A stretch of DNA of 64,000 nt from a bacterium. GTDB lineage: Bacteria; Hydrothermota; Tepidihabitantia; SM23-42. The notes under the pieces are model-generated. The model was not told the DNA's origin, did not search any database, and saw only the letters and a program-made list of their open reading frames with translations. Where the stretch lies: positions 107,956 to 171,955 of the forward strand of contig JBARXC010000151.1 of the NCBI GenBank assembly GCA_049647125.1, in the 5' to 3' direction. The position numbers and the translations under genes were made by a program. Positions 1 to 64,000 of this stretch are shown here, piece by piece (position 1 is the stretch's first letter; each line of letters begins with the position of its first letter).

Positions 1-105
1 GTGACCTCGCTTAATCAGCCTTGAAAAAATCTCATAGAGGTAGACCTCAGCACCACCGGCTAATGGATTTTTCCAATCCTGCCAGTTGATAACCAAGATT
101 GTCAT
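1..105 (-). CDS. glycosyltransferase (GT-B, group 1/family 4-like), N-terminal fragment running off the window
   Basis: ATG at 105-103. Translation MTILVINWQDWKNPLAGGAEVYLYEIFSRLIKRGH resembles group-1 glycosyltransferase N-termini (recollection). An in-frame stop lies upstream. Too short for the ORF track. Confidence 0.4.
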   Translation of the reverse strand, partial: MTILVINWQDWKNPLAGGAEVYLYEIFSRLIKRGH

Positions 106-152
106 CTTAATAAGTGAAAAGTTAGAAGGAGAAAGTTAAACGTTAAAATGAT

Positions 153-210
153 GTATTCGTAATTCGTTTTTCGTATTCGTATTTTGACATTTGGATTTGG
201 TTGTAATTTG
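153..210. repeat. simple-sequence intergenic spacer (TTCGTA-type then TTGGA-type short repeats), copy 1
   Basis: gtattcgtaattcgtttttcgtattcgtatttt...ttggatttggttgtaatttg. The first about 33 nt are about 85% identical to 13472-13505. Confidence 0.6.
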
Positions 211-246
211 TTATTTGATATTCTTTTCTGTACATTCAAAGCCGTG

Positions 247-1164
247 TTAAGTCTTCGCACGCCAATAATTGAGCAGATCCTCCAGAGTTTTTTCAAATTC
301 AAATTTCGGCTTCCACCCGGTGAGCTTGGCAAACTTACTTCCATTGCCAATAAGGACAGGTATATCGATCTTTCTCATTTTCGAAGGATCTGTTTTTATC
401 TCGAATTTAACCCGTGATAATTTCTGCAAAACGACCAAGGCTTGTTTAATAGTGTACCCTTTATTTGAAGCGATATTGTATACGTTACCGGTCTCGCATT
501 TTGATATCGCCAACTTGTAGCCACTTATGATATCCTGAATATTCATGAACTCCCGTTTTACATCCACATTACCGAGTTTAATCAAAGGCGGTTTCGTACC
601 CCGTTCTATCTCCACGATCTGTGCCGCTATCGACGGCAAAACAAAGTCTCTTGCTTGCCCTGGCCCGGTATGGGTAAAGGGTCTTAAGATCATAAAATCA
701 ATACCATTAAGCGCGTAATTTTGGCAGACTAACTCAGCCGCATACTTGCTGACCGCATAGGGGTTTTTCAGATTAATCTTGGCGGTCTCGGAAAGATCAC
801 TGCCACCACCGTATACTTCACACGTCGACACAAAGATGAATCTCACTTCTTTTTTCAAGGTTCTTGCCGCTTCCAGAAGATTAACTGTTCCTATCAGATT
901 TGTGTTATAGGTAAGGGGTGGATCACGAAATGATTTGGATACTGAACTGATAGCCGCAAGGTGGAAAATAGTATCAGGTTGATGGTCTTTAAGGACTTCC
1001 TTTGTCATTTCAAAATTCATGATATCCAGGGGAACATAAGAACCCTCTCTGGGTATCATCAACGGGTAAGATGTTGCAATGAGCTTATGAAGTTCCTCTT
1101 TCAACGTTTTAACAAGGTGTGAACCTACAAAACCCTCGCTGCCAGTGACCAGAATTGTCTTCAT
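247..1164 (-). CDS. NAD-dependent sugar epimerase/dehydratase (extended SDR)
   Basis: N-terminal Rossmann motif VTGSEGFVGSHL and catalytic YAVSK (YxxxK). ATGA overlap with the upstream SDR gene. Confidence 0.8.
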   Translation of the reverse strand: MKTILVTGSEGFVGSHLVKTLKEELHKLIATSYPLMIPREGSYVPLDIMNFEMTKEVLKDHQPDTIFHLAAISSVSKSFRDPPLTYNTNLIGTVNLLEAARTLKKEVRFIFVSTCEVYGGGSDLSETAKINLKNPYAVSKYAAELVCQNYALNGIDFMILRPFTHTGPGQARDFVLPSIAAQIVEIERGTKPPLIKLGNVDVKREFMNIQDIISGYKLAISKCETGNVYNIASNKGYTIKQALVVLQKLSRVKFEIKTDPSKMRKIDIPVLIGNGSKFAKLTGWKPKFEFEKTLEDLLNYWRAKT

Positions 1165-2117
1165 GTGATTCTTTGTCGCCAGTACTCCAATAGATCCCTT
1201 AATGTTTGGTCAAATGGTATAGCTGGCTTCCAACCAGTTGCCTTCTTGAATTTCTCCGCTGAGCCGATGAGCAATTCAACATCAGAAGGTCTTATTCTTG
1301 ATGGATCTGTTTCTATTTTTAGATTTACCTTTGATAACGCAATGAGCTTGTCCAGCATATCTTTTATTTTTACACCAACGCCTGATGAGATGTTGTAGAT
1401 CTCACCAGGTTCTCCCTTTGACAATGAAAAAGCATAGGCTTTAGCCACATCACGGACATCAAGAAAATCACGTACCGCCTCCAAGTTACCCACCTGGATC
1501 ACGGGTTTCCTTTTTCCTTTTTCGATCTCAATAATCTGCTTGGCGAAATTCGAAGTTGCAAACACTGCTCCTCGGCGTGGTCCGGTATGATTAAAGGCGC
1601 GCGTCCTCACAACTTTCAAACCATAGCTCTTAAAATATTGATAGCCCAAAAAATCCTGGGTTACTTTGCTCACGCCATATGGACTGAGCGGTCTCAACGG
1701 ATTTGTTTCTTTGATGGGTACCTCATTCGGATAAACCATACCGTATTCTTCACTCGAACCGGCGATATGTATATATGGATCCAACTTAGCCGCTCTCACC
1801 GCTTCAAATAAATTAACTTCCCCGATTATATTGGTAGTGAGGGTTTCTTGAGGTGCACGCCATGAAAAAAGGACATAGCTCTGCGCGGCAAGATGGAAAA
1901 TCTGGTCAGGCTTTATTTGTTCGATAATCGTGTTTACTGAAAAGGCATCTTTTATGTCACATTCATAAAGCCGGATTTTATCCTGAATCCCCATGATATT
2001 TTGTCGATCTGAACGCCACTTTATTGTTCCATAAACCTCATGCTTGCCCCCATCCAGGAAATATTCGGCGAGGTGACTTCCAACAAAACCGGAGATTCCG
2101 GTTATTAGTATTCTCAT
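1161..2117 (-). CDS. NAD-dependent epimerase/dehydratase, GDP-mannose dehydratase/reductase-like (extended SDR)
   Basis: ITGISGFVGSHL Rossmann motif, YGVSK catalytic motif, 318 aa. 4-nt overlaps on both sides. Confidence 0.8.
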   Translation of the reverse strand: MRILITGISGFVGSHLAEYFLDGGKHEVYGTIKWRSDRQNIMGIQDKIRLYECDIKDAFSVNTIIEQIKPDQIFHLAAQSYVLFSWRAPQETLTTNIIGEVNLFEAVRAAKLDPYIHIAGSSEEYGMVYPNEVPIKETNPLRPLSPYGVSKVTQDFLGYQYFKSYGLKVVRTRAFNHTGPRRGAVFATSNFAKQIIEIEKGKRKPVIQVGNLEAVRDFLDVRDVAKAYAFSLSKGEPGEIYNISSGVGVKIKDMLDKLIALSKVNLKIETDPSRIRPSDVELLIGSAEKFKKATGWKPAIPFDQTLRDLLEYWRQRIT

Positions 2118-2881
2118 ATATTCTCCTTGAAGTTTAATAGAAACGGTAAGTATCCAACAGGATCAACTGATTTTTGGCGAAATCTTACTTCATAATGCAA
2201 ATGCGGAGACGTCGATTTACCGGTTGAACCAATCGTCCCAATGACCTTACCGCCGGCAACCCGGTCATTGGGTCTTACAGCAACTGAGTTCAAGTGTCCG
2301 TAAAACGTCGAGTAATTAACGTTGTGGTCAACAATCACATAGTTGCCGAACGCTGCATCCCAACCTACTGCTTTGACAACCCCGGAAGCTGCGGCGACTA
2401 CCGGTGAAAAACGAGGGGCGGCAATATCGATGCCAGTATGTTCAAGACTGAAACTCCTTGAGATTCTGCCGTGCGTGGGTAATAGCGCCGGGATATTCCC
2501 TTCGTTATTTGATACCATTTCTATCTTGCGCGAATAATCGTGGCTCACTTTGTCCAGCTCGGGTTCAACCTCAGCTGGGGTTTCTTCAATACCCAGCATT
2601 AGCTTTATTTTCTTGTTGTGCATTTCAGTACGCTCAAGGTTTTCCTTAATCTCCTGAAGTTTAGCAAATTCCCGCTCTATTTCTGCATTACGACGTTTAA
2701 GGATAACCGTCTCCAGCGCTCGATAATACACTCTTGAATAATTGATCGTAACATATCCGAGAATAACAACTACAATGAAAACAGTAGCAATTACTATCTT
2801 CAGGCATTTTTTTGTAATGAAAAGGTACTTGGTTCTACCCGATTCAGTAGATGTCAAGACAACTGAATAACCCTTTTTCAT
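2114..2881 (-). CDS. M23 family metallopeptidase with N-terminal TM and coiled-coil
   Basis: HTGIDIAAP (HxxxD) and GSTGKSTSPHLHYEV (HxH) zinc-binding motifs. Hydrophobic segment near the N-terminus. Confidence 0.85.
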   Translation of the reverse strand: MKKGYSVVLTSTESGRTKYLFITKKCLKIVIATVFIVVVILGYVTINYSRVYYRALETVILKRRNAEIEREFAKLQEIKENLERTEMHNKKIKLMLGIEETPAEVEPELDKVSHDYSRKIEMVSNNEGNIPALLPTHGRISRSFSLEHTGIDIAAPRFSPVVAAASGVVKAVGWDAAFGNYVIVDHNVNYSTFYGHLNSVAVRPNDRVAGGKVIGTIGSTGKSTSPHLHYEVRFRQKSVDPVGYLPFLLNFKENI

Positions 2882-2883
2882 GA

Positions 2884-3897
2884 CTAGGACAATCCTTTCT
2901 CACACACCGAGAGCAATAATTTGATAGTACCTTCAACATCGCCAAGATCGCACATTTCATTTGTGGAATGAATGTACCTTGTCGGTATCGAGAGAACACC
3001 GCTCAAGACGCCCTCTTTGATAATCTGGACAACTGCCGCATCAGTAGTACCCCTTTCAAGAATTTCGAGTTGATATGCAGTATCTGTTTCCTTTGCATAG
3101 GCAACAAGCTTGTTTTTGACGATCGGGCTGGCAAGAAACATGGCATCCTTTACTTTTATAGCCGGTCCTTTACCAAGACCAACGTCCATTTTACGACACT
3201 CTGGCGTATCGCCGGTAACAGTAACATCAACTGCAATCGCATAATCAGGTGCAATTGCGTAGGCACCTGTCCGGGCGCCTCTTAAGCCCACTTCTTCCTG
3301 AACTGAAAAGACAAAGTACAGATCATCTTTGTTTTCTTTGAGTAGCTTCATAGTCTCGATAAGACAATAGCAACCAATGCGGTCATCGAGTGCTTTTGAT
3401 GTCATTCGATTATTTATGATAACTGCTTGTTGATAAAACGATGCAATATCACCAATACTAACCTTATCTTCGGCCTCTTTTTTTTCTTGTGCACTGATAT
3501 CAATAAATAGGTTGTCAATGCGCGGCGGCTTTGGTGTCTCTGGCTTTGTTTCAACACCAATGAAACCCATCGTGCCATTTTCAAATATGATACGCTGGTT
3601 CACTATGCGTTCAAGCGATAAGCCGCCGATATTAGTGAACCTCAAAAAACCTTTCTTATCGATATGCGTAACAATGAGTCCTATTTCATCCATGTGTGCG
3701 CAGAACATTATCCTGGTATTTTTTTCCTTTTTGACACCGTCTTTAGATTTAGCCGGGACATATGCTATTAGGTTGCCGAGTCGATCTACTTCCATTCTCT
3801 GACAGCTATTTCCAATCTCAGACTCGATCATTTTTCTAATCTTATCTTCCCGCCCTGATGGTCCGTATGCATTGCAGAGTTTTTTTGCTAATTCCAT
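2884..3897 (-). CDS. M42 family aminopeptidase (FrvX/endoglucanase-like), paralog 2
   Basis: CAHMDEIGL, ALDDRIGC and QEEVGLRGA motifs typical of M42 peptidases. Confidence 0.85.
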   Translation of the reverse strand: MELAKKLCNAYGPSGREDKIRKMIESEIGNSCQRMEVDRLGNLIAYVPAKSKDGVKKEKNTRIMFCAHMDEIGLIVTHIDKKGFLRFTNIGGLSLERIVNQRIIFENGTMGFIGVETKPETPKPPRIDNLFIDISAQEKKEAEDKVSIGDIASFYQQAVIINNRMTSKALDDRIGCYCLIETMKLLKENKDDLYFVFSVQEEVGLRGARTGAYAIAPDYAIAVDVTVTGDTPECRKMDVGLGKGPAIKVKDAMFLASPIVKNKLVAYAKETDTAYQLEILERGTTDAAVVQIIKEGVLSGVLSIPTRYIHSTNEMCDLGDVEGTIKLLLSVCEKGLS

Positions 3898-4901
3898 AAA
3901 GACTCCTCCTTACGTGCTTTCTCAATACTGACGGCCAATAATTTGATGCCGAGTTCTATGTCTTTCTTGGAAGCGATTGACAATGGTGAATGGATGTATC
4001 TTGCCGGGGTCTGGAGGGCAGCGGTGCGCACGCCTTTTCTGCTAATATGAATAGGACCGGCATCCGTACCGCCAATCATTGGTTTTTTCAACTGATAGGG
4101 GATGTTCTGTTCACGTGCGGTAGCCTGCAGGAGTGATACAAGCTGCTTATCGCATATGATCGAACGGTCAGCCACTGTGATAACTGGACCTTTACGGATC
4201 TGGGGGTATTGAGGGATGTCCTTATCTGAAGGCCATTCACCTGAAGCAGTTGTATCAACGGCAAATGCAATATCAGGACATACCCGAAAGGCAACTATCC
4301 CAGCACCCCGAAGCCCTGCTTCCTCTTGTACAGTAAAGGCACAATGCATCGGCAAGTCAGTGTGTTTGAGTAAGTGAATCAGTATATGGCATCCAATGCG
4401 ATCATCAAATGCTTTGCCAAAAATAGTATCGCCATCTTCGCGATATTTTGTATCAAAAGTGCCCAAATCACCGACTTTTATCAGTTTTTCAGCCTCGTCT
4501 TTTGAGGAAACACCAATATCTATAAAGAGATTCTTGACCTCGGGTAATTTTGTCTTTTCGTCTTCTTTCATTTGATGAATTGGTTTCGTGCCGATCACAC
4601 CGTTGACAGACTTATCACCTATTATTACTCTTTTGGCAAGGATTACTTGTGGTAAAACACCGATCGTAGAGAACTTCAGCAACCCTTTCTTTTCAATACC
4701 AACAATCATAAAACCCACTTCGTCCATATGCGCGGTAAGGAGTATTTTGGGCTTTTTCGCATCTCCTTTTCGAACGATTAAATTACCATAAGGATCTTCA
4801 ATTATTTCATCGACATCTTGTTCTATTTTGGTCCTGATAAACTCCCTAATTTTGCGCTCACCACCGCTCACGCCGACTAATTCGCTCAATTCCTTTAGCA
4901 T
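3888..4901 (-). CDS. M42 family aminopeptidase, paralog 1 (start moved to MLKEL)
   Basis: TAHMDEVGF, FDDRIGCH and VQEEAGLRGA motifs. A consensus promoter lies inside the ORF-track N-terminal extension, so ATG 4901-4899 is preferred. Confidence 0.85.
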   Translation of the reverse strand: MLKELSELVGVSGGERKIREFIRTKIEQDVDEIIEDPYGNLIVRKGDAKKPKILLTAHMDEVGFMIVGIEKKGLLKFSTIGVLPQVILAKRVIIGDKSVNGVIGTKPIHQMKEDEKTKLPEVKNLFIDIGVSSKDEAEKLIKVGDLGTFDTKYREDGDTIFGKAFDDRIGCHILIHLLKHTDLPMHCAFTVQEEAGLRGAGIVAFRVCPDIAFAVDTTASGEWPSDKDIPQYPQIRKGPVITVADRSIICDKQLVSLLQATAREQNIPYQLKKPMIGGTDAGPIHISRKGVRTAALQTPARYIHSPLSIASKKDIELGIKLLAVSIEKARKEESLWN

Positions 4902-4907
4902 AGGCAA

Positions 4908-4935
4908 ATTATATCTAATAACCACTTATTGTCAA
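4908..4935 (-). promoter_or_regulatory. sigma70-type promoter of the M42-M42-M23-SDR-SDR gene string; predicts a leaderless mRNA
   Basis: Minus strand reads TTGACA-16 nt-TATAAT-ttgcct-ATG, so only 6 nt separate the -10 from the ATG. Confidence 0.5.
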
Positions 4936-4948
4936 CACGATAGTCCCC

Positions 4949-4976
4949 TTGACATTTCGTCTCAGCGTGGTAATAT
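4949..4976 (+). promoter_or_regulatory. sigma70-type promoter of the Gly-rich T9SS cargo gene
   Basis: TTGACA-16 nt-TAATAT, followed by aaaagaGGAGGtcatATG. Back-to-back with the 4908-4935 promoter. Confidence 0.4.
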
Positions 4977-4991
4977 AAAAGAGGAGGTCAT

Positions 4992-6110
4992 ATGATCTAT
5001 CTTGCGATATTTTCATTGGTTTTTGGCTATGTTTATGAGGACAACGATAGCCTTATTGTACAAAATGACAGCCTAGTCATTTGTGGCGATCACCAGTACA
5101 ATATCAAGGTCCACATCTCTAATGCGGGCAAACTCAAAGTAACGCGATGGAGCGCAGCAGCCGATTCTTTTGGTAAACTGAACATCAATGCTCCGGTCTC
5201 CATCATTGAGGATTCTTCATCAATAATCGGCTCTGAACTCGGTTATTTTGGCGCGTATATGAATAGCCATGCTTGGGGTTATGGCCCTGGCGGTGGCGGT
5301 GCTGGCGGTGTTGGCGGCGGTGCTGGCGGCGGCGGCGCTTATGGTGGTAATGGCGGTGCCGGCGGTGATATTTACCCTGGTTCTGGAGGGAATGCCTATG
5401 GTGATCCACAAGATACCTTGATTGATATAGGTTCTGGTGGTGGTGCAGGTCGTTTGAGCGCGCTCAATGGTGCTGGTGGAGATGGCGGCGCTGAGATTTC
5501 CTTGAGGGCTCAGTATATGCTCTTGGATTCATCATATATTTTAACAAATGGACAGCGAGGTCATGACGGTTCACTAGAAGCAGGCGGCGGCGGCGCAGGC
5601 GGTGGTGTAATGTTCTGGGCAGACAGCATGGTCATAAACTATGTGGCAATCACAGCCAATGGAGGAAATGGCGGCGACGGTTCATTTGGCGGTGGCGGCG
5701 GCGCAGGCGGTGGTCGTATAAAGCTATTCTACACCAATTCTCTCGATACTACTCATCTAAGTATGTCAGCCCAGGGCGGTAATCCAGGCACTGGCACCAT
5801 TGGTAACCCAGAACCCGGTTCTCCAGGTAGCATACATATTGCCCAGATCGTCGGCATTGAGGAAATTGCAAGCGGCTTAGAGCCAAGGTTTTTTCTCCAA
5901 TCTCATATCGTAAGGTATCAAGCCATAATGCATGTAGCTGAACCACCCGTCGTTCTCCATCTTTATGATGCAACAGGCTGTCTTGTTAAGTCATTCCGAC
6001 TTGAAAAAACCACTGAATGCCTCAAACTCAGGGATCTGGCACAGGGTGTTTATTTCTTGAAAGTAGGGTTAAAGAACAATAGGGTTGAAAAAATAATCCT
6101 CTTGAAATAG
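4992..6110 (+). CDS. secreted glycine-rich protein with T9SS C-terminal sorting domain
   Basis: GGAGG RBS and hydrophobic N-terminus. Several poly-Gly/GGxGG blocks alternate with beta-strand-like segments. C-terminus ...LHLYDATGCLVKSF...AQGVYFLKV...KIILLK matches the Por-secretion-tail pattern. Confidence 0.7.
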   Translation: MIYLAIFSLVFGYVYEDNDSLIVQNDSLVICGDHQYNIKVHISNAGKLKVTRWSAAADSFGKLNINAPVSIIEDSSSIIGSELGYFGAYMNSHAWGYGPGGGGAGGVGGGAGGGGAYGGNGGAGGDIYPGSGGNAYGDPQDTLIDIGSGGGAGRLSALNGAGGDGGAEISLRAQYMLLDSSYILTNGQRGHDGSLEAGGGGAGGGVMFWADSMVINYVAITANGGNGGDGSFGGGGGAGGGRIKLFYTNSLDTTHLSMSAQGGNPGTGTIGNPEPGSPGSIHIAQIVGIEEIASGLEPRFFLQSHIVRYQAIMHVAEPPVVLHLYDATGCLVKSFRLEKTTECLKLRDLAQGVYFLKVGLKNNRVEKIILLK

Positions 6111-6151
6111 AACAAGCAAACGTGGTATAGCAAGTTTACGCGTATCTAACA

Positions 6152-6382
6152 ATGCTAACGATCAAATGTGCAAAGTGTAAACGTAAGCTCTTTAAATATT
6201 TGAAAATCGGCAAGGGGCGGGTGCTTCATTGCTGGAAACAACGGATAAAAAACGATTTTACAATACATGACAATGATAAAATCAAATGCAAATGCGGACA
6301 AATAATCGGCATTGATCAGGGAAAGTGGATAAAGATGCGGCAAAAAGCATTCATCTATACTGGAAAAAAAGAAAACAAATAA
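6152..6382 (+). CDS. small Lys-rich zinc-ribbon-like protein (hypothetical)
   Basis: 76-aa ORF with CAKC...C...CKC cysteine spacing. No clear SD. Confidence 0.3.
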   Translation: MLTIKCAKCKRKLFKYLKIGKGRVLHCWKQRIKNDFTIHDNDKIKCKCGQIIGIDQGKWIKMRQKAFIYTGKKENK

Positions 6383-6404
6383 CCCTCAGACCCATATATT
6401 TTGC

Positions 6405-6432
6405 TTGCTTTTTTAGAAAAAGTAAATATAAT
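6405..6432 (+). promoter_or_regulatory. candidate promoter for pckG
   Basis: TTGCTT-16 nt-TATAAT about 100 nt upstream of the pckG ATG. AAGGAGG RBS at about 6519. Confidence 0.3.
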
Positions 6433-6532
6433 AAATAGACTAATTAGACTAAAGAAGTAGTCGGGTTAAATAATCCCTATTTTAAATAAGTTTCAAGGTT
6501 CAATAACAAACCATATTAAGGAGGTTAAAAAG

Positions 6533-8413
6533 ATGGACGACAAAACTATGGATTTTTTAAAGCAAAGATTAGGCGATAATGGCTATAATAAGCTAATGAA
6601 GATCAATAACCCTACTCTGCATGAATTCATTGCGAAATATATTGATCATTGCAACCCTGATAAGGTCTTCATTTGCACTGATGCGCCTGAAGACATCAAA
6701 TACATCAGGGACGCAGCCATTAGAAATAGTGAAGAAACCCAGCTCGCAACCGAAGGTCACACCATTCACTTTGATTCCTACTATGACCAGGCACGCGATA
6801 AAGCCCACACCCTAATCCTTATGCCTAAAGGTGCAAAACTTGACAAATCAATAAAGACCGGTGACCGCGACGAATGTCTCAAAGAAGTGCATGACATCAT
6901 GAAAGATATTATGAATGGCAAAGAGGTTTACGTACGTTTTTTCTGCCTCGGTCCGACCAAATCAGAGTTCTCACAACCAGTTATCCAGCTAACTGATTCT
7001 GCCTATGTAGCACACAGTGAAGATATTCTATATCGTCAGGGTTTTGAAGAATTTGTCCGGCAGGGGAAAAATGAGAAATTCTTCAAGATCGTCCATTCGG
7101 CTGGTGAGCTTGATGAACGTAATACGAGCAAAAATCTTGATAAGCGAAGAATATACATCGATTTAGAAAATGATATTGTATACAGCGCCAATACCCAATA
7201 TGGCGGCAACACGATCGGACTCAAGAAATTAGCCATGCGTCTGGCGATTAATCGCGGTTCTAAAGAAGGCTGGCTCACCGAACACATGCTGGTCATGGCC
7301 GTGCACGGTCCTAATGACCGGGTTACTTATTTTACCGGTGCTTTCCCTTCGTTGTGTGGTAAGACATCCACGGCAATGCTTGATAATGAAACAGTAGTGG
7401 GTGACGACATTGCCTATCTCAGAAAGATAAACAATGAGGTCCGTGCCGTAAATGTCGAGGCAGGAGTATTTGGTATAATCATGGGGATAAATTCTAAGGA
7501 CGACCCGGGTATATGGAAGGCATTACATGCGCCGACTGAAATAATCTTCTCAAACATTCTGATGACCCCAGAAAAAGGCGTTCACTGGATTGACAAAGAT
7601 GGCGAAGTTCCTGCAAAAGGACAGAATCACTCAGGAGAATGGGAAATTGGCAAGCAAGACAAAGACGGCAAAGAAATCACGGTTTCGCACCGGAATGCAC
7701 GCTTTACTATCGGCTTGGAGAATTTCAGTAACCTTGATCCAACACTCCATGACCCAAAGGGTGTTGCCATCGGCGGTATGGTGTACGGTGGCAGGGACTC
7801 AGACACCTGCGTACCTATCGAAGAATCATTTGATTGGGCACACGGTATAATTTCAAAAGGTGCTTCTTTAGAATCCGAAACTACGGCAGCTACTTTAGGC
7901 AAGGAAGGGGTGAGGAAATTCAATCTCATGTCTAACCTTGACTTTCTTTCTATCCCAATCGCAAAATATCTCCAGGCGAATCTGGATTTTGCAAAGGACC
8001 TGAAAAAAACGCCACTCATTTTCGGGGTTAATTATTTCTTAAAAGGCAAAGATGGAAACTTCTTGAATGCAAAAACCGACAAGAAAATCTGGTACAAGTG
8101 GGCTGAACTGCGGGCAAATGGTGATGTTGGTGCTATTGATACACCAACCGGTCGTATCCCCAAATATGAGGATCTCAAACGTTTATTCAAAGAAGTTCTC
8201 AATAAAGACTATAGTCTTGAGGATTATAATAAGCAATTCATGGTCCGCGTCCCCGAAAGTCTCGCTAAGATAGAGCGAATAAAGAAGATCTATGAAACTG
8301 ATGTTATAGATGCGCCAAAGGTGCTGTTCGACACACTCGAAGCCCAAAAGCAGAGATTACTCGAAGCCCAAACAAAACACGGTGACTACATAACGCCTGA
8401 TAAACTGGTATAA
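6533..8413 (+). CDS. pckG: phosphoenolpyruvate carboxykinase (GTP)
   Basis: 626 aa. FPSLCGKTS kinase-1a P-loop and QYGGNTIGLKK motif, characteristic of GTP-dependent PEPCK. Confidence 0.9.
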   Translation: MDDKTMDFLKQRLGDNGYNKLMKINNPTLHEFIAKYIDHCNPDKVFICTDAPEDIKYIRDAAIRNSEETQLATEGHTIHFDSYYDQARDKAHTLILMPKGAKLDKSIKTGDRDECLKEVHDIMKDIMNGKEVYVRFFCLGPTKSEFSQPVIQLTDSAYVAHSEDILYRQGFEEFVRQGKNEKFFKIVHSAGELDERNTSKNLDKRRIYIDLENDIVYSANTQYGGNTIGLKKLAMRLAINRGSKEGWLTEHMLVMAVHGPNDRVTYFTGAFPSLCGKTSTAMLDNETVVGDDIAYLRKINNEVRAVNVEAGVFGIIMGINSKDDPGIWKALHAPTEIIFSNILMTPEKGVHWIDKDGEVPAKGQNHSGEWEIGKQDKDGKEITVSHRNARFTIGLENFSNLDPTLHDPKGVAIGGMVYGGRDSDTCVPIEESFDWAHGIISKGASLESETTAATLGKEGVRKFNLMSNLDFLSIPIAKYLQANLDFAKDLKKTPLIFGVNYFLKGKDGNFLNAKTDKKIWYKWAELRANGDVGAIDTPTGRIPKYEDLKRLFKEVLNKDYSLEDYNKQFMVRVPESLAKIERIKKIYETDVIDAPKVLFDTLEAQKQRLLEAQTKHGDYITPDKLV

Positions 8414-8461
8414 AAAAAGAAATCGCATATAGGGGTCGGTCAAAACTGAACTGCCGTATCA

Positions 8462-8622
8462 AATTGTAGTTGCCCAATTCACCCCGTTAGATACATGGTG
8501 GTTTTAATAGTGCGGAGTTTCGATGGAGACAGTTATCTAACGGGGTGAATTGGGCTCTGTCTGATAAACCTGTCCCGAGTATATCGCGGGGAACGCAGTT
8601 GAAGGATCAGACAACTACAATT
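8462..8622. repeat. 161-nt nested inverted-repeat intergenic element
   Basis: Outer 11-bp IR aattgtagttg/caactacaatt (8462-8472/8612-8622). Inner perfect 20-bp IR cccaattcaccccgttagat/atctaacggggtgaattggg (8473-8492/8535-8554, 42-nt loop). Third IR tgtctgat/atcagaca (8558-8565/8606-8613). Confidence 0.65.
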
Positions 8623-8670
8623 AAATACAGATTTACAATGATGATTATTAAAAAAATAATGGAGGTGTAA

Positions 8671-9453
8671 ATGAAAGTAGGTTTTCTTCAGTTTAATCCA
8701 GTCTTCGGTGACAAAAACAAAAACCTTGCCGCCGTAGAAAAATTGCTTGAAGGCATCGATGCTGATCTCATTGTCCTGCCTGAACTATTCAACACTGGAT
8801 ATACCTTCCTCAATAAAGCAGAGCTAACTGACCTCAGCGAACCGGCAACTGGTCCATTATATGATTTTATGTTAAAATTAGCACGCAAATATAAATGTGC
8901 TTTTGCCTATGGCTTTGCTGAAAAGGATAATGATCTTCTCTACGATTCCATGGCATTGGTATCACCTGATGGACTCATTGGAGTTTATCGTAAAATCCAT
9001 CTCTTTTTTGAAGAGAAGAAATTCTTTCAACCTGGAGATACGGGTTTTCACGTATTTGAATACAAGAATGTCAAACTGGGCATGCTCATATGCTTTGACT
9101 GGATCTACCCTGAGGCAATGAGAACGCTTGCTGTAAAAGGGGCACAAATCATTCTCCATCCAGCAAATCTGGTGACACCTTATTGCCCCGACGCAATGAT
9201 AACACGAGCCCTTGAAAATCGCGTTTTTATTATAATGGCTAACCGTTGTGGTGAAGAAAAAAGGAATGGAAAAATGAATAAATTTATTGGCCAAAGTGAA
9301 GTAGTTTCACCACAGGGAGAAATACTGGTCAGGGTAGAACAACAAGAGTGTACAAAGATTGTAAATATTGACCCTGCCTTAGCATTAGACAAAAAGTTCA
9401 ACCAGTACAACGATCTTCTCGTTGATCGAAGAGAAGACCTTTATTTCAAATAA
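8671..9453 (+). CDS. carbon-nitrogen hydrolase (nitrilase superfamily)
   Basis: Glu-Lys-Cys triad contexts PELFNTGY, YRKIHLF and CFDWIYPE. GGAGG RBS. Confidence 0.85.
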   Translation: MKVGFLQFNPVFGDKNKNLAAVEKLLEGIDADLIVLPELFNTGYTFLNKAELTDLSEPATGPLYDFMLKLARKYKCAFAYGFAEKDNDLLYDSMALVSPDGLIGVYRKIHLFFEEKKFFQPGDTGFHVFEYKNVKLGMLICFDWIYPEAMRTLAVKGAQIILHPANLVTPYCPDAMITRALENRVFIIMANRCGEEKRNGKMNKFIGQSEVVSPQGEILVRVEQQECTKIVNIDPALALDKKFNQYNDLLVDRREDLYFK

Positions 9454-9494
9454 GCGTTTGTACCTGTCCAATATCCAATGAAAAACATCTCTAT

Positions 9495-11276
9495 TTATTG
9501 ATTATCAATTAAATATCGGAGTCGTCTTATAAAATCCGGGTTGACATTATAACCCAGTTCTTTCGACCTATTTACATCCTCCAAAGCGTTATAATACTCA
9601 CCGGTGACAAAATAGGTAATAGCCCGATTATAATAGGCTTTTGCATAATTTGAATCAAGACGCACAGCATGCGTAAAATCACTGATCGCCTGATCGCTCT
9701 CCCCTAGCCTACCATACATCATACCCCGGTTATTATAGGCTTTTGCATAGCTTGGATCAATACGCACGGCCTGGGTAAAATCATGGACCGCCTTTTTGAA
9801 TTCACCTACCCGACCATAGATCAAACCCCGATTATTATATGCCTTAGCATACTCAGGTTTGTATCCAATTGCCTTTGAGTAATCGGCTATTGCTTTACCA
9901 TAGTCTTTGCGCGCATCATATGCGTTCCCACGGTTATAGTACGCGGTGGCAAAACCCGGATCCAATTTTAGTGCCTGAATAAAATCACTTACTGCCGCAT
10001 CATATTGTTTAATTTCATAAAAAGCAAGACCCCTTCCATTGTAGGCAACCGAACTGGGATAGTTCGACAGTGCATCCTGCCACAAAGACATGTCATCTTT
10101 CCACACTTTGCATCGCTGCCAGGTCAGGATAGAGAAAATACCCAGTACTGCGATCATTATCAACAACAAAAAATGCTTTTTAAATCCCGCATGTATATTT
10201 TTATACAGGTAATAAAAACCTGCTGCGACTATAAATAATATCCCTATCGAGGGAATGTACGTATAACGATCTGCGGCAATGGCATCACCGGCAAGCGGTA
10301 TTATCCCAATGACGGTTACTATATTGAGTAAGAAAAAAGCGCTGCCAAAGGTAAGCACCCTGGAATGCTTACGCGCAAAGACTACAAACAGTATAAATCC
10401 CAAGACTATGACCGGTGAAACGTAGAATATTATAGGTAGTGCATTACCAGACAACTCAGGGTATGGATAAAGAGCCGACAGTTTTACCGGCAGCACGAGT
10501 TTGAGCAGATAAAAACAGATATTACGACAGGCGATGAAAATCGTATTAGGGAAAGTAACTAAGGGTTCAACCCGACGCGCGATAGAAGGGAATTGAGCAA
10601 ACACTGCAAGCAGACCAAAGACCAGAGCGATCAAGAAATAGGGTATTTTCTCAAAGAGTAGTTTTTTATTGAACCGACGCTTCAAATAAAAATCAAGAAG
10701 CAATACAACAAACGGCAGGGTAACTGCCATGCCCTTTGATAAAGCCGATAGAATAAACATGATTATTGAAATACTATAATCCCTTACTCTTTTGGTCTTC
10801 TGGTAAAGCAAGTAAAAGATCAGGGCGCTTAAGAAGAATAAAGAAAAGAGAACATCTTTACGTTCGGTGACCCATGCAACAGATTCCACACGCAAAGGAT
10901 GGAGACCAAATAATAAGACGGTTATCAAAGATATCCCGATATTCCTGGTAAGCAGGAATATCAAGAAAAAGACCAGCAAACAGTTAATAATATGAATGAT
11001 GAGATTCGTCATGTGGTAAATACGTGGATTGAGTTCTGCTACCTGGTATTCAATGGCAAATGATAGGAGGGTAAGCGGGATATATGTCGATATATAATAG
11101 GATGTGAAGAAATGTGCCATATTATGCCATGACAGTTCTCTTATTCTCATATTCTCGGTAACCAGTATATCATCATCCCAATGGGTGAAACCATTTCTGA
11201 GTGATGGTATGAAAGCAATGAATGAAATAAGCGAAATTAGAACAATCGAAAGGATAATCTTTTTCTTTTGTGACAT
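9495..11276 (-). CDS. TMTC-like GT-C membrane protein (protein O-mannosyltransferase-like, DUF1736-type) with C-terminal TPR repeats
   Basis: N-terminal motif FTHWDDDILVTEN...HMTNLIIHIIN...FGLHPLRVESVAWVTERKDVL, about 10 TM segments, then five or more canonical TPRs (AYYNRGNAY... repeats). Confidence 0.7.
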   Translation of the reverse strand: MSQKKKIILSIVLISLISFIAFIPSLRNGFTHWDDDILVTENMRIRELSWHNMAHFFTSYYISTYIPLTLLSFAIEYQVAELNPRIYHMTNLIIHIINCLLVFFLIFLLTRNIGISLITVLLFGLHPLRVESVAWVTERKDVLFSLFFLSALIFYLLYQKTKRVRDYSISIIMFILSALSKGMAVTLPFVVLLLDFYLKRRFNKKLLFEKIPYFLIALVFGLLAVFAQFPSIARRVEPLVTFPNTIFIACRNICFYLLKLVLPVKLSALYPYPELSGNALPIIFYVSPVIVLGFILFVVFARKHSRVLTFGSAFFLLNIVTVIGIIPLAGDAIAADRYTYIPSIGILFIVAAGFYYLYKNIHAGFKKHFLLLIMIAVLGIFSILTWQRCKVWKDDMSLWQDALSNYPSSVAYNGRGLAFYEIKQYDAAVSDFIQALKLDPGFATAYYNRGNAYDARKDYGKAIADYSKAIGYKPEYAKAYNNRGLIYGRVGEFKKAVHDFTQAVRIDPSYAKAYNNRGMMYGRLGESDQAISDFTHAVRLDSNYAKAYYNRAITYFVTGEYYNALEDVNRSKELGYNVNPDFIRRLRYLIDNQ

Positions 11277-11279
11277 ATG

Positions 11280-12203
11280 CTATTTCTGACGGGCAGGTTC
11301 GAGCAACGATTTAGCTACTTTTAGTCCGGTCTTTAGTGTATAGTCCTGCACCTTAACATTAGTATGGTAACCTGAAGTCTTTGTCGTGCGCTGTCTAACG
11401 ACGATTACGTCAACCTCACCAGTTTTCTTACGTTCGACAACGAGTTTATCAAATGATCGCTTGCCAAATTTCTCAAGTAAGTTGAAGCTATGTTTGGCAA
11501 TCAGCACAACGTAAAAATAAGGGTATGGACGACCCTTGACTGAGTTTATCGAAATCTGTCCTTGTAATCCGATAAAATCCTTGGGTGCGTCTTTAAACCT
11601 AACCAAGAGTCGCGTATCGTTCGGGAACGAACCCTCTTTAGTCTCGCCTATTTCCAAATAGGGTATTGCCTGAATATTAGGATCACCTTTAATCAATGAG
11701 GAGCTCAGCATCCGCTTTACAATACCTGCCTTAATATCCAATGCTTGCGGCATCCAGGCAGTTTTGCGACCGCTAAGTGCCAACCCACCAAATAGTATGA
11801 TGGCATTTACCAGGGTCGCCAGGAACCCGAAGGGTAGATTGATGAGTAAAGGCAAGATGGGCATGCCAAAACAAATCCCAAAGATAAAAAGGACGAGTGC
11901 TACGACCAAACAACCGGCATTCTTGCTGCGGAATTTCTTTATGCGCTGACACTGCTGTAATACCCGGTCGACTTTTGCCGGTGTTACCTCTTGCCAAATC
12001 AATTTCTTCGCGCTAATCCGCTTTATTGATATACCTTTTAGCAAATTGAAGATAAGGCAGGCAATAATAAATGGCATACCGGCAAGTATATTCCTTGTGG
12101 TCATTTGAAACAAGAAACCAACGCCGATTAAAAGGACCGACATAAAAGTCCGCAAGCGCGTACTTATTTTGTTAAATATAAGGTATGTCTTATGCTCGGT
12201 CAT
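11280..12203 (-). CDS. membrane protein of unknown function (about 4 TM plus C-terminal soluble domain)
   Basis: Start set at MTEHK (ATG 12203-12201, AAGGA upstream), overlapping the rSAM stop by 14 nt. Stop lies 3 nt before the next gene. No motif recognised. Confidence 0.6.
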   Translation of the reverse strand: MTEHKTYLIFNKISTRLRTFMSVLLIGVGFLFQMTTRNILAGMPFIIACLIFNLLKGISIKRISAKKLIWQEVTPAKVDRVLQQCQRIKKFRSKNAGCLVVALVLFIFGICFGMPILPLLINLPFGFLATLVNAIILFGGLALSGRKTAWMPQALDIKAGIVKRMLSSSLIKGDPNIQAIPYLEIGETKEGSFPNDTRLLVRFKDAPKDFIGLQGQISINSVKGRPYPYFYVVLIAKHSFNLLEKFGKRSFDKLVVERKKTGEVDVIVVRQRTTKTSGYHTNVKVQDYTLKTGLKVAKSLLEPARQK

Positions 12204-13551
12204 GGAGTTCCTTTTTACCGCAAGCTGCCCAGTACAGAGGACATGCACCCTTGCAAATATCAAACTCAAGACATCCATGACACTCTTCCGGTGCATATTC
12301 AATATTCTTGAAATAACTCAGCATAGGCAATTGCCATATGTCCTGAAAACTTTGTTTTAAAAGTGAAGCAACAGGCCATCGCCAAGACGAACACGGTATG
12401 ATATTACCCATCGGATCAAGACTGAGCAACCCAGTAATCGCGGCACATGACTTATTCCCAAAACCATGCGATATTGGGTTGAATTTGCACATCGGCACTG
12501 GTGAATACCAGAGAAACTTGATACCCTCGTTGTCTGCCCGGCGTTTCAGGTTGAGCACATGATCACCGATTTCTGAATACGATACCCAGATGTCGCTTCT
12601 ATTGCGCGCCGTACCACACGGGATAATCAAATTCATTGATAGCCGGTTAAGACCCATACTCTTTACCAGTAGCAGGATATCCTCTAACTGATTCAAATTG
12701 TTCCTCGAAACCGTGGTATTTGTATGTACTGGAATACCAGCCTCTTGTAGCAGCTTGACGCCTTTAATAGTTGCCTCGAATGACCCGGTAATACCGGTTA
12801 TGTTATCGTGGATATTTTGATTTGGTCCTTCAATGCTGACCTGTCCACTTGACAAACCGACGCTCTTCAACTCGGCAACCAAATTCTTGTTAAGAAGCGT
12901 ACCATTAGTTATGATATTAGTCCACATGCCAATTTTTGAGGCATATTCAACAAGCACACTGATATCCCGTCGCAACAAAGGTTCGCCGCCCGTGAAACTA
13001 ACTGAGGGAACATGCGCTTCTTTAAATATCTTGAACAGAATCTTTTTCATATCACTTGTGTTCAGTTCGTTGTAGTTTTTGTCGCCGACATAACAAAAAT
13101 CACATTTTAGATTACATCGATAGGTTACCGCGATTTCTGAAAGTACCGGGTATTCAGTAAATGCACCATTGAATTCATAGTATGATATCGCCTCACGCTG
13201 CTCATTCTCACGCAAACAACCGCTCACCGCTGCCCTGAGGTCACAGAAGAAATAGTGAAGCTCATGTCTTTTCTCTTCACTATCACCGACGAACGCGAGA
13301 AATTCTTCTATGGAATGACCTTTGAAAAGAAAATTTAATATACTAACCCCGGCATCATTCAGTTTGTAAGCCTGATTGGGAATCAATATCAAAAGCCGGT
13401 CGATCTCACGCACGTACACATAGGGCTTTATTTTCTCTACAAACTCGTTAATCCAGCTAATGTCAAAAGGCGTATTCGTAAATCGTATATCGTGTTCGTG
13501 ATTTTTTATATTTGAAGTTTGAAACTTGGTTCTTGGATCTTGAAACTTCAT
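12190..13551 (-). CDS. radical SAM/SPASM enzyme with N-terminal PqqD-like RiPP-recognition element (peptide/protein maturase candidate)
   Basis: CNLKCDFC (CxxxCxxC) at 13116-13093. SPASM signature C-x13-GNIIPC and CHGCLEFDICKGAC (Cx2Cx5Cx3C) at 12282-12241. N-terminal VYVREIDRLLILIPNQAYKLNDAGVSILNFLFKGHSIEEF resembles PqqD/RRE. ATG 13551 lies 2 nt after the upstream stop, with GGGGGAG upstream. Confidence 0.85.
   Translation of the reverse strand: MKFQDPRTKFQTSNIKNHEHDIRFTNTPFDISWINEFVEKIKPYVYVREIDRLLILIPNQAYKLNDAGVSILNFLFKGHSIEEFLAFVGDSEEKRHELHYFFCDLRAAVSGCLRENEQREAISYYEFNGAFTEYPVLSEIAVTYRCNLKCDFCYVGDKNYNELNTSDMKKILFKIFKEAHVPSVSFTGGEPLLRRDISVLVEYASKIGMWTNIITNGTLLNKNLVAELKSVGLSSGQVSIEGPNQNIHDNITGITGSFEATIKGVKLLQEAGIPVHTNTTVSRNNLNQLEDILLLVKSMGLNRLSMNLIIPCGTARNRSDIWVSYSEIGDHVLNLKRRADNEGIKFLWYSPVPMCKFNPISHGFGNKSCAAITGLLSLDPMGNIIPCSSWRWPVASLLKQSFQDIWQLPMLSYFKNIEYAPEECHGCLEFDICKGACPLYWAACGKKELHDRA
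13471..13548. repeat. simple-sequence spacer-type element, copy 2 (here inside the 5' end of the rSAM ORF)
   Basis: cgtattcgtaaatcgtatatcgtgttcgtgatttt...tttgaagtttgaaacttggttcttggatcttgaaactt. Same architecture and orientation as 153-210. Confidence 0.55.
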
Positions 13552-13553
13552 TC

Positions 13554-15080
13554 TCAATGCGCTCCCCCACTCACGCATGCCGAGTGACAAGCTGAATGAC
13601 ACGCCGAGTGGCAAGCCGAATGACACGCTGAATGACACGCCGAGTGGCAGGCATCATGACAAGCAGTATGGACATAGCAAGCACTGTGACACGCGTCTGA
13701 TGTCACAAAGGCTGAATAACTCTTTATCGGCTCTGCGTAGGCAACAAAGGCAGATTCGGTTTCATTGAAATACCCTTGCCGAGAAAATCCTCGACCTGAC
13801 AGGTAATTATAGTACTCAGCTTTACTGTATTCAGAATCAATCTTTGGCGAATGGGCTCCTATTTTCTCTTCGTAGTATAGCTTTGTTGCCTTGATATCAC
13901 AATCCCATGATTTGACTGATATTTTTTCAACGATCTGACTTATTAAAGATTTCAGAGTTGCTTGATTTAAGGTGCCGTCTGATTTCACGGCTTGAACAAA
14001 GGCGGTTTCATAATAGCGCAGACCAGCTTGTCTTTTGAGTACCCTGATTTTCAAAGGCTGGCGAGATGTAATCTTTATCAAACCGTTATCCTGCAATTTG
14101 AAAGCCAGTATCGTTAAAACCTTATTTACCGGATAATCCAAAAGTAATGCGGCTTCAATCAAATCAAGTTTGGCAACCTTACCAGACTTGCGAAAAGTGG
14201 CGACCTCGATCTTTGGTGGCACCCAATCAGCCCTGAGCCACTTGAGACTGGCGACATCACTGTATGCACCCTTTATCTGCTTTGCCTTTTTATTATTGAA
14301 GAGGATATACGGCACGACAGAAAGCACCATCCAGAGAAGCTCAAACGGGAAGGTAAACCTCTTCTTCCTCTCAGGTGTGATCTCAACGTTCTCAGGTTTG
14401 ATTTCAATAGTCCCGAATTTCTCAGTAGTGAAATATTCAGCCGGTACATACTGCTGGATCATCATACGCTCTTCTGTATCTAAATTCTCCTTGTATATGC
14501 GAACTGTGAAGAAGTGGTCACCCTGGTATTTCTGACCAAAGTACGATAACAAGTAGTTTTCATTCATAAACTTCTCAGTTTTAAAACCGTAATCATCTGG
14601 ATTGACTTCCTTGCCGGGCACGGTTACTGGATAGTAGACACAGACTGTATAGTGTTCAAGTGGCTCATCCCATTGGGCTGGTGCCCAATGGAACACGACC
14701 AGGTCACCAAATTCGCTTGTCGTCTTGGCAAGGTTGCCGCTTTGACCGAGGTCCCCACCAAAATGGAAAATATACGTGATCGCACCGGGACCAAATCTCT
14801 TGCCGCTTCCAAGGATGATATCGTATTTATTACCGAGGTCTTTTATCTCAAGTGGATACTTGTTACCGTACTCATCGACTGCATAGGCATCATCAAAATC
14901 AAAATACGGGTCTACTGTCTTTTCCTGAAAATAAAACCCGCTCATCGTACCAGAGAGCACGTTCCAACGTACCTTGTAAACGAAATCTGCCCGACCATCC
15001 TGCCATAATGAAACGTCGACCTCAACCCAGCGCAGATCAGTAGATAATGAGATAAGGGATAATATTAAAATACTAATCAT
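13554..15080 (-). CDS. DUF2207-like single-pass membrane protein with C-terminal (Cys-His-Ser-Ala)n repeat tail
   Basis: Signal/anchor MISILILSLISLS. N-domain VEVDVSLWQDGRADFVYKVRWNV..., resembling DUF2207. One TM (FELLWMVLSVVPYILF). Cytoplasmic region with LDLIEAALLLDYPVNKVLTILAFKLQDNGLIKI. Tail is CHSA-CYVHTA-CHDA-(CHSA)x6-CVSGGAH. Confidence 0.7.
   Translation of the reverse strand: MISILILSLISLSTDLRWVEVDVSLWQDGRADFVYKVRWNVLSGTMSGFYFQEKTVDPYFDFDDAYAVDEYGNKYPLEIKDLGNKYDIILGSGKRFGPGAITYIFHFGGDLGQSGNLAKTTSEFGDLVVFHWAPAQWDEPLEHYTVCVYYPVTVPGKEVNPDDYGFKTEKFMNENYLLSYFGQKYQGDHFFTVRIYKENLDTEERMMIQQYVPAEYFTTEKFGTIEIKPENVEITPERKKRFTFPFELLWMVLSVVPYILFNNKKAKQIKGAYSDVASLKWLRADWVPPKIEVATFRKSGKVAKLDLIEAALLLDYPVNKVLTILAFKLQDNGLIKITSRQPLKIRVLKRQAGLRYYETAFVQAVKSDGTLNQATLKSLISQIVEKISVKSWDCDIKATKLYYEEKIGAHSPKIDSEYSKAEYYNYLSGRGFSRQGYFNETESAFVAYAEPIKSYSAFVTSDACHSACYVHTACHDACHSACHSACHSACHSACHSACHSACVSGGAH
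13575..13700 (-). repeat. in-frame 12-nt-period coding repeat encoding CHSA units
   Basis: Decoded codon by codon: 10 Cys at 4-residue spacing (one 6-residue unit). Synonymous codons vary between units. A 23-nt exact copy (13591-13613 = 13627-13649) shows a 36-nt higher-order duplication. Confidence 0.9.
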
Positions 15081-15124
15081 ATTTTAATGCAGTATCGTCC
15101 CTTTGGAACTCGCAAATTCAAGGA

Positions 15125-15514
15125 TCATTCTTTTGATGCTTCGATGCGTGCTCTCAAGAGATCGGCCTGAGCGGCAATAAAAGAGGCGTATGCCTCTTTT
15201 GCTTCTGACCACTTGGTTTCATCAGGAAATGAGTTAACAATTCCATGCCACACAACCTTGTATACTTTTTCAAGGACATCTTTGCTCGCTCCTTTGCCAC
15301 TGAATTCGAACTGCGCAATTACCGGTACCGGTTGAAAAACCGGGCTCGGTCCAGCCACGATTTCGGTCTGCGCACCAAGAAAAACAACGCCCATCTCCTC
15401 GATCACGTCGAGGTGGACCTTGATTGCATTGAGCACTGAAGCGATTGAGAAATCCGCCGTGGAAAATTTGATTTGCAAGATTTTGTCCTTGATTTCACCA
15501 TAAGGTAAGTTCAT
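15125..15514 (-). CDS. hypothetical 129-aa protein (first gene of the rSAM operon)
   Basis: GGAGG RBS 5 nt upstream of the ATG, with its own promoter. No recognisable motif. Confidence 0.6.
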   Translation of the reverse strand: MNLPYGEIKDKILQIKFSTADFSIASVLNAIKVHLDVIEEMGVVFLGAQTEIVAGPSPVFQPVPVIAQFEFSGKGASKDVLEKVYKVVWHGIVNSFPDETKWSEAKEAYASFIAAQADLLRARIEASKE

Positions 15515-15533
15515 GCATACCTCCTTTTCATCT

Positions 15534-15561
15534 ATTTTATATAATTTTCAAGGTAAGTCAA
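15534..15561 (-). promoter_or_regulatory. sigma70-type promoter of the 15514-to-9495 operon
   Basis: Minus strand reads TTGACT-16 nt-TAAAAT-agatgaaaaGGAGGtatgcATG. Confidence 0.45.
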
Positions 15562-15630
15562 TTAGACGATTTTCATCAAGTGAGTGGATTAAATCTAAAC
15601 AGGCTGACCGAGAACTCAAAAAATGGAGTA

Positions 15631-15646
15631 GCAGACCTTGGTCTGC
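15631..15646. repeat. 16-nt palindrome GCAGACCTTGGTCTGC (copy 1 of 2)
   Basis: Identical 16-mer at 50355-50370. Both are intergenic and both are preceded by gtag(t)g. Confidence 0.55.
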
Positions 15647-15840
15647 GCTAAATAACTAATGAGATTTCGGAAGCTTTTATCTGCTTATAAATGCCTAAAG
15701 GCAGGATTCCGGCATTCTCGATCAACCTGTAAACATGTTACATTAGAGTTAACATTAAGGACGTTTTTGAGAATAGAGTTTTCCGGTGCCGAGCCTCAAT
15801 GTAAAGTGTTTAAATTTGACCCCATTTCCGTACCGAGTCT

Positions 15841-17703
15841 TTAGTACGCTACTATCTTCCTGGTATTGGTGTTCTTTTTATCCTGTATAAAATAAGCACC
15901 GCTTGCTGGAGCGGTCCAGTAAAGCTCAGGAGTTTTTATCTCATGAACCTGACGGCCAAGTATGTCATAGATGTATATTTCAGGTTTTGCATCAAAGGTT
16001 GTAATATAGAAAATACGCGGGGCAACCTGTTTCACGGCCATTTCACCAAGGTGCAGGTCACGGGTGAAAACATCAACTATACCCATGGGTCTTAGTCTGA
16101 TCTGCTTCAATGCTTCAACGCTGTCGCTGGCATTATCTTTCACGACAAGACGTACCTCATACGTACCAGGAGCAAGACCCACAGTATTCCAGTAATCGAG
16201 TGTATCTCTGCGCACTTCAATATATTGCTCATTACCTATTGGTATCCACGTAGAATCGCCGAGCAACCTGTAGGAAAGCCTGTAAAAATCAAAGTCAAGT
16301 GGATGGTAAGGACCTGCATCAATCCAGGCAGAACCAATAATACCCACTGTATCGTCGGTATTTGCATTACTCGGAGCTGTTACCGCGGCAACAAAGACTA
16401 TGGATGTATCAGAGACTACCGGGTCTTCTGGAAATTGAGTATTAATAAGTAAGAGCATTGATGAACCTGTCACCCAGATATTACCCCAGGGCATAGCGCA
16501 ATAACCAAGAAAACATATCCCCCTCTGTTTTGTAATCACGTCAGCAGAAATACTCGACAGGAAAACCACAACCATTGAATTATAACTTGCTTCAATATGA
16601 CCGCCACTGCCGTCACAAAAAGCGCTTTGAATCAGAGTATAGCTATTACCAAAACCGCACAACTCGCCGAAAATAGAACTCGTGAGTTCCACATATGACG
16701 TATCATCCGGATATAGGTTCCATGTCTGAACCAGTGTATTTATCAGATGATAGTTTCTATCTGGTACGGGTAAGGTATAATCCTCATACAATAGACCATT
16801 TACCAAACCTGAAACAGTGAAAGAATCGACTCCTTCAAACATGAGCCCGGTCACACGTAGCTCTGAATCATTGATAGTGGCATCTGAACCGCGAAGCGGT
16901 ATTGCCGCCCACATGCAATCGGTTGAACTGTCGATTTCCACATGATAACCAATACCGCTTACATTACTCAGGGTCGAATCAAAATAAAACCCGTATACGG
17001 TATCACCATTGGGAAACGTAAAATCGATGACCGATGAATCAGGGAAAAAATACCAAGTCAGAAAATTATCAACATTTTTAAACTGCGCCGAGCAATCGTC
17101 AGTAAACAACCATTCACCGGTTATACCGACATTGTCAAGATATACAGTAGCGTTTTCTGCTACTCCGGCAGTTGTCCAATCCTGATTAACTACATTATCC
17201 ATAATAAATGAACTGGTACCTTGAATGCTCACGCTGAACGGATAACCACTAAAACTGGTTTCAGAATTCGTAATCGAAAAGTGTGCTGTGTCAGTCACAA
17301 CTATTAGATGATGGTATATATAGTGTTGGATGAAGTTAAGGGTACTTGAATCAACTATTGTCTGGCCTTGATTAGCAGTGATAATATTACCATCAAGATT
17401 GAAATCTGCGCTTTTTATACTCAAAACACCGTCATTTATAACGATGATATCTCCATCATTATAAAAATAGCCGCTTATATTCAAAGTCTCGGCAGGTTCG
17501 TCACCGACAATAATATCATCACGGCTGAATTCTATTTCCATATCCTTCAAGTATAAAAGACTACTTCCAGAACATATCCCGTGTTCTATATGTGCATCTT
17601 GGCTTACAATGGGTTGATTATAATGACTCCTCATTGTTTCCATTGCCCAATCGAGTTTCCCCTGGTCAACATTGAATAACTGTATCAATAAAAAGAATAA
17701 CAT
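15841..17703 (-). CDS. secreted protein (beta-helix-like) with T9SS C-terminal sorting domain
   Basis: Hydrophobic N-terminus and GGGAGG RBS. C-terminus ...EIYIYDILGRQVHEIK...ASGAYFIQDKKNTNTRKIVAY matches the Por-secretion-tail pattern. Confidence 0.7.
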   Translation of the reverse strand: MLFFLLIQLFNVDQGKLDWAMETMRSHYNQPIVSQDAHIEHGICSGSSLLYLKDMEIEFSRDDIIVGDEPAETLNISGYFYNDGDIIVINDGVLSIKSADFNLDGNIITANQGQTIVDSSTLNFIQHYIYHHLIVVTDTAHFSITNSETSFSGYPFSVSIQGTSSFIMDNVVNQDWTTAGVAENATVYLDNVGITGEWLFTDDCSAQFKNVDNFLTWYFFPDSSVIDFTFPNGDTVYGFYFDSTLSNVSGIGYHVEIDSSTDCMWAAIPLRGSDATINDSELRVTGLMFEGVDSFTVSGLVNGLLYEDYTLPVPDRNYHLINTLVQTWNLYPDDTSYVELTSSIFGELCGFGNSYTLIQSAFCDGSGGHIEASYNSMVVVFLSSISADVITKQRGICFLGYCAMPWGNIWVTGSSMLLLINTQFPEDPVVSDTSIVFVAAVTAPSNANTDDTVGIIGSAWIDAGPYHPLDFDFYRLSYRLLGDSTWIPIGNEQYIEVRRDTLDYWNTVGLAPGTYEVRLVVKDNASDSVEALKQIRLRPMGIVDVFTRDLHLGEMAVKQVAPRIFYITTFDAKPEIYIYDILGRQVHEIKTPELYWTAPASGAYFIQDKKNTNTRKIVAY

Positions 17704-17734
17704 TTTTCCTCCCTTTAAATAAACACTCTGCCCA

Positions 17735-18052
17735 TCATAGCTTTATAAATGGAAGTATCTTCTCAAAAAGCTTGTTTCCAATACCCTTAACCTTTTTGAT
17801 ATCCTCTACTGTTTTGAATGAACCATGTTCTTTGCGGTACGCCACTATTCTACCGGCTAAGGCAGGTCCAATCCCTGGCAGCACATCTAATTCCTCGAGC
17901 CGGCCACTATTTATCGGTATCTTTACCGCGATCTCTTCAACAACAACAAGGGTATTTGCCTTTAGCCTCTCTCGCTTTGCATAGTTTACTATATTCAATG
18001 CAATAAGAACTGCGATGAGGATTACCAGAACCAATATTTCGCGTTTACTCAT
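17735..18052 (-). CDS. comEA: ComEA-family helix-hairpin-helix DNA-binding protein
   Basis: N-terminal TM, then LPGIGPALAGRIVAYRKEHGSFKTVEDIKKVKGIGNKLFEKI (tandem HhH). Confidence 0.8.
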   Translation of the reverse strand: MSKREILVLVILIAVLIALNIVNYAKRERLKANTLVVVEEIAVKIPINSGRLEELDVLPGIGPALAGRIVAYRKEHGSFKTVEDIKKVKGIGNKLFEKILPFIKL

Positions 18053-18065
18053 AAAGGTAAATTAA

Positions 18066-18190
18066 ATTACAAATCCCGAATAACAATAACCAAACAATAC
18101 TTAATTTCAAAATCCGAAACATAAATTGCAAATTTTAGGTATTTGAATTTGGAAATTGTTTGTGATTTGGTGCTTGGAACTTGGAATTTC
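18066..18190. repeat. simple-sequence spacer, copy 3 (dyad form)
   Basis: caaatcccgaa...caaaatccgaaac on the left. atttgaatttggaaattgtttgtgatttggtgcttggaacttggaattt on the right, the same TTGGA-type repeats as copies 1 and 2. Confidence 0.5.
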
Positions 18191-18192
18191 AC

Positions 18193-19005
18193 TTAGTAGA
18201 TGTATTCCGTATAGACAATTCTCAAAAGAAATCGATACATGGTTTCCAGGCTTTCCTCGCTACATTTATCAAACGTGTCATTTTCAGAATCCCAGTATGG
18301 ATAATCAAAATCAATAACATCTATCGCCCTTATTCCATACTTGATAAGGGAATAATGGTCGTCGATAATATAATACTTGATTGCCGGGATAAAAACAGCC
18401 GGTGCGATATCCATACCGATGCGCCAAATAGAATCAACTAAATCGGGAAAGAACTGTACTGAATGACCCTCCTGGAAAATCTGCAGATCTTTGTCGCCAA
18501 TCATATCCAGAACAAGTATGAATGAATAGTTATCAACGCATTTTGAGGCAAAATGATTGGAGCCAAGCAGTGCCGCTTTATCAACATCCTCACCGTCAAA
18601 GAAAATAATGTCCACGCTCATTGGAGGCGGGTTAAGACTGAGTGTGTCAATTAAACTCAGCAAAACTGCAACGCCTGATCCGCCGTCGTTCGCGCCCGGG
18701 CAACCAATGTCAGAATCCCAGTGTGCAGCAATCCCGATCCTTGTATTGCTACCTGGGAATCTTTTATAGATATTATAAAACCACGAACCGCGTGTATAGA
18801 ATGAATCAACCTCGGGGTTGCTTATCTTGCTAATTATGTAATCCCCTGCCTTTTCATGACCCGGGGTTCCTGGCACGCGCTCGCCAATGTGGCAAAAATC
18901 AGTAAAGTGCTTATAGGGTGGACGCGCGAACAGCAAGTCTATGTTAATAAACAAAATCACTGATATCATTAGCACCTGGAGAAAACCAGCAACCTTGTTT
19001 AACAT
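18193..19005 (-). CDS. M28 family peptidase / glutaminyl-cyclase-like protein
   Basis: IAAHWDS...GANDGGSGVAVLL...FFDGED...LDMIGD...IIDDH motifs of the M28 fold. N-terminal TM/signal. Confidence 0.65.
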   Translation of the reverse strand: MLNKVAGFLQVLMISVILFINIDLLFARPPYKHFTDFCHIGERVPGTPGHEKAGDYIISKISNPEVDSFYTRGSWFYNIYKRFPGSNTRIGIAAHWDSDIGCPGANDGGSGVAVLLSLIDTLSLNPPPMSVDIIFFDGEDVDKAALLGSNHFASKCVDNYSFILVLDMIGDKDLQIFQEGHSVQFFPDLVDSIWRIGMDIAPAVFIPAIKYYIIDDHYSLIKYGIRAIDVIDFDYPYWDSENDTFDKCSEESLETMYRFLLRIVYTEYIY

Positions 19006-19051
19006 CTAAGAGAACCTCTACGCTCTTTGTTTACTCCAAGAGCCATTTTGT

Positions 19052-22000
19052 CTAAAAATTTATGTTTGTCCAAATATTGAGCCCAACCCTTCTTGTGTCC
19101 TGATCACTGTTTATGTCATCGCTTTTCGAGTAATCGAAATTGGCACCGCCGGTTATGGACGAGGAGAAATTATAAGACATCCCGACTGTTGAACTCAAGG
19201 TGCTCGTATTGGTCGCGGGGTTTAAGAGGTCGTTATAATAGTTAGTGCTTCGGTTATAATTAAGCGTCAAGTTTACTGATAGGTTAGAGGAAAATTTTAT
19301 CCCTTTGAGGAGTGGTATATTTATACCCTTTGGCGCACTAAAAGTATAGGCAAAACTTGCTGAGCCACCCCGTGTAATCATCTTTGACTCCACGGCCATG
19401 GTGTCCGCATAATAATCTCTGCTATTTGTCTCTGAATAGTTAGCCTCCAGGGTCGTTGATATCCCTTTGATCCAACTTGCTTGCCAGCTTGCCACAGGAG
19501 ATAAATTCAAGGTCTTAGAATCTGAAACCAAGTCACTTGCTGAGTCAACAACCACATTGTAGCGTTTTTCAAATGTCTGGCTGAAATTTGTCAGAATGGA
19601 TGAGTTGCGACACCATTTCTTCAAAAAAGGAAGGGATTCGAGCTTCATAAGGCGGACACTCAGGTTCGGGTACGACATGTTATCTGTTCTGGTCTGTGCG
19701 CCACCATAATTGAAAGTTCGGTTCACAGTACCAGTATAACCACCATTAGCACTTAAGAACTTGTAATTGAACCCAGACGATAACCCATAGTTGTCAACAA
19801 CCCCCCGACCAGGAAAACTTCCTTGGGCAATATCGTCAGGAGGTATCGAATCGATCAACCCCCACTGATAATCAAGGTCAGGGCGTGTTTTTACATTAAG
19901 GTAGTTGGAACTACGCTGTCGTGAGTATCTGAATTGCACGTTTTGTATGTAACCTACAAATCTTTCAATTTGTCTGGCTATCCACCCAGGCGAGCCAGCA
20001 ACATAGAGCGTATCCTTAGTCTCGTCTCTCAATCTTGTAAATAGTCTCACAATACTGCCCACTTTTACAGCACCGTCAACACCATAAGTCCCACTATTGC
20101 TTACATTACGCAGATCCTGGTCCTGCCTGATCTCAAAACGAAAATCTTCATTATAAGATGAGTTGAATGTAAACCGCGGTGTGACGATTTTAAGATCTGG
20201 AGAGAACGACGTATTGAAATTCTGGTTTCTACTTACTTCTTCACCGTATCGCTTACTCGCAAAAACTGAATCGCGGGTTTGAGCAAAGTTATAATTAGCG
20301 TTGATAATAGAGTAGGGTGAATAGGCAACCGAGAAAGAAGGCGTCAAGATTTTTCGATGCTGGGTACCGCCGATAGTCTGCTCAAAAGAATCAACAAGGC
20401 TTGAACGATAGTACGCTTTCACTGAATTATCAGTGTAGATGGAGTTGAAACTAATACTCTTCGGTAGCAGATAAAATTTCTGTTTGAGCACTGTGAAGCT
20501 CAGATTTGGGGCGAGTGTGTAAGAACCCCTGAAATTCTTGATGTCTGATGTATCAGCGCTAAGAGCAGACCGCGAATAAACCTGGGTTTGATCATGGTCA
20601 AATGTGATTCGGTCAATTGTATTTTTCATAAACCAGTTTTTTGATTGTGACTTGGAAAAACCAACTGTATATGAACGCATTAGAATCTTCGACTTTTGTT
20701 CTTCTCGATCCTCCGCGGTAATCTCAACATCATCAGAATAATATGAGAATCTTGGTTCTGAGATGTTTTTTCGGAAGCTCATGCCAACCGGTATTTTGAA
20801 GTGCCAATCCAAAGGTAGGAACTTATCGAGCGAGATATTTCCACTTACTGAGTAACCTCGACCAGCGCTCGCCGTTGAGATGCCCTTGGACTCAGACAAC
20901 CTTTTGAAACGACCGTTTGATTCATCATAAGCGAAGTTCAATGATGCGAAGTCAGCAAGTATGAGTGAACCATTTCCACGAAAGATCCTGCCAACTTCCG
21001 ATTTTGGTGATTTCAACTTTATATCATTGAACCATATTGTATCGGTCAGTGGCGTGACAAACTGATTGCTAATTCTTACTTCGAAATACCGGTTATTGGA
21101 CAATGAAGGGTTACCAACAAGCGTATGAGTAGAATCGCTGACCGTATCAGCATCTGGATCTCTATCCCTCTTCAGGTCGATAAAACTCTGCATAGAAATT
21201 TTGAAGAGTCGGTAATTGTTAATACCCAACTCACCATTATTGTATTCAGTAGTGTACTCATAAAAGTTCAGGCTATCGCTGCCCAATCTCAATGAAATAA
21301 GAGGGTTTGTATTGTGTGCATTCAAGTAAAAAGTCAGTGTATCATAGGCACGATAATCCTCATTTTCATCAGTTCTACGATGGGCAACGCAGCTAATCCC
21401 CTGAGGGATATTCACAACCATGAATTCCAGACCGCCCTCAGTCTTGGTCTGACCAAACTGATCATACTCCTCATGGTAGGGTGATCTGTAATATGAATGA
21501 GTTTTGGTGTTTACCGGGGTAAGCGTAAAAACCGCACCAGGCGGCGGTAACTTACCGCCAACAAAACCGTGGTTCTTCCATCTGCTGCCCGTAGCACTCA
21601 ATTTGTATATCATCAGGGTCTCGGTACTGGTAAAACCATCAAACCAAATCCTAACGTATTTAATATCGTGCCAATCTGGTTGACCGAACAATGTATCCAT
21701 TTCTGGAGAATCTTTAATTGACACCCGGAACATTTTCCAGCCATTAGTCAAACCAGCGTTTTTTATGTAGCGTGTTGAAGTTGTGTCGTCAAGATCTACC
21801 GAATAACTGAAATAACGGTTCTTTGTGTTCAAATTGCCATCGCGATCAAGGTCTTCTGTATCCCATAATGCGTTACCCTCAGTACCGTTTGTGCCACCGG
21901 TATAGTCAGAGATTTGGTAATCATCATTACCATCATCAAGCGCACCCGGCACATAATCATCATCATCGCCGTACACATCGTCCAAACCAGTATCCTCGCT

Positions 22001-24454
22001 CATCTGATTCCAAACATTGTTGTTGTCATCATCTTCATCGTCAAAAACCTGATAACCAACCAATTCACCGCTTTTATTTCGACGCAGTTGGTCTTCGCTG
22101 ATCTCCTGTGCAAAATCAACATGAATAACACTGCCTTTGCCTTTTATTATTAGTTCAAGGTTCTCAATATCTTCGAAGTCCTCACTGTAGATGTATTGGG
22201 TCAAACCACCAAAAGACGAATCATGTTCAGGCTGGAAAATTATCTTCAGAACATCAGCTGCTTCATTAGGATCCAGAGGATCCTCGTATATATCATCGGC
22301 CTGGAGAACATCCTCCTTACGAAGATTATACCAGATTATCCTATTCTGCACAAAGTTAGCAGTATCTTTGTCAATCGGCGTTGAACAGAGCGCCCAAGAG
22401 ATCTTAGCAACAGAAATATCATTGCTAATCACGGTCGATGACTCCAAATCATCAAGAAAAACTTCATTTTTGGCATTGAGGTTAGAAAAAGAGTACGCGC
22501 CTTCAAAATTGATGTTCGCCCTCGAAGCAGTTTCCGTTTCAACCAAGGGCAGCCAATCGATCACTTTTGTAACAACTGGTAAATCCTGCGGATAGGAGAA
22601 ATCTACTTCCCAGACCATCCTGTTAAAAGGTTCTTCTTTTAGCCGGACATGGTCCACTGGATATGATTCTGTACGATAGAAGAACGAAGACCCAAGCATT
22701 GCATCTCCAAAAGGTCTCAACGTACTGCGCAGCCCAACAAGAGATTTTTCTGCAGCTGAGAAAAATGGCGCATATTCAATCTTGATCCTGACCTTTTGCG
22801 TTGGCAATATAGGTTTTCTGAATTCAAGTATGCCACCATCATAATCCACATGATAGTCGTTTATAGAATCCTGCAATACTTCATCAACAAATACCGTTAC
22901 CTTCTTCACGTTATCAGGCAACATGTAGACTGCCTTAGCTTGCATGGATTTTTTATACAAATAGAACTTGCCCGGAGTGGTCATATACGGATTAGTGTAA
23001 ATTTCGATGTCTGGGTTTTCAAGCACCGCAGATGCAAAAGGCATGCTGTCTGGAAAAATAAGTAAACCGCGCCCCTGGAAAAAGACGACATTCTCATCGA
23101 CCAGGTTGTTTTTGTCATTGTCGAGTCCAAGGAGTTGGATAAAAGACACACCATCCTGGTTATCTTTGTGTTCACCGCCCGATGTTATATAGAATATACG
23201 TAGTGAATCGAGCTTAGACCCGGGTGCTACTACCTGGTAGTAGTTTTTCTTCTCATAATGCCAAGTATATGACAATGTATCAAGGATATCAGGACAGATC
23301 AATTTTAGTTGCATTGTATCGCTATGTATTGCATCGGTTACAATACCCACTGTATCGGTTTGTCCCAGACTGTTTATCTTTACATACCAAACACCGAGCA
23401 CTTGGTTATTAGACAGCTGGTAATTGAGCTCAATTATGTTTGATTGCGGGATACGATAATAGAAATCACCTTCTTGCTGCTCAGTGAAATAACCGCTTTG
23501 ACGATTTGTCTGAACAGTTGTGTCGTCAGGGATATTATCATCATTAATATCAAGGTAAGCATGGGCAAAGAATGTTACGCCCTGATTATTATTCTGAGCA
23601 TCATTATCATCGACATAAACTTTTAGCTTAACGATTGAATCATGCGTACCCACGTAAAAGAAACGACGGCGTTCATAGTACTTTGCCCAGGTCGTGTCAT
23701 ACTGGGCCTGGGTAGAACCCTCTATCTCTATTTCCTGGGTTTTGGTCTGTTCTTTTGATGCGACGGCGACGATATCTAAAGGACCTAGTTTTGCCGATGA
23801 TTTGATTCCGAAAAGACCGCGATGCGAAGGTATGTCACCAGTATATGTAGTCGCTGGGATCGACAGATCAGTATCACCTCCTTCGATCTCTTGGATTATC
23901 TCATCTTCTCGACCACGGTAAGTAACTGTAATTTTGTTCTCGGTTTCATTTACCCTTTCTGAATTATGGTCAATGTAAACACGCATCCGGTCACCAACCT
24001 CACCGTCAAGTTTTATCGACATCTCCTGTTTCATCTCCAATTCAGGCAACCAGGAGAATTCAGATTCACCAGGGAGGTTTGAAATAAACGTCTCGCTACC
24101 GCCAATAGTAATCTTGACGTGCCCACCCACATCAAGTTTGCCGGTTTCGCCCATGAAATCACTAAAACCACCTTTAGGCAAAGCTATTTCAAAAGTACCG
24201 AACAGGCCCTGGCTTGCATAGCCACCTTGTTGTCTCAAACCCTGCTTGAACTGCTTTAAAAGCACCTCGCGATTACGTAGCATAAGACCCTCATCGAGGT
24301 GCTTATCAACACTCACCACGCTGTCAATGCTTATAAACTCCCCCTGATAATAACGTGCATAGATCAGAAACGTACCGTCAGCATCGAGAAATACCTGGGT
24401 CTCATAGGGCGTTGACAACTGCGAAAAAAGAATAACTGAAAGTATTAAAATCAT
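19052..24454 (-). CDS. sprA: T9SS outer-membrane translocon SprA/Sov homolog
   Basis: 1800 aa, signal peptide, C-terminal ...NINF. N-terminal block ITVTYRGREDEIIQEIEGGDTDLSIP...RGLFGIKSSAKLGPLDIVAVASKEQTKTQEIEIEG matches my recollection of the conserved SprA segment (...LEYTGYEDDIIQKIEAGNVS...SLFGIKTQLQFG...). T9SS cargo genes lie nearby. Confidence 0.7.
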   Translation of the reverse strand: MILILSVILFSQLSTPYETQVFLDADGTFLIYARYYQGEFISIDSVVSVDKHLDEGLMLRNREVLLKQFKQGLRQQGGYASQGLFGTFEIALPKGGFSDFMGETGKLDVGGHVKITIGGSETFISNLPGESEFSWLPELEMKQEMSIKLDGEVGDRMRVYIDHNSERVNETENKITVTYRGREDEIIQEIEGGDTDLSIPATTYTGDIPSHRGLFGIKSSAKLGPLDIVAVASKEQTKTQEIEIEGSTQAQYDTTWAKYYERRRFFYVGTHDSIVKLKVYVDDNDAQNNNQGVTFFAHAYLDINDDNIPDDTTVQTNRQSGYFTEQQEGDFYYRIPQSNIIELNYQLSNNQVLGVWYVKINSLGQTDTVGIVTDAIHSDTMQLKLICPDILDTLSYTWHYEKKNYYQVVAPGSKLDSLRIFYITSGGEHKDNQDGVSFIQLLGLDNDKNNLVDENVVFFQGRGLLIFPDSMPFASAVLENPDIEIYTNPYMTTPGKFYLYKKSMQAKAVYMLPDNVKKVTVFVDEVLQDSINDYHVDYDGGILEFRKPILPTQKVRIKIEYAPFFSAAEKSLVGLRSTLRPFGDAMLGSSFFYRTESYPVDHVRLKEEPFNRMVWEVDFSYPQDLPVVTKVIDWLPLVETETASRANINFEGAYSFSNLNAKNEVFLDDLESSTVISNDISVAKISWALCSTPIDKDTANFVQNRIIWYNLRKEDVLQADDIYEDPLDPNEAADVLKIIFQPEHDSSFGGLTQYIYSEDFEDIENLELIIKGKGSVIHVDFAQEISEDQLRRNKSGELVGYQVFDDEDDDNNNVWNQMSEDTGLDDVYGDDDDYVPGALDDGNDDYQISDYTGGTNGTEGNALWDTEDLDRDGNLNTKNRYFSYSVDLDDTTSTRYIKNAGLTNGWKMFRVSIKDSPEMDTLFGQPDWHDIKYVRIWFDGFTSTETLMIYKLSATGSRWKNHGFVGGKLPPPGAVFTLTPVNTKTHSYYRSPYHEEYDQFGQTKTEGGLEFMVVNIPQGISCVAHRRTDENEDYRAYDTLTFYLNAHNTNPLISLRLGSDSLNFYEYTTEYNNGELGINNYRLFKISMQSFIDLKRDRDPDADTVSDSTHTLVGNPSLSNNRYFEVRISNQFVTPLTDTIWFNDIKLKSPKSEVGRIFRGNGSLILADFASLNFAYDESNGRFKRLSESKGISTASAGRGYSVSGNISLDKFLPLDWHFKIPVGMSFRKNISEPRFSYYSDDVEITAEDREEQKSKILMRSYTVGFSKSQSKNWFMKNTIDRITFDHDQTQVYSRSALSADTSDIKNFRGSYTLAPNLSFTVLKQKFYLLPKSISFNSIYTDNSVKAYYRSSLVDSFEQTIGGTQHRKILTPSFSVAYSPYSIINANYNFAQTRDSVFASKRYGEEVSRNQNFNTSFSPDLKIVTPRFTFNSSYNEDFRFEIRQDQDLRNVSNSGTYGVDGAVKVGSIVRLFTRLRDETKDTLYVAGSPGWIARQIERFVGYIQNVQFRYSRQRSSNYLNVKTRPDLDYQWGLIDSIPPDDIAQGSFPGRGVVDNYGLSSGFNYKFLSANGGYTGTVNRTFNYGGAQTRTDNMSYPNLSVRLMKLESLPFLKKWCRNSSILTNFSQTFEKRYNVVVDSASDLVSDSKTLNLSPVASWQASWIKGISTTLEANYSETNSRDYYADTMAVESKMITRGGSASFAYTFSAPKGINIPLLKGIKFSSNLSVNLTLNYNRSTNYYNDLLNPATNTSTLSSTVGMSYNFSSSITGGANFDYSKSDDINSDQDTRRVGLNIWTNINF

Positions 24455-26310
24455 ATAAAAGAAAGTATTTTATCGGCGATACCCGCTCCATTAAGTCCTG
24501 CGATTTCTAATAAGATATCTCTTGATCCATGTTCAATGAACGTATCGGGAAAACCAATACAATGGACTTTGACCGGCACATCCTTCTCTGAGAAGTATTC
24601 CAATACGGCGCTGCCAAAACCACCGCGGCGTGTGTTCTCCTCAATTGTGATGACTGTATGAACGCCCCTTGAGAGCTCTTGAAGCATATCAGTATCTAAG
24701 GGTTTGATAAAACGACCATTTATTATTGTCGGGTTCAGACCCTTGCGCTTCAAAATAACGAGGGCACTGAGTGCTTGCTTGACCATTGACCCGACCGCGA
24801 TCACTGCGATATCGCGACCTTGCTCAAGGATCTCCCACTTACCAATGGGGATCGTATCAGGGTTATTATTCTTGACCAGGGGGCAGGTACCCCTTGGATA
24901 TCGTATTACAAAGGGATGTTTGTGCTCATTGACTGCGGTCTTGAGCATCGCAATCAATTCATCGCCGTCTTTGGGCGCGCCGATAATTATATTCGGTATA
25001 CATCTGAAAAATGAAATATCAAATGGACCATGGTGGGTTGGGCCATCCTGGCCAACCAGACCGGCACGGTCAACGGCAAAAATAACCGGTACATCCTGCA
25101 GACAAACATCATGGATAATTTGATCATAGGCGCGCTGAAGGAATGTTGAGTAGATTGCACAAACCGGTACATAGTCTTGTATAGCAAGTGCTGCCGCCAT
25201 GGTCACTGCGTGCTGTTCAGTGATACCGACGTCAAAGAATCGCTCCGGTATTTCTTCACGAAACTTTTTCAGACCAGTCCCCAGGCACATGCCAGCAGTA
25301 ATAGCGATGATCTTCTTGTTTTTCTTGGCAAGCCTTACAATGGCATCGCCGAATACCGATGTCCATGATTGCGCCTTGCTTTTTACTTCTCCGGTCTCTG
25401 GACAATAGGGTCCGATGCCGTGAAATGCTTCAGGATGCTTCTCAGCAGCCTCAAATCCCTTGCCTTTCTTCGTCACGACGTGGATAAACCTTGAGCCTTT
25501 CATCTCTTTTACTCTCTGAAAAGTATCGATCAGCTCACTGAGCTTATGGCCGTTGAGCGGACCAATATATCGGAAGCCAAGTTCTTCAAAGATCACTGCC
25601 GGTGCATACAGACCCTTTAATCCCTCTTGGAATAACTTGGCAAGATTCCTGCTCCGGTCTCTCGTGTACGGTGGAAATTTACCCAGGAATTTCCATAGGT
25701 CATCGCGAAAGCGATTGTAGGTCCGCGTCGTAATAATTCTTGTTAGATACTGAGACAGCGCACCTACTGTGTCACCGATAGAACGCTCGTTATCATTCAA
25801 GACAACAATCACGTCCTTTTTCAAAAGACCTAAGTGATTGAGTGCTTCAAAAGCAATACCCGCACTTAATGATCCGTCACCAATAACACTTATTATATTG
25901 AACTTGTCGCCCTTAAGATCTCTTGCTAAAGCAAAACCGGTTGCTGCAGACAAAGAGGTCGAAGAATGCCCGGTGTCAAAGACATCGTATTTTGACTCTT
26001 TCCTCTTTGGAAAACCACTAATCCCTTTATATGTTCTTATCGTGTGGAATTTCAAGTAGCGGCCAGTAATCAGTTTCTGAGCATAGGTTTGGTGGCCAAC
26101 ATCCCAGATGATCTTGTCTACATCAGCATCAAATACCTTGTATAACGCGATGGTCAATTCTACAACCCCCAACGAAGGTGCAACATGACCACCGGTCTGA
26201 GCGCACGTATTGATGATCTTCTCTCTGATTTCACGAGCAAGCACCTGTAATTGCTCGAGTGTCAGGTCCTGCAGATCCTTGGGACCTTTGATCTTACTCA
26301 GAATAGCCAT
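24451..26310 (-). CDS. dxs: 1-deoxy-D-xylulose-5-phosphate synthase
   Basis: GGHVAPSLGVVELTIAL, GDGSLSAG (TPP-binding) and DVGITEQHAV motifs. 619 aa. Confidence 0.95.
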   Translation of the reverse strand: MAILSKIKGPKDLQDLTLEQLQVLAREIREKIINTCAQTGGHVAPSLGVVELTIALYKVFDADVDKIIWDVGHQTYAQKLITGRYLKFHTIRTYKGISGFPKRKESKYDVFDTGHSSTSLSAATGFALARDLKGDKFNIISVIGDGSLSAGIAFEALNHLGLLKKDVIVVLNDNERSIGDTVGALSQYLTRIITTRTYNRFRDDLWKFLGKFPPYTRDRSRNLAKLFQEGLKGLYAPAVIFEELGFRYIGPLNGHKLSELIDTFQRVKEMKGSRFIHVVTKKGKGFEAAEKHPEAFHGIGPYCPETGEVKSKAQSWTSVFGDAIVRLAKKNKKIIAITAGMCLGTGLKKFREEIPERFFDVGITEQHAVTMAAALAIQDYVPVCAIYSTFLQRAYDQIIHDVCLQDVPVIFAVDRAGLVGQDGPTHHGPFDISFFRCIPNIIIGAPKDGDELIAMLKTAVNEHKHPFVIRYPRGTCPLVKNNNPDTIPIGKWEILEQGRDIAVIAVGSMVKQALSALVILKRKGLNPTIINGRFIKPLDTDMLQELSRGVHTVITIEENTRRGGFGSAVLEYFSEKDVPVKVHCIGFPDTFIEHGSRDILLEIAGLNGAGIADKILSFI

Positions 26311-26340
26311 AGGACTGTGTAATTACCCGGGAACATAATA

Positions 26341-27213
26341 TCAGAATGTTCGATCCAGTATAAAGTCGGTAATCCTACTGAAGATATCAAATCTCTTGCC
26401 AAATTTGGAAAACCTCTCTTTGGCGAGCTCAGCATACTGCCGAGCACGAAACTTTGCACCTCCCAAACCATAGACTGCCGGTGCGGTCAGCTTACCCGCG
26501 GCGACATCTTTACCTGGAGTCTTACCCAATTTTTCCTTTTCACCTACGACATCGAGGATATCATCAGTGTATTGAAAAAGCATGCCCATATAGATACCCG
26601 CTTTGTATAATGCATCAATCAAAGATGTGGATGCCTGTGCCATTATTGCACCGCATTTCAATGAAACCGCGATAAATTTGGCGGTTTTATTCAGATGAAT
26701 GAGTCTTAAGGATTTTGGGGTCAGAGCCATGTCTTTACTAATATCAAGGGTTTGACCATAGACAACCCCTTTTGGCCCAACCACCTCGCTAACTGATTTT
26801 ATTACCGCGAGTTTCTCTTTTGCCAACCCATTCCCCTGCGCAAAGAGTTCAAAGGCATGAGCGAACAGACCATCGCCAGAGAGTATAGCCATGGCTTCCC
26901 CGAATTTTTTATGGGCAGCAACTCTACCCCTTCGATAATCGTCATCGTCCATAGCTGGTAAATCGTCGTGGATTAACGAGTAAGTATGGATCAATTCAAG
27001 ACCGCAGGCTATCGGCATTATCTGTTCAGAATCTTTCCCGCCGCTAGCCTCGTAACTCGCAATGGCAAGAATAGGTCTTATCCTCTTGCCATTGCCAATG
27101 GAATAATACATGACGTCAAAAAAAGCGTTTATGCCAGCAAAGTATTTTTTAAGTGCCTCATCAACCGGCTCCTTTTTTTCTGCCAAGTATTTAACCACAT
27201 CCATATCAATCAT
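26341..27213 (-). CDS. ispA: polyprenyl (farnesyl/geranylgeranyl) diphosphate synthase
   Basis: FARM LIHDDLPAMDDDDYRRG and SARM FQYTDDILD. Confidence 0.9.
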   Translation of the reverse strand: MIDMDVVKYLAEKKEPVDEALKKYFAGINAFFDVMYYSIGNGKRIRPILAIASYEASGGKDSEQIMPIACGLELIHTYSLIHDDLPAMDDDDYRRGRVAAHKKFGEAMAILSGDGLFAHAFELFAQGNGLAKEKLAVIKSVSEVVGPKGVVYGQTLDISKDMALTPKSLRLIHLNKTAKFIAVSLKCGAIMAQASTSLIDALYKAGIYMGMLFQYTDDILDVVGEKEKLGKTPGKDVAAGKLTAPAVYGLGGAKFRARQYAELAKERFSKFGKRFDIFSRITDFILDRTF

Positions 27214-27225
27214 AAGTCCAACATA

Positions 27226-27253
27226 ATTTTAATGGAAATTGACTATTTGTCAA
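27226..27253 (-). promoter_or_regulatory. sigma70-type promoter of ispA-dxs-sprA string
   Basis: Minus strand reads TTGACA-16 nt-TAAAAT, then 12 nt to the ispA ATG with no SD. The -35 sits in the IR attgac-N5-gtcaat (27238-27254). Confidence 0.45.
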
Positions 27254-27387
27254 TATGCATATAAGGAAGATATGACCAAGCTATTATATATTGCGTCCTT
27301 AAAGGTGGTCCGTACTCTTTATCTAAAATCATGGGGATATTCTACACGCTTTTTTGACAAAGTCAAGGCTATTGTCCTAAAAAATGG

Positions 27388-27415
27388 TTGACTTGTATAC
27401 TATGTTTAATATAAT
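27388..27415 (+). promoter_or_regulatory. sigma70-type promoter of the GT-C membrane protein gene; predicts a leaderless mRNA
   Basis: TTGACT-16 nt-TATAAT, then 7 nt to the in-frame ATG at 27423. The motif lies inside the ORF-track N-terminal extension. Confidence 0.4.
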
Positions 27416-27422
27416 GGAAATC

Positions 27423-28934
27423 ATGGAGATTGACGATAGAGCAAAAAACTCTCTCTTCTCTTCGAGAATAATCCCCTGGTTCATAATAGGGGTAGGTGCG
27501 GTATTAAGGATCGCACAGTTCGTTTATAATCGCTCACTCACTGAGGGAGAAGCGGCACTGGCATTGAACATTGTGCAGCGTTCATATGCTCAACTGCTCA
27601 GACCGCTCGACTATGCGCAGGCTGCTCCGGTTGGCTTCTTATTGTTGCAGAAGTTCATGAGCACGCTTTTTGGGCTTAGTGAATTGGGGCTCCGTTTCTT
27701 GCCTTTAATCGCGGGAATAGGTGCGCTATTCCTATTCTACAAAGTTGCCAAGAAAACCATAAGTGAACAGTCGCTTACCATCGCCCTTGTCCTTTTTGCG
27801 GTCGGTGATCATTTGATTTACTTTGCTTCAGAAGTAAAACAATACTCTAGCGACGTTTTCATAGCACTTTTAATTATCTGGTTGGCAATATTGGTTTTCG
27901 ACAAGAAATTCGAGATCAAATACACAATGCTCTTCGGCTTTGTCAGTGCCCTTTGCCTCTGGTTTTCACACCCGGCTCTATTCGTATTTTGCGCATCGCT
28001 CATAGTCATATACATCTATGCCCTACGCAGACCGCAATGGTCTATACTTTGCGCTTTGCTTATCGCCACCATGCTTGGCTTAGCAAGTTTTCTTGCCAAT
28101 TACCTTGTCACCCTCAGTAGCCTGAGCAGACACGAACAGCTATTAACCGCTTGGCAGTCAAGTTTCATGCCTTTGCCTCCGACCTCGCTTTCTGATATCA
28201 AATGGTTTGCTTATGTCTTTTTGCGAACTTTCAAATTCCCGGTGGGGCTTTCAATATATGAACTGTTATTAGCGGTACTGGCTTTCTTGTGGGGGTGTGC
28301 CATGATGTTCAGGCACAAGAAAAAAAATATCTTGCTTTTGATTTTGCCGATCCTTCTGGCTTTAATCGCATCAGGTTTGCACAGGTACCCTTTTGAGGGT
28401 AGACTACTCCTTTTTCTAACCCCATTTATGATTCTGGTCATTGCCCAGGGGATCAGTGATATCAGAAACAAAATAAGACATCAGTCAAACTTTCTGGGAA
28501 TAGGATTGGTTGTCATCCTGCTCATTCATCCAGTATTGCTTGCCGGCTATCACCTTATCAAACCGCGCGCCCCAGAAGAACTCCGTACAGTATTAGAATA
28601 TGTTGATGAGAATTGGCAAAATGGCGATGTAATATATGTTTACTATGCCTCACTCAATGCATTTCGTTATTATCATGATCGATATGGCTTTCCTGTTGAA
28701 TATGTCGAGGGCATTGAATCCCGTTCTGAATGGATCAATTATTACCAGGATCTACAAAGGCTTAGAGGAAACAAAAGGGTTTGGCTCGTCTTCTCTCATG
28801 TCGCCACCCATTGTGGTGTAGATGAAGAAAGGCTCTTTGTCTCCTACCTCGATCTTTTAGGAACGCAACTCGATGCGTTCAAAACACCGGGCAGCGCGGC
28901 ATATCTGTATGATATGACCCCATCCCACAATTGA
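27423..28934 (+). CDS. polytopic membrane protein, GT-C (family 39 / ArnT-PMT-like) glycosyltransferase candidate
   Basis: About 12 predicted TM segments. The region LRFLPLIAGIGALFLFYKVAKK...FAVGDHLIYFASEVKQYSSDVF resembles GT39-type proteins (recollection). The longest ORF starts at 27384. Confidence 0.5.
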   Translation: MEIDDRAKNSLFSSRIIPWFIIGVGAVLRIAQFVYNRSLTEGEAALALNIVQRSYAQLLRPLDYAQAAPVGFLLLQKFMSTLFGLSELGLRFLPLIAGIGALFLFYKVAKKTISEQSLTIALVLFAVGDHLIYFASEVKQYSSDVFIALLIIWLAILVFDKKFEIKYTMLFGFVSALCLWFSHPALFVFCASLIVIYIYALRRPQWSILCALLIATMLGLASFLANYLVTLSSLSRHEQLLTAWQSSFMPLPPTSLSDIKWFAYVFLRTFKFPVGLSIYELLLAVLAFLWGCAMMFRHKKKNILLLILPILLALIASGLHRYPFEGRLLLFLTPFMILVIAQGISDIRNKIRHQSNFLGIGLVVILLIHPVLLAGYHLIKPRAPEELRTVLEYVDENWQNGDVIYVYYASLNAFRYYHDRYGFPVEYVEGIESRSEWINYYQDLQRLRGNKRVWLVFSHVATHCGVDEERLFVSYLDLLGTQLDAFKTPGSAAYLYDMTPSHN

Positions 28935-29043
28935 CTTCCAGATAATTATGATTATGCTTATTTATGATTGGGAAGGTTTGTAAAAAGGTTGCGCTCTTAG
29001 AAAAAACTGCACAGCATAGATTGATTGTAAGGTCGGTACGATA

Positions 29044-30552
29044 ATGATTTTAGTAATTGATTTTGGTTCTCAATATACTCAACTTATTGCACGCAGGGTA
29101 CGCGAGTGCAGGGTGTATTCAGAAATCTTTAGCTGTCTCGTGAAGCCTCATATGCTCAATTGTAAGGATCTCGAGGGTGTAATACTGTCAGGCGGTCCGG
29201 GAAGTGTCTTTCATGCACCTATGCAGCCATTTAAGCATTTCTTTGAACTTGGGGTGCCAGTTTTGGGTATCTGTTATGGTATGCAGCTTGCTGCACAAAT
29301 ATTTGGTGGAAGGGTAAAACACAGTGAACAAAGGGAATATGGCCCTGCTGAGATAAAAGCAAGGGCAAATCCACTGTTTGCTGGACTTCCCAAATCATTC
29401 AAGGTTTGGATGAGCCACGGTGATTCTGTTATGAAACTGCCCAAAAACGCAAGGATTATCGGTTCTACAGAAACCACCCCTATTGCTGCCTTTCGGTTGC
29501 CGAATTTTTATGGCTTGCAATTCCATCCCGAGGTGCGCCATACACAGTATGGTTTTAGGATACTAAACAATTTTCTTACCAAAATATGTTGCGTTAAGAA
29601 ATTGTGGTCAATGAAGAAATTTGTTGATGAACAAATTGTACATATAAAAAAAATTGTGGAGGGTAACAAAGTAATATGCGCAATCAGTGGTGGTATCGAT
29701 TCCACTGTTGCTGCAGCATTAACTGCCAGAGCGATTAATAAGAACCTCGTTGGCATTTTTGTCGATAATGGCTTTCTTCGATTAAATGAGAAAGAAGAGG
29801 TTTACAGAAACCTGCATCATCGTATAAATTTGAAAATAGTCAATGCCCAAAATAGATTCCTGTCAGAATTATCAAATGTAAAGAATCCGGAGAGAAAAAG
29901 AAAGATCATAGGCCATGAATTCATCAAGATATTTGAGGCTGAGGCAGAAAAAATAAAGAATGTAAAATATCTTGTTCAAGGAACGCTGTATCCCGATGTT
30001 ATCGAGTCTGGAAAAGGTATTGGTCCATCCGCCATCATAAAAAGCCATCACAACGTTGGTGGCTTACCTAAGCGGATGAGATTGAAAGTTATTGAACCTT
30101 TAAGAATGTTATTTAAGGATGAGGTTAGAAAAATCGCCAGAGTTATGAAATTACCATCTTCATTCACTGAAAGGAAACCCTTCCCTGGCCCAGGTCTTGC
30201 AGTAAGAATAGTAGGTCAGGTTACAAGAAAGAGATTGCAAATGTTAAGGAAAGCGGACAAAATATTATTGGAAGAAGGATGTAAATTGAAGAAATATAGG
30301 GACATATGGCAAATATTCACGGTTCTCTTACCATTGGGAAACGTTGGCGTTATGGGTGATAAACGCACCTATGATTCAGTATGCGCAATAAGAGCAGTGT
30401 CTAGTGATGACGGCATGACCGCGGATTGGGTGAGATTGCCGCAGGAATTCTTGAGTCGAGTATCAAGAAGAATAACTAATGAAGTTGAAGGTATCAATCG
30501 GGTTGTCTATGATATAACCTCAAAACCACCAGCAACAATAGAATGGGAATGA
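29044..30552 (+). CDS. guaA: GMP synthase (glutamine-hydrolysing)
   Basis: MILVIDFGSQYTQLIARRVRE N-terminus, SGGIDSTV PP-loop, C-terminal PPATIEWE. Confidence 0.95.
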   Translation: MILVIDFGSQYTQLIARRVRECRVYSEIFSCLVKPHMLNCKDLEGVILSGGPGSVFHAPMQPFKHFFELGVPVLGICYGMQLAAQIFGGRVKHSEQREYGPAEIKARANPLFAGLPKSFKVWMSHGDSVMKLPKNARIIGSTETTPIAAFRLPNFYGLQFHPEVRHTQYGFRILNNFLTKICCVKKLWSMKKFVDEQIVHIKKIVEGNKVICAISGGIDSTVAAALTARAINKNLVGIFVDNGFLRLNEKEEVYRNLHHRINLKIVNAQNRFLSELSNVKNPERKRKIIGHEFIKIFEAEAEKIKNVKYLVQGTLYPDVIESGKGIGPSAIIKSHHNVGGLPKRMRLKVIEPLRMLFKDEVRKIARVMKLPSSFTERKPFPGPGLAVRIVGQVTRKRLQMLRKADKILLEEGCKLKKYRDIWQIFTVLLPLGNVGVMGDKRTYDSVCAIRAVSSDDGMTADWVRLPQEFLSRVSRRITNEVEGINRVVYDITSKPPATIEWE

Positions 30553-30601
30553 AATTTTTTATGTTATTTTGATAGTATGAACAAAGGACAAATCTACTGA
30601 T

Positions 30602-32026
30602 ATGTGCGGCATAGTGGGTATTATCGGTAAAGATCAAGCAATAGACAGAATTTATCCGGCATTGATTGCCCTTCAGCATCGTGGGCAGGATGCGGCAGGA
30701 GCAGTAACATTTGACCAAGGGTTTCACATCAAAAAGGGTAATGGTCTGGTACTGAACGTCTTTAACCAGAAAAATCTTGAACGTCTTAAAGGAAATATTG
30801 GCATTGGTCATGTCCGCTATCCCACAGTTGGTGCTGGTGTTGCTGAAGATGCCCAGCCTTTTGTAATTACTATACCTTATGGTGTTGCCCTATCTCATAA
30901 TGGTAATTTAGTGAATTTCTTCGATTTAAAAAAAGATATAATTGCGAATGACTTTCGCTATTTGAATTCGAATTGCGACGCTGAAGTTATCTTAAATATT
31001 CTATCAATCGAATTGACAAAAATGAACTTAAGGAATTTTGAATCCGAAGGATTGTTTAAGGCATTAGCCAGGACGTATAAAAAATTAATCGGTAGTTTTG
31101 CTGTTGTTTCTATTATAGCCAATAGAGGACTTCTTGCATTTAGAGATAAAAATGGCATAAAACCACTCGTCTTTGGCAGAGATGAAAATAGTTATTGCTT
31201 TGCCTCAGAGAGTGTCGCGCTTGATCTATTAGGTTATAAAAATTTCACTGACGTGAAACCCGGTGAAGCTGTATTTATCGACAAACAGAGTGAATTTTTC
31301 AAAAAACAAGTTGCAAAAGGTCGTAAAGCAACCTGTATCTTTGAATATATTTACTTCGCGAGACCCGACTCTATTCTTGACGGTATCGGTGTTTATGAGG
31401 CGCGACTGCGTCTTGGTGAAGAATTGGGCAAGGAATGTTTAAAACACAAAATTGAACCTGATGTAGTTATTCCAGTTCCAGATACGGCGCGGGGTTCAGC
31501 CAAGATGGTTGCTGAAATTATTGAAGTGAAATACCGCGAAGGGTTGATAAGAAATCGCTATATACAAAGAACTTTTATAATAGGTACACAACCTGAAAGA
31601 ATCAAGGCAGTCAAATTGAAGTTCAATCCTATAAGATCTGAAATAACTGGTAAAAAAATATTGCTTGTTGATGATTCAATTGTTCGAGGAAACACTTCAC
31701 GGGAAATAATCGCCCTACTCAGAAGTTTTGGAGCAAGAGAGATTTACTATGCTGTATATTCACCACCATTAAAGTTCCCATGTGTCTACGGTATCGATAT
31801 GCAAACGAGAGGCGAGTTTATTGCCCGCAATAAATCGGCCGATGAAATAAAAAAATCAATCAATGCAGACGCATTAATATATCAAACTATTGAGGGGTTA
31901 ACTAAAGGGGTAGGTGGTGATGGAAAGGGTTTCTGCACTGCCTGCTTCACTGGATCTTACCCCACTAAAATCCCACCCCTTTTACTTGAACGCATCGAAG
32001 CTGATCGAATGACGAGTAACCTTTAA
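30602..32026 (+). CDS. purF: amidophosphoribosyltransferase
   Basis: MCGIVGI Ntn nucleophile, PRPP-binding loop LLVDDSIVRGNT, 474 aa. Confidence 0.95.
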   Translation: MCGIVGIIGKDQAIDRIYPALIALQHRGQDAAGAVTFDQGFHIKKGNGLVLNVFNQKNLERLKGNIGIGHVRYPTVGAGVAEDAQPFVITIPYGVALSHNGNLVNFFDLKKDIIANDFRYLNSNCDAEVILNILSIELTKMNLRNFESEGLFKALARTYKKLIGSFAVVSIIANRGLLAFRDKNGIKPLVFGRDENSYCFASESVALDLLGYKNFTDVKPGEAVFIDKQSEFFKKQVAKGRKATCIFEYIYFARPDSILDGIGVYEARLRLGEELGKECLKHKIEPDVVIPVPDTARGSAKMVAEIIEVKYREGLIRNRYIQRTFIIGTQPERIKAVKLKFNPIRSEITGKKILLVDDSIVRGNTSREIIALLRSFGAREIYYAVYSPPLKFPCVYGIDMQTRGEFIARNKSADEIKKSINADALIYQTIEGLTKGVGGDGKGFCTACFTGSYPTKIPPLLLERIEADRMTSNL

Positions 32027-32069
32027 GTTTTTATTAACAATACTTTGAGGAAAAAGTGGTAGGTTTTGA

Positions 32070-32239
32070 GGGCGTGTTGCCCAAATCGAATTCAGGCATG
32101 TGGAATTCTAAAATGTCATTACGAGAAGCGCAGCGACGAAGTAATCTCATGAAATATAATGAGATTGCCACACCCCGACCACTACAATTCTTAATGGTCG
32201 GGGTTCGCAATGACAAAAAGGGATTTGGGCAACCCGCCC
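32070..32239. mobile_element. 170-nt MITE-like element with 18-bp terminal inverted repeats and TTGA flanking duplication
   Basis: TIR gggcgtgttgcccaaatc (32070-32087) versus gatttgggcaacccgccc (32222-32239), 17/18 complementary. TTGA at 32066-32069 and 32240-32243. Internal hairpins aatctcat/atgagatt (32143-50/32159-66) and ccccgacca/tggtcgggg (32173-81/32195-203). Confidence 0.45.
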
Positions 32240-32334
32240 TTGACATTCTACATAATGTGTATGATTATTACCTGAATATGCTTTGTAGAACGAGCTGAGG
32301 ATTAAACCCAACCGAATTTTCTATTTTAGATTCT

Positions 32335-33792
32335 CTATTGCCTTGATAATATCTTTAGTACCTTATGAACGAGTATTTCTTTAGTATCAAGATATTCCAC
32401 GCCTACGAAGTAAACACCCTGCGCCACCGCTCTGCCATTTTCATCTTTGCTATCCCAGGTAATTTGGCTAATCGGTGAATTGGCTAAATGGTTAAATGAC
32501 CTGACCAGACGACCAGATACATCATAGATTTTTAAATTCACATTGTTATTGTCAGTTGTTTGATATCTGATATTCAGTTTCTCTTTGAACGGATTAGGAA
32601 AAACATGGAGTAAGCATTGAGCGTTGGGCGTAAAGCGCGGCGTGGTTTCTTCAATCCCACCGGGGTCATACTCATATATTCTGGTCTCGTTATCACCAGA
32701 AATAATAATTTCTGATAATCCGTTATTATCAATATCAAAAATCCGCACACAGGAGCCACTTGCATGTCCGGGTAACGTCTCCCAGACATAAAATGAATCG
32801 TTGCCTGCTCCTTTTATTATAAAAATATTCTGCCTTGATTCAAGAACAATTTCAGGGATAGCGTCTCCATCCACATCACCAGCTTCAGAATAACCACCAT
32901 AATAATCACCACCTGGAAAACTAAAGGTTTTGACAATCTCATAGGTATTATCTGCAATCGCCTCAAAGATAAAAGCATCTATCGTGCCAGAAACCCAATA
33001 ACCCTTCACCACAAACTCCATCTTACCATCGCCATCTGCATCAGAAACAGAAAAGCAATCTCTAATGTTCTTAGTATTAACATAGCCCTGAATAATTTGT
33101 TCATAAGTATTATTCGCAGGACTTTCATAAACCCAGTAAGTAGCACCAAGTGCACCCGCACTCATACCACCCATTGCAAATTCCATCTTGCCATCGTTGT
33201 CAAAATCGCCAAACGCATGGGTAGACACAGGTCCATCCAATAGAGTGGTATCAGGATTGGTGGCATAAACCGTATCATATTGATTGTTGCCAATCGCCTC
33301 ATAAATCCAGAAGAAATGAGGCTGACCATTTCCATTATTGTCAAGAATCTCTGGATATCCATCATTATCTACATCATATGCTGATATTGGTTGAACCACT
33401 GCAAACCCTACCGTATCCCGCCACACCTCCTGAATAGGATAGGAAAAAGAATCAGGAGATTCGTAGATTTGGATTCCAACTGTTGGAAGACCAAAATCTC
33501 CTTGTATTATAACATCATACAATCCATCATCATCAAAGTCACCAACAGCCCATGCTTCACTGCTCATGGTGTCAATTGCTGTCTCTAAATGGAAAATGTT
33601 GTCCGGATATAATTCGTATAATTCAATTCTTTCTTGAAGATCCTCACCATAACCGAATATAAGTTCAATCTGTGAATCGTGGTCGCTATCACACACTAAA
33701 ACTCTACCATGAGAACCACCAGTTCCTTTGTCTAAATACCATTTTTGAACAAACTGGCTCAAAAGCATGTTGACAATTAGAAAAACAACCAC
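32335..33792 (-). CDS. FG-GAP/VCBS-repeat beta-propeller protein with T9SS C-terminal sorting domain
   Basis: Six DxDxDG-type repeats (GDFDDDGLYDVII, YDVDNDGYPEIL, GDFDNDGKMEF, SDADGDGKMEF, GDVDGDAIPEIV, FDIDNNGLSEII). CTD is FPNPFKEKLNIRY...LKIYDVSGRLV...AQGVYFV. GTG start with GAGGAG RBS. Confidence 0.8.
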   Translation of the reverse strand: MVVFLIVNMLLSQFVQKWYLDKGTGGSHGRVLVCDSDHDSQIELIFGYGEDLQERIELYELYPDNIFHLETAIDTMSSEAWAVGDFDDDGLYDVIIQGDFGLPTVGIQIYESPDSFSYPIQEVWRDTVGFAVVQPISAYDVDNDGYPEILDNNGNGQPHFFWIYEAIGNNQYDTVYATNPDTTLLDGPVSTHAFGDFDNDGKMEFAMGGMSAGALGATYWVYESPANNTYEQIIQGYVNTKNIRDCFSVSDADGDGKMEFVVKGYWVSGTIDAFIFEAIADNTYEIVKTFSFPGGDYYGGYSEAGDVDGDAIPEIVLESRQNIFIIKGAGNDSFYVWETLPGHASGSCVRIFDIDNNGLSEIIISGDNETRIYEYDPGGIEETTPRFTPNAQCLLHVFPNPFKEKLNIRYQTTDNNNVNLKIYDVSGRLVRSFNHLANSPISQITWDSKDENGRAVAQGVYFVGVEYLDTKEILVHKVLKILSRQ

Positions 33793-33806
33793 CTAATTCT
33801 CCTCAG

Positions 33807-33838
33807 GGTGGCAGGAGTAAGAAAATTCTCCTGCCACC
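33807..33838 (-). other. GC-rich intercistronic stem-loop between the two FG-GAP genes
   Basis: Perfect 11-bp stem ggtggcaggag/ctcctgccacc with a 10-nt loop. No U-tract follows on the transcribed (minus) strand. Confidence 0.5.
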
Positions 33839-33847
33839 TTTAATTTA

Positions 33848-36800
33848 CTACTGGATTTTAATTACTTTATGAACAGATGATTCACCGGTATTGTAATTGT
33901 CAACCCGTAAAAAATAGACACCTTGAGAAACAACCCTGTCGTTTTCATCTTTTCCATTCCAATTCAAAATACGATTACCATTTATCGCGCCTTTATGAAT
34001 TTTCTTCACAAGTCTACCAGTAATATCGTACGCTTTGATGCTATAGTTCTCCTCTGTTTGAATTTGGAATTCAATGCTTAGAGTCAAATTGAATGGATTT
34101 GGTATAATTGTGAAAGAACTTGTGCTGAAAGGTTGACTTTCTTGTGCCATTGGTCCACCACTTTCAGCATCCTCACCTTCCTCATACTCATATCGATAAA
34201 TAAAGATTAGACCGGCAGTAGCAAAATCACCTTTTTTTCTCTCAAAAGTTACTTCAACTATACTGTCCTTGTAAAATGCCGGTGGAATCCAGAATTCTAA
34301 TGTCTCAGGTTCGTATGCATCATATTTAATAAGATGCTTCATTTTATTATCAATTTTAATCCACTCACGCCATTCACCAGAAGACTCATGATAGGCAATA
34401 GCTTTTAATTTATAGCGATAACCAGGTTTGAGTGCGAACTGATAGGTGATTGTTTCGTAGCCAATATCAACTGGAATCTGCCAATCAGAAATAAAACTGT
34501 CTCGTGCAATAAGATAGGGTGAAGGAATCTCATAACCGTTATTTGAAGTTAAATAAGCAGAGATCGTTGAGGGAGGTATCAATAATTTCTTGAATCGTAT
34601 TGAATATGCAACACCAGGTTTATCAAGCCAGACAGTGTAAAGATAGGACTGACCACTGAACCTTGCAGTGGAATGAGGAAAGTGTGACCATGTATATGGC
34701 GTTTCACTGATGTTATAAGGAGTATCTCCTGGACGAATTTTATAGAAGATTTCCCACCAGGTATTAATTGGTGGCATTGGTAAATCTGTGTAAACTGTGT
34801 AAGGACCATTTGCGTTCACCGGATAGAGAGATTTTGTGCTTGGTGTTTGACTGAGATTGTGCCAACCAAAAATGCCGGGAAGATATCGTGCTGCTCGATA
34901 GACCTCTTCATAATTGTAAAAACCTTCTTTTCTCTGCCAGACAACAAAGACCGAATCACCGTAGCACTCAACAAATGGATGGGCAGAATATAAACCCTGT
35001 ACTCCAAACTGCCAGCCCCAGTTATTCCAGGGTTGTCCAGTCTCTCTTGTGGCATAGCAAATCGTATCGCCACGCTGCCAGACCGCATGTAGCGAGTTAT
35101 CTACATCACATCTCGCAATTGAAGGATAATAACGGATTGGTCCGGCTTGAGGTCCTGAGCCACCTTCCATGTATATGAAGGAACCTTGCACTGGATTTTG
35201 AACGTGGCATAAGTACTCAGCCACCCAGTTTTGCGGTCCATTTGCCAAGACATGAAGTGTTGTAAAAATATGAACAGAATCGCCTTGAGACGATGGAGTA
35301 ATAACAATTGAAGGTGGTGAATTCAGTCTTGGCTGTCCTAAACTCCAGGGGTCATAAAGATGATAGACTTCCCAATCACCAGTTGTAATCTGCTTTCCAT
35401 ACCACAAACCTCCGATATCATCAGTCCAGGTTACTGAGGGCAGACCAGCAGAACTCAATGCAACCGCAGGATAAGAACCCTGACCAAGTTCGAATGGTGT
35501 ATAGTCCCAAGTCACTCCTTCATCAATAGAGTTGCTATAAAGAATTTTGCCATTGCAGGTATAAACAAGATGCATTACCCTGGAATTCGGGATACGCACA
35601 AAGTGCCTGTTGCCGTTGTAGGCTAAGGCATGGGGATCTGAACTTAGCAGACTGAGTTCTCCATAAATGTACACCTTCCCTATCGATTGGCTAGCAGCTT
35701 CATCATAGTAAGGAGCACTGACTGCGACATCATTGTAACCATCACCATTGATATCGCCAGCTCTCACATTAACTTCATATCCTAAGCCACTATCATAATG
35801 CTCGCCATAAATTATATAATCTGCTTCATCATCGATATGATTATCACCACCAAAATAGATTGCCGCGTAACCATTGCCAACTCCTGCCCAGCCATTTTGA
35901 CAGGCGCCAACAACTAAATCACCTATTCCATCATTGTCAACATCACCGCAGTGTGAAAGGCAAATACCGAAAAAATCGTAATTAGGATTATAAAGCGACT
36001 CAAGAGTCTGATTAAAAACCCAAGGATAACCAGAGCCCCAACCGTCATAGCCGTAAGAAATTAGAACTTTGTTTGGATGGCTACGAAATGCCGAGATAGC
36101 TAAATCAGGAAATCCATCCTTTGTTAGATCTCCTGATGAAACATCATGGCCAAACCTAGCACCAACACCTACTGGTGGGTCACAACACAGATCCAATACC
36201 CCCATATCTTCCCAAGCCCACCACACCACAAAAGCACCGCGTTCCGCACCGTATGCATATGCACCAGCAACAATTTCATCAACGCGGTCATTATTAAAAT
36301 CCGCCGCAGCAACAGAAAATCCGAGCCTATCGCCATAGAATCCTGGTAAAGGATTATCTAATTCAGTATAGTTCTGGTAATCTGGTCCGCGATATACAAA
36401 AACTTTGCCTTTAAGCTCTGTACCTACACCGTTAGGACAACCAACAACAATAGCAGGATACTCATCATATACAGGAGGCCAACCAACACAGTAATTTACT
36501 GTGCATATATCAAGACCAAACTCATAAAGGTCATTCGCGACGTGTGAAGGGCATGGAATAGTAATATCTGGATAACGAATTCCACTTATGTCCTCAGCAC
36601 CGTAGTAAATGAATATTTCCCTTCCTGCTCTATTTTCGGTTGGGGATTCTACATAGTCTTCTGCTTTCATCCCAAATTCAATCGGGTTAGAGGCTATTAT
36701 ATCATCGTATCCATCCCCATTAAGATCACTTGACCATGTTGTATATCCAAAATCTCCGTAATAGGGCGGATTGTAGGTAAGTTCGACATCTGGTATATTA

Positions 36801-37012
36801 TCAAAATACGCACCACCGAATAGAATCCAAACAGTGGGATATCCACTAGAGAAGAATCTTGCAGTGTACATTAAATCATCAAATCCATCTCCATTAACAT
36901 CACCAACACAGAGGACATTATCCCCCAATTTTTGATAGTAAAATGAGCCGGTAATCGTTGCTAGACTATTCATTGATGAAAATATTGTCACTAACATTAT
37001 CCCATAAATCAT
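33848..37012 (-). CDS. large secreted FG-GAP plus BNR/Asp-box protein with T9SS C-terminal sorting domain
   Basis: N-terminal FG-GAP repeats (GDVNGDGFDDL, SDLNGDGYDDI, GDVDNDGIGDL, GDINGDGYNDV). Asp-box SIDEGVTW. CTD is IPNPFNLTLSIEF...IKAYDITGRLV...SQGVYFLRV. GGGAGG RBS. Confidence 0.8.
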   Translation of the reverse strand: MIYGIMLVTIFSSMNSLATITGSFYYQKLGDNVLCVGDVNGDGFDDLMYTARFFSSGYPTVWILFGGAYFDNIPDVELTYNPPYYGDFGYTTWSSDLNGDGYDDIIASNPIEFGMKAEDYVESPTENRAGREIFIYYGAEDISGIRYPDITIPCPSHVANDLYEFGLDICTVNYCVGWPPVYDEYPAIVVGCPNGVGTELKGKVFVYRGPDYQNYTELDNPLPGFYGDRLGFSVAAADFNNDRVDEIVAGAYAYGAERGAFVVWWAWEDMGVLDLCCDPPVGVGARFGHDVSSGDLTKDGFPDLAISAFRSHPNKVLISYGYDGWGSGYPWVFNQTLESLYNPNYDFFGICLSHCGDVDNDGIGDLVVGACQNGWAGVGNGYAAIYFGGDNHIDDEADYIIYGEHYDSGLGYEVNVRAGDINGDGYNDVAVSAPYYDEAASQSIGKVYIYGELSLLSSDPHALAYNGNRHFVRIPNSRVMHLVYTCNGKILYSNSIDEGVTWDYTPFELGQGSYPAVALSSAGLPSVTWTDDIGGLWYGKQITTGDWEVYHLYDPWSLGQPRLNSPPSIVITPSSQGDSVHIFTTLHVLANGPQNWVAEYLCHVQNPVQGSFIYMEGGSGPQAGPIRYYPSIARCDVDNSLHAVWQRGDTICYATRETGQPWNNWGWQFGVQGLYSAHPFVECYGDSVFVVWQRKEGFYNYEEVYRAARYLPGIFGWHNLSQTPSTKSLYPVNANGPYTVYTDLPMPPINTWWEIFYKIRPGDTPYNISETPYTWSHFPHSTARFSGQSYLYTVWLDKPGVAYSIRFKKLLIPPSTISAYLTSNNGYEIPSPYLIARDSFISDWQIPVDIGYETITYQFALKPGYRYKLKAIAYHESSGEWREWIKIDNKMKHLIKYDAYEPETLEFWIPPAFYKDSIVEVTFERKKGDFATAGLIFIYRYEYEEGEDAESGGPMAQESQPFSTSSFTIIPNPFNLTLSIEFQIQTEENYSIKAYDITGRLVKKIHKGAINGNRILNWNGKDENDRVVSQGVYFLRVDNYNTGESSVHKVIKIQ

Positions 37013-37096
37013 TTTTTCCTCCCTTTTTTCTAACTCAATGCCGAATAGATCGCAGATACAATGATACTAGCTTTGTCTTGCTTCAGCGAAAACATA

Positions 37097-37207
37097 TCAG
37101 CATCCTAAATCAACGCAATATATCCCAAAAGGTCCAATCGATATCCAGTCACCATATGCCGAGGACATCATCGCCAATAAAAACAATATACTGAGGAACT
37201 TTTTCAT
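37097..37207 (-). CDS. candidate 36-aa secreted small peptide (signal peptide plus 17-aa Cys-containing tail)
   Basis: GAGGAGG RBS 7 nt upstream of the ATG, with its own promoter. Sequence is MKKFLSILFLLAMMSSAYG/DWISIGPFGIYCVDLGC. Below the ORF-track length cut-off. Confidence 0.3.
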   Translation of the reverse strand: MKKFLSILFLLAMMSSAYGDWISIGPFGIYCVDLGC

Positions 37208-37222
37208 AGCCATACCTCCTCT

Positions 37223-37244
37223 TTAATATACTTAAGTATATTAA
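37223..37244. promoter_or_regulatory. 22-bp perfect palindrome (candidate operator) overlapping the -10 and predicted TSS
   Basis: ttaatatacttaagtatattaa, all 11 base pairs checked. Confidence 0.45.
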
Positions 37245-37262
37245 TCACTGGTAATTTGTCAA
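37235..37262 (-). promoter_or_regulatory. sigma70-type promoter of small ORF / FG-GAP gene pair
   Basis: Minus strand reads TTGACA-16 nt-TATACT, followed by ...aaagaGGAGGtatggctATG. Confidence 0.45.
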
Positions 37263-37290
37263 GAGTTAAATACCTACTTCTCCCTATTAT

Positions 37291-38358
37291 TTAGAGATTA
37301 ACCCAATTGAGTTTGCGGTATTCCTCATATATTATTGTAATGATACGTTTGGGTGCTGGAAAATCCCTTACCCACTTTAAACCCTGCTCCCGTTTCTTCC
37401 TTCTCAGCTCAGCATCCATCAAAAGGTTATGCAAAACATCTTCGAAATTCCTTTTGGTCGCTTTGACAAAAGGATGATCAGGCAAAAGGTATTCGTAGTC
37501 ATCCAAAATTTCTACTATTGTCGGAATACCTAAAGCCAGGAATTCAAGCCCGCTTCGGCCATAGCCAGTTCCTGCATAATTACCAATATTGTCAATACCG
37601 ATATCGCACGTCGCTTTGAGCTCCATACACCGTTTATTAGAAACACCTTCGATAAGCAGGAATTCGAAATTAATCTTCTTTTTTAGATTATTTATTGCTT
37701 TGATAATATCTCCGGTACCTTTTGCCGACCGGCGCGTTGGAGAGTGACCAATCCTCAGCACTTTATTCTCATGTGTTCTGGGCGTAATGTGGTCAGCTTC
37801 ATATGGTATCGGCACGAATACCAATGCTGGATCTATTTTTGTGTGGTCTAATTCTGAAGTAAACCTCAATTGAGCGAATTTACGTAAATATGGATTCATC
37901 CCCCATTTCCTCAGTTCACTGCCAAAAAAATGCGTGACAATCCGTTTATTTTCAAGTTTCTTTAAAATGCGGTCACCAAAGATAAATGGCAAGTCGCCAT
38001 CAAAATGGTAAACATCAAAATTACCCAGGTCAAAACGTCGCCATGATTTATGCAGTTGATTCAACCAAATTATATCCCTTGTCTTAAAAAACATTCTTTG
38101 CCACACATTCTCTCCCTTAATTCTCAATCTCAATTCATGTTCGGGCACATTGACGTTTTGCCGCCCGGTCATCCGGCGCATTGCCCTTATCAAACCAGAA
38201 TTCAGCAGAGGGTAGTTTAGCATTAGCCCATTGGGAAACCCCAGGATTGAAGGTGTCATAGTCACCAGGATACCTTCATCATCAAAAAATCTATGGCTGC
38301 AACTCAATAAGCCGGGAACATCCTGAAAATTCTCAAATGATAGATGCAATATTCTCAT
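37291..38358 (-). CDS. glycosyltransferase (GT-B fold) candidate
   Basis: Start set at MRILHLS (ATGA overlap with the upstream stop). C-terminal half ...GHSPTRRSAKGTGDIIKAI...YGRSGLEFLALGIPTIV resembles the GT4 donor-binding domain. Confidence 0.55.
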   Translation of the reverse strand: MRILHLSFENFQDVPGLLSCSHRFFDDEGILVTMTPSILGFPNGLMLNYPLLNSGLIRAMRRMTGRQNVNVPEHELRLRIKGENVWQRMFFKTRDIIWLNQLHKSWRRFDLGNFDVYHFDGDLPFIFGDRILKKLENKRIVTHFFGSELRKWGMNPYLRKFAQLRFTSELDHTKIDPALVFVPIPYEADHITPRTHENKVLRIGHSPTRRSAKGTGDIIKAINNLKKKINFEFLLIEGVSNKRCMELKATCDIGIDNIGNYAGTGYGRSGLEFLALGIPTIVEILDDYEYLLPDHPFVKATKRNFEDVLHNLLMDAELRRKKREQGLKWVRDFPAPKRIITIIYEEYRKLNWVNL

Positions 38359-39794
38359 TTCAAGGACCGGTCTTTTTTGAAAACTTGTTTGACCTGCACT
38401 TTCAAAAGGTTCCACAATTTCTTAAGCTTATCTTTGTCAGTAATCTTTGTAAAACCACGCTTTAAACCCTGGAAGCCGCTGAACCTTCGACGGTAAATCC
38501 TGAGCGCGATTCTTTCGAGCTCTGCAAAACCAAGCTGAGGCTGGAGCAGGATTGGCACACATCTTGTCTGGAGTATTGATTCCAACCGCTCATCATCATA
38601 AGGCAGACTCCATTTGAACTTCTCGGGCAGAAATTTATTTTTCACGGCGTATTCTTCCAAATAGGTACCAGGATAAATTCTGACACCAGCGCCGCTCGCA
38701 ACAGTTGTTATTTCATCCGCGTTCTTGTCAATAAACTCGAATGTTCTTTCCACATCCTCCATGGTCTCGCCGATGTGGCCAAAGGAAAAAAAGACCTTTG
38801 TCTTCAAGCCGATTCTAATACACCAATCCAAGAGCTCCTGTGCCTGTTCTACTGTAAAACCTTTACGCATAAGGTTCAATACCTTCTGACTTGCTGACTC
38901 TACGCCAAAGTTCACGTAATAACATCCGGCACCAATCATCTTCTCAATCATTTCCTGATCTACCGTACCTACCCGTATCTCACATTCCCAGGGGAAATTC
39001 AATCTGCGGCGCGTGATTTCGTCACACAGATCATTTACATGTTCTCGCTGCATAGTTAGCGTACTATCGAATATCTTTATACCCTTGTATCCAAATTTGT
39101 CAAGGAGCAACTCAATGTCATCCAAGACACGCGGCGCCGAGTGCGTTGTAACCTGATGGTTGAACATACGGCTAGCTGAGCAAAAGCTGCATCGGGCAAG
39201 ACAACCACGCGAAGTGATAGTTGAAATACCTCGCTTGTCAATGAATTCCATATTGAGCGCATACTTGTTAATATCAAGTAAATGGTAAGCTGGTGCAGGC
39301 AAATCGTCAAGAGCATGGATGCGTTCAGCCGGTGGATTTCTATGCGTACCTTCGTGGTCACGATAGGTTATGCCCCTAACCTTACTGAGATCTTTGCCTT
39401 TCTTAAGGGCATTAACCAGCGAAACAATAGTATGTTCACCTTCACCACGTACCACATAGTCAATATCCTCAATACACTCCAGGGTCTCAATATCAGTAAA
39501 GGTAGCGTGGACCCCACCATAGATAGTAGCAATGGCTTTGTCAAATTCTTTTGTTTCTTTTGCCAAACGAAAAGACTCAAAACGCGTATGCGTTGTACCC
39601 GAAATACCCACGTACTTTGGTTTGGACTTTTCTAACCACGGACCGAGTTTATTTCCCCCCACTTCCAAATCCACTATGTTAACTGAGTGATCGTGCTTCT
39701 CAAGGTTAGCTGCCATGTAGGCCAGACCAAGCGGAGGCATTCTTTCAAAAAAACCACCCTGTTCTCTGGGGTTTACAAGAAGTACATCAATCAT
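38355..39794 (-). CDS. B12-binding domain radical SAM enzyme (class B)
   Basis: N-terminal cobalamin-binding-type domain (VLLVNP...LGLAYMAANL...YVGISG) and TSRGCLARCSFCSAS (CxxxCxxC). Confidence 0.85.
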   Translation of the reverse strand: MIDVLLVNPREQGGFFERMPPLGLAYMAANLEKHDHSVNIVDLEVGGNKLGPWLEKSKPKYVGISGTTHTRFESFRLAKETKEFDKAIATIYGGVHATFTDIETLECIEDIDYVVRGEGEHTIVSLVNALKKGKDLSKVRGITYRDHEGTHRNPPAERIHALDDLPAPAYHLLDINKYALNMEFIDKRGISTITSRGCLARCSFCSASRMFNHQVTTHSAPRVLDDIELLLDKFGYKGIKIFDSTLTMQREHVNDLCDEITRRRLNFPWECEIRVGTVDQEMIEKMIGAGCYYVNFGVESASQKVLNLMRKGFTVEQAQELLDWCIRIGLKTKVFFSFGHIGETMEDVERTFEFIDKNADEITTVASGAGVRIYPGTYLEEYAVKNKFLPEKFKWSLPYDDERLESILQTRCVPILLQPQLGFAELERIALRIYRRRFSGFQGLKRGFTKITDKDKLKKLWNLLKVQVKQVFKKDRSLK

Positions 39795-39838
39795 TCAGTT
39801 ATGGGGTGTTTGAAAACCACTTATTTCGCGATTCTAAG

Positions 39839-40681
39839 CTATTTGCCAAAAGAACTCTTGATTGCCTCATTAAGGGGTGTTTCTTGATAACCCAAAACTT
39901 GCTTTGCCTTTGAATTGCTTCCAGTGAGCTCGAGCTTACCAACACTAATCTTTTTTGGCGACCCGGCACACACATACTTGATCTTATCAATCAAATCATC
40001 AACCCTGACCGAACCCCCGCATAGATTGAACACTTCATGCCCATCAAGATCCCGAAGCTTCATCAAAGGAGCAATAGTGTCATCAACAAAAGTCGGGTTG
40101 ATAATACTGTATTCTGTATCAACACTTTTACCGTCCCTAATTGCTTGATAAAGGTTCGACACATGTCCAGACGGTAAATTCTTCCCAAATGGAAAAAAAA
40201 CCCGCACCGTGTGCAATGCAAACGACTTGAAATAATAGCGGAAAAGTATTTCTGTCTCGAATTTAGTCGTCGCATAGAAACTGTGCGGGTCATAGCCAGC
40301 CTTTTCATCAAGGTCATGTCCCTGACCATAGACCTCACCACTTGACAGGTATATGAATTTACTGACGCCGACTTTTCTTGCCCAATCGAGCAAAAGCAGC
40401 GTGGCACATGGATTTGATTTGAAAATTGTCGTGAAAGAACCATTATATGCCTCAAACAAATGCCATACACACTTGACTTTTCTGGGTAGTGCTTTGTCAA
40501 TATTTGTGTCGCGATCAAATCTAAAGAATCCATATTTAAGGTTTATCTTACCGAGAAATGACATGGGGACGTCTTTGGGAGAAGGGAATAGCGTGTAAAC
40601 TGACTCGCCCTTTTTCAATAGCTCAAAAATTAGCTTCTCGCCAATGCCAAAAGGACTCGTCACCAGATTCACTGTCTCCAC
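39839..40681 (-). CDS. NAD-dependent epimerase/dehydratase family protein (divergent)
   Basis: YATTKFETE (YxxxK) and degenerate Rossmann N-terminus LVTSPFGIGEKLIFELL. GTG start. Confidence 0.6.
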   Translation of the reverse strand: METVNLVTSPFGIGEKLIFELLKKGESVYTLFPSPKDVPMSFLGKINLKYGFFRFDRDTNIDKALPRKVKCVWHLFEAYNGSFTTIFKSNPCATLLLLDWARKVGVSKFIYLSSGEVYGQGHDLDEKAGYDPHSFYATTKFETEILFRYYFKSFALHTVRVFFPFGKNLPSGHVSNLYQAIRDGKSVDTEYSIINPTFVDDTIAPLMKLRDLDGHEVFNLCGGSVRVDDLIDKIKYVCAGSPKKISVGKLELTGSNSKAKQVLGYQETPLNEAIKSSFGK

Positions 40682-40686
40682 AATTT

Positions 40687-40714
40687 ATTATATACGAAAT
40701 AACATAGTCGTCAA
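40687..40714 (-). promoter_or_regulatory. candidate internal promoter ahead of the SDR-rSAM-GT genes
   Basis: Minus strand reads TTGACG-16 nt-TATAAT, then 5 nt to the GTG at 40681. Confidence 0.35.
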
Positions 40715-40760
40715 TCAAAATCATCTGGCAGCAATATAAGACAATTCTTGTTATTGTATT

Positions 40761-41777
40761 CTACACTAGAAATTTAATAGCAGGCTCGCTGTCAAAAAAT
40801 GGTAGTTCGTTAATTTCCTTCCTCTCAAGGCCTGTTTTTTCCAATAATGCATCAATAGCTTCTTTAGGTTCCTCTCTTACTTCTTCTTCCTGGTCTTTGA
40901 GCATAGTACGAGCTTCCTCAATATTTATGAAACCGGCGCGTAAATTTGCCGAAATGCTCATCCAGTGCCTTGAAAACCCAAATTTCCTTTGAAGAAAATG
41001 ATCAGCAGCATCAGCAACTATACAATCTACGTGTCTTGGCATTCCATCTGGCATCGCCCTCCAGTTTACTTCTTTTCTTAATATTCTCATTATTTTTCCT
41101 TCTTCCCAGTTTAAATATTGAGGTAATGAAATGAGATTAAATCTTTTTATTTCATCGGTTGGCGTTACTATGTCATGCAATTCTTCAAAACTGTAATCAT
41201 TACCAACTACCTTCATAAATCTTTCATAATGGTGTTTATACATCCCAAGAACATTGAATTCAACCTGCGAACCAGACACACCACCATGGATTATTGTCCA
41301 GATGTTATTCTCGCCACCAACTACAAAACCCGAACGGCAGCAACCTTGACAACATGGCGTACAAAAATCGCCGGTTCTTAACAAAAAATCGCGATACAAT
41401 CTATATAGAATTCTATAATCCGGTCTTATTGTGGTAATACCAATATTCAAGATTTTACTTAAATTAAAGAGATTCTGTTTAGCGGTTTCAGATTGGAAAC
41501 CATGATCAAAATTCGCGCCGATTATATTAAGTTTGTATTTAGTTTTGCATAAATACAAAACGTATGAACTGTCAATCCCGCCACTACATGTTACAATAAA
41601 TTTGTTGTTTTTTGCAGTTTCTTTCTCTAAAATTTTCCTCAATTCTGATTCGGATTTTCCAGAATCAAAATCCCCAAATTTCCTTTCATATTCAACACAT
41701 ACGTTGCAATACCCTTCTGAATTCAATTTCAGTTTTGGATATGTTTCTGGAAGCAGACATTTCTTACAGAATTTCAT
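40761..41777 (-). CDS. N-acetyl sugar amidotransferase (PP-loop ATPase, WbuX/WbpG-like)
   Basis: N-terminal Cys motif CKKCLLPETYP...GYCNVC and PP-loop CSGGIDSS. Confidence 0.75.
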   Translation of the reverse strand: MKFCKKCLLPETYPKLKLNSEGYCNVCVEYERKFGDFDSGKSESELRKILEKETAKNNKFIVTCSGGIDSSYVLYLCKTKYKLNIIGANFDHGFQSETAKQNLFNLSKILNIGITTIRPDYRILYRLYRDFLLRTGDFCTPCCQGCCRSGFVVGGENNIWTIIHGGVSGSQVEFNVLGMYKHHYERFMKVVGNDYSFEELHDIVTPTDEIKRFNLISLPQYLNWEEGKIMRILRKEVNWRAMPDGMPRHVDCIVADAADHFLQRKFGFSRHWMSISANLRAGFINIEEARTMLKDQEEEVREEPKEAIDALLEKTGLERKEINELPFFDSEPAIKFLV

Positions 41778-41791
41778 TTATCAGCTTTTGT

Positions 41792-41819
41792 ACTATACTT
41801 TATAAAAATCGGAAGTCAA
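41792..41819 (-). promoter_or_regulatory. sigma70-type promoter of the amidotransferase cassette
   Basis: Minus strand reads TTGACT-16 nt-TATAGT, then 14 nt to the ATG with no SD. Confidence 0.4.
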
Positions 41820-41872
41820 TATCCGAGACATCTGAATCCTCTACACTTTTTTGAAATACTAATTTGTCATTG

Positions 41873-41941
41873 CTCGCCCCGTTAAATAGCGATTCCAGAA
41901 ATGGCTAAATATTTTCCTGTAAGTTTATTTAACGGGGCGAG
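41873..41941. repeat. long-loop hairpin element (15-bp perfect stem, 39-nt loop)
   Basis: ctcgccccgttaaat / atttaacggggcgag. The stem core CCCCGTTA(A/G)AT is shared with the inner stem of the 8462-8622 element. Confidence 0.6.
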
Positions 41942-41955
41942 GATGAAGTTTTTCT

Positions 41956-43053
41956 TCAGGAAATGCAATCACTGATTACACTAAGTAATCTCTGTAAGAT
42001 ATAATCTGCATTACGTAACACAATACTCGGTACTATTTTTCTATTATAATATAAATTTGTTAAGTTATACTCTTTGATCTTCAAGAATCTTTTTGCGATA
42101 TAATAATCAAAAAATGAAGGGCGGTTAAAGAAAACCTGCGGTATCTTCATTGCCGCAGATTCAAGTGATGCCGTGCCTGAACAGATAATAAGCAGATCAC
42201 AGTCTTTCATAGTTTGATAACGGTTTTCCGTCGTAATCATTGCCTTATCCTGGAGTAGAGCCTTGCTCTCGGTATCGAGCCTCGAGGCGAGATGTAGGCG
42301 CGTGAACAACGGACGTAAGCGCCCTATTCCTATGAGGCTTGAGTGCAAAATCAACACAAATTCGATATCGTTTCTTTTCTGAACAATTCTTCTCATCAGC
42401 TCGATCATAACCGGCAAATTCCTTTTGATTTCGCTTTTGCGTGAACCAGGCATGAGACCGATTCTTTTTTTAAAATTATTTCTTTTGTAATTTTTCAACC
42501 CTTTAAATAATGGATTTTTGAAATAAATTGTATCAATACCCATTTTTTTATAGAATTCGTATTCAAAAGGGAAAACTGAAATGACTTTATCAACCCATTT
42601 TTTGATAAAGTATTTTCTGAATGTACCCCATGCCCAAATCTGAGGTGGAAGAAAATAATAAACTCTGCAACCCAGATACTTCGCATACTTACAGAGTAAT
42701 ATATTCAAACCAGGGTAAGCAACCCCAATAAATGTCTTAGGTCGAATCCTGTACATCAGGCGTGCGATCTTTCCGTAGATTGTGTAATTACGATAAGCTG
42801 TTAAGACTCCGCTTGTAAAACCAAGCGTCGTCATTCTATTATAATCTACCAGAACATCCACCCCGCTCTCCACCAGGTTCTTGCCGCCCACTGCAAAGAT
42901 TCTCAGACCTGGCGTTTTGGTTTTCATGCCACAGGCTAAGAATGAGGCATACAAATCACCAGATGGCTCACCCACACTGATGAATACAGGACCATCAACT
43001 TCCATTGACATCATCTTATATGCCAATGATACGCAATTTTGTTTGGAAATCAA
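41956..43053 (-). CDS. lpxB: lipid-A-disaccharide synthase
   Basis: SVGEPSGDLYAS (compare GE(A/T)SGD of LpxB) and CSGTASLESAAMKIPQV near the C-terminus. The true start may be an internal Met (MSMEVDG). Confidence 0.75.
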   Translation of the reverse strand: MISKQNCVSLAYKMMSMEVDGPVFISVGEPSGDLYASFLACGMKTKTPGLRIFAVGGKNLVESGVDVLVDYNRMTTLGFTSGVLTAYRNYTIYGKIARLMYRIRPKTFIGVAYPGLNILLCKYAKYLGCRVYYFLPPQIWAWGTFRKYFIKKWVDKVISVFPFEYEFYKKMGIDTIYFKNPLFKGLKNYKRNNFKKRIGLMPGSRKSEIKRNLPVMIELMRRIVQKRNDIEFVLILHSSLIGIGRLRPLFTRLHLASRLDTESKALLQDKAMITTENRYQTMKDCDLLIICSGTASLESAAMKIPQVFFNRPSFFDYYIAKRFLKIKEYNLTNLYYNRKIVPSIVLRNADYILQRLLSVISDCIS

Positions 43054-43074
43054 CGTATTTGGTTAAGTATTAGT

Positions 43075-43392
43075 CTAAGATTTTTTGTTTTTTAAAGGTT
43101 TCTTGTCAGTAATCTCTGAAGGTTTTGAATCTACTTTAGCAGGCAGGGTTGGTTTTTTGTCTGGCTTTTTCAATTCGGTACTTCTTTTTTCCTGGGGTTG
43201 GGGTAAATTGGCTCTCTTGTAGTCAGTTATGTAAAACCCTTTTCCTTTAAAGATTAACCCCACGCCTCCACTAATCAAACGCCTTAATTTACCACGGCAT
43301 TTCGGACATCTTTGCAGAGGTTTGTCAGTGATTTTTTGAAATTCCTCAAATCTGTATTTACACTTGATGCATTCGTATTCGTAAGTAGGCAT
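43075..43392 (-). CDS. FmdB-family zinc-ribbon protein
   Basis: MPTYEYECIKCKYRFE...CPKC signature. Confidence 0.85.
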   Translation of the reverse strand: MPTYEYECIKCKYRFEEFQKITDKPLQRCPKCRGKLRRLISGGVGLIFKGKGFYITDYKRANLPQPQEKRSTELKKPDKKPTLPAKVDSKPSEITDKKPLKNKKS

Positions 43393-43502
43393 ACCTTATT
43401 GAGTATGGGAGAACCGGAGAAAGGGAGAAACGGCGAAAGAACCTGTTTTTTTCTGGTTATGCATATCACCGATACTCCCCATCCTCCATGCTCTGTTTCT
43501 TA

Positions 43503-45435
<1,933 letters not shown>

Positions 45436-45439
<4 letters not shown>

Positions 45440-45942
45440 TTTTCCTCCTTCTTTTCTCTGTCCCAATAGACTCTTGCCAACTTTTGTTCATCTGAGAATT
45501 TATACTCCACGCTACCGCCATAGGAATGATACAGCATTCTACCCAGATGAACTGCTAAATTCTCCGAGGTGGTCTCAACCCGCACCGCATCATTTTTTTC
45601 AATGATATCGATGATTCTATCAAGCGGGTTGTGAGTAACCTCTTTAGCTTCTTCATTTCTCAACATATTGAGAATCTGATCACGTCTCTGCACGAAAAAA
45701 TTACCAGTTATATAGACAATCCCCATTACATAATGATCTTCTTCTTTGCAACAGGCCGGGCATTTATGCTGCTCGACTGCCAGTTTTGGGTCAAAATCTG
45801 GAATTCTCTGCCACCGTCGGCGTCTATAAACAAGTCCACAGCGCGGACAAAGAGTCGGCTCCTTGTAACTCTTTCTAGTCAAATACGGATCATCGAGATG
45901 GGGTCTCAGCCCCCCTCTAATACCTCGTCTTCCTCTTGGCAA
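45436..45942 (-). CDS. BCAM0308/NMD3-like zinc-ribbon protein
   Basis: TTG start 7 nt after AGGAG. DPYL...EPTLCPRCG...RWQ...HKCPACC...GIVYITG...[10 protein letters not shown]...[14 protein letters not shown]...RVYWDR matches my recollection of the BCAM0308 family (COG1499-like). Confidence 0.5.
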
Positions 45943-46009
45943 AACCCGTCTCCTTTTTTCTCTCTATCATGATTTTATTACACTTCCTGCCTATAAAACA
46001 CAAACAAAT

Positions 46010-46083
46010 TGGGCGAAACCCGACTTGAACGGGTGACCTTCTGCTTGTAAGGCAGACGCTCTCGCCAACTGAGCTATTCGCCC
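46010..46083 (-). tRNA. tRNA-Val (anticodon UAC)
   Basis: Folds as a cloverleaf: acceptor GGGCGAA/UUCGCCC, D stem GCUC/GAGC, anticodon stem UCUGC/GCAGA with loop CUUACAA, T stem ACCCG/CGGGU. No encoded CCA. Confidence 0.9.
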
Positions 46084-46095
46084 TTATGACACTAT

Positions 46096-46123
46096 ATTAT
46101 ACGCAAAAGTTTAGTCTTGTCAA
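46096..46123 (-). promoter_or_regulatory. consensus sigma70 promoter upstream of tRNA-Val (and possibly the groESL unit)
   Basis: Minus strand reads TTGACA-16 nt-TATAAT, then 12 nt to the tRNA 5' end. Confidence 0.55.
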
Positions 46124-46193
46124 TATTAAAGTTCTGGTTTTATGTGGTTTTTTGAAAAATTTAATGTCTGTCAATATTCAATCTCCAATATCA

Positions 46194-46222
46194 TTGACTT
46201 CCAGTGATTTGTGGGTTATAAT
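46194..46222 (+). promoter_or_regulatory. consensus sigma70 promoter of the COG2403-like gene
   Basis: TTGACT-17 nt-TATAAT, then GAAAGGAGG RBS and ATG at 46252. Confidence 0.55.
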
Positions 46223-46251
46223 AAAGGTAAAAATTGAAAGGAGGAATTTCT

Positions 46252-47565
46252 ATGCGACGGGTGATTATCATGGGAGCAGCAGGAAGGGATTTTCATAATT
46301 TCAATGTGTTTTTCAGAAAAAACAAGGATTTTAAAGTGGTCTGCTTTACCGCCACCCAAATACCCAATATCGCGGGGCGTAACTATCCTAAAGAACTTGC
46401 CGGAAAAAAGTATCCGCGTGGCATACCTATTTTTCCAGAAAGTAAATTAACCGATTTAATCAAGAAATTTAAAGCCGATATTGTGGTCTTTTCTTACTCG
46501 GACGTTTCTCACAATTATGTAATGCACAAGGCGTCCGAAGTAATTGCCGCAGGGGCTGACTTTTGGTTATTGGGTCTAAACTCGTCCGTACTAAAATCCC
46601 GGAAAAAGATTGTTACGATTTGTGCTTCGAGAACCGGTGCCGGCAAAAGTCAAACGACAAGGTTAATATGCGATATCCTGCACGCGGAGGGTGTAAGGTT
46701 CTCAGCAATCCGGCATCCAATGCCGTACGGCGACCTAAAAAAACAGGCAGTACAGATGTTTTCTAAGATGGCTGATTTGGATCGCCACAAGTGCACAATC
46801 GAAGAACGTGAAGAATATGAACCGCACGTCCGAAGAGGTAATACTATTTTTGCGGGCGTTGATTATGAACTGATATTGAAACAAGCCGAGAAGATTTCTG
46901 ATGTTATTGTTTGGGATGGCGGCAACAATGACCTGCCCTTTTACAAATCTGACTTGCATATCGTTGTCGTTGATCCATTTCGTGTTGGTGACGAAACCGT
47001 ATATCATCCAGGAGAAGCGAATGTCAGGTTTGCTGATATTGTAATAATAAATAAGGTCGATACTGCTTCACGCAAGGATGTCAAGCTGCTCAAGGAAAAT
47101 ATAAGAAAATTGAACAGGCGGGCTGTTATCCTCGAAGCTACATCCCCTTGCATCGTTGATAAACCTGAACTGATCCGCAACCGCAAAGTAGTCGTTGTTG
47201 AGGACGGTCCAACACTCACGCACGGTGGCATGTCCTTTGGTATTGGTATTGTTGCCGCCAAGAAATTTCGGGCCAAGAAGATTGTCGATCCAAGACCGTA
47301 TGTTATCGGGTCGATACAAAAAGCATATGTAAAATATCCACAGATCAGTATGCTTATACCAGCCCTGGGCTATGGTCAGAAGCAGATAAGAGAACTCGAG
47401 AAAAGCATTAATAGTGTACCGGCTGATTCAATAGTAATGGCAACGCCGGTCGACCTGCGCAAATTGATGACATTGAACAAACCCACGGCAAAAGTGAATT
47501 ATGAGCTTAAAATAAAATCAGTTGATAAACTCAAACTGCTTTTAAAGAAGCATCTTAGAATTTGA
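46252..47565 (+). CDS. COG2403-type P-loop protein (cyclic 2,3-diphosphoglycerate synthetase-like GTPase)
   Basis: MRRVIIMGAAGRDFHNFN N-terminus and P-loop SRTGAGKSQTT. Family assignment is from memory. Confidence 0.55.
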   Translation: MRRVIIMGAAGRDFHNFNVFFRKNKDFKVVCFTATQIPNIAGRNYPKELAGKKYPRGIPIFPESKLTDLIKKFKADIVVFSYSDVSHNYVMHKASEVIAAGADFWLLGLNSSVLKSRKKIVTICASRTGAGKSQTTRLICDILHAEGVRFSAIRHPMPYGDLKKQAVQMFSKMADLDRHKCTIEEREEYEPHVRRGNTIFAGVDYELILKQAEKISDVIVWDGGNNDLPFYKSDLHIVVVDPFRVGDETVYHPGEANVRFADIVIINKVDTASRKDVKLLKENIRKLNRRAVILEATSPCIVDKPELIRNRKVVVVEDGPTLTHGGMSFGIGIVAAKKFRAKKIVDPRPYVIGSIQKAYVKYPQISMLIPALGYGQKQIRELEKSINSVPADSIVMATPVDLRKLMTLNKPTAKVNYELKIKSVDKLKLLLKKHLRI

Positions 47566-47644
47566 GCAGATGGTTGCGGATGCATACAGATGAAAATGCA
47601 AATCCGTCTGAATCAATTGTGTCAACAATGAAAGGAGTAATAAA

Positions 47645-50284
47645 ATGTCCAAGAGATTAGTCTATAATTTTGGTGGCAAAAAAGCACAGGGCTCGGCAAA
47701 AATGAAAAACGTACTCGGTGGAAAAGGCGCAAACCTTGCGGAGATGACAAACCTTGGCGTACCGATACCGCCTGGTTTCACAATTTCATCAGAATTATGC
47801 ATCGACTACCTCAAGAGGAAAAAGTATCCAAAGATTTTGAAGCAGGATGTCGAAAAAGGCATAGCAAGGGTAGAAAAACTTACCGGCAAGAGGTTTGGTG
47901 ATAAGAAAAATCCCCTTCTCTTTTCAGTACGTTCTGGTGCCCGTACTTCAATGCCGGGGATGATGGATACAATACTCAACCTTGGATTGAATGACTCGAC
48001 AATAAATGGATTAATCGAGAAAACTGGTGATCATCGATTCGCTTATGATTGCTATCGCCGTTTTATTCAAATGTACTCAGATATTGTCCTCCAGATCCCT
48101 CGAGAGAAATTCGAAGCACTCATTGATAAAATGAAAAAACGAAAGCGAGCCAAGACTGACCTCGATCTTAGTGGTGATGATTGGAAAGAGATTGTCAAAC
48201 AATTCAAAAAGCTAGCCATGACAGAGACGAAAAAAGCGTTTCCAGGTGACCCCCGGGAACAACTGTGGGGAGCGATCGGCGCAGTCTTCAATTCCTGGAA
48301 CAACCCACGGGCAAAAGAATACCGCAGGATATACAAAATACCCGATGATTGGGGGACTGCAATAAATGTACAGTCAATGGTTTTTGGCAATATGGGAACC
48401 AACTCTGCAACCGGTGTCGTGTTCACGCGCAATCCAGCAACCGGTGAAAACAAAGTCTATGGCGAGTTTCTCCAGAATGCCCAGGGTGAGGATGTGGTAG
48501 CCGGCATTAGAACCCCCAGAAAGATGATTGAACTAAAAAAGCTACAACCTGCTGCTTACAATAAACTCATTAGTATACTCAAAAAACTAGAAAAACACTA
48601 CCGTGACCTTCAGGACGTTGAATTCACAGTCGAGCAAGAAAAACTATGGATACTCCAAACACGAGCTGGCAAGAGAACCGCCCTTGCCAATATTAAGATT
48701 GCGGTTGACCTGGTGACCCAGAAACTGATAAAAAAAGAAGAGGCTGTGCTGCGCATAACACCAACTGAATTAGATCAGGTCCTTCACCCTATGATAGACC
48801 CAACAATTAAATATAAAACCATTGCTAAAGGCTTACCTGCATCACCCGGTGCTGCGGTTGGTCAAGTTGTCTTCTCATCAGAAGAGGCTGTCCGGCTTGC
48901 CAAAGACGGCAAGGCGGTTATCCTGGTGAGGCTCGAAACATCTGCTGATGATATACACGGTATGGAAGCAGCAAAAGGTTTTCTCACGGCACGCGGTGGC
49001 ATGACCTCACACGCCGCAGTTGTTGCGCGTGGCATGGGCAAACCGTGTATTGTCGGCTGTGGTGAAATAAATATCAATATGACCGCCCAGACATTCACCG
49101 CAGGTAGTATAATGGTAAGAAAAGGTGACATAATCAGCGTTGATGGAACCGAAGGAAAAGTCATCTTAGGTGAGGCAAAACTAATCGAACCAGAAATGAC
49201 AAAAGACGTGATTCAATTACTGAAATGGGCTGATTCCTTTAGAAAATTAGGTGTAAGAACAAATGCGGATCGCCCTGGAGATTCCAAAATTGCGCGCGAT
49301 TATGGCGCCGAAGGCATAGGACTCTGCCGTACTGAACACATGTTTTTCAGACCTGAACGTGTTGCAGCGATGCGCGAGATGATTATTGCCCGGGATGAGG
49401 TAGGAAGAAGAAAAGCAGTAGCAAAACTACTGCCCATGCAACGTGAGGATTTCATCGCTATTTTCAAAGTCATGGATGGTTTGCCAGTAATCATTAGAAC
49501 CCTTGACCCACCTTTACATGAATTTCTTCCTAAAGACGATAAATCAATCAGAAAACTCGCCGATGATTTGAACGTACCATTTGATAACCTCAAGTCAATA
49601 GTTATCTCTTTGCACGAATCTAACCCTATGCTTGGACATCGCGGATGTCGACTCGGGGTTACCTACCCGGAAATAACCGAAATGCAAGCACAAGCAATTT
49701 TTGAGGCAGCGTGCGAAGTCGCTAAGAAGGGCGTAAAGGTGATACCTGAGGTCATGATCCCGGTGGTCATGGAAGCTGGTGAGCTCGCCAATCAGAGAGC
49801 GATCGTTAATAAAATAGCCAAGCAGACCATGAAGAAATATGGTGTGAAACTGAAGTACATGATCGGCACGATGATTGAAATCCCGCGCGCCGCACTGACT
49901 GCAGACAAAGTTGCCGAATTCGCTGACTTCTTTTCATATGGCACAAATGATATGACACAGACAACCCTTGGCTTTTCCCGTGACGATGTTGCAAAGTTCG
50001 TTCCCAAATACATTGAGATGGGACTTCTGAAAGATGACCCGTTCAAGACAATTGATATTGACGGCGTTGGGAAAATCCTTGAAATGGGAATTAAACTCGG
50101 CAGGAAAACCAAACCCAAACTTGAGATAGGTATTTGCGGTGAGCACGGTGGAGACCCCAAGTCAATCCATTTCTGCCATAAGATCGGCATGGATTATGTA
50201 TCTTGTTCGCCTTACCGGGTGCCTATTGCACGTTTGTCTGCAGCCCATGCTGCATTAGAGGAGAAGTTCAAGAAAAAGAAATAA
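47645..50284 (+). CDS. ppdK: pyruvate, phosphate dikinase
   Basis: GGKGANLAEM and phospho-His loop GGMTSHAAVVARGMGKPC. 879 aa. Confidence 0.95.
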   Translation: MSKRLVYNFGGKKAQGSAKMKNVLGGKGANLAEMTNLGVPIPPGFTISSELCIDYLKRKKYPKILKQDVEKGIARVEKLTGKRFGDKKNPLLFSVRSGARTSMPGMMDTILNLGLNDSTINGLIEKTGDHRFAYDCYRRFIQMYSDIVLQIPREKFEALIDKMKKRKRAKTDLDLSGDDWKEIVKQFKKLAMTETKKAFPGDPREQLWGAIGAVFNSWNNPRAKEYRRIYKIPDDWGTAINVQSMVFGNMGTNSATGVVFTRNPATGENKVYGEFLQNAQGEDVVAGIRTPRKMIELKKLQPAAYNKLISILKKLEKHYRDLQDVEFTVEQEKLWILQTRAGKRTALANIKIAVDLVTQKLIKKEEAVLRITPTELDQVLHPMIDPTIKYKTIAKGLPASPGAAVGQVVFSSEEAVRLAKDGKAVILVRLETSADDIHGMEAAKGFLTARGGMTSHAAVVARGMGKPCIVGCGEININMTAQTFTAGSIMVRKGDIISVDGTEGKVILGEAKLIEPEMTKDVIQLLKWADSFRKLGVRTNADRPGDSKIARDYGAEGIGLCRTEHMFFRPERVAAMREMIIARDEVGRRKAVAKLLPMQREDFIAIFKVMDGLPVIIRTLDPPLHEFLPKDDKSIRKLADDLNVPFDNLKSIVISLHESNPMLGHRGCRLGVTYPEITEMQAQAIFEAACEVAKKGVKVIPEVMIPVVMEAGELANQRAIVNKIAKQTMKKYGVKLKYMIGTMIEIPRAALTADKVAEFADFFSYGTNDMTQTTLGFSRDDVAKFVPKYIEMGLLKDDPFKTIDIDGVGKILEMGIKLGRKTKPKLEIGICGEHGGDPKSIHFCHKIGMDYVSCSPYRVPIARLSAAHAALEEKFKKKK

Positions 50285-50300
50285 TCGCCGATCTTTTAAC

Positions 50301-50447
50301 CTGAATCCTCCCCACTGCTATAAAATATGCCGAAATTTCGCAGATTTTGTAGTGGCAGACCTTGGTCTGCTCAAACTGATAATCGTCGAGCAAGCTCGAC
50401 CACTACATTGTGCACCATGCAATCTGAATAAATTGGAAAGGATTCAG
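50301..50447. repeat. 147-nt nested inverted-repeat intergenic element
   Basis: Outer IR ctgaatcc/ggattcag (50301-08/50440-47). Middle IR tgtagtgg/ccactaca (50348-55/50400-07). Inner palindrome GCAGACCTTGGTCTGC (50355-70). Hairpin gtcgag-caag-ctcgac (50385-400). Confidence 0.6.
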
Positions 50448-50459
50448 CGAGAACACACC

Positions 50460-50487
50460 TTGACATCTAACTCGTTTCTCCTATAAT
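50460..50487 (+). promoter_or_regulatory. consensus sigma70 promoter of the C25-like gene
   Basis: TTGACA-16 nt-TATAAT, then atctatAGAGGAaaagaATG. Confidence 0.55.
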
Positions 50488-50504
50488 ATCTATAGAGGAA
50501 AAGA

Positions 50505-53500
50505 ATGCGGAATTTCCTATTAGGGTTTGTCATACTATCAACAGTATTGCCTGGTGAAATTATTGGCTTTAACAACAATTGGCATACGTATCATGGTTTT
50601 AGAATAATTTCTGAAACACCTTCAAGTATGGAAATTGTCTTTTCTCTAAAAGAAATGACAATCGACAATATCAAAATTAATGACATTTCAATGCAAAGGA
50701 TATCCATCCCTGGTATTTTCTTACCCAATAATGAAGGTGCACCAAACCTGCCTGGCATGGGACGGTACATTGCAATCCCACAAGGTGCACAGGCAAGAGT
50801 AACGATTATTTCCAAACAAACTGAAGTATATCACAATATAGATATTGCACCGGCACCAAATATTCCATTAGAAACCGATACTTCTCCCCTGCGGTATAAA
50901 AAAGATATGGCTATTTATGGTCGTAATGCATATTACCCAGACAACGCAGTAATATTCTCTAAACCTATGAAGATACGTGGGGTCGATGTTGTGATAATAG
51001 GAATAACACCATTTCAGTATAATCCTATTACAAAACAGTTAATTGTCTATAAAGACCTGCGTGTGCGCGTAGATTTTATCGGCGGTAATGGTCACTTTGG
51101 CGAAGACCGGTTACGCAGTCTATACTGGGAACCGATTTTGCAAGGGCACCTCCTCAACTACAAATCCTTACCCGCGATTGACTTTTGCAGCCTTCGTCAA
51201 CAGCGCGATGGGTATGAATACATCATAATCGTACCAGATGATTCAGTATTTGAGGCATGGGCAGATACAATAAAACACTGGCGCAAACTCCAGGGTATTT
51301 CAACCGAAGTATTCACCCTATCCCAAGTCGGCGGCAATACGGTCGAGGCAATTGAATCATTTATTGATAGTGCCTATAATAATTGGTCAACACCGCCAGT
51401 GGCAGTGCTGCTGCTCTCTGATTATGAAACATCAGGAGATTCGTACGGCATAACCACAAATATATTATATGACCCGCTCAGCAATGCATATGCTTCAGAC
51501 AATTGGTATGCTGATATTGATGGTGACAGTCTGCCAGATATCAATATTGCCAGGATACCGGCGCAAACTGCAACGAATTTAGATATCATGATAAACAAGT
51601 TTTTGAGTTATGAACGTTCACCCTACACTGATCCGGGGTTTTATGAACATCCCCTTACTGCATGCAGTTATTACCTACCTCGCTGGACGCAATTGTGCGC
51701 TGAGATTCTACGCGGTTTCCTTATTAACGAACTCACCAAAGACCCAGCAAGACAATATGGTGTGTTTGCTGGTATGGGATCAACAGTATGGTCAACTGCC
51801 CCTAACACTGAATTATTGGTTGCTTATTTCGGTGAATCAGGACTTGGCTATATACCTGATTCAAATTATCATGATTACGGGTGGTGGACTAATGGCTCAG
51901 CTGTGGGAATAAACAACGCGATCAACACCGGCGCATTTATTGTACAGTTCCGCGGTTATGGTCAAGAAATAGGTTGGGGAATACCTGAATATACGATAAA
52001 TGATCTGGGTGACCTGAACAATGATAAATATCCCTTTGCGATATCAATCAGCAGTTCAAATGGCAAATACATATGGTCCACGCCTTGTTTTATAGAAGTT
52101 CTCTACAGAATGCAACATGGTATACTGGGTGCAATAGCCTCTTCAGGTCTTAATTGGGCATATGTAGCTGAAGTTTACAATCTGGGGGTATTCGACTGTC
52201 TCTGGTCTGAATTTGACCCTTATTATCCAGTCTTTAACATGGTGGGTAATGAGAATCTACGACCAGGTTTCGCTAATGTGTCAGCAAAATATTACCTAGC
52301 GTCACATGCATGGACATCAAACCCTGAAAATAAAACAATAATCTACGGTCTTTACCACATGTACGGTGATGCCTTTACCACGCTCTATTCTGAAATGCCG
52401 CAGAATCTAACTGTTGCACATCCGCCAGCAATAATCGCTGGTGCCACATCATTCACAGTACAAGCTAATGATAGTTCTATAATCGCGCTAACTTTTGAAG
52501 GTGAAATCATTGGTGTTGCCGAAGGTACAGGCACACCGATCAATATACCAATCATACCAATAACCACACCTGGTTTTATGGAGGTTACAATAACTAAAGC
52601 AAATTATTATCGCTATGAAGCAGATGTACCGGTCATATTCGCTGGACCCTGGATAGCCATGGGGACAACGATTATTGATGATTCATTAGGTGGTAATAGC
52701 GATGGTATTGTGAATCCTGGTGAAACAATTGATTATGGTGTATGGATAAAAAATGTCGGACTCGAAACAGCTTATTCACTTTATGGATTACTCTTTGAAT
52801 CTGATCCTTATGTGTCATTAACAATCGATTCAAGTTGGTACGGTGATATCCCTGTGGATGATTCTTCATTATCAAATCCTTTTTACAATTTCGATATTGC
52901 TGATAATTGTCCGGCTGGACATGTAATAGATCTAATGCTTGCAGTTCATGATATAAACGATAGTATTTATTGCTTTTATCCTTCAATCACTGTATATACA
53001 CCACATTTGACATACCAAGACTATACCGTCGTTGATACAGCAACGAATAATAACGGTGTTCTTGACCCTGGAGAAACTGCTGACTTGTTTATCACGATCA
53101 AAAACCAAGGCAATTGCACCGCTGAAAGTGTCACTGCCTGGATTTCATGTTCATCGCCATATATTGTAATTAACGATGGTGGAGGTTATTTTGGCTCGAT
53201 TGAACATGATAGCATTGCTGACAACGCTGCTGATCCATTCAATTTAACAGCAAGTGGCTCAACACCTATTGGGACAGAAGCATATATAGAAGGTATACTT
53301 TATGCTGGTTCTTTCATAGACACATTGAATTTCACAATTCAAATAGGTAAAAAGCACTATTATATTTGGAACCCAGATCCAACACCAGATCCAGGAGCGA
53401 ATATGCACTCCATTCTAACAAATATTGGCTATATTGGCGAATACGGTACATCACTTGTGTCAGATCTTAAACACTATATAGCTCTATTTGTCTGTTGTGG

Positions 53501-54275
53501 TATATATCCAAATAACTACATAATTGACAGCACGAGTGCAGAAGCTGGGCTTATTGTTGACTACCTAGAGAATAAAAGAGGTTGCGTGTACTTGGAAGGT
53601 GCCGGAGTCTGGTACTCAGATCCGCAGAGTAGTGGCTATGATTTCGGTCCGCTCTTTGGCACTAATGCATATGGTCATATTCCTTTGACCGGCACATTGC
53701 TGGGCATCCCCGGGAGATTTACACAAGGCATGATGTTCACTATTGGCGGCGAGAATGGTTCAGATCTTATTGCGCCAAGAGGAACAGGATTTCTCATTTT
53801 CAAAAACATTTCTGACGACTCAATTGCAGTAGCGAATCATGCTGGAATCTACAAAACCGTTGGCACCTCGTTTGAATTGGGCTTGCTCAATGAGAGCACT
53901 ACGCCTTCGACAAAATATGCTCTTCTCGATTCGATTATGCGTTTCTTTATATATGGATATGGAATAGAGGAGAATACAATAGCAACATCAATCAATACTG
54001 AACTGGCACGCCCTTATCCAAATCCTTTTAATAAGGTAATACAGATCAGATACCAAATAGCAGATGTGGCGAATACGGAAAACATTTCCCTACGTATTTA
54101 CGATGCCACAGGTCGTTTGACTAAACAATTTAACGATTTAACCATTGGATCATTCAACCAGGTCATCTGGGATGCAAAAGATGACTTAGGACGTAAAGTT
54201 CCTGCTGGTATCTATTTTGTACAATTCCAGGTTGGAGATTATAAAAAAACCGAGAAAGCTATTTTATTGAAATAA
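50505..54275 (+). CDS. gingipain-family (peptidase C25-like) protein with propeptide-like N-domain and T9SS C-terminal sorting domain
   Basis: The segment FRGYGQEIGWG...KYPFAISISSSNGKY...TPCFIEVLYRMQ...YGDAFTTL aligns with recollected RgpB YTGHGSETAWG...QLPFIFDVACVNGDF...MPCFAEALMRAQ...FGDPSLL. CTD is YPNPFNKVIQIRY...LRIYDATGRL...AGIYFVQ. Confidence 0.7.
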   Translation: MRNFLLGFVILSTVLPGEIIGFNNNWHTYHGFRIISETPSSMEIVFSLKEMTIDNIKINDISMQRISIPGIFLPNNEGAPNLPGMGRYIAIPQGAQARVTIISKQTEVYHNIDIAPAPNIPLETDTSPLRYKKDMAIYGRNAYYPDNAVIFSKPMKIRGVDVVIIGITPFQYNPITKQLIVYKDLRVRVDFIGGNGHFGEDRLRSLYWEPILQGHLLNYKSLPAIDFCSLRQQRDGYEYIIIVPDDSVFEAWADTIKHWRKLQGISTEVFTLSQVGGNTVEAIESFIDSAYNNWSTPPVAVLLLSDYETSGDSYGITTNILYDPLSNAYASDNWYADIDGDSLPDINIARIPAQTATNLDIMINKFLSYERSPYTDPGFYEHPLTACSYYLPRWTQLCAEILRGFLINELTKDPARQYGVFAGMGSTVWSTAPNTELLVAYFGESGLGYIPDSNYHDYGWWTNGSAVGINNAINTGAFIVQFRGYGQEIGWGIPEYTINDLGDLNNDKYPFAISISSSNGKYIWSTPCFIEVLYRMQHGILGAIASSGLNWAYVAEVYNLGVFDCLWSEFDPYYPVFNMVGNENLRPGFANVSAKYYLASHAWTSNPENKTIIYGLYHMYGDAFTTLYSEMPQNLTVAHPPAIIAGATSFTVQANDSSIIALTFEGEIIGVAEGTGTPINIPIIPITTPGFMEVTITKANYYRYEADVPVIFAGPWIAMGTTIIDDSLGGNSDGIVNPGETIDYGVWIKNVGLETAYSLYGLLFESDPYVSLTIDSSWYGDIPVDDSSLSNPFYNFDIADNCPAGHVIDLMLAVHDINDSIYCFYPSITVYTPHLTYQDYTVVDTATNNNGVLDPGETADLFITIKNQGNCTAESVTAWISCSSPYIVINDGGGYFGSIEHDSIADNAADPFNLTASGSTPIGTEAYIEGILYAGSFIDTLNFTIQIGKKHYYIWNPDPTPDPGANMHSILTNIGYIGEYGTSLVSDLKHYIALFVCCGIYPNNYIIDSTSAEAGLIVDYLENKRGCVYLEGAGVWYSDPQSSGYDFGPLFGTNAYGHIPLTGTLLGIPGRFTQGMMFTIGGENGSDLIAPRGTGFLIFKNISDDSIAVANHAGIYKTVGTSFELGLLNESTTPSTKYALLDSIMRFFIYGYGIEENTIATSINTELARPYPNPFNKVIQIRYQIADVANTENISLRIYDATGRLTKQFNDLTIGSFNQVIWDAKDDLGRKVPAGIYFVQFQVGDYKKTEKAILLK

Positions 54276-54337
54276 GAATCACAATAATTTTCAGTCTTCT
54301 CCAAATTGATAAACAAAAATATCATTTCTGATTTAAA

Positions 54338-54373
54338 ACTCTTAAAATGCACACATTATTTACATTTTAGAGT
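54338..54373. terminator. AT-rich hairpin between convergent genes (candidate bidirectional terminator)
   Basis: actcttaaaatg ... cattttagagt (11 bp with one bulge), in an A/T-rich context between stops at 54275 (+) and 54405 (-). Confidence 0.3.
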
Positions 54374-54404
54374 GTTATGAAATAAAGGGTAAAAAAATCT
54401 ATAG

Positions 54405-54797
54405 CTACTTCTGTTCAGCGAGCTTTCGTTTTAGTTCTTGAAGCGAGCTGATCGCTTCATCTATCTTATCTTCAACAATGAGCCGGCTAACCCTTGCTTT
54501 GTATTCTGCTTTCATCTTTTCACTTGGTGTATTCCCAAGACTGTCCAAGGTGAATTCGTGCATGCCTTCAGTTCTAAATTCCCGAGTAGGCTTGACGTCT
54601 TCTTCTATGGGCTCCATGCCGATGTCCTCGGGCATAGCGATATTCTCTGCATCAGCAGGGTTTAATTCCCGAACTTCAATGTCATCTGATTTTTCAATCG
54701 TTGCATCCTTAGCTTTGTCTGGCTCTTTCTTCTTGATCAATGAGTCTAAAACCGATTCACTCTTTTTGCCTTTTCTTAGTTTGTCAAGGATACCCAT
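54405..54797 (-). CDS. hypothetical acidic 130-aa protein
   Basis: ORF 21 nt downstream of the coiled-coil/TPR gene. Charged, with no motif recognised. Confidence 0.5.
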   Translation of the reverse strand: MGILDKLRKGKKSESVLDSLIKKKEPDKAKDATIEKSDDIEVRELNPADAENIAMPEDIGMEPIEEDVKPTREFRTEGMHEFTLDSLGNTPSEKMKAEYKARVSRLIVEDKIDEAISSLQELKRKLAEQK

Positions 54798-54818
54798 TTT
54801 TGTTACCTCTTAACGATA

Positions 54819-57137
54819 TTATTCGCCAATCTTGCCCTCTTTGTACAACTTTATCGCTTCGCGGGCTTCGTGATTCGAGGGATCTATTTCAATAGCATGT
54901 TCATAGGCTTTAATAGCCTCATCATACTTCTCCATTTCGATTAGCGCTTTACCGAGATTTACATAGGCGTGTGCATAGTTAACATTTTTCTTGATTGCCT
55001 CTTGGAATGCGATTACTGCATCATCCAGTTTCTTCATCCGAAGATGCAGCAAGCCAAGGTTGTTGTGTATTTCAGACATATTGGGTTCCATGTCCAATGC
55101 CTTCTTGTAGATCTTCTTTGACTCATTGAATTTACCCAATTCGGCAAGGAGCAAACCCTTGAGGTTCAAATACTCAGCGGTCTGCTCAATCTCCAGTGCT
55201 TTGTTTATCTCATTCACCGCAAGTTCGTAGTTGCCACGATAATAATACAATGTAGCACGGTCAAAGTGATCAAGTCCTTCTTTCTTCCATCGTTTTTCTT
55301 GCTCATCTTTGTACCGCGTTTCTTCCTTCACAAAATATTCTTTCATATGTTCAAGAATTGTCTTGGTGTAGTTAGAAAGTTTTTCCTGTCGGTCAAAGGA
55401 ATCTTTGAATTCCTTTTCCACTTCTTTCGTCATCTCTCTGATCCGAGTATTCAATTCATCAAACTTGCCAGCAAGATTTGCAATATCACCAAATGTTTTC
55501 TCATACTGCTTCTCAAGTGCGCCGATCTCGGTTTTCATTTCCTTCACCAGATCCTTTACTGAATCATGCATTCCTTCGCCAACCTTGTCGACGCCCTTTC
55601 TCATACCTTCTGCCAAACCAGCAATCTTACCGAGTGACTCAATATAGTTGCTGTTTAGATTTTTCATCATGTCGCTCATCGACGCAAGACTGTCTGATGA
55701 CTGTTTGAATAGTTCCTGCAGCTGGATGACAACACCTTGAACATTATTCAATGAGGTTGTCTGATCGGTCCTCAAATTACTTATCTCTGACTTCACACCA
55801 TCGATGTAAACCCCTATATCATTCTTGAGCCCTTCAAGGATCGTTGCAGTATGCGCTTTCAATTCGGTAACATCGCCCTTTATGCTATCACCAACACCGG
55901 CGAAACTCGTTATCAACCCTTGAAGACTCTGTTCCTGCACTTTGCCAGAATCTGTAAACACTCTACCCAAATCATCAAACTTTGTCGCAAGCGCATTCTT
56001 CAATCCACCAATATCTGTTTTGATACCTTCGCTAATATTGCCAAAATCGCCAACCAAACTACGTACAGTTTCACCACTTGATTTCAACTCGTCGCTAAAG
56101 ATTCTACCCAAATCATCAAACTTCGAAACAAGATCAGTAAGCGCATTGATCACGTCGGTCTTCAACCCAACAACTTCGGTTTTCATGAATTCGGTCATGC
56201 TGTCAATACCAGGTTTCATTGTATCGGCAAACGTGCTGCTTAATTCACCAAACTTGGTTGATATACCACTCAACGCATTCAAGGTTTCCACTTTGAGCCC
56301 GGCAACTTCAGTTTTCAGTACATCATTGATGCCGTCGGTGCTGTTGACCAAACGATCCAACTGATCTAACTTGGTCAAAACCTCTTGATTCGTGGTTGCA
56401 AGCCTCTCAATCGCTCCACTCATTGTCTCCAAGCTTACCTGATTCGTTGTCGCCAATTTACCGACGTTCTCGTTCAAAATATCCAATTTTGATCCTGTCG
56501 CTTCATTGGCTTTTTCATTCTTCAAACTGAAATCGCTGAACTCGGTTAGCTTTATAATAAACGCCTCATTGAAGTTCTTGACTTCTGTGATGAACTGAGA
56601 GTGTGTGCTATTTATCTCCTCGAGCATTGATTGCAGTACGTTGCCATTTGACTTCAAGCTCTCTACCTGACTCTTGATCGTTTCTCGCAAAGTGTTGAAA
56701 TTCTCAGTCAATGCATCGCGCTGCGCCTTTGTTGTCTCGTTGAGTTCAGCAAAATTGCTTTTGATGCCTTCAAATTTATTGGTTATCGTCTCAACTAATC
56801 CATCAAAACCAAGAACCATAACCTCATTCTGCTTTTTCAAAATATCAAAACGTCCCAGTAAAGCTTCCTGCAGGGTTTGCACAGTTGTCGACAGAACTAT
56901 GCCAAGCGCTTCTGACCGTTGGAACATCTCTTCTTTTATGTCTTTTAAACCGTTCTTAACATCATCTATCAAAACCCCAGTTTTCATATTTGAAGAGAGC
57001 AGCGAACATAATTTAGTAGCACCATCGTAGATCATACAATCATTTCTTACGCACTCCTGAAGTTCGATTTCCTCGCCGGTTTTATTCCCATCTTTATCGA
57101 ACACATCTTTTTTTATCGCCAGAAATGGGCATTTCAT
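54819..57137 (-). CDS. Cys4 N-terminus plus long helical-repeat (coiled-coil-like) region plus C-terminal TPR protein
   Basis: N-terminal C3/C29/C34/C44. Internal 47-aa repeats (KFDDLGR(I/V)F units; 21-nt exact DNA copy 55962-55982 = 56103-56123). Three or four C-terminal TPRs. The start overlaps the upstream stop (TAATG). Confidence 0.7.
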   Translation of the reverse strand: MKCPFLAIKKDVFDKDGNKTGEEIELQECVRNDCMIYDGATKLCSLLSSNMKTGVLIDDVKNGLKDIKEEMFQRSEALGIVLSTTVQTLQEALLGRFDILKKQNEVMVLGFDGLVETITNKFEGIKSNFAELNETTKAQRDALTENFNTLRETIKSQVESLKSNGNVLQSMLEEINSTHSQFITEVKNFNEAFIIKLTEFSDFSLKNEKANEATGSKLDILNENVGKLATTNQVSLETMSGAIERLATTNQEVLTKLDQLDRLVNSTDGINDVLKTEVAGLKVETLNALSGISTKFGELSSTFADTMKPGIDSMTEFMKTEVVGLKTDVINALTDLVSKFDDLGRIFSDELKSSGETVRSLVGDFGNISEGIKTDIGGLKNALATKFDDLGRVFTDSGKVQEQSLQGLITSFAGVGDSIKGDVTELKAHTATILEGLKNDIGVYIDGVKSEISNLRTDQTTSLNNVQGVVIQLQELFKQSSDSLASMSDMMKNLNSNYIESLGKIAGLAEGMRKGVDKVGEGMHDSVKDLVKEMKTEIGALEKQYEKTFGDIANLAGKFDELNTRIREMTKEVEKEFKDSFDRQEKLSNYTKTILEHMKEYFVKEETRYKDEQEKRWKKEGLDHFDRATLYYYRGNYELAVNEINKALEIEQTAEYLNLKGLLLAELGKFNESKKIYKKALDMEPNMSEIHNNLGLLHLRMKKLDDAVIAFQEAIKKNVNYAHAYVNLGKALIEMEKYDEAIKAYEHAIEIDPSNHEAREAIKLYKEGKIGE

Positions 57138-60100
57138 TAGCTCCTCCCTTCAATAAAATATTTTCCTTTTGCCAACCTTCTCTCCTGGGCAAGTCTTTCA
57201 TAACTTATAATCCTCTGTTCCATATCGGCAACACCCGCCTCCCGCAGAGCAAGTGCTGCTGCCTCATAAGAACCCATGCTTTCATAAATATCCGCATAAA
57301 CAGGTGCGGTTTCTTCATCCACAGGTAAGTTTCTCATTACTTCAAGGGCATTTATAGGACGACTGTCCTTAAGCTGCAGCCTCGCCTTCAACAATGTGTG
57401 GTGCTTGACCGAAAATCTACTCTTCGGCACGAAATCAAGCTCCTTTTTAGCCTTTGAAAGCTTATTCATAAGCAGGTAGAGGTTTGCCCGCTCCAGTCTC
57501 TCCTCATCTGTATCGCCCTTTATCATTTCAATCCTACTCTTGAAATAATCGCGGCGTGTTTTTCTTATCAAACGATATATCGCTTTGCGGTTTTTTGTCT
57601 TCTCAAGCAGTTCTGTGTAGAGCTTTATCGCCTTATCAGCAACACCCATTTCGTAGTAAATCTGGCCTTCTTTAAGAGTTATTTCTTCACTTTCAGGAAT
57701 CATCTCTCTAGCCCGTTTGATAGCTTCGATAGCTCTTTCATACTCTTTTTGATGTACAAATATCCGCTGAGCCAACAGATATGCGTAACCAATATGAGCA
57801 TCTTTCTTTAATATCTCCTTGATTTGATATGTTATTGCATTTCCAAAACTCGCATCGAGGGTGAAAAGCTCATCAAAAAGCTCAAGAGCTTTATTGATAT
57901 CGCCGGTGTCTTTGTAGAGATTACCGAGGTATAAAATGATCTCGCCGCTTTTTTCCTCGTATATCACGAGTTTGTCAATAATGTTTGTTATCTCAACCGG
58001 CGCTATTTCAATCAGTTTACCGTAGACTTCAACCGCCTTTTTATGGGCTTTTTCAGTTAGAAATATACGCGCGAGGAAATAATACGAGGGGATGTGCTGT
58101 GGGTTTTTGTGGAGAATGTTCGATACGAATTTCTTTGCCCAAGTACTTTCGTTCTTATCTGCTTCATAGACTTCACTGATCAAATCTAAGGAGTCTTCGA
58201 GATTATTGAAATTGAAATAAATCTCTGCTAAACCTTTGCGCGATTCAATATCATCCGGGTTTTCAGCACATATTTTCTTCATTTCAGAAATTGCCGGTTC
58301 GAGATAAGATTTCTCTGCAACTTGTGCTTTAATATAATATTTGACCGCAGAACTCTTTAGATCAGCAAGATGGTAAACCTTAGCCAATGAGAAATCAAGC
58401 AAGGGTGAGGAAGCTGCTTTCATCAGTTTCTCATACAATGGTATAACGCGTTTAACCAACGCGTTATCTAGTTCACAAGCTTGCAACAAATGTTTAATCG
58501 CTTCATCATGTTTCTTGAGAACGAGTTCGACACTGCCCACGGCAAAAACAATTAAAGGGTTTGCTATGGATTTCGATGAAAGTGTTTGCAGCTCCTCATA
58601 TACATACTCAGCGCGGGCAGGGAGTATTCTGACCGTCAAAAGGTATTCCTCAACCGCTTCATCAATTCGTCGGGCTTTGCTCAAAGCCCTACCTCGTGCA
58701 AAATGGGCAGGTACATTACTCTTGTCTATATACAAAATCTTATCCAGGTATTTGATCACTTCCCCAGAACAATCTTGGGAACCTTCAAGTGAAAGCATAA
58801 GTGGTCTGACTGCATCGCTTAGATTACCTTTCTCAACAAGTGCCTGACCTAATTTGAGATTAAAGTATTGAGCATCGCGACCAAAAACTTCGATTGCATG
58901 CTTGGATTCATCAATAACTCGATCCCAGAGTTTCCGGTTGTAAAAGGTATCAATTAATAGAACCCGAACCTCACGATCTTTAGGGAAATTCTTCAAGGCA
59001 TCATAAAATTCATCTACAATTTCAAAAAACGCTTTTGGATCAACCATCTGTGCAGTCTTGAAGAATTTTGTGGCGATTTCCACTTCGCCTTCTTTCATGA
59101 ATATCCTTGCGGCGGCTAAGAGCAATTGTACTGCCTTAGGTCTTTGTTGAAGAACTTCAATCAAAGCTCGTTTTGTGTTGTTTTTATGCTCCTTATCCTC
59201 AAATAGTTTCTCGAAAAGCACAACCGCCGCATCATATTCACCAGTAAATGCCGAAGCCCGGGCCAGGGCAAGCTCACCAAGAAAAAGATCCTCTTTCTTG
59301 TACTGTTTGAAAATGGGTATAATCCGTGGACCCAAATCTGGTTTCTTGCTGATTATCGCATCTAAAGTAGGTATCAGCAAAGCAGTTTGTTCTGGGTGTT
59401 GATCGAGAAAGTACTCAAGCAAAGACAGCGCCTTTTGCTCTTGACCCAGCATTAACATACTCTTGGCACACAAATCCGTATAACCCAGGTCATCCGGTCT
59501 CTCTTTGACAATCGCCCCGGTTGATTCAAAAACATACTGGTACTGTTGGCTGTCCATAAGATTCTCCAATATCAACTGCGCACTTTCGTGGTCGCCCTTG
59601 TGTGCATAACATAGGCCTAACAGATTAAGTGCCTTAACATTCTCCATGTTCTGATCCAATATTGTATTCAGATTAATAATATATTCGTCGAGGAGTCCAG
59701 GGTCTGAGTTATAGGCGGTCTCAATAACATCTACTGCAGCACCTATGTCATCCTTGGATAGATATGCCTTTACCAGACCATCAATCAACTCCGGGTTGTT
59801 TGGTGCTTTTTGAAATGCATCCTGATATTTCTTGATGATCTGTTCATGCTGGGTTGCGTCAGCCTCTAATACCTTACCATATTCAGCTACTGCCAAAGAA
59901 ATTCTATTTGCTTTGACATATGTATCGCCGAGTGCGTACATAATTCTCACGTTCTTAGGGTTAATCCTCTCAAGCTCGCGCAATCCTTTTATGACATCAT
60001 CGACTTTTTTGGTATCTTTCTTCAATAAATTTTGAAGAAGCCCGATTGACGCGTCAAGGTCACCTTTCTTAATGTACAAATCAGTCAAGAATTGAGCGAA

Positions 60101-60865
60101 AGTTCCTTCTAGTTCTTTGGGCGGCTTGGCCGCACTGATTATGGCAATTAGCGAATCAACGCTATCTGCGAACTTATCCGCTGTTCGCTGGGCCGTATTC
60201 AAAGCGCTGCCAAAATCATGGGCTGCCATTTGTGCTCTTAGAAGCAACAGAGCAGCACGCCAGTCATTGTAATTTTCTCGGGATATTACCCGAATCCATT
60301 CCAGTACTATGGGGGCATAAACCTCGACATCAATCATAGGCTCCATGGCTTCAATGGCCCGTTCACTTTCGTGTGTGAAGAAACGTATTGAGGAAAGCAC
60401 AAGCATATGTTCAAAATCTCTTTTTGAAATGACATTCTTGCTTTCGATACTTTGTTTGAGTTTATCGAAGCGGGTTATTAGAAGCTTCAGTTCCCGATCG
60501 CTAAGTTGCCTTAACGTTTTGCTGATTTCATCGTATCGATGTTGCTCAATATGCAACTGGAGCAGGAAATCACCAGAATCAATAGAGGCGTGCTGGTAAT
60601 ATAATTCAGACATAAGCACAACGATTTCGTCAATCCGCGGCGGTGCGATTGATTTTACCGCACGCAGCGTCTCGACCGCTCTCCCTCTTTCTTCAGACTC
60701 AAAATAAAGACGGGCAAGTAGTAAGTAAAGGTCGAATGATTCTTCGTCCTCAGTTAGATTGTGCTCAAGCATCTTAATAGCCGAATCAATACGACCATCT
60801 TTGACGTATTCCTGTGCCTTTAATAAGGCTTTCTGTGGATCTTTTGAGCCAAAAATATCAAACAT
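57137..60865 (-). CDS. very large TPR-repeat protein (1242 aa)
   Basis: TPR-like helical repeats run essentially the whole length (A..Y......A...(F/Y)..(A/L) periodicity). No signal peptide. Confidence 0.7.
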   Translation of the reverse strand: MFDIFGSKDPQKALLKAQEYVKDGRIDSAIKMLEHNLTEDEESFDLYLLLARLYFESEERGRAVETLRAVKSIAPPRIDEIVVLMSELYYQHASIDSGDFLLQLHIEQHRYDEISKTLRQLSDRELKLLITRFDKLKQSIESKNVISKRDFEHMLVLSSIRFFTHESERAIEAMEPMIDVEVYAPIVLEWIRVISRENYNDWRAALLLLRAQMAAHDFGSALNTAQRTADKFADSVDSLIAIISAAKPPKELEGTFAQFLTDLYIKKGDLDASIGLLQNLLKKDTKKVDDVIKGLRELERINPKNVRIMYALGDTYVKANRISLAVAEYGKVLEADATQHEQIIKKYQDAFQKAPNNPELIDGLVKAYLSKDDIGAAVDVIETAYNSDPGLLDEYIINLNTILDQNMENVKALNLLGLCYAHKGDHESAQLILENLMDSQQYQYVFESTGAIVKERPDDLGYTDLCAKSMLMLGQEQKALSLLEYFLDQHPEQTALLIPTLDAIISKKPDLGPRIIPIFKQYKKEDLFLGELALARASAFTGEYDAAVVLFEKLFEDKEHKNNTKRALIEVLQQRPKAVQLLLAAARIFMKEGEVEIATKFFKTAQMVDPKAFFEIVDEFYDALKNFPKDREVRVLLIDTFYNRKLWDRVIDESKHAIEVFGRDAQYFNLKLGQALVEKGNLSDAVRPLMLSLEGSQDCSGEVIKYLDKILYIDKSNVPAHFARGRALSKARRIDEAVEEYLLTVRILPARAEYVYEELQTLSSKSIANPLIVFAVGSVELVLKKHDEAIKHLLQACELDNALVKRVIPLYEKLMKAASSPLLDFSLAKVYHLADLKSSAVKYYIKAQVAEKSYLEPAISEMKKICAENPDDIESRKGLAEIYFNFNNLEDSLDLISEVYEADKNESTWAKKFVSNILHKNPQHIPSYYFLARIFLTEKAHKKAVEVYGKLIEIAPVEITNIIDKLVIYEEKSGEIILYLGNLYKDTGDINKALELFDELFTLDASFGNAITYQIKEILKKDAHIGYAYLLAQRIFVHQKEYERAIEAIKRAREMIPESEEITLKEGQIYYEMGVADKAIKLYTELLEKTKNRKAIYRLIRKTRRDYFKSRIEMIKGDTDEERLERANLYLLMNKLSKAKKELDFVPKSRFSVKHHTLLKARLQLKDSRPINALEVMRNLPVDEETAPVYADIYESMGSYEAAALALREAGVADMEQRIISYERLAQERRLAKGKYFIEGRS

Positions 60866-60964
60866 GTTTTACCATAGCTGTCAACTCCTTCATAAAACCA
60901 GCGCCTTGACAATAATCAAATAACTGTGATACTTAAGGACAAATCAAAGTCTAATATTGTCTTA

Positions 60965-61000
60965 CCAGTTTCCAGCTTCCAAACCTAAAACCCAGCTTCT
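60965..61000. repeat. simple-sequence spacer (ccagcttc direct repeats)
   Basis: ccagtttccagcttccaaacctaaaacccagcttct. Low-complexity, between tandem minus-strand genes like copies 1-3. Confidence 0.4.
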
Positions 61001-61005
61001 GTCTT

Positions 61006-61470
61006 TTAGAATGTCTTGGCTATTGAAAGAATGCTCTTTAGCTGCTCATCTGTTTTGCGAAGGCGTGCCGATAGCGTTCTCGTAAATACCCACAAGAGTT
61101 TATAGGCAATACCGGTTTCTTGAGCAAGCAGTTTCTGAAAATTATCTTTTTCAATCAATAATAGTATCGTATCATCGTTCGCAATAGCCGAAGCGGAACG
61201 CGGCGCATCATCAATCAAAGCCATCTCGCCAAAGTACTCACCTTCTCGTAGTATTGTAAGAGCTTCCTCACCCACACCAGGGACGACCGTTGAAATCCGC
61301 ACACTACCCGAGACAACAAGGTAGAAAGCATCACCCATGTCACCTTCTTTGAAGATAAACTCATCCTTCTTTACTCGTAGTTCTTTGGAAATAGAAATCA
61401 GAACATCCATTTCACTGGGCGTCAGCTCACGAAAAAGGTATACTTGACTTAACGCGCCTTTACCCTTCAC
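61006..61470 (-). CDS. cyclic-nucleotide-binding domain protein
   Basis: FGEMALIDDAPRSASAIA phosphate-binding-cassette motif. 154 aa, single domain. Confidence 0.8.
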   Translation of the reverse strand: MKGKGALSQVYLFRELTPSEMDVLISISKELRVKKDEFIFKEGDMGDAFYLVVSGSVRISTVVPGVGEEALTILREGEYFGEMALIDDAPRSASAIANDDTILLLIEKDNFQKLLAQETGIAYKLLWVFTRTLSARLRKTDEQLKSILSIAKTF

Positions 61471-62468
61471 CTTGCCTCCATGGCTAATCTAATTTTCTCA
61501 CCCCTTTCCACCACGCTGGTTTCTCTCACGTTAAGGAGCAAACCGATGGAAGCCTTCTGGAAAACGCTGATAACTTGAATCTTTGCGATATCGAAATCCG
61601 GCATCTCCTTACCATCAACCTTGCGTTCCTGGTAGACATTAAATAAATCACCGACCGCGATGCCCGTATTTTCTCCATGATCAATATAGACAAAGACGTG
61701 CGGCTCGGTGAGCGAACCTTCATCTTTCACTTCCACTATGTATCCTTCAATCTCATCTTCGGTGGCAACCAACTCCACATTTTCCGGGGCAAGGATTGGT
61801 TCATAAGGAAGAACGTAATCACCCTTCTTTATAATAGTATACGAAGCGATGACTTTAGCCCTTGAACCTTCATTGCCGATATCCATGATTTCGGCTTTGC
61901 CCAAGACGATAATTTCCTTACCAAGAAACTCGCCTGTCTTAGGATGATTAATTGTGTTCCCAGGACGGTAGATTGTAAGAATATCACCGACGCTAATGTC
62001 TTCAGCACGATCAATGTAGATATTCTTGTAACTGGTAATCAATTTCTCGCCACTTGGTTCAGTACCGACTATCTTACCCCACAGTGGAATATCTTCCTCA
62101 AGTATAAATCCCGCGCGATGGATGATCTCTTCACTGAATATTCTTCGATCCGCCTCGATAAACGAAATAACCTCAGCTACCGTTTTCTCTGGTGGTATTG
62201 ACACTATTGTTCGTTCCGCTTCCGGAACATACTCATACTCGATTACCTCTCCTTCTGGATGAGGTGGAATAACAAACATCTGATCAGGATAAATCCAGTG
62301 AGGATCGTCAATCTCCGTCAAATTAGCGCGCCAAATATATGGCCAGAGGAACGGATTCTGATAATAAATATCTGCAATATCCCATAGAGTATCATCTATT
62401 TTGACTAGGTGGGTTGACTCCTGTGCAAACAAAGAGACAAACACCATAAGGATCAACAATTTCTTCAT
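61467..62468 (-). CDS. secreted LysM-domain protein
   Basis: Signal peptide MKKLLILMVFVSLFAQ. LysM is HLVKIDDTLWDIADIYYQNPFLWPYIWRAN...IYPDQMFVIP. AAGGAGG RBS. Confidence 0.75.
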   Translation of the reverse strand: MKKLLILMVFVSLFAQESTHLVKIDDTLWDIADIYYQNPFLWPYIWRANLTEIDDPHWIYPDQMFVIPPHPEGEVIEYEYVPEAERTIVSIPPEKTVAEVISFIEADRRIFSEEIIHRAGFILEEDIPLWGKIVGTEPSGEKLITSYKNIYIDRAEDISVGDILTIYRPGNTINHPKTGEFLGKEIIVLGKAEIMDIGNEGSRAKVIASYTIIKKGDYVLPYEPILAPENVELVATEDEIEGYIVEVKDEGSLTEPHVFVYIDHGENTGIAVGDLFNVYQERKVDGKEMPDFDIAKIQVISVFQKASIGLLLNVRETSVVERGEKIRLAMEAR

Positions 62469-62529
62469 CTATGCCTCCTTTTTGGAAATACCTTCCTCGT
62501 GTTGAACAAATAAAAATTCAAGAACCCTC

Positions 62530-63708
62530 CTACACCTTTCCATCATATCGCCATCGACCCAAGAGGTTTCTTACGCTTATGAAACGATCATTGTACTTGA
62601 AGACACGAGCAACTCTTGGTCCGATACCTGATGTTATTTCATATACAATCGTCTTTGACTTCCTGGCACATTCCTCAGCAGTAATCTCCTCCTTACCATC
62701 CTTCCCAATCAGGGTCACGACATCACCAACCTTGACACCTGCTATGTAAGTAACATCAACCATTATCAAATCCATACATACGGTTCCGACAATACGTGCC
62801 CTTTTCCCTTTTATCAGAACATCGGCGATATTGGAAAGAACCCGTGGGTAGCCATCACCATAGCCAATACTAATAGTTGCGATTTTACTCCTCTTTTTGG
62901 TAATAAAGGTATGACCATAGCTCACAGGTGTATGTGCCTTCACAATCCGGACGCTCACAATCTTGGATTTCAGTGCCATCACCGGCATAAAACCCTTGCC
63001 GTATCTAATATCTGGAGATGCTGCAAGACCGTAAAGTGCAATGCCTGGTCTCACAAGATTATAGTGTGAGTCAGTGTGTTTGAAAATACCTGACGAATTA
63101 GCAAGATGTATAAATCGTGGCTTTATCTTATGCCGAGCCAAGTCTCTGACAAGGGTATCAAGCTGTCTTATCTGCTTTTCAGTAAATGCACCATCTCTAT
63201 CAGCCATGGGGAAATGTGAAAACAACCCTTCTATCTTGATGTACGGCGACCTTCTAATCTTTCTGATTGCTGCCGAAACAGTATTATATGGAAAACCCGT
63301 CCTTGTCATTCCGGTATCCACCTCAATGTGAACAAGAATAGGTTTTTTCAGAACCCGTGCTTTTTCGTCAAGCAGGTTAAAGAATTTCATCTCCGATATC
63401 GTCGGTATTAGGTTATACTCAAAAACTACATCAACCTGCGAATACAGAACCGGACTGAGCACGAGAATGCGTGACGTGATACCACCTTGTCTTAATTCAA
63501 TACCCTCCTCAACGCTGGCTACGCCAAACATAAAAACACTTTCAGCTTCAAGTATCCGCGCAATTTCAACCGCGCCGTGACCATAGGCATCTGCTTTGAT
63601 AGCGGCCATGATTTCGGAGTTTTTTACCTTCTTTTTTATGATTTTGTAATTGTTAACCAAGTGGTCAAGCAATATCTCTGCCCAGACTCTTCCTTCGGTA
63701 ACATCCAT
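62530..63708 (-). CDS. alr: alanine racemase
   Basis: PLP-lysine motif AIKADAYGHGA. The N-terminus VWAEILLDHLVNNY is typical. Start set at MDVTEG because a promoter lies in the ORF-track extension. Confidence 0.9.
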   Translation of the reverse strand: MDVTEGRVWAEILLDHLVNNYKIIKKKVKNSEIMAAIKADAYGHGAVEIARILEAESVFMFGVASVEEGIELRQGGITSRILVLSPVLYSQVDVVFEYNLIPTISEMKFFNLLDEKARVLKKPILVHIEVDTGMTRTGFPYNTVSAAIRKIRRSPYIKIEGLFSHFPMADRDGAFTEKQIRQLDTLVRDLARHKIKPRFIHLANSSGIFKHTDSHYNLVRPGIALYGLAASPDIRYGKGFMPVMALKSKIVSVRIVKAHTPVSYGHTFITKKRSKIATISIGYGDGYPRVLSNIADVLIKGKRARIVGTVCMDLIMVDVTYIAGVKVGDVVTLIGKDGKEEITAEECARKSKTIVYEITSGIGPRVARVFKYNDRFISVRNLLGRWRYDGKV

Positions 63709-63715
63709 TAAAATA

Positions 63716-63743
63716 AATATATACATAATTAAAAAGAAATCAA
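63716..63743 (-). promoter_or_regulatory. candidate promoter of alr; predicts a leaderless mRNA
   Basis: Minus strand reads TTGATT-16 nt-TATATT, then 7 nt to ATG 63708. Confidence 0.35.
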
Positions 63744-63852
63744 GGGGAAATTTCATGAAGGTTAAAGATTTGCTTAAAGTCAACGCTTCCCGCGTTCACT
63801 GGTCTAAATATTTCCCGGGTTGATTTTAATCGGTTGTTTTTTTAAACTTTAT

Positions 63853-64000
63853 CTACAGCCTTATGACGGCATTTCTCTCTGATCCAACTGAAATATACTT
63901 TATTTTTAGACCAGTGTAGTGCTCAATCAATTTCAAGTACTCTTTGGCTTCATCAGGCAAGGCATCATAATCCCTTATCTTGGAAATATCTTTCTTAAAA
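63853..64000 (-). CDS. purA: adenylosuccinate synthetase, C-terminal fragment running off the window
   Basis: Translation ...DYDALPDEAKEYLKLIEHYTGLKIKYISVGSERNAVIRL* resembles the PurA C-terminus (compare E. coli [29 protein letters not shown], from memory). Confidence 0.6.
   Translation of the reverse strand, partial: FKKDISKIRDYDALPDEAKEYLKLIEHYTGLKIKYISVGSERNAVIRL

What the first reader, a model, noticed from the sequence alone, without database searches (positions are those of the whole stretch)
9495..15561. Operon coupling an RRE-radical SAM/SPASM maturase to a DUF2207-like membrane protein with a (Cys-His-Ser-Ala)n tail: candidate protein-tail modification system
Seen directly: one promoter (15534-15561) is followed by five co-oriented genes with very tight junctions. 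The gaps are 44 nt, 2 nt, a 14-nt overlap, and 3 nt. Gene 2 (13554-15080) is a signal/anchor, ecto-domain, single-TM protein. Its predicted cytoplasmic C-terminus ends in CHSA-CYVHTA-CHDA-(CHSA)x6-CVSGGAH. Gene 3 starts 2 nt later. It carries CxxxCxxC, a complete SPASM signature (C-x13-Gx4C ... Cx2Cx5Cx3C) and an N-terminal PqqD-like RiPP-recognition element. I found no small precursor ORF in the cluster, so the repeat tail is the only Cys-rich candidate substrate. Established knowledge: RRE-SPASM enzymes (sactisynthases, the SCIFF maturase CteB, PapB acting on the repeated CX3D motifs of freyrasin, and Haft's His-Xaa-Ser HxsB/C system) install crosslinks on short repeated Cys- or His-containing motifs. 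Inference: here the substrate would be the tail of a 508-aa membrane protein rather than a free peptide. The period-4 C-H-S-A motif matches none of the families I can recall. Genes 1 (129 aa), 4 (4-TM plus soluble domain) and 5 (TMTC-like GT-C/TPR) are unexplained partners.
Basis: partly seen in the sequence, partly recalled or inferred. Interest (0 to 1): 0.85.

Follow-up and report, generated by a model that had tools for sequence, protein, structure and literature searches.

The report
Enzyme paired with repeat-tailed membrane protein
A peptide-modifying radical SAM enzyme is consistently encoded next to a 500-residue membrane protein that ends in a strictly conserved Ala-Cys-His-Ser repeat, so it very probably modifies the tail of a whole membrane protein rather than a small free peptide, and nobody has studied this.

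Summary
Five co-oriented minus-strand genes have junctions of 44, 2, -14 and 3 nt. Gene 2 (13554-15080) is a DUF2207-like, N-out/C-in membrane protein with 10 Cys at period 4. Gene 3 (12190-13551) is a radical SAM/SPASM enzyme with an N-terminal RRE-type domain.

The tail, consensus A-C-H-[S/D], is kept in homologs down to about 24% identity, in several bacterial phyla, and on Asgard archaeal proteins. A scan for the tail DNA alone returned 114 loci. Of these, 94 carry an ortholog of this rSAM, including 26 of 26 with at least 1.5 kb on both sides. Every complete carrier is a large protein, apart from three short reading frames that look like fragments.

The rSAM clade is sharply separate: at least 475 bits against at most 184 for other rSAM/SPASM enzymes. 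It reaches no curated NCBIfam cutoff, so it is not AhbD/NirJ or anSME. Its best structural matches are the peptide maturases SkfB and SuiB.

The conserved core is tail protein plus rSAM. Genes 1 and 4 are clade-specific accessories, and gene 5 is only a neighbour.

The idea of Cxxx-repeat rSAM targets already exists (TIGR04117, PF27846). This is therefore an uncharacterised new variant. The chemistry is unknown; thioether rings are my best guess.

The parts
15534..15561 (-). Promoter-like site TTGACT-16-TAAAAT upstream of g1
   Evidence: Best consensus match in 9200-16000, 10 of 12. It lies in the 326-nt intergenic space, followed by the RBS AAAGGAGG and the g1 ATG. It is a consensus match only.
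15125..15514 (-). g1: 129-aa soluble protein of unknown fold, a clade-specific accessory
   Evidence: No Pfam, NCBIfam, PADLOC or PDB match. It is 83-97% identical and directly upstream of g2 in WOR-3/Stahlbacteria loci, and 57-60% identical in L054 and L060. It was detected in only 6 of 114 metagenome loci.
13554..15080 (-). g2: 508-aa DUF2207-like bitopic membrane protein, the proposed substrate
   Evidence: 95 homologs by word-index search. A tail-less query gave 372 representative clusters. DUF2207_N is below threshold in g2 (14.5 bits against 24.4) but above it in homologs P0015 and P0076. Homologs carry signal peptides.
14301..14357 (-). g2 transmembrane helix (aa 242-260)
   Evidence: It is the only segment above the hydropathy threshold. 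An equivalent strong TM is present in homologs. Together with the N-terminal signal peptide it places aa 261-508 in the cytoplasm; this is an inference.
13698..14300 (-). g2 conserved cytoplasmic domain (aa 261-461), Tyr-rich linker and pre-tail motif
   Evidence: Alignment A5 shows W-x-PPKI-x-V-x-SFRK-x-GKVA ... EAALLL, K-x-WDCD-x-EAT-x-x-YY (W392 and D395 invariant), and a pre-tail F-x-x-S-x-A-C-x-x-G/A-C-F. The pre-tail motif is a candidate docking site for the RRE; this is an inference.
13557..13697 (-). g2 C-terminal repeat tail (aa 462-508): 10 Cys and 10 His; nine H-x-A-C units (six of them in the run of six CHSA repeats) follow a first D-A-C, then V-S-G-G-A-H
   Evidence: Family consensus is A 94% / C 100% / H 97% / S 74% or D 17% over 177 distinct tails. 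His at -3 of Cys is 82% and Ala at -1 is 90%.
12190..13551 (-). g3: RRE-radical SAM-SPASM enzyme, the proposed maturase
   Evidence: Pfam Radical_SAM and SPASM. No NCBIfam cutoff is reached. The AF2 model has pTM 0.80. The best Foldseek matches are SkfB (3.8e-16) and SuiB (443-449 aligned columns, TM 0.63). In a clade HMM, members score at least 475 bits and other rSAM/SPASM enzymes at most 184.
13225..13452 (-). g3 N-terminal RRE-type winged-helix domain (about aa 34-109)
   Evidence: AF2 gives beta1-beta2-beta3 followed by three helices, with pLDDT about 77-94. A profile of 33 orthologs has the stand-alone lasso-peptide RRE proteins TfuB1 (E 0.0024) and TbiB1 among its top PDB hits. Pfam PqqD itself is not hit.
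12220..12489 (-). g3 SPASM domain with eight Cys for two auxiliary clusters (C355, C369, C387, C424, C427, C433, C437, C444)
   Evidence: Cys positions. Seven of the eight are invariant in 55 orthologs. Pfam SPASM scores 27 bits against a cutoff of 21.5.
11280..12203 (-). g4: 307-aa membrane protein (three hydropathy-supported TM segments; four N-terminal helices in the model) with a C-terminal alpha/beta domain; an accessory of the ACVSGG-type clade
   Evidence: 182 homologs, all unnamed and without a Pfam domain. The gene directly follows the rSAM in 49 metagenome loci and in L001-L008, L016, L139 and L140. The AF2 model has pLDDT 81. There is no significant fold match; the best is YbjN at E 0.08.
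9495..11276 (-). g5: protein with 10 TM segments and five TPR repeats; a neighbour, not part of the conserved unit
   Evidence: TPR hits. Ten hydrophobic segments. The N-terminal 400 aa have no Pfam or PDB match. The gene is absent after g4 in L006, L007 and L008. In L139 and L140 the nearby PMT_2 genes lie elsewhere or on the opposite strand.

Best explanation
This is a protein-tail maturation system with a two-gene conserved core.

g2 is a DUF2207-like envelope protein. A signal peptide exports its N-terminal domain, one helix spans the membrane, and about 245 residues stay in the cytoplasm. That part ends in a strictly periodic tail of H-x-A-C units: 10 Cys here, typically 4-11 in relatives.

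g3, translated from a start 2 nt after the g2 stop, is a cytoplasmic radical SAM enzyme. It has a RiPP-recognition-type N-terminal domain and a full SPASM domain. I propose three steps.
1. The RRE docks on the conserved segment just before the repeats.
2. The enzyme works along the tail. At each unit, 5'-deoxyadenosyl-radical chemistry abstracts a hydrogen atom, and the neighbouring Cys thiol captures the carbon radical to form a thioether.
3. The flexible Cys/His tail becomes a ladder of small rings that stays attached to the membrane protein.

g4 is a membrane protein with a soluble alpha/beta domain and g1 is a small soluble protein. Both are clade-specific helpers or binding partners, not catalysts.

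Shown: the gene architecture, the domain identities, the conservation of the tail, and the tight, clade-specific co-occurrence of tail and rSAM.

Inferred: the topology, that the tail is the substrate, that the product stays tethered, and the thioether chemistry. I put the tail being the rSAM substrate at about 0.7, and thioether as the bond type at about 0.35-0.4.
For: Tail conservation.
- Nearly all of the 95 homologs end in (ACH[SD])n-ACVSGG-like tails, including members at 24% identity and Asgard archaeal proteins.
- Codon usage shows that selection acts at the protein level.

From rSAM to tail.
- 6 of 6 GTDB loci with upstream DNA have the tail gene immediately upstream.
- The same holds in two WOR-3 contigs, one of 2.8 Mb and one of about 72 kb.

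From tail to rSAM.
- A DNA pattern for the tail alone returned 120 loci, 114 of them with a terminal tail ORF.
- 94 of these hold a g3 ortholog (33-92% identity), and 92 of the 94 are on the same strand.
- The count is 70 of 74 with at least 1.5 kb downstream, and 26 of 26 with at least 1.5 kb on both sides.

Negative control. Seven loci with other rSAM/SPASM enzymes (at most 28% identity) have no tail.

Clade separation. The HMM gives at least 475 bits for members and at most 184 for the others.

Maturase type.
- The best PDB sequence hits are SkfB and PqqE.
- The best folds are SkfB and SuiB, SuiB over the full length including the RRE.
- The N-terminal profile hits the RRE proteins TfuB1 and TbiB1.
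- AF2 gives the beta3-alpha3 topology.

Other support.
- There is no small precursor ORF, and apart from three short reading frames (181, 228 and 282 aa) that look like fragments, all 62 complete carriers are at least 507 aa.
- Distant relatives (L016, L017, L018) keep the pair while other genes change.
Against: - No biochemical data exist for any member, and no literature was found.
- Pfam PqqD does not hit g3, and the RRE evidence from sequence is weak (E 0.0024). It rests mainly on a predicted structure.
- Topology is inferred from hydropathy and from homolog signal peptides. The N-terminal segment of g2 itself is short and lacks a charged n-region.
- A strictly periodic Cys/His stripe could simply be a metal-binding element.
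- A few loci (L022, L100, both of the ACVSGGFR tail type) show no rSAM in 2.5-5.7 kb downstream. Their upstream side is cut off.
- The third gene is not universal: g4 in one clade, an unrelated coiled-coil protein in another. The accessory roles are therefore guesses.
- Nothing in the sequence fixes the bond type. Ser is the commonest variable residue rather than Asp, which argues against PapB-like Asp chemistry.
Confidence: 0.7

Rival explanations
1. The tail is a RiPP core fused to an unusually large carrier. After modification the repeat peptide is cut off and released or exported as a free natural product, for example a metallophore or an antimicrobial.
For: The enzyme is of the RiPP-maturase type. 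The modified segment lies at the extreme C-terminus, where RiPP cores sit. The conserved pre-tail motif could act as a leader. From memory, long leaders are known in the NHLP and Nif11 classes.
Against: No protease, ABC exporter or immunity gene is conserved with the pair in any of the contexts read. The carrier is a conserved, folded, membrane-inserted protein with an exported domain, and it is conserved well beyond what a leader needs. The carrier evolves together with the rSAM across phyla.
Confidence: 0.1
2. The tail is mainly a metal- or iron-sulfur-binding Cys/His stripe on a helix. The rSAM is linked to it in another way. It might install one limited change, use the tail as a cluster or metal donor, or act on a different substrate such as a lipid or another part of g2.
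For: Cys and His alternate with small residues at period 4, which puts all the Cys on one face of a helix (direct reading of the sequence). From memory, Cys/His-rich C-terminal tails of metallochaperones are known. SPASM enzymes themselves need three clusters.
Against: Known metal-binding tails are irregular, whereas here the phase and the Ala are held at 90-100%. An RRE-type peptide-binding domain is conserved on the enzyme. The enzyme clade occurs only with the tail. Strict repeats next to rSAM/SPASM maturases are the signature of substrate motifs in curated families (TIGR04117).
Confidence: 0.15
3. The chemistry is centred on His rather than Cys. One option is a carbon-carbon cyclophane between the imidazole and the beta-carbon of the residue two positions on (triceptide-like His-x-Ala). 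Another is a direct Cys-His sulfur-imidazole link. This version keeps the tail as the substrate and changes only the bond.
For: His is as conserved as Cys (97%), and the module is best phased as H-x-A-C. HxsC-type models are among the better, though sub-threshold, hits. NF038332 is the top hit for the archaeal ortholog, at 106 bits.
Against: All HxsC-type scores are far below cutoff (80-106 bits against 268-500). Cys is the only 100% invariant position. The best structural match, SkfB, is a thioether-forming enzyme.
Confidence: 0.2
4. The adjacency has no functional meaning. The rSAM has an unrelated housekeeping role and merely shares an operon with g2.
For: The rSAM is unusually well conserved for a RiPP maturase: over 120 clusters at 61% identity or more in WOR-3 relatives. 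Its neighbours are housekeeping genes.
Against: The pair is kept across several bacterial phyla and Asgard archaea while gene order and all other neighbours change. The start-stop junction is 2 nt. All 26 well-flanked tail loci carry the enzyme.
Confidence: 0.03

Closest known systems
Cys-Xaa-Xaa-Xaa repeat radical SAM target proteins (NCBIfam TIGR04117 'Syntroph_Cxxx'; Pfam PF27846 'tSAM_targ_Cxxx_rpt')
   Same: Both have a period-4 Cys repeat at the extreme C-terminus of a protein encoded beside a radical SAM enzyme. The window tail aligns to the C-terminal repeat part of the model (positions 59-97 of 98). PF27846 is recorded, marked weak, on several g2 homologs.
   Different: That model describes a protein of about 98 residues, whereas here the carrier is a 500-600-residue membrane protein. 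The score is 17 bits against a cutoff of 50, so the similarity is to the repeat only. The partner rSAM here reaches no curated maturase model. As far as I know (from memory), neither system has been characterised experimentally.
ACGX-repeat peptide system (NCBIfam TIGR04340 rSAM_ACGX)
   Same: It also has a period-4 Ala-Cys-x-x repeat with a rSAM/SPASM partner; the repeat description is from memory. The rSAM model is hit at 79.8 bits.
   Different: The cutoff is 400 bits, so g3 is not a member. The third position is His here rather than Gly, and the substrates there are short peptides.
Thioether-forming RiPP maturases with RRE: SkfB, CteB (SCIFF), PapB (freyrasin), AlbA
   Same: They share the architecture of RRE, radical SAM core and SPASM/twitch domain. 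SkfB is the best PDB hit by sequence (1.1e-18) and by fold (3.8e-16), and CteB (5wgg) is also hit. Their substrates are Cys-rich, and in PapB's case repeated (from memory).
   Different: Identity is at most 20%. PapB scores 81 bits against 340, StsB 103 against 625, and the SkfB and AlbA models are far below cutoff. Their substrates are free peptides of 40-60 aa with N-terminal leaders, not the tail of a membrane protein.
SuiB (streptide maturase)
   Same: It gives the only full-length structural alignment that includes the N-terminal RRE: 443-449 columns, TM 0.63.
   Different: SuiB makes a Lys-Trp carbon-carbon link on a short peptide (from memory). Identity is 17%.
rSAM/SPASM enzymes that act on whole proteins: anSME (sulfatase maturase) and QhpD (from memory)
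   Same: They set the precedent that SPASM enzymes can modify Cys in, or crosslink Cys of, a folded or full-size protein. anSME structures are matched at 3e-12.
   Different: The anSME match begins after the query's N-terminal RRE-type domain (query residue 144 aligns to chain residue 13), and anSME changes one residue. The TIGR03942 model is not among the 25 best hits for g3. The substrates there are soluble exported enzymes, not a repeat tail.
DUF2207 membrane proteins (PF09972), often paired with LemA
   Same: They share the N-terminal exported domain, followed by TM and then a cytoplasmic part. Two homologs pass the Pfam cutoff.
   Different: g2 itself is below cutoff (14.5 bits against 24.4). 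No LemA gene is present, and the Cys/His repeat tail with its rSAM partner is specific to this subfamily. The function of DUF2207 itself is unknown; only a stress and biofilm phenotype in S. mutans has been reported (PMC10457818; also cited in PMC12631010).

Membership tests
Radical SAM superfamily (PF04055) | CxxxCxxC cluster motif and a match to the core fold | tested here: met
   C146-x3-C150-x2-C153. PF04055 scores 95.7 bits against 29.5.
SPASM subgroup (PF13186) | C-terminal seven-Cys motif Cx9-15Gx4C ... Cx2Cx5Cx3C ... C for two auxiliary clusters | tested here: met
   PF13186 scores 27 bits against 21.5. The motif reads C369-x12-G-x4-C387, C424-x2-C-x5-C-x3-C437, plus C355 and C444. Seven of the Cys are invariant in 55 orthologs.
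RRE / PqqD-like peptide-recognition domain (PF05402) | Winged helix of three beta-strands followed by three helices, N-terminal to the catalytic core, recognisable by profile | tested here: inconclusive
   There is no Pfam PqqD hit at E<=0.01. In favour, the ortholog profile has the RRE proteins TfuB1 (E 0.0024) and TbiB1 (E 0.61) among its top hits. AF2 gives beta3-alpha3 at pLDDT 77-94. SuiB aligns over its RRE. Peptide binding was not tested.
Cxxx-repeat rSAM target protein (TIGR04117) | Score at or above 50 bits to the 98-position model | tested here: not met
   The isolated tail scores 17.4 bits, and homologs score 7-15 bits.
Heme/siroheme-type rSAMs AhbD, AhbC, NirJ (TIGR04545, TIGR04546, TIGR04051/04054/04055) | Equivalog cutoff of 500-650 bits | tested here: not met
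   The scores are 143, 115 and 116-135 bits, and the AhbD and NirJ matches cover mainly the core. Five distant orthologs behave the same way.
Anaerobic sulfatase maturase (TIGR03942) | Equivalog cutoff of 349 bits; no RRE | tested here: not met
   It is not among the 25 best families for g3, so its E-value is worse than the 25th listed hit (5.7e-22, 78 bits). Two orthologs score 69-81 bits. g3 has an extra N-terminal domain.
Known peptide maturase equivalogs (PapB NF047865, HxsC TIGR03977, rSAM_ACGX TIGR04340, PqqE TIGR02109, MftC TIGR03962, StsB NF045574, GeoRSP TIGR04303) | The curated cutoff of each model | tested here: not met
   Scores against cutoffs are 81/340, 80/268, 80/400, 118/381, 98/265, 103/625 and 109/400.
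DUF2207 (PF09972) | Gathering score of 24.4 bits on the N-terminal domain | tested here: inconclusive
   g2 scores 14.5 bits (E 0.042). Homologs P0015 (26.8) and P0076 (25.4) pass. The domain is also precomputed on P0015, P0076 and P0089.
GT-C glycosyltransferase / TMTC-like (for g5) | Match to a GT-C membrane domain (e.g. PMT_2, PF13231) plus TPR repeats | tested here: not met
   TPR is clear. However, the N-terminal 400 aa hit no Pfam family at E<=10 and no PDB sequence. Only the architecture of 10 TM segments plus TPR resembles the family.
Anti-phage defence systems (PADLOC) | A hit to a defence-system protein beyond generic domains | tested here: not met
   Only the rSAM core resembles pVip, at 84 bits over aa 142-313. 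g1, g2, g4 and g5 have no hits.

The most novel reading that the evidence does not exclude
RiPP-type radical SAM chemistry is used here to mature a permanent part of a membrane protein, not to make a secreted peptide. An enzyme-built, membrane-tethered polycyclic Cys/His rod sits on the cytoplasmic end of a DUF2207-like envelope protein and is conserved from WOR-3 bacteria to Asgard archaea. It possibly carries a bond type not yet described, for example a Cys sulfur link to the His or Ala of each H-x-A-C unit. It may serve as a metal-binding or mechanical element.
Probability: 0.35. Interest if true: 0.85.

Novelty: new variant of a known kind. Interest (0 to 1): 0.68.

Why it matters
Radical SAM/SPASM maturases that carry a peptide-recognition domain are known almost only as makers of small ribosomal peptide products. 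Here the same machinery is locked to the cytoplasmic tail of a large, conserved envelope protein, in many anaerobic lineages of bacteria and in Asgard archaea.

If the tail is modified, three things follow.
- RiPP enzymology would extend to the maturation of membrane proteins.
- It would give a first functional handle on a branch of the widespread but unexplained DUF2207 family.
- It would offer a naturally iterative substrate (about 4-11 identical units) for studying how such enzymes process repeats.

The enzyme clade, the tail motif and the accessory genes currently have no functional annotation in public records.

Tried and rejected
- Literature. Eight full-text searches found nothing on this system. 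The terms covered Cxxx repeat, ACGX, the TIGR accessions, DUF2207 with radical SAM, the literal repeat strings, and RRE with membrane protein. Haft's 2011 paper is not held. The DUF2207 mention in a thiohistidine paper proved irrelevant.
- g4. It has no Pfam or NCBIfam hit. The AF2 model is good, but Foldseek finds nothing below E 0.001. The weak YbjN resemblance (E 0.08) is not enough to name a fold.
- Whether the roughly 416-aa protein that follows the rSAM in the ACVSxF clade is a diverged g4: rejected. hhalign gives probability 0.2, and the protein looks like a coiled coil.
- g1 has no match in PDB or in any of the family libraries searched (Pfam, NCBIfam, PADLOC).
- g2 profile against PDB gave nothing.
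- g5 as GT-C was not confirmed.
- Defence-system reading: rejected.
- Looking up the window's own contig through P0096 failed because the gene is not on record. The exact g2 sequence is also not in the protein collection.
- The word-index search returned few close g2 homologs compared with g3 and g4. I checked whether this meant the rSAM often lacks a partner. It does not, because the DNA loci show g2 present each time.
- Apparent exceptions without an rSAM (L022, L100, L046, L089) are all cut at one flank, or belong to a clade where the rSAM lies 1.6-2.9 kb away. They are not counted as refutations.

Full report
**What is in the window**

Five genes lie head to tail on the minus strand between 9495 and 15514.

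| Gene | Coordinates | Length |
|---|---|---|
| g1 | 15125-15514 | 129 aa |
| g2 | 13554-15080 | 508 aa |
| g3 | 12190-13551 | 453 aa |
| g4 | 11280-12203 | 307 aa |
| g5 | 9495-11276 | 593 aa |

- Shine-Dalgarno-like sequences precede g1, g3 and g4.
- The proposed promoter, TTGACT-16-TAAAAT at 15561-15534, is the best consensus match in the region (10 of 12). Such matches are not enriched overall, so it is plausible rather than shown.
- g2 ends in D-A-CHSA-CYVHTA-CHDA-(CHSA)x6-CVSGGAH. This is the only Cxxx run in the 64-kb window.
- Synonymous codons differ from unit to unit, and identity between DNA repeat units is only 77-85%. The periodicity is therefore maintained at the protein level.
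- No credible small Cys-rich ORF exists in the cluster.

**The proteins**

g3:
- It has the CxxxCxxC motif (aa 146-153), a Radical_SAM match (95.7 bits) and a SPASM match (27 bits).
- It has eight C-terminal Cys in the SPASM pattern. Seven of them are invariant in 55 orthologs.
- It reaches no curated NCBIfam cutoff. AhbD scores 143 against 500, NirJ2 135/500, PqqE 118/381, PapB 81/340, HxsC 80/268 and the ACGX rSAM 80/400. Five distant orthologs behave the same way.
That condition is not met.
- By sequence, the nearest solved structures are the peptide maturases SkfB and PqqE.
- An AlphaFold2 model (pTM 0.80) shows an N-terminal domain of three strands followed by three helices at high confidence.
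- The best Foldseek matches are SkfB (3.8e-16) and SuiB. SuiB aligns over 443-449 columns and so includes its RRE.
- A profile of this domain from 33 orthologs has the stand-alone lasso-peptide RRE proteins TfuB1 (E 0.0024) and TbiB1 among its top PDB hits.
- Pfam PqqD itself is not hit. I therefore rate the RRE as well supported by structure and only weakly by sequence.

g2:
- It has one strong hydrophobic helix, aa 242-260.
- Its homologs begin with clear Sec signal peptides.
- Its N-terminal domain resembles DUF2207. This is below threshold in g2 and above threshold in two homologs.
- That gives an N-out, C-in topology with the tail in the cytoplasm, where a radical SAM enzyme can reach it. 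This is an inference.

g4:
- It has three hydropathy-supported membrane segments (four N-terminal helices in the model) and a C-terminal alpha/beta domain (pLDDT 81).
- It has no significant fold relative.

g1 has no match anywhere. g5 has ten hydrophobic segments and five TPR repeats, but its membrane part matches no family.

**Is the tail a family feature?**

- Of the 95 g2 homologs, nearly all end in the same repeat and a terminal ACVSGG-like motif. This includes members at 24-30% identity. Asgard archaeal proteins carry the same tail, although they match g2 only over the tail.
- Over 177 distinct tails the unit is A 94%, C 100%, H 97% and S 74% or D 17%.
- A search with the tail removed still finds the family: 372 representative clusters.
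- Of its 39 longer hits, 20 match my tail pattern and a 21st (P0378) ends in a two-repeat tail the pattern missed. Most of the rest look truncated or frameshifted.
- The module is slightly better phased as H-x-A-C than as C-H-x-A. His at -3 is 82% against 75% at +1, and Ala at -1 is 90% against 76% at +3.
- The last Cys is always preceded by H-x-A. Irregular units such as C-Y-V-H-T-A-C keep the H-x-A-C spacing.

**Is the enzyme tied to the tail?**

Starting from the enzyme:
- The species-representative genomes gave eight close loci, from Candidatus Stahlbacteria, WOR-3 and TA06.
- In all six with upstream DNA, the tail gene is immediately upstream.
- Two WOR-3 contigs, one of 2.8 Mb and one of about 72 kb, show g1-g2-g3-g4 in the same order.
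- Seven loci fetched in the same scan carry other rSAM/SPASM enzymes (at most 28% identity) and have no tail. They serve as a negative control.

Starting from the tail:
- A degenerate DNA pattern for three CHxA units plus CV returned 120 metagenome loci. Of these, 114 have a terminal tail ORF.
- 94 of the 114 contain a g3 ortholog at 33-92% identity, and 92 of those are on the same strand.
- Of the 20 without an ortholog, 16 have under 1.5 kb of downstream DNA.
- All 26 loci with at least 1.5 kb on both sides have the enzyme.
- An HMM of these enzymes scores full-length members at 475 bits or more, and other rSAM/SPASM proteins at 184 or less.
- Apart from three short reading frames (181, 228 and 282 aa) that look like fragments, all 62 complete tail carriers are at least 507 aa, and none is a small peptide.

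In three distant contexts (L016, L017 and the Promethearchaeota contig L018) the pair persists while gene order and neighbours change.

**What belongs to the system**

- The invariant core is the tail protein plus the rSAM.
- g4 follows the rSAM throughout the ACVSGG-type clade.
- In the clade whose tails end in ACVSxF, g4 is replaced by an unrelated coiled-coil protein of about 416 aa.
- g1 is confined to WOR-3-like lineages.
- g5 is absent after g4 in L006-L008, and the corresponding gene is elsewhere or on the opposite strand in other genomes. It is a syntenic neighbour, not a partner.

**How it most likely works**

- The RRE-type domain binds a conserved cytoplasmic segment of g2. My candidate is the motif just before the repeats, F-x-x-S-x-A-C-x-x-G/A-C-F.
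- The enzyme then processes the H-x-A-C units one after another.
- Three things point to thioether rings as the product: Cys is the only fully invariant residue, two auxiliary clusters are present, and the nearest structure is a thioether synthase.
- I favour a thioether ring at each unit, giving a rigid ladder that stays on the membrane protein.
- The spacing of acceptor, two residues, then Cys resembles NxxC-type beta-thioether peptides (from memory).
- This chemistry is inference. A His-centred crosslink or a metal-binding role remains open.
- No protease or exporter is conserved, which argues against release of a free peptide.

**Relation to what is known**

- NCBIfam TIGR04117 ('Cys-Xaa-Xaa-Xaa repeat radical SAM target protein') and Pfam PF27846 already record the idea of Cxxx-repeat targets.
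- The window tail aligns to the repeat part of TIGR04117 at 17 bits against a cutoff of 50. PF27846 is marked weak on some homologs.
- It is therefore not a member of those families, and its enzyme belongs to no curated family.
- All public names are 'hypothetical protein' or 'radical SAM protein'. I found no paper on it.

**Verdict**

I rate it a new variant of a known kind: an RRE-rSAM/SPASM maturase with a repeat substrate. Its unusual feature is that the substrate is the tail of a large membrane protein. Interest is 0.68.

Noticed in passing
L017:11422-12678, L019:8522-9769, L075:2579-3805 (-), L080:2885-4165: In the clade whose tails end in ACVSxF, the gene after the rSAM is a protein of about 416 aa that looks like a coiled coil. 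It ends in a conserved ...W-K/R motif and is unrelated to g4 (hhalign probability 0.2). Gene order also varies: in L080 it is rSAM, then the coiled-coil gene, then the tail gene.
   Followed up: partly
L018:8001-9773 (P0092), P0093, P0095: Promethearchaeota proteins carry a hybrid tail, ...ACHSACHSACVSCACACACAGGGW. They show no hydropathy-detectable TM segment or signal peptide, yet an orthologous rSAM (36% identity) lies about 1.5 kb upstream (two genes away). P0095 ends in a pure (CA)n-GGGR tail. Other Cys periodicities may therefore belong to the same theme.
   Followed up: partly
L022:303-2492, L100:1-1122, L025: A small subgroup with tails ending in ACVSGGFR shows no rSAM in 2.5-5.7 kb downstream. 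The neighbours there are a beta-lactamase-fold protein and an M29 peptidase. The upstream side is cut off, so it is unclear whether the rSAM is missing or lies upstream.
   Followed up: partly
L075:5240-6832 (-): A PAS/HisKA/HATPase histidine kinase is inserted between the tail gene and the rSAM in one ACVSSF-type locus.
   Followed up: no
window 13554-15080; The exact g2 protein is not in the 15-billion-protein collection, although g1 and g3 from the same MAG contig are (MGB3479582.1 and MGB3479580.1). The word-index search also returned far fewer close g2 homologs than it did for g3 and g4. This is probably a start-codon or indexing effect of the low-complexity tail, not biology, because the DNA loci all contain g2.
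   Followed up: partly
window 15618-15647 (-): A hairpin (GCAGAC-CAAG-GTCTGC) is followed 7 nt later by a run of six T. It lies between the upstream gene (15841-17703) and the promoter-like site. The terminator scan did not call it, but it is placed where a terminator would separate the two units.
   Followed up: no
L004:2210-4057 and 4126-5910; window 9495-11276: g5-like 10-TM/TPR genes occur as tandem paralogs (36% and 83% identity to g5) after g4 in one Stahlbacteria-like MAG. The membrane domain of g5 matches no Pfam family or PDB sequence, despite its GT-C-like architecture.
   Followed up: partly
window 19052-24454 (-), 15841-17703 (-): An 1800-aa protein with a SprA_N domain (type IX secretion translocon) lies nearby. 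The 620-aa protein just upstream of the operon has no Pfam hit. In the related contig L140, proteins with Por_Secre_tail domains sit upstream of the cluster.
   Followed up: no
window 46010-46083 (-): A single tRNA-Val(TAC) is the only RNA family match in the window.
   Followed up: no
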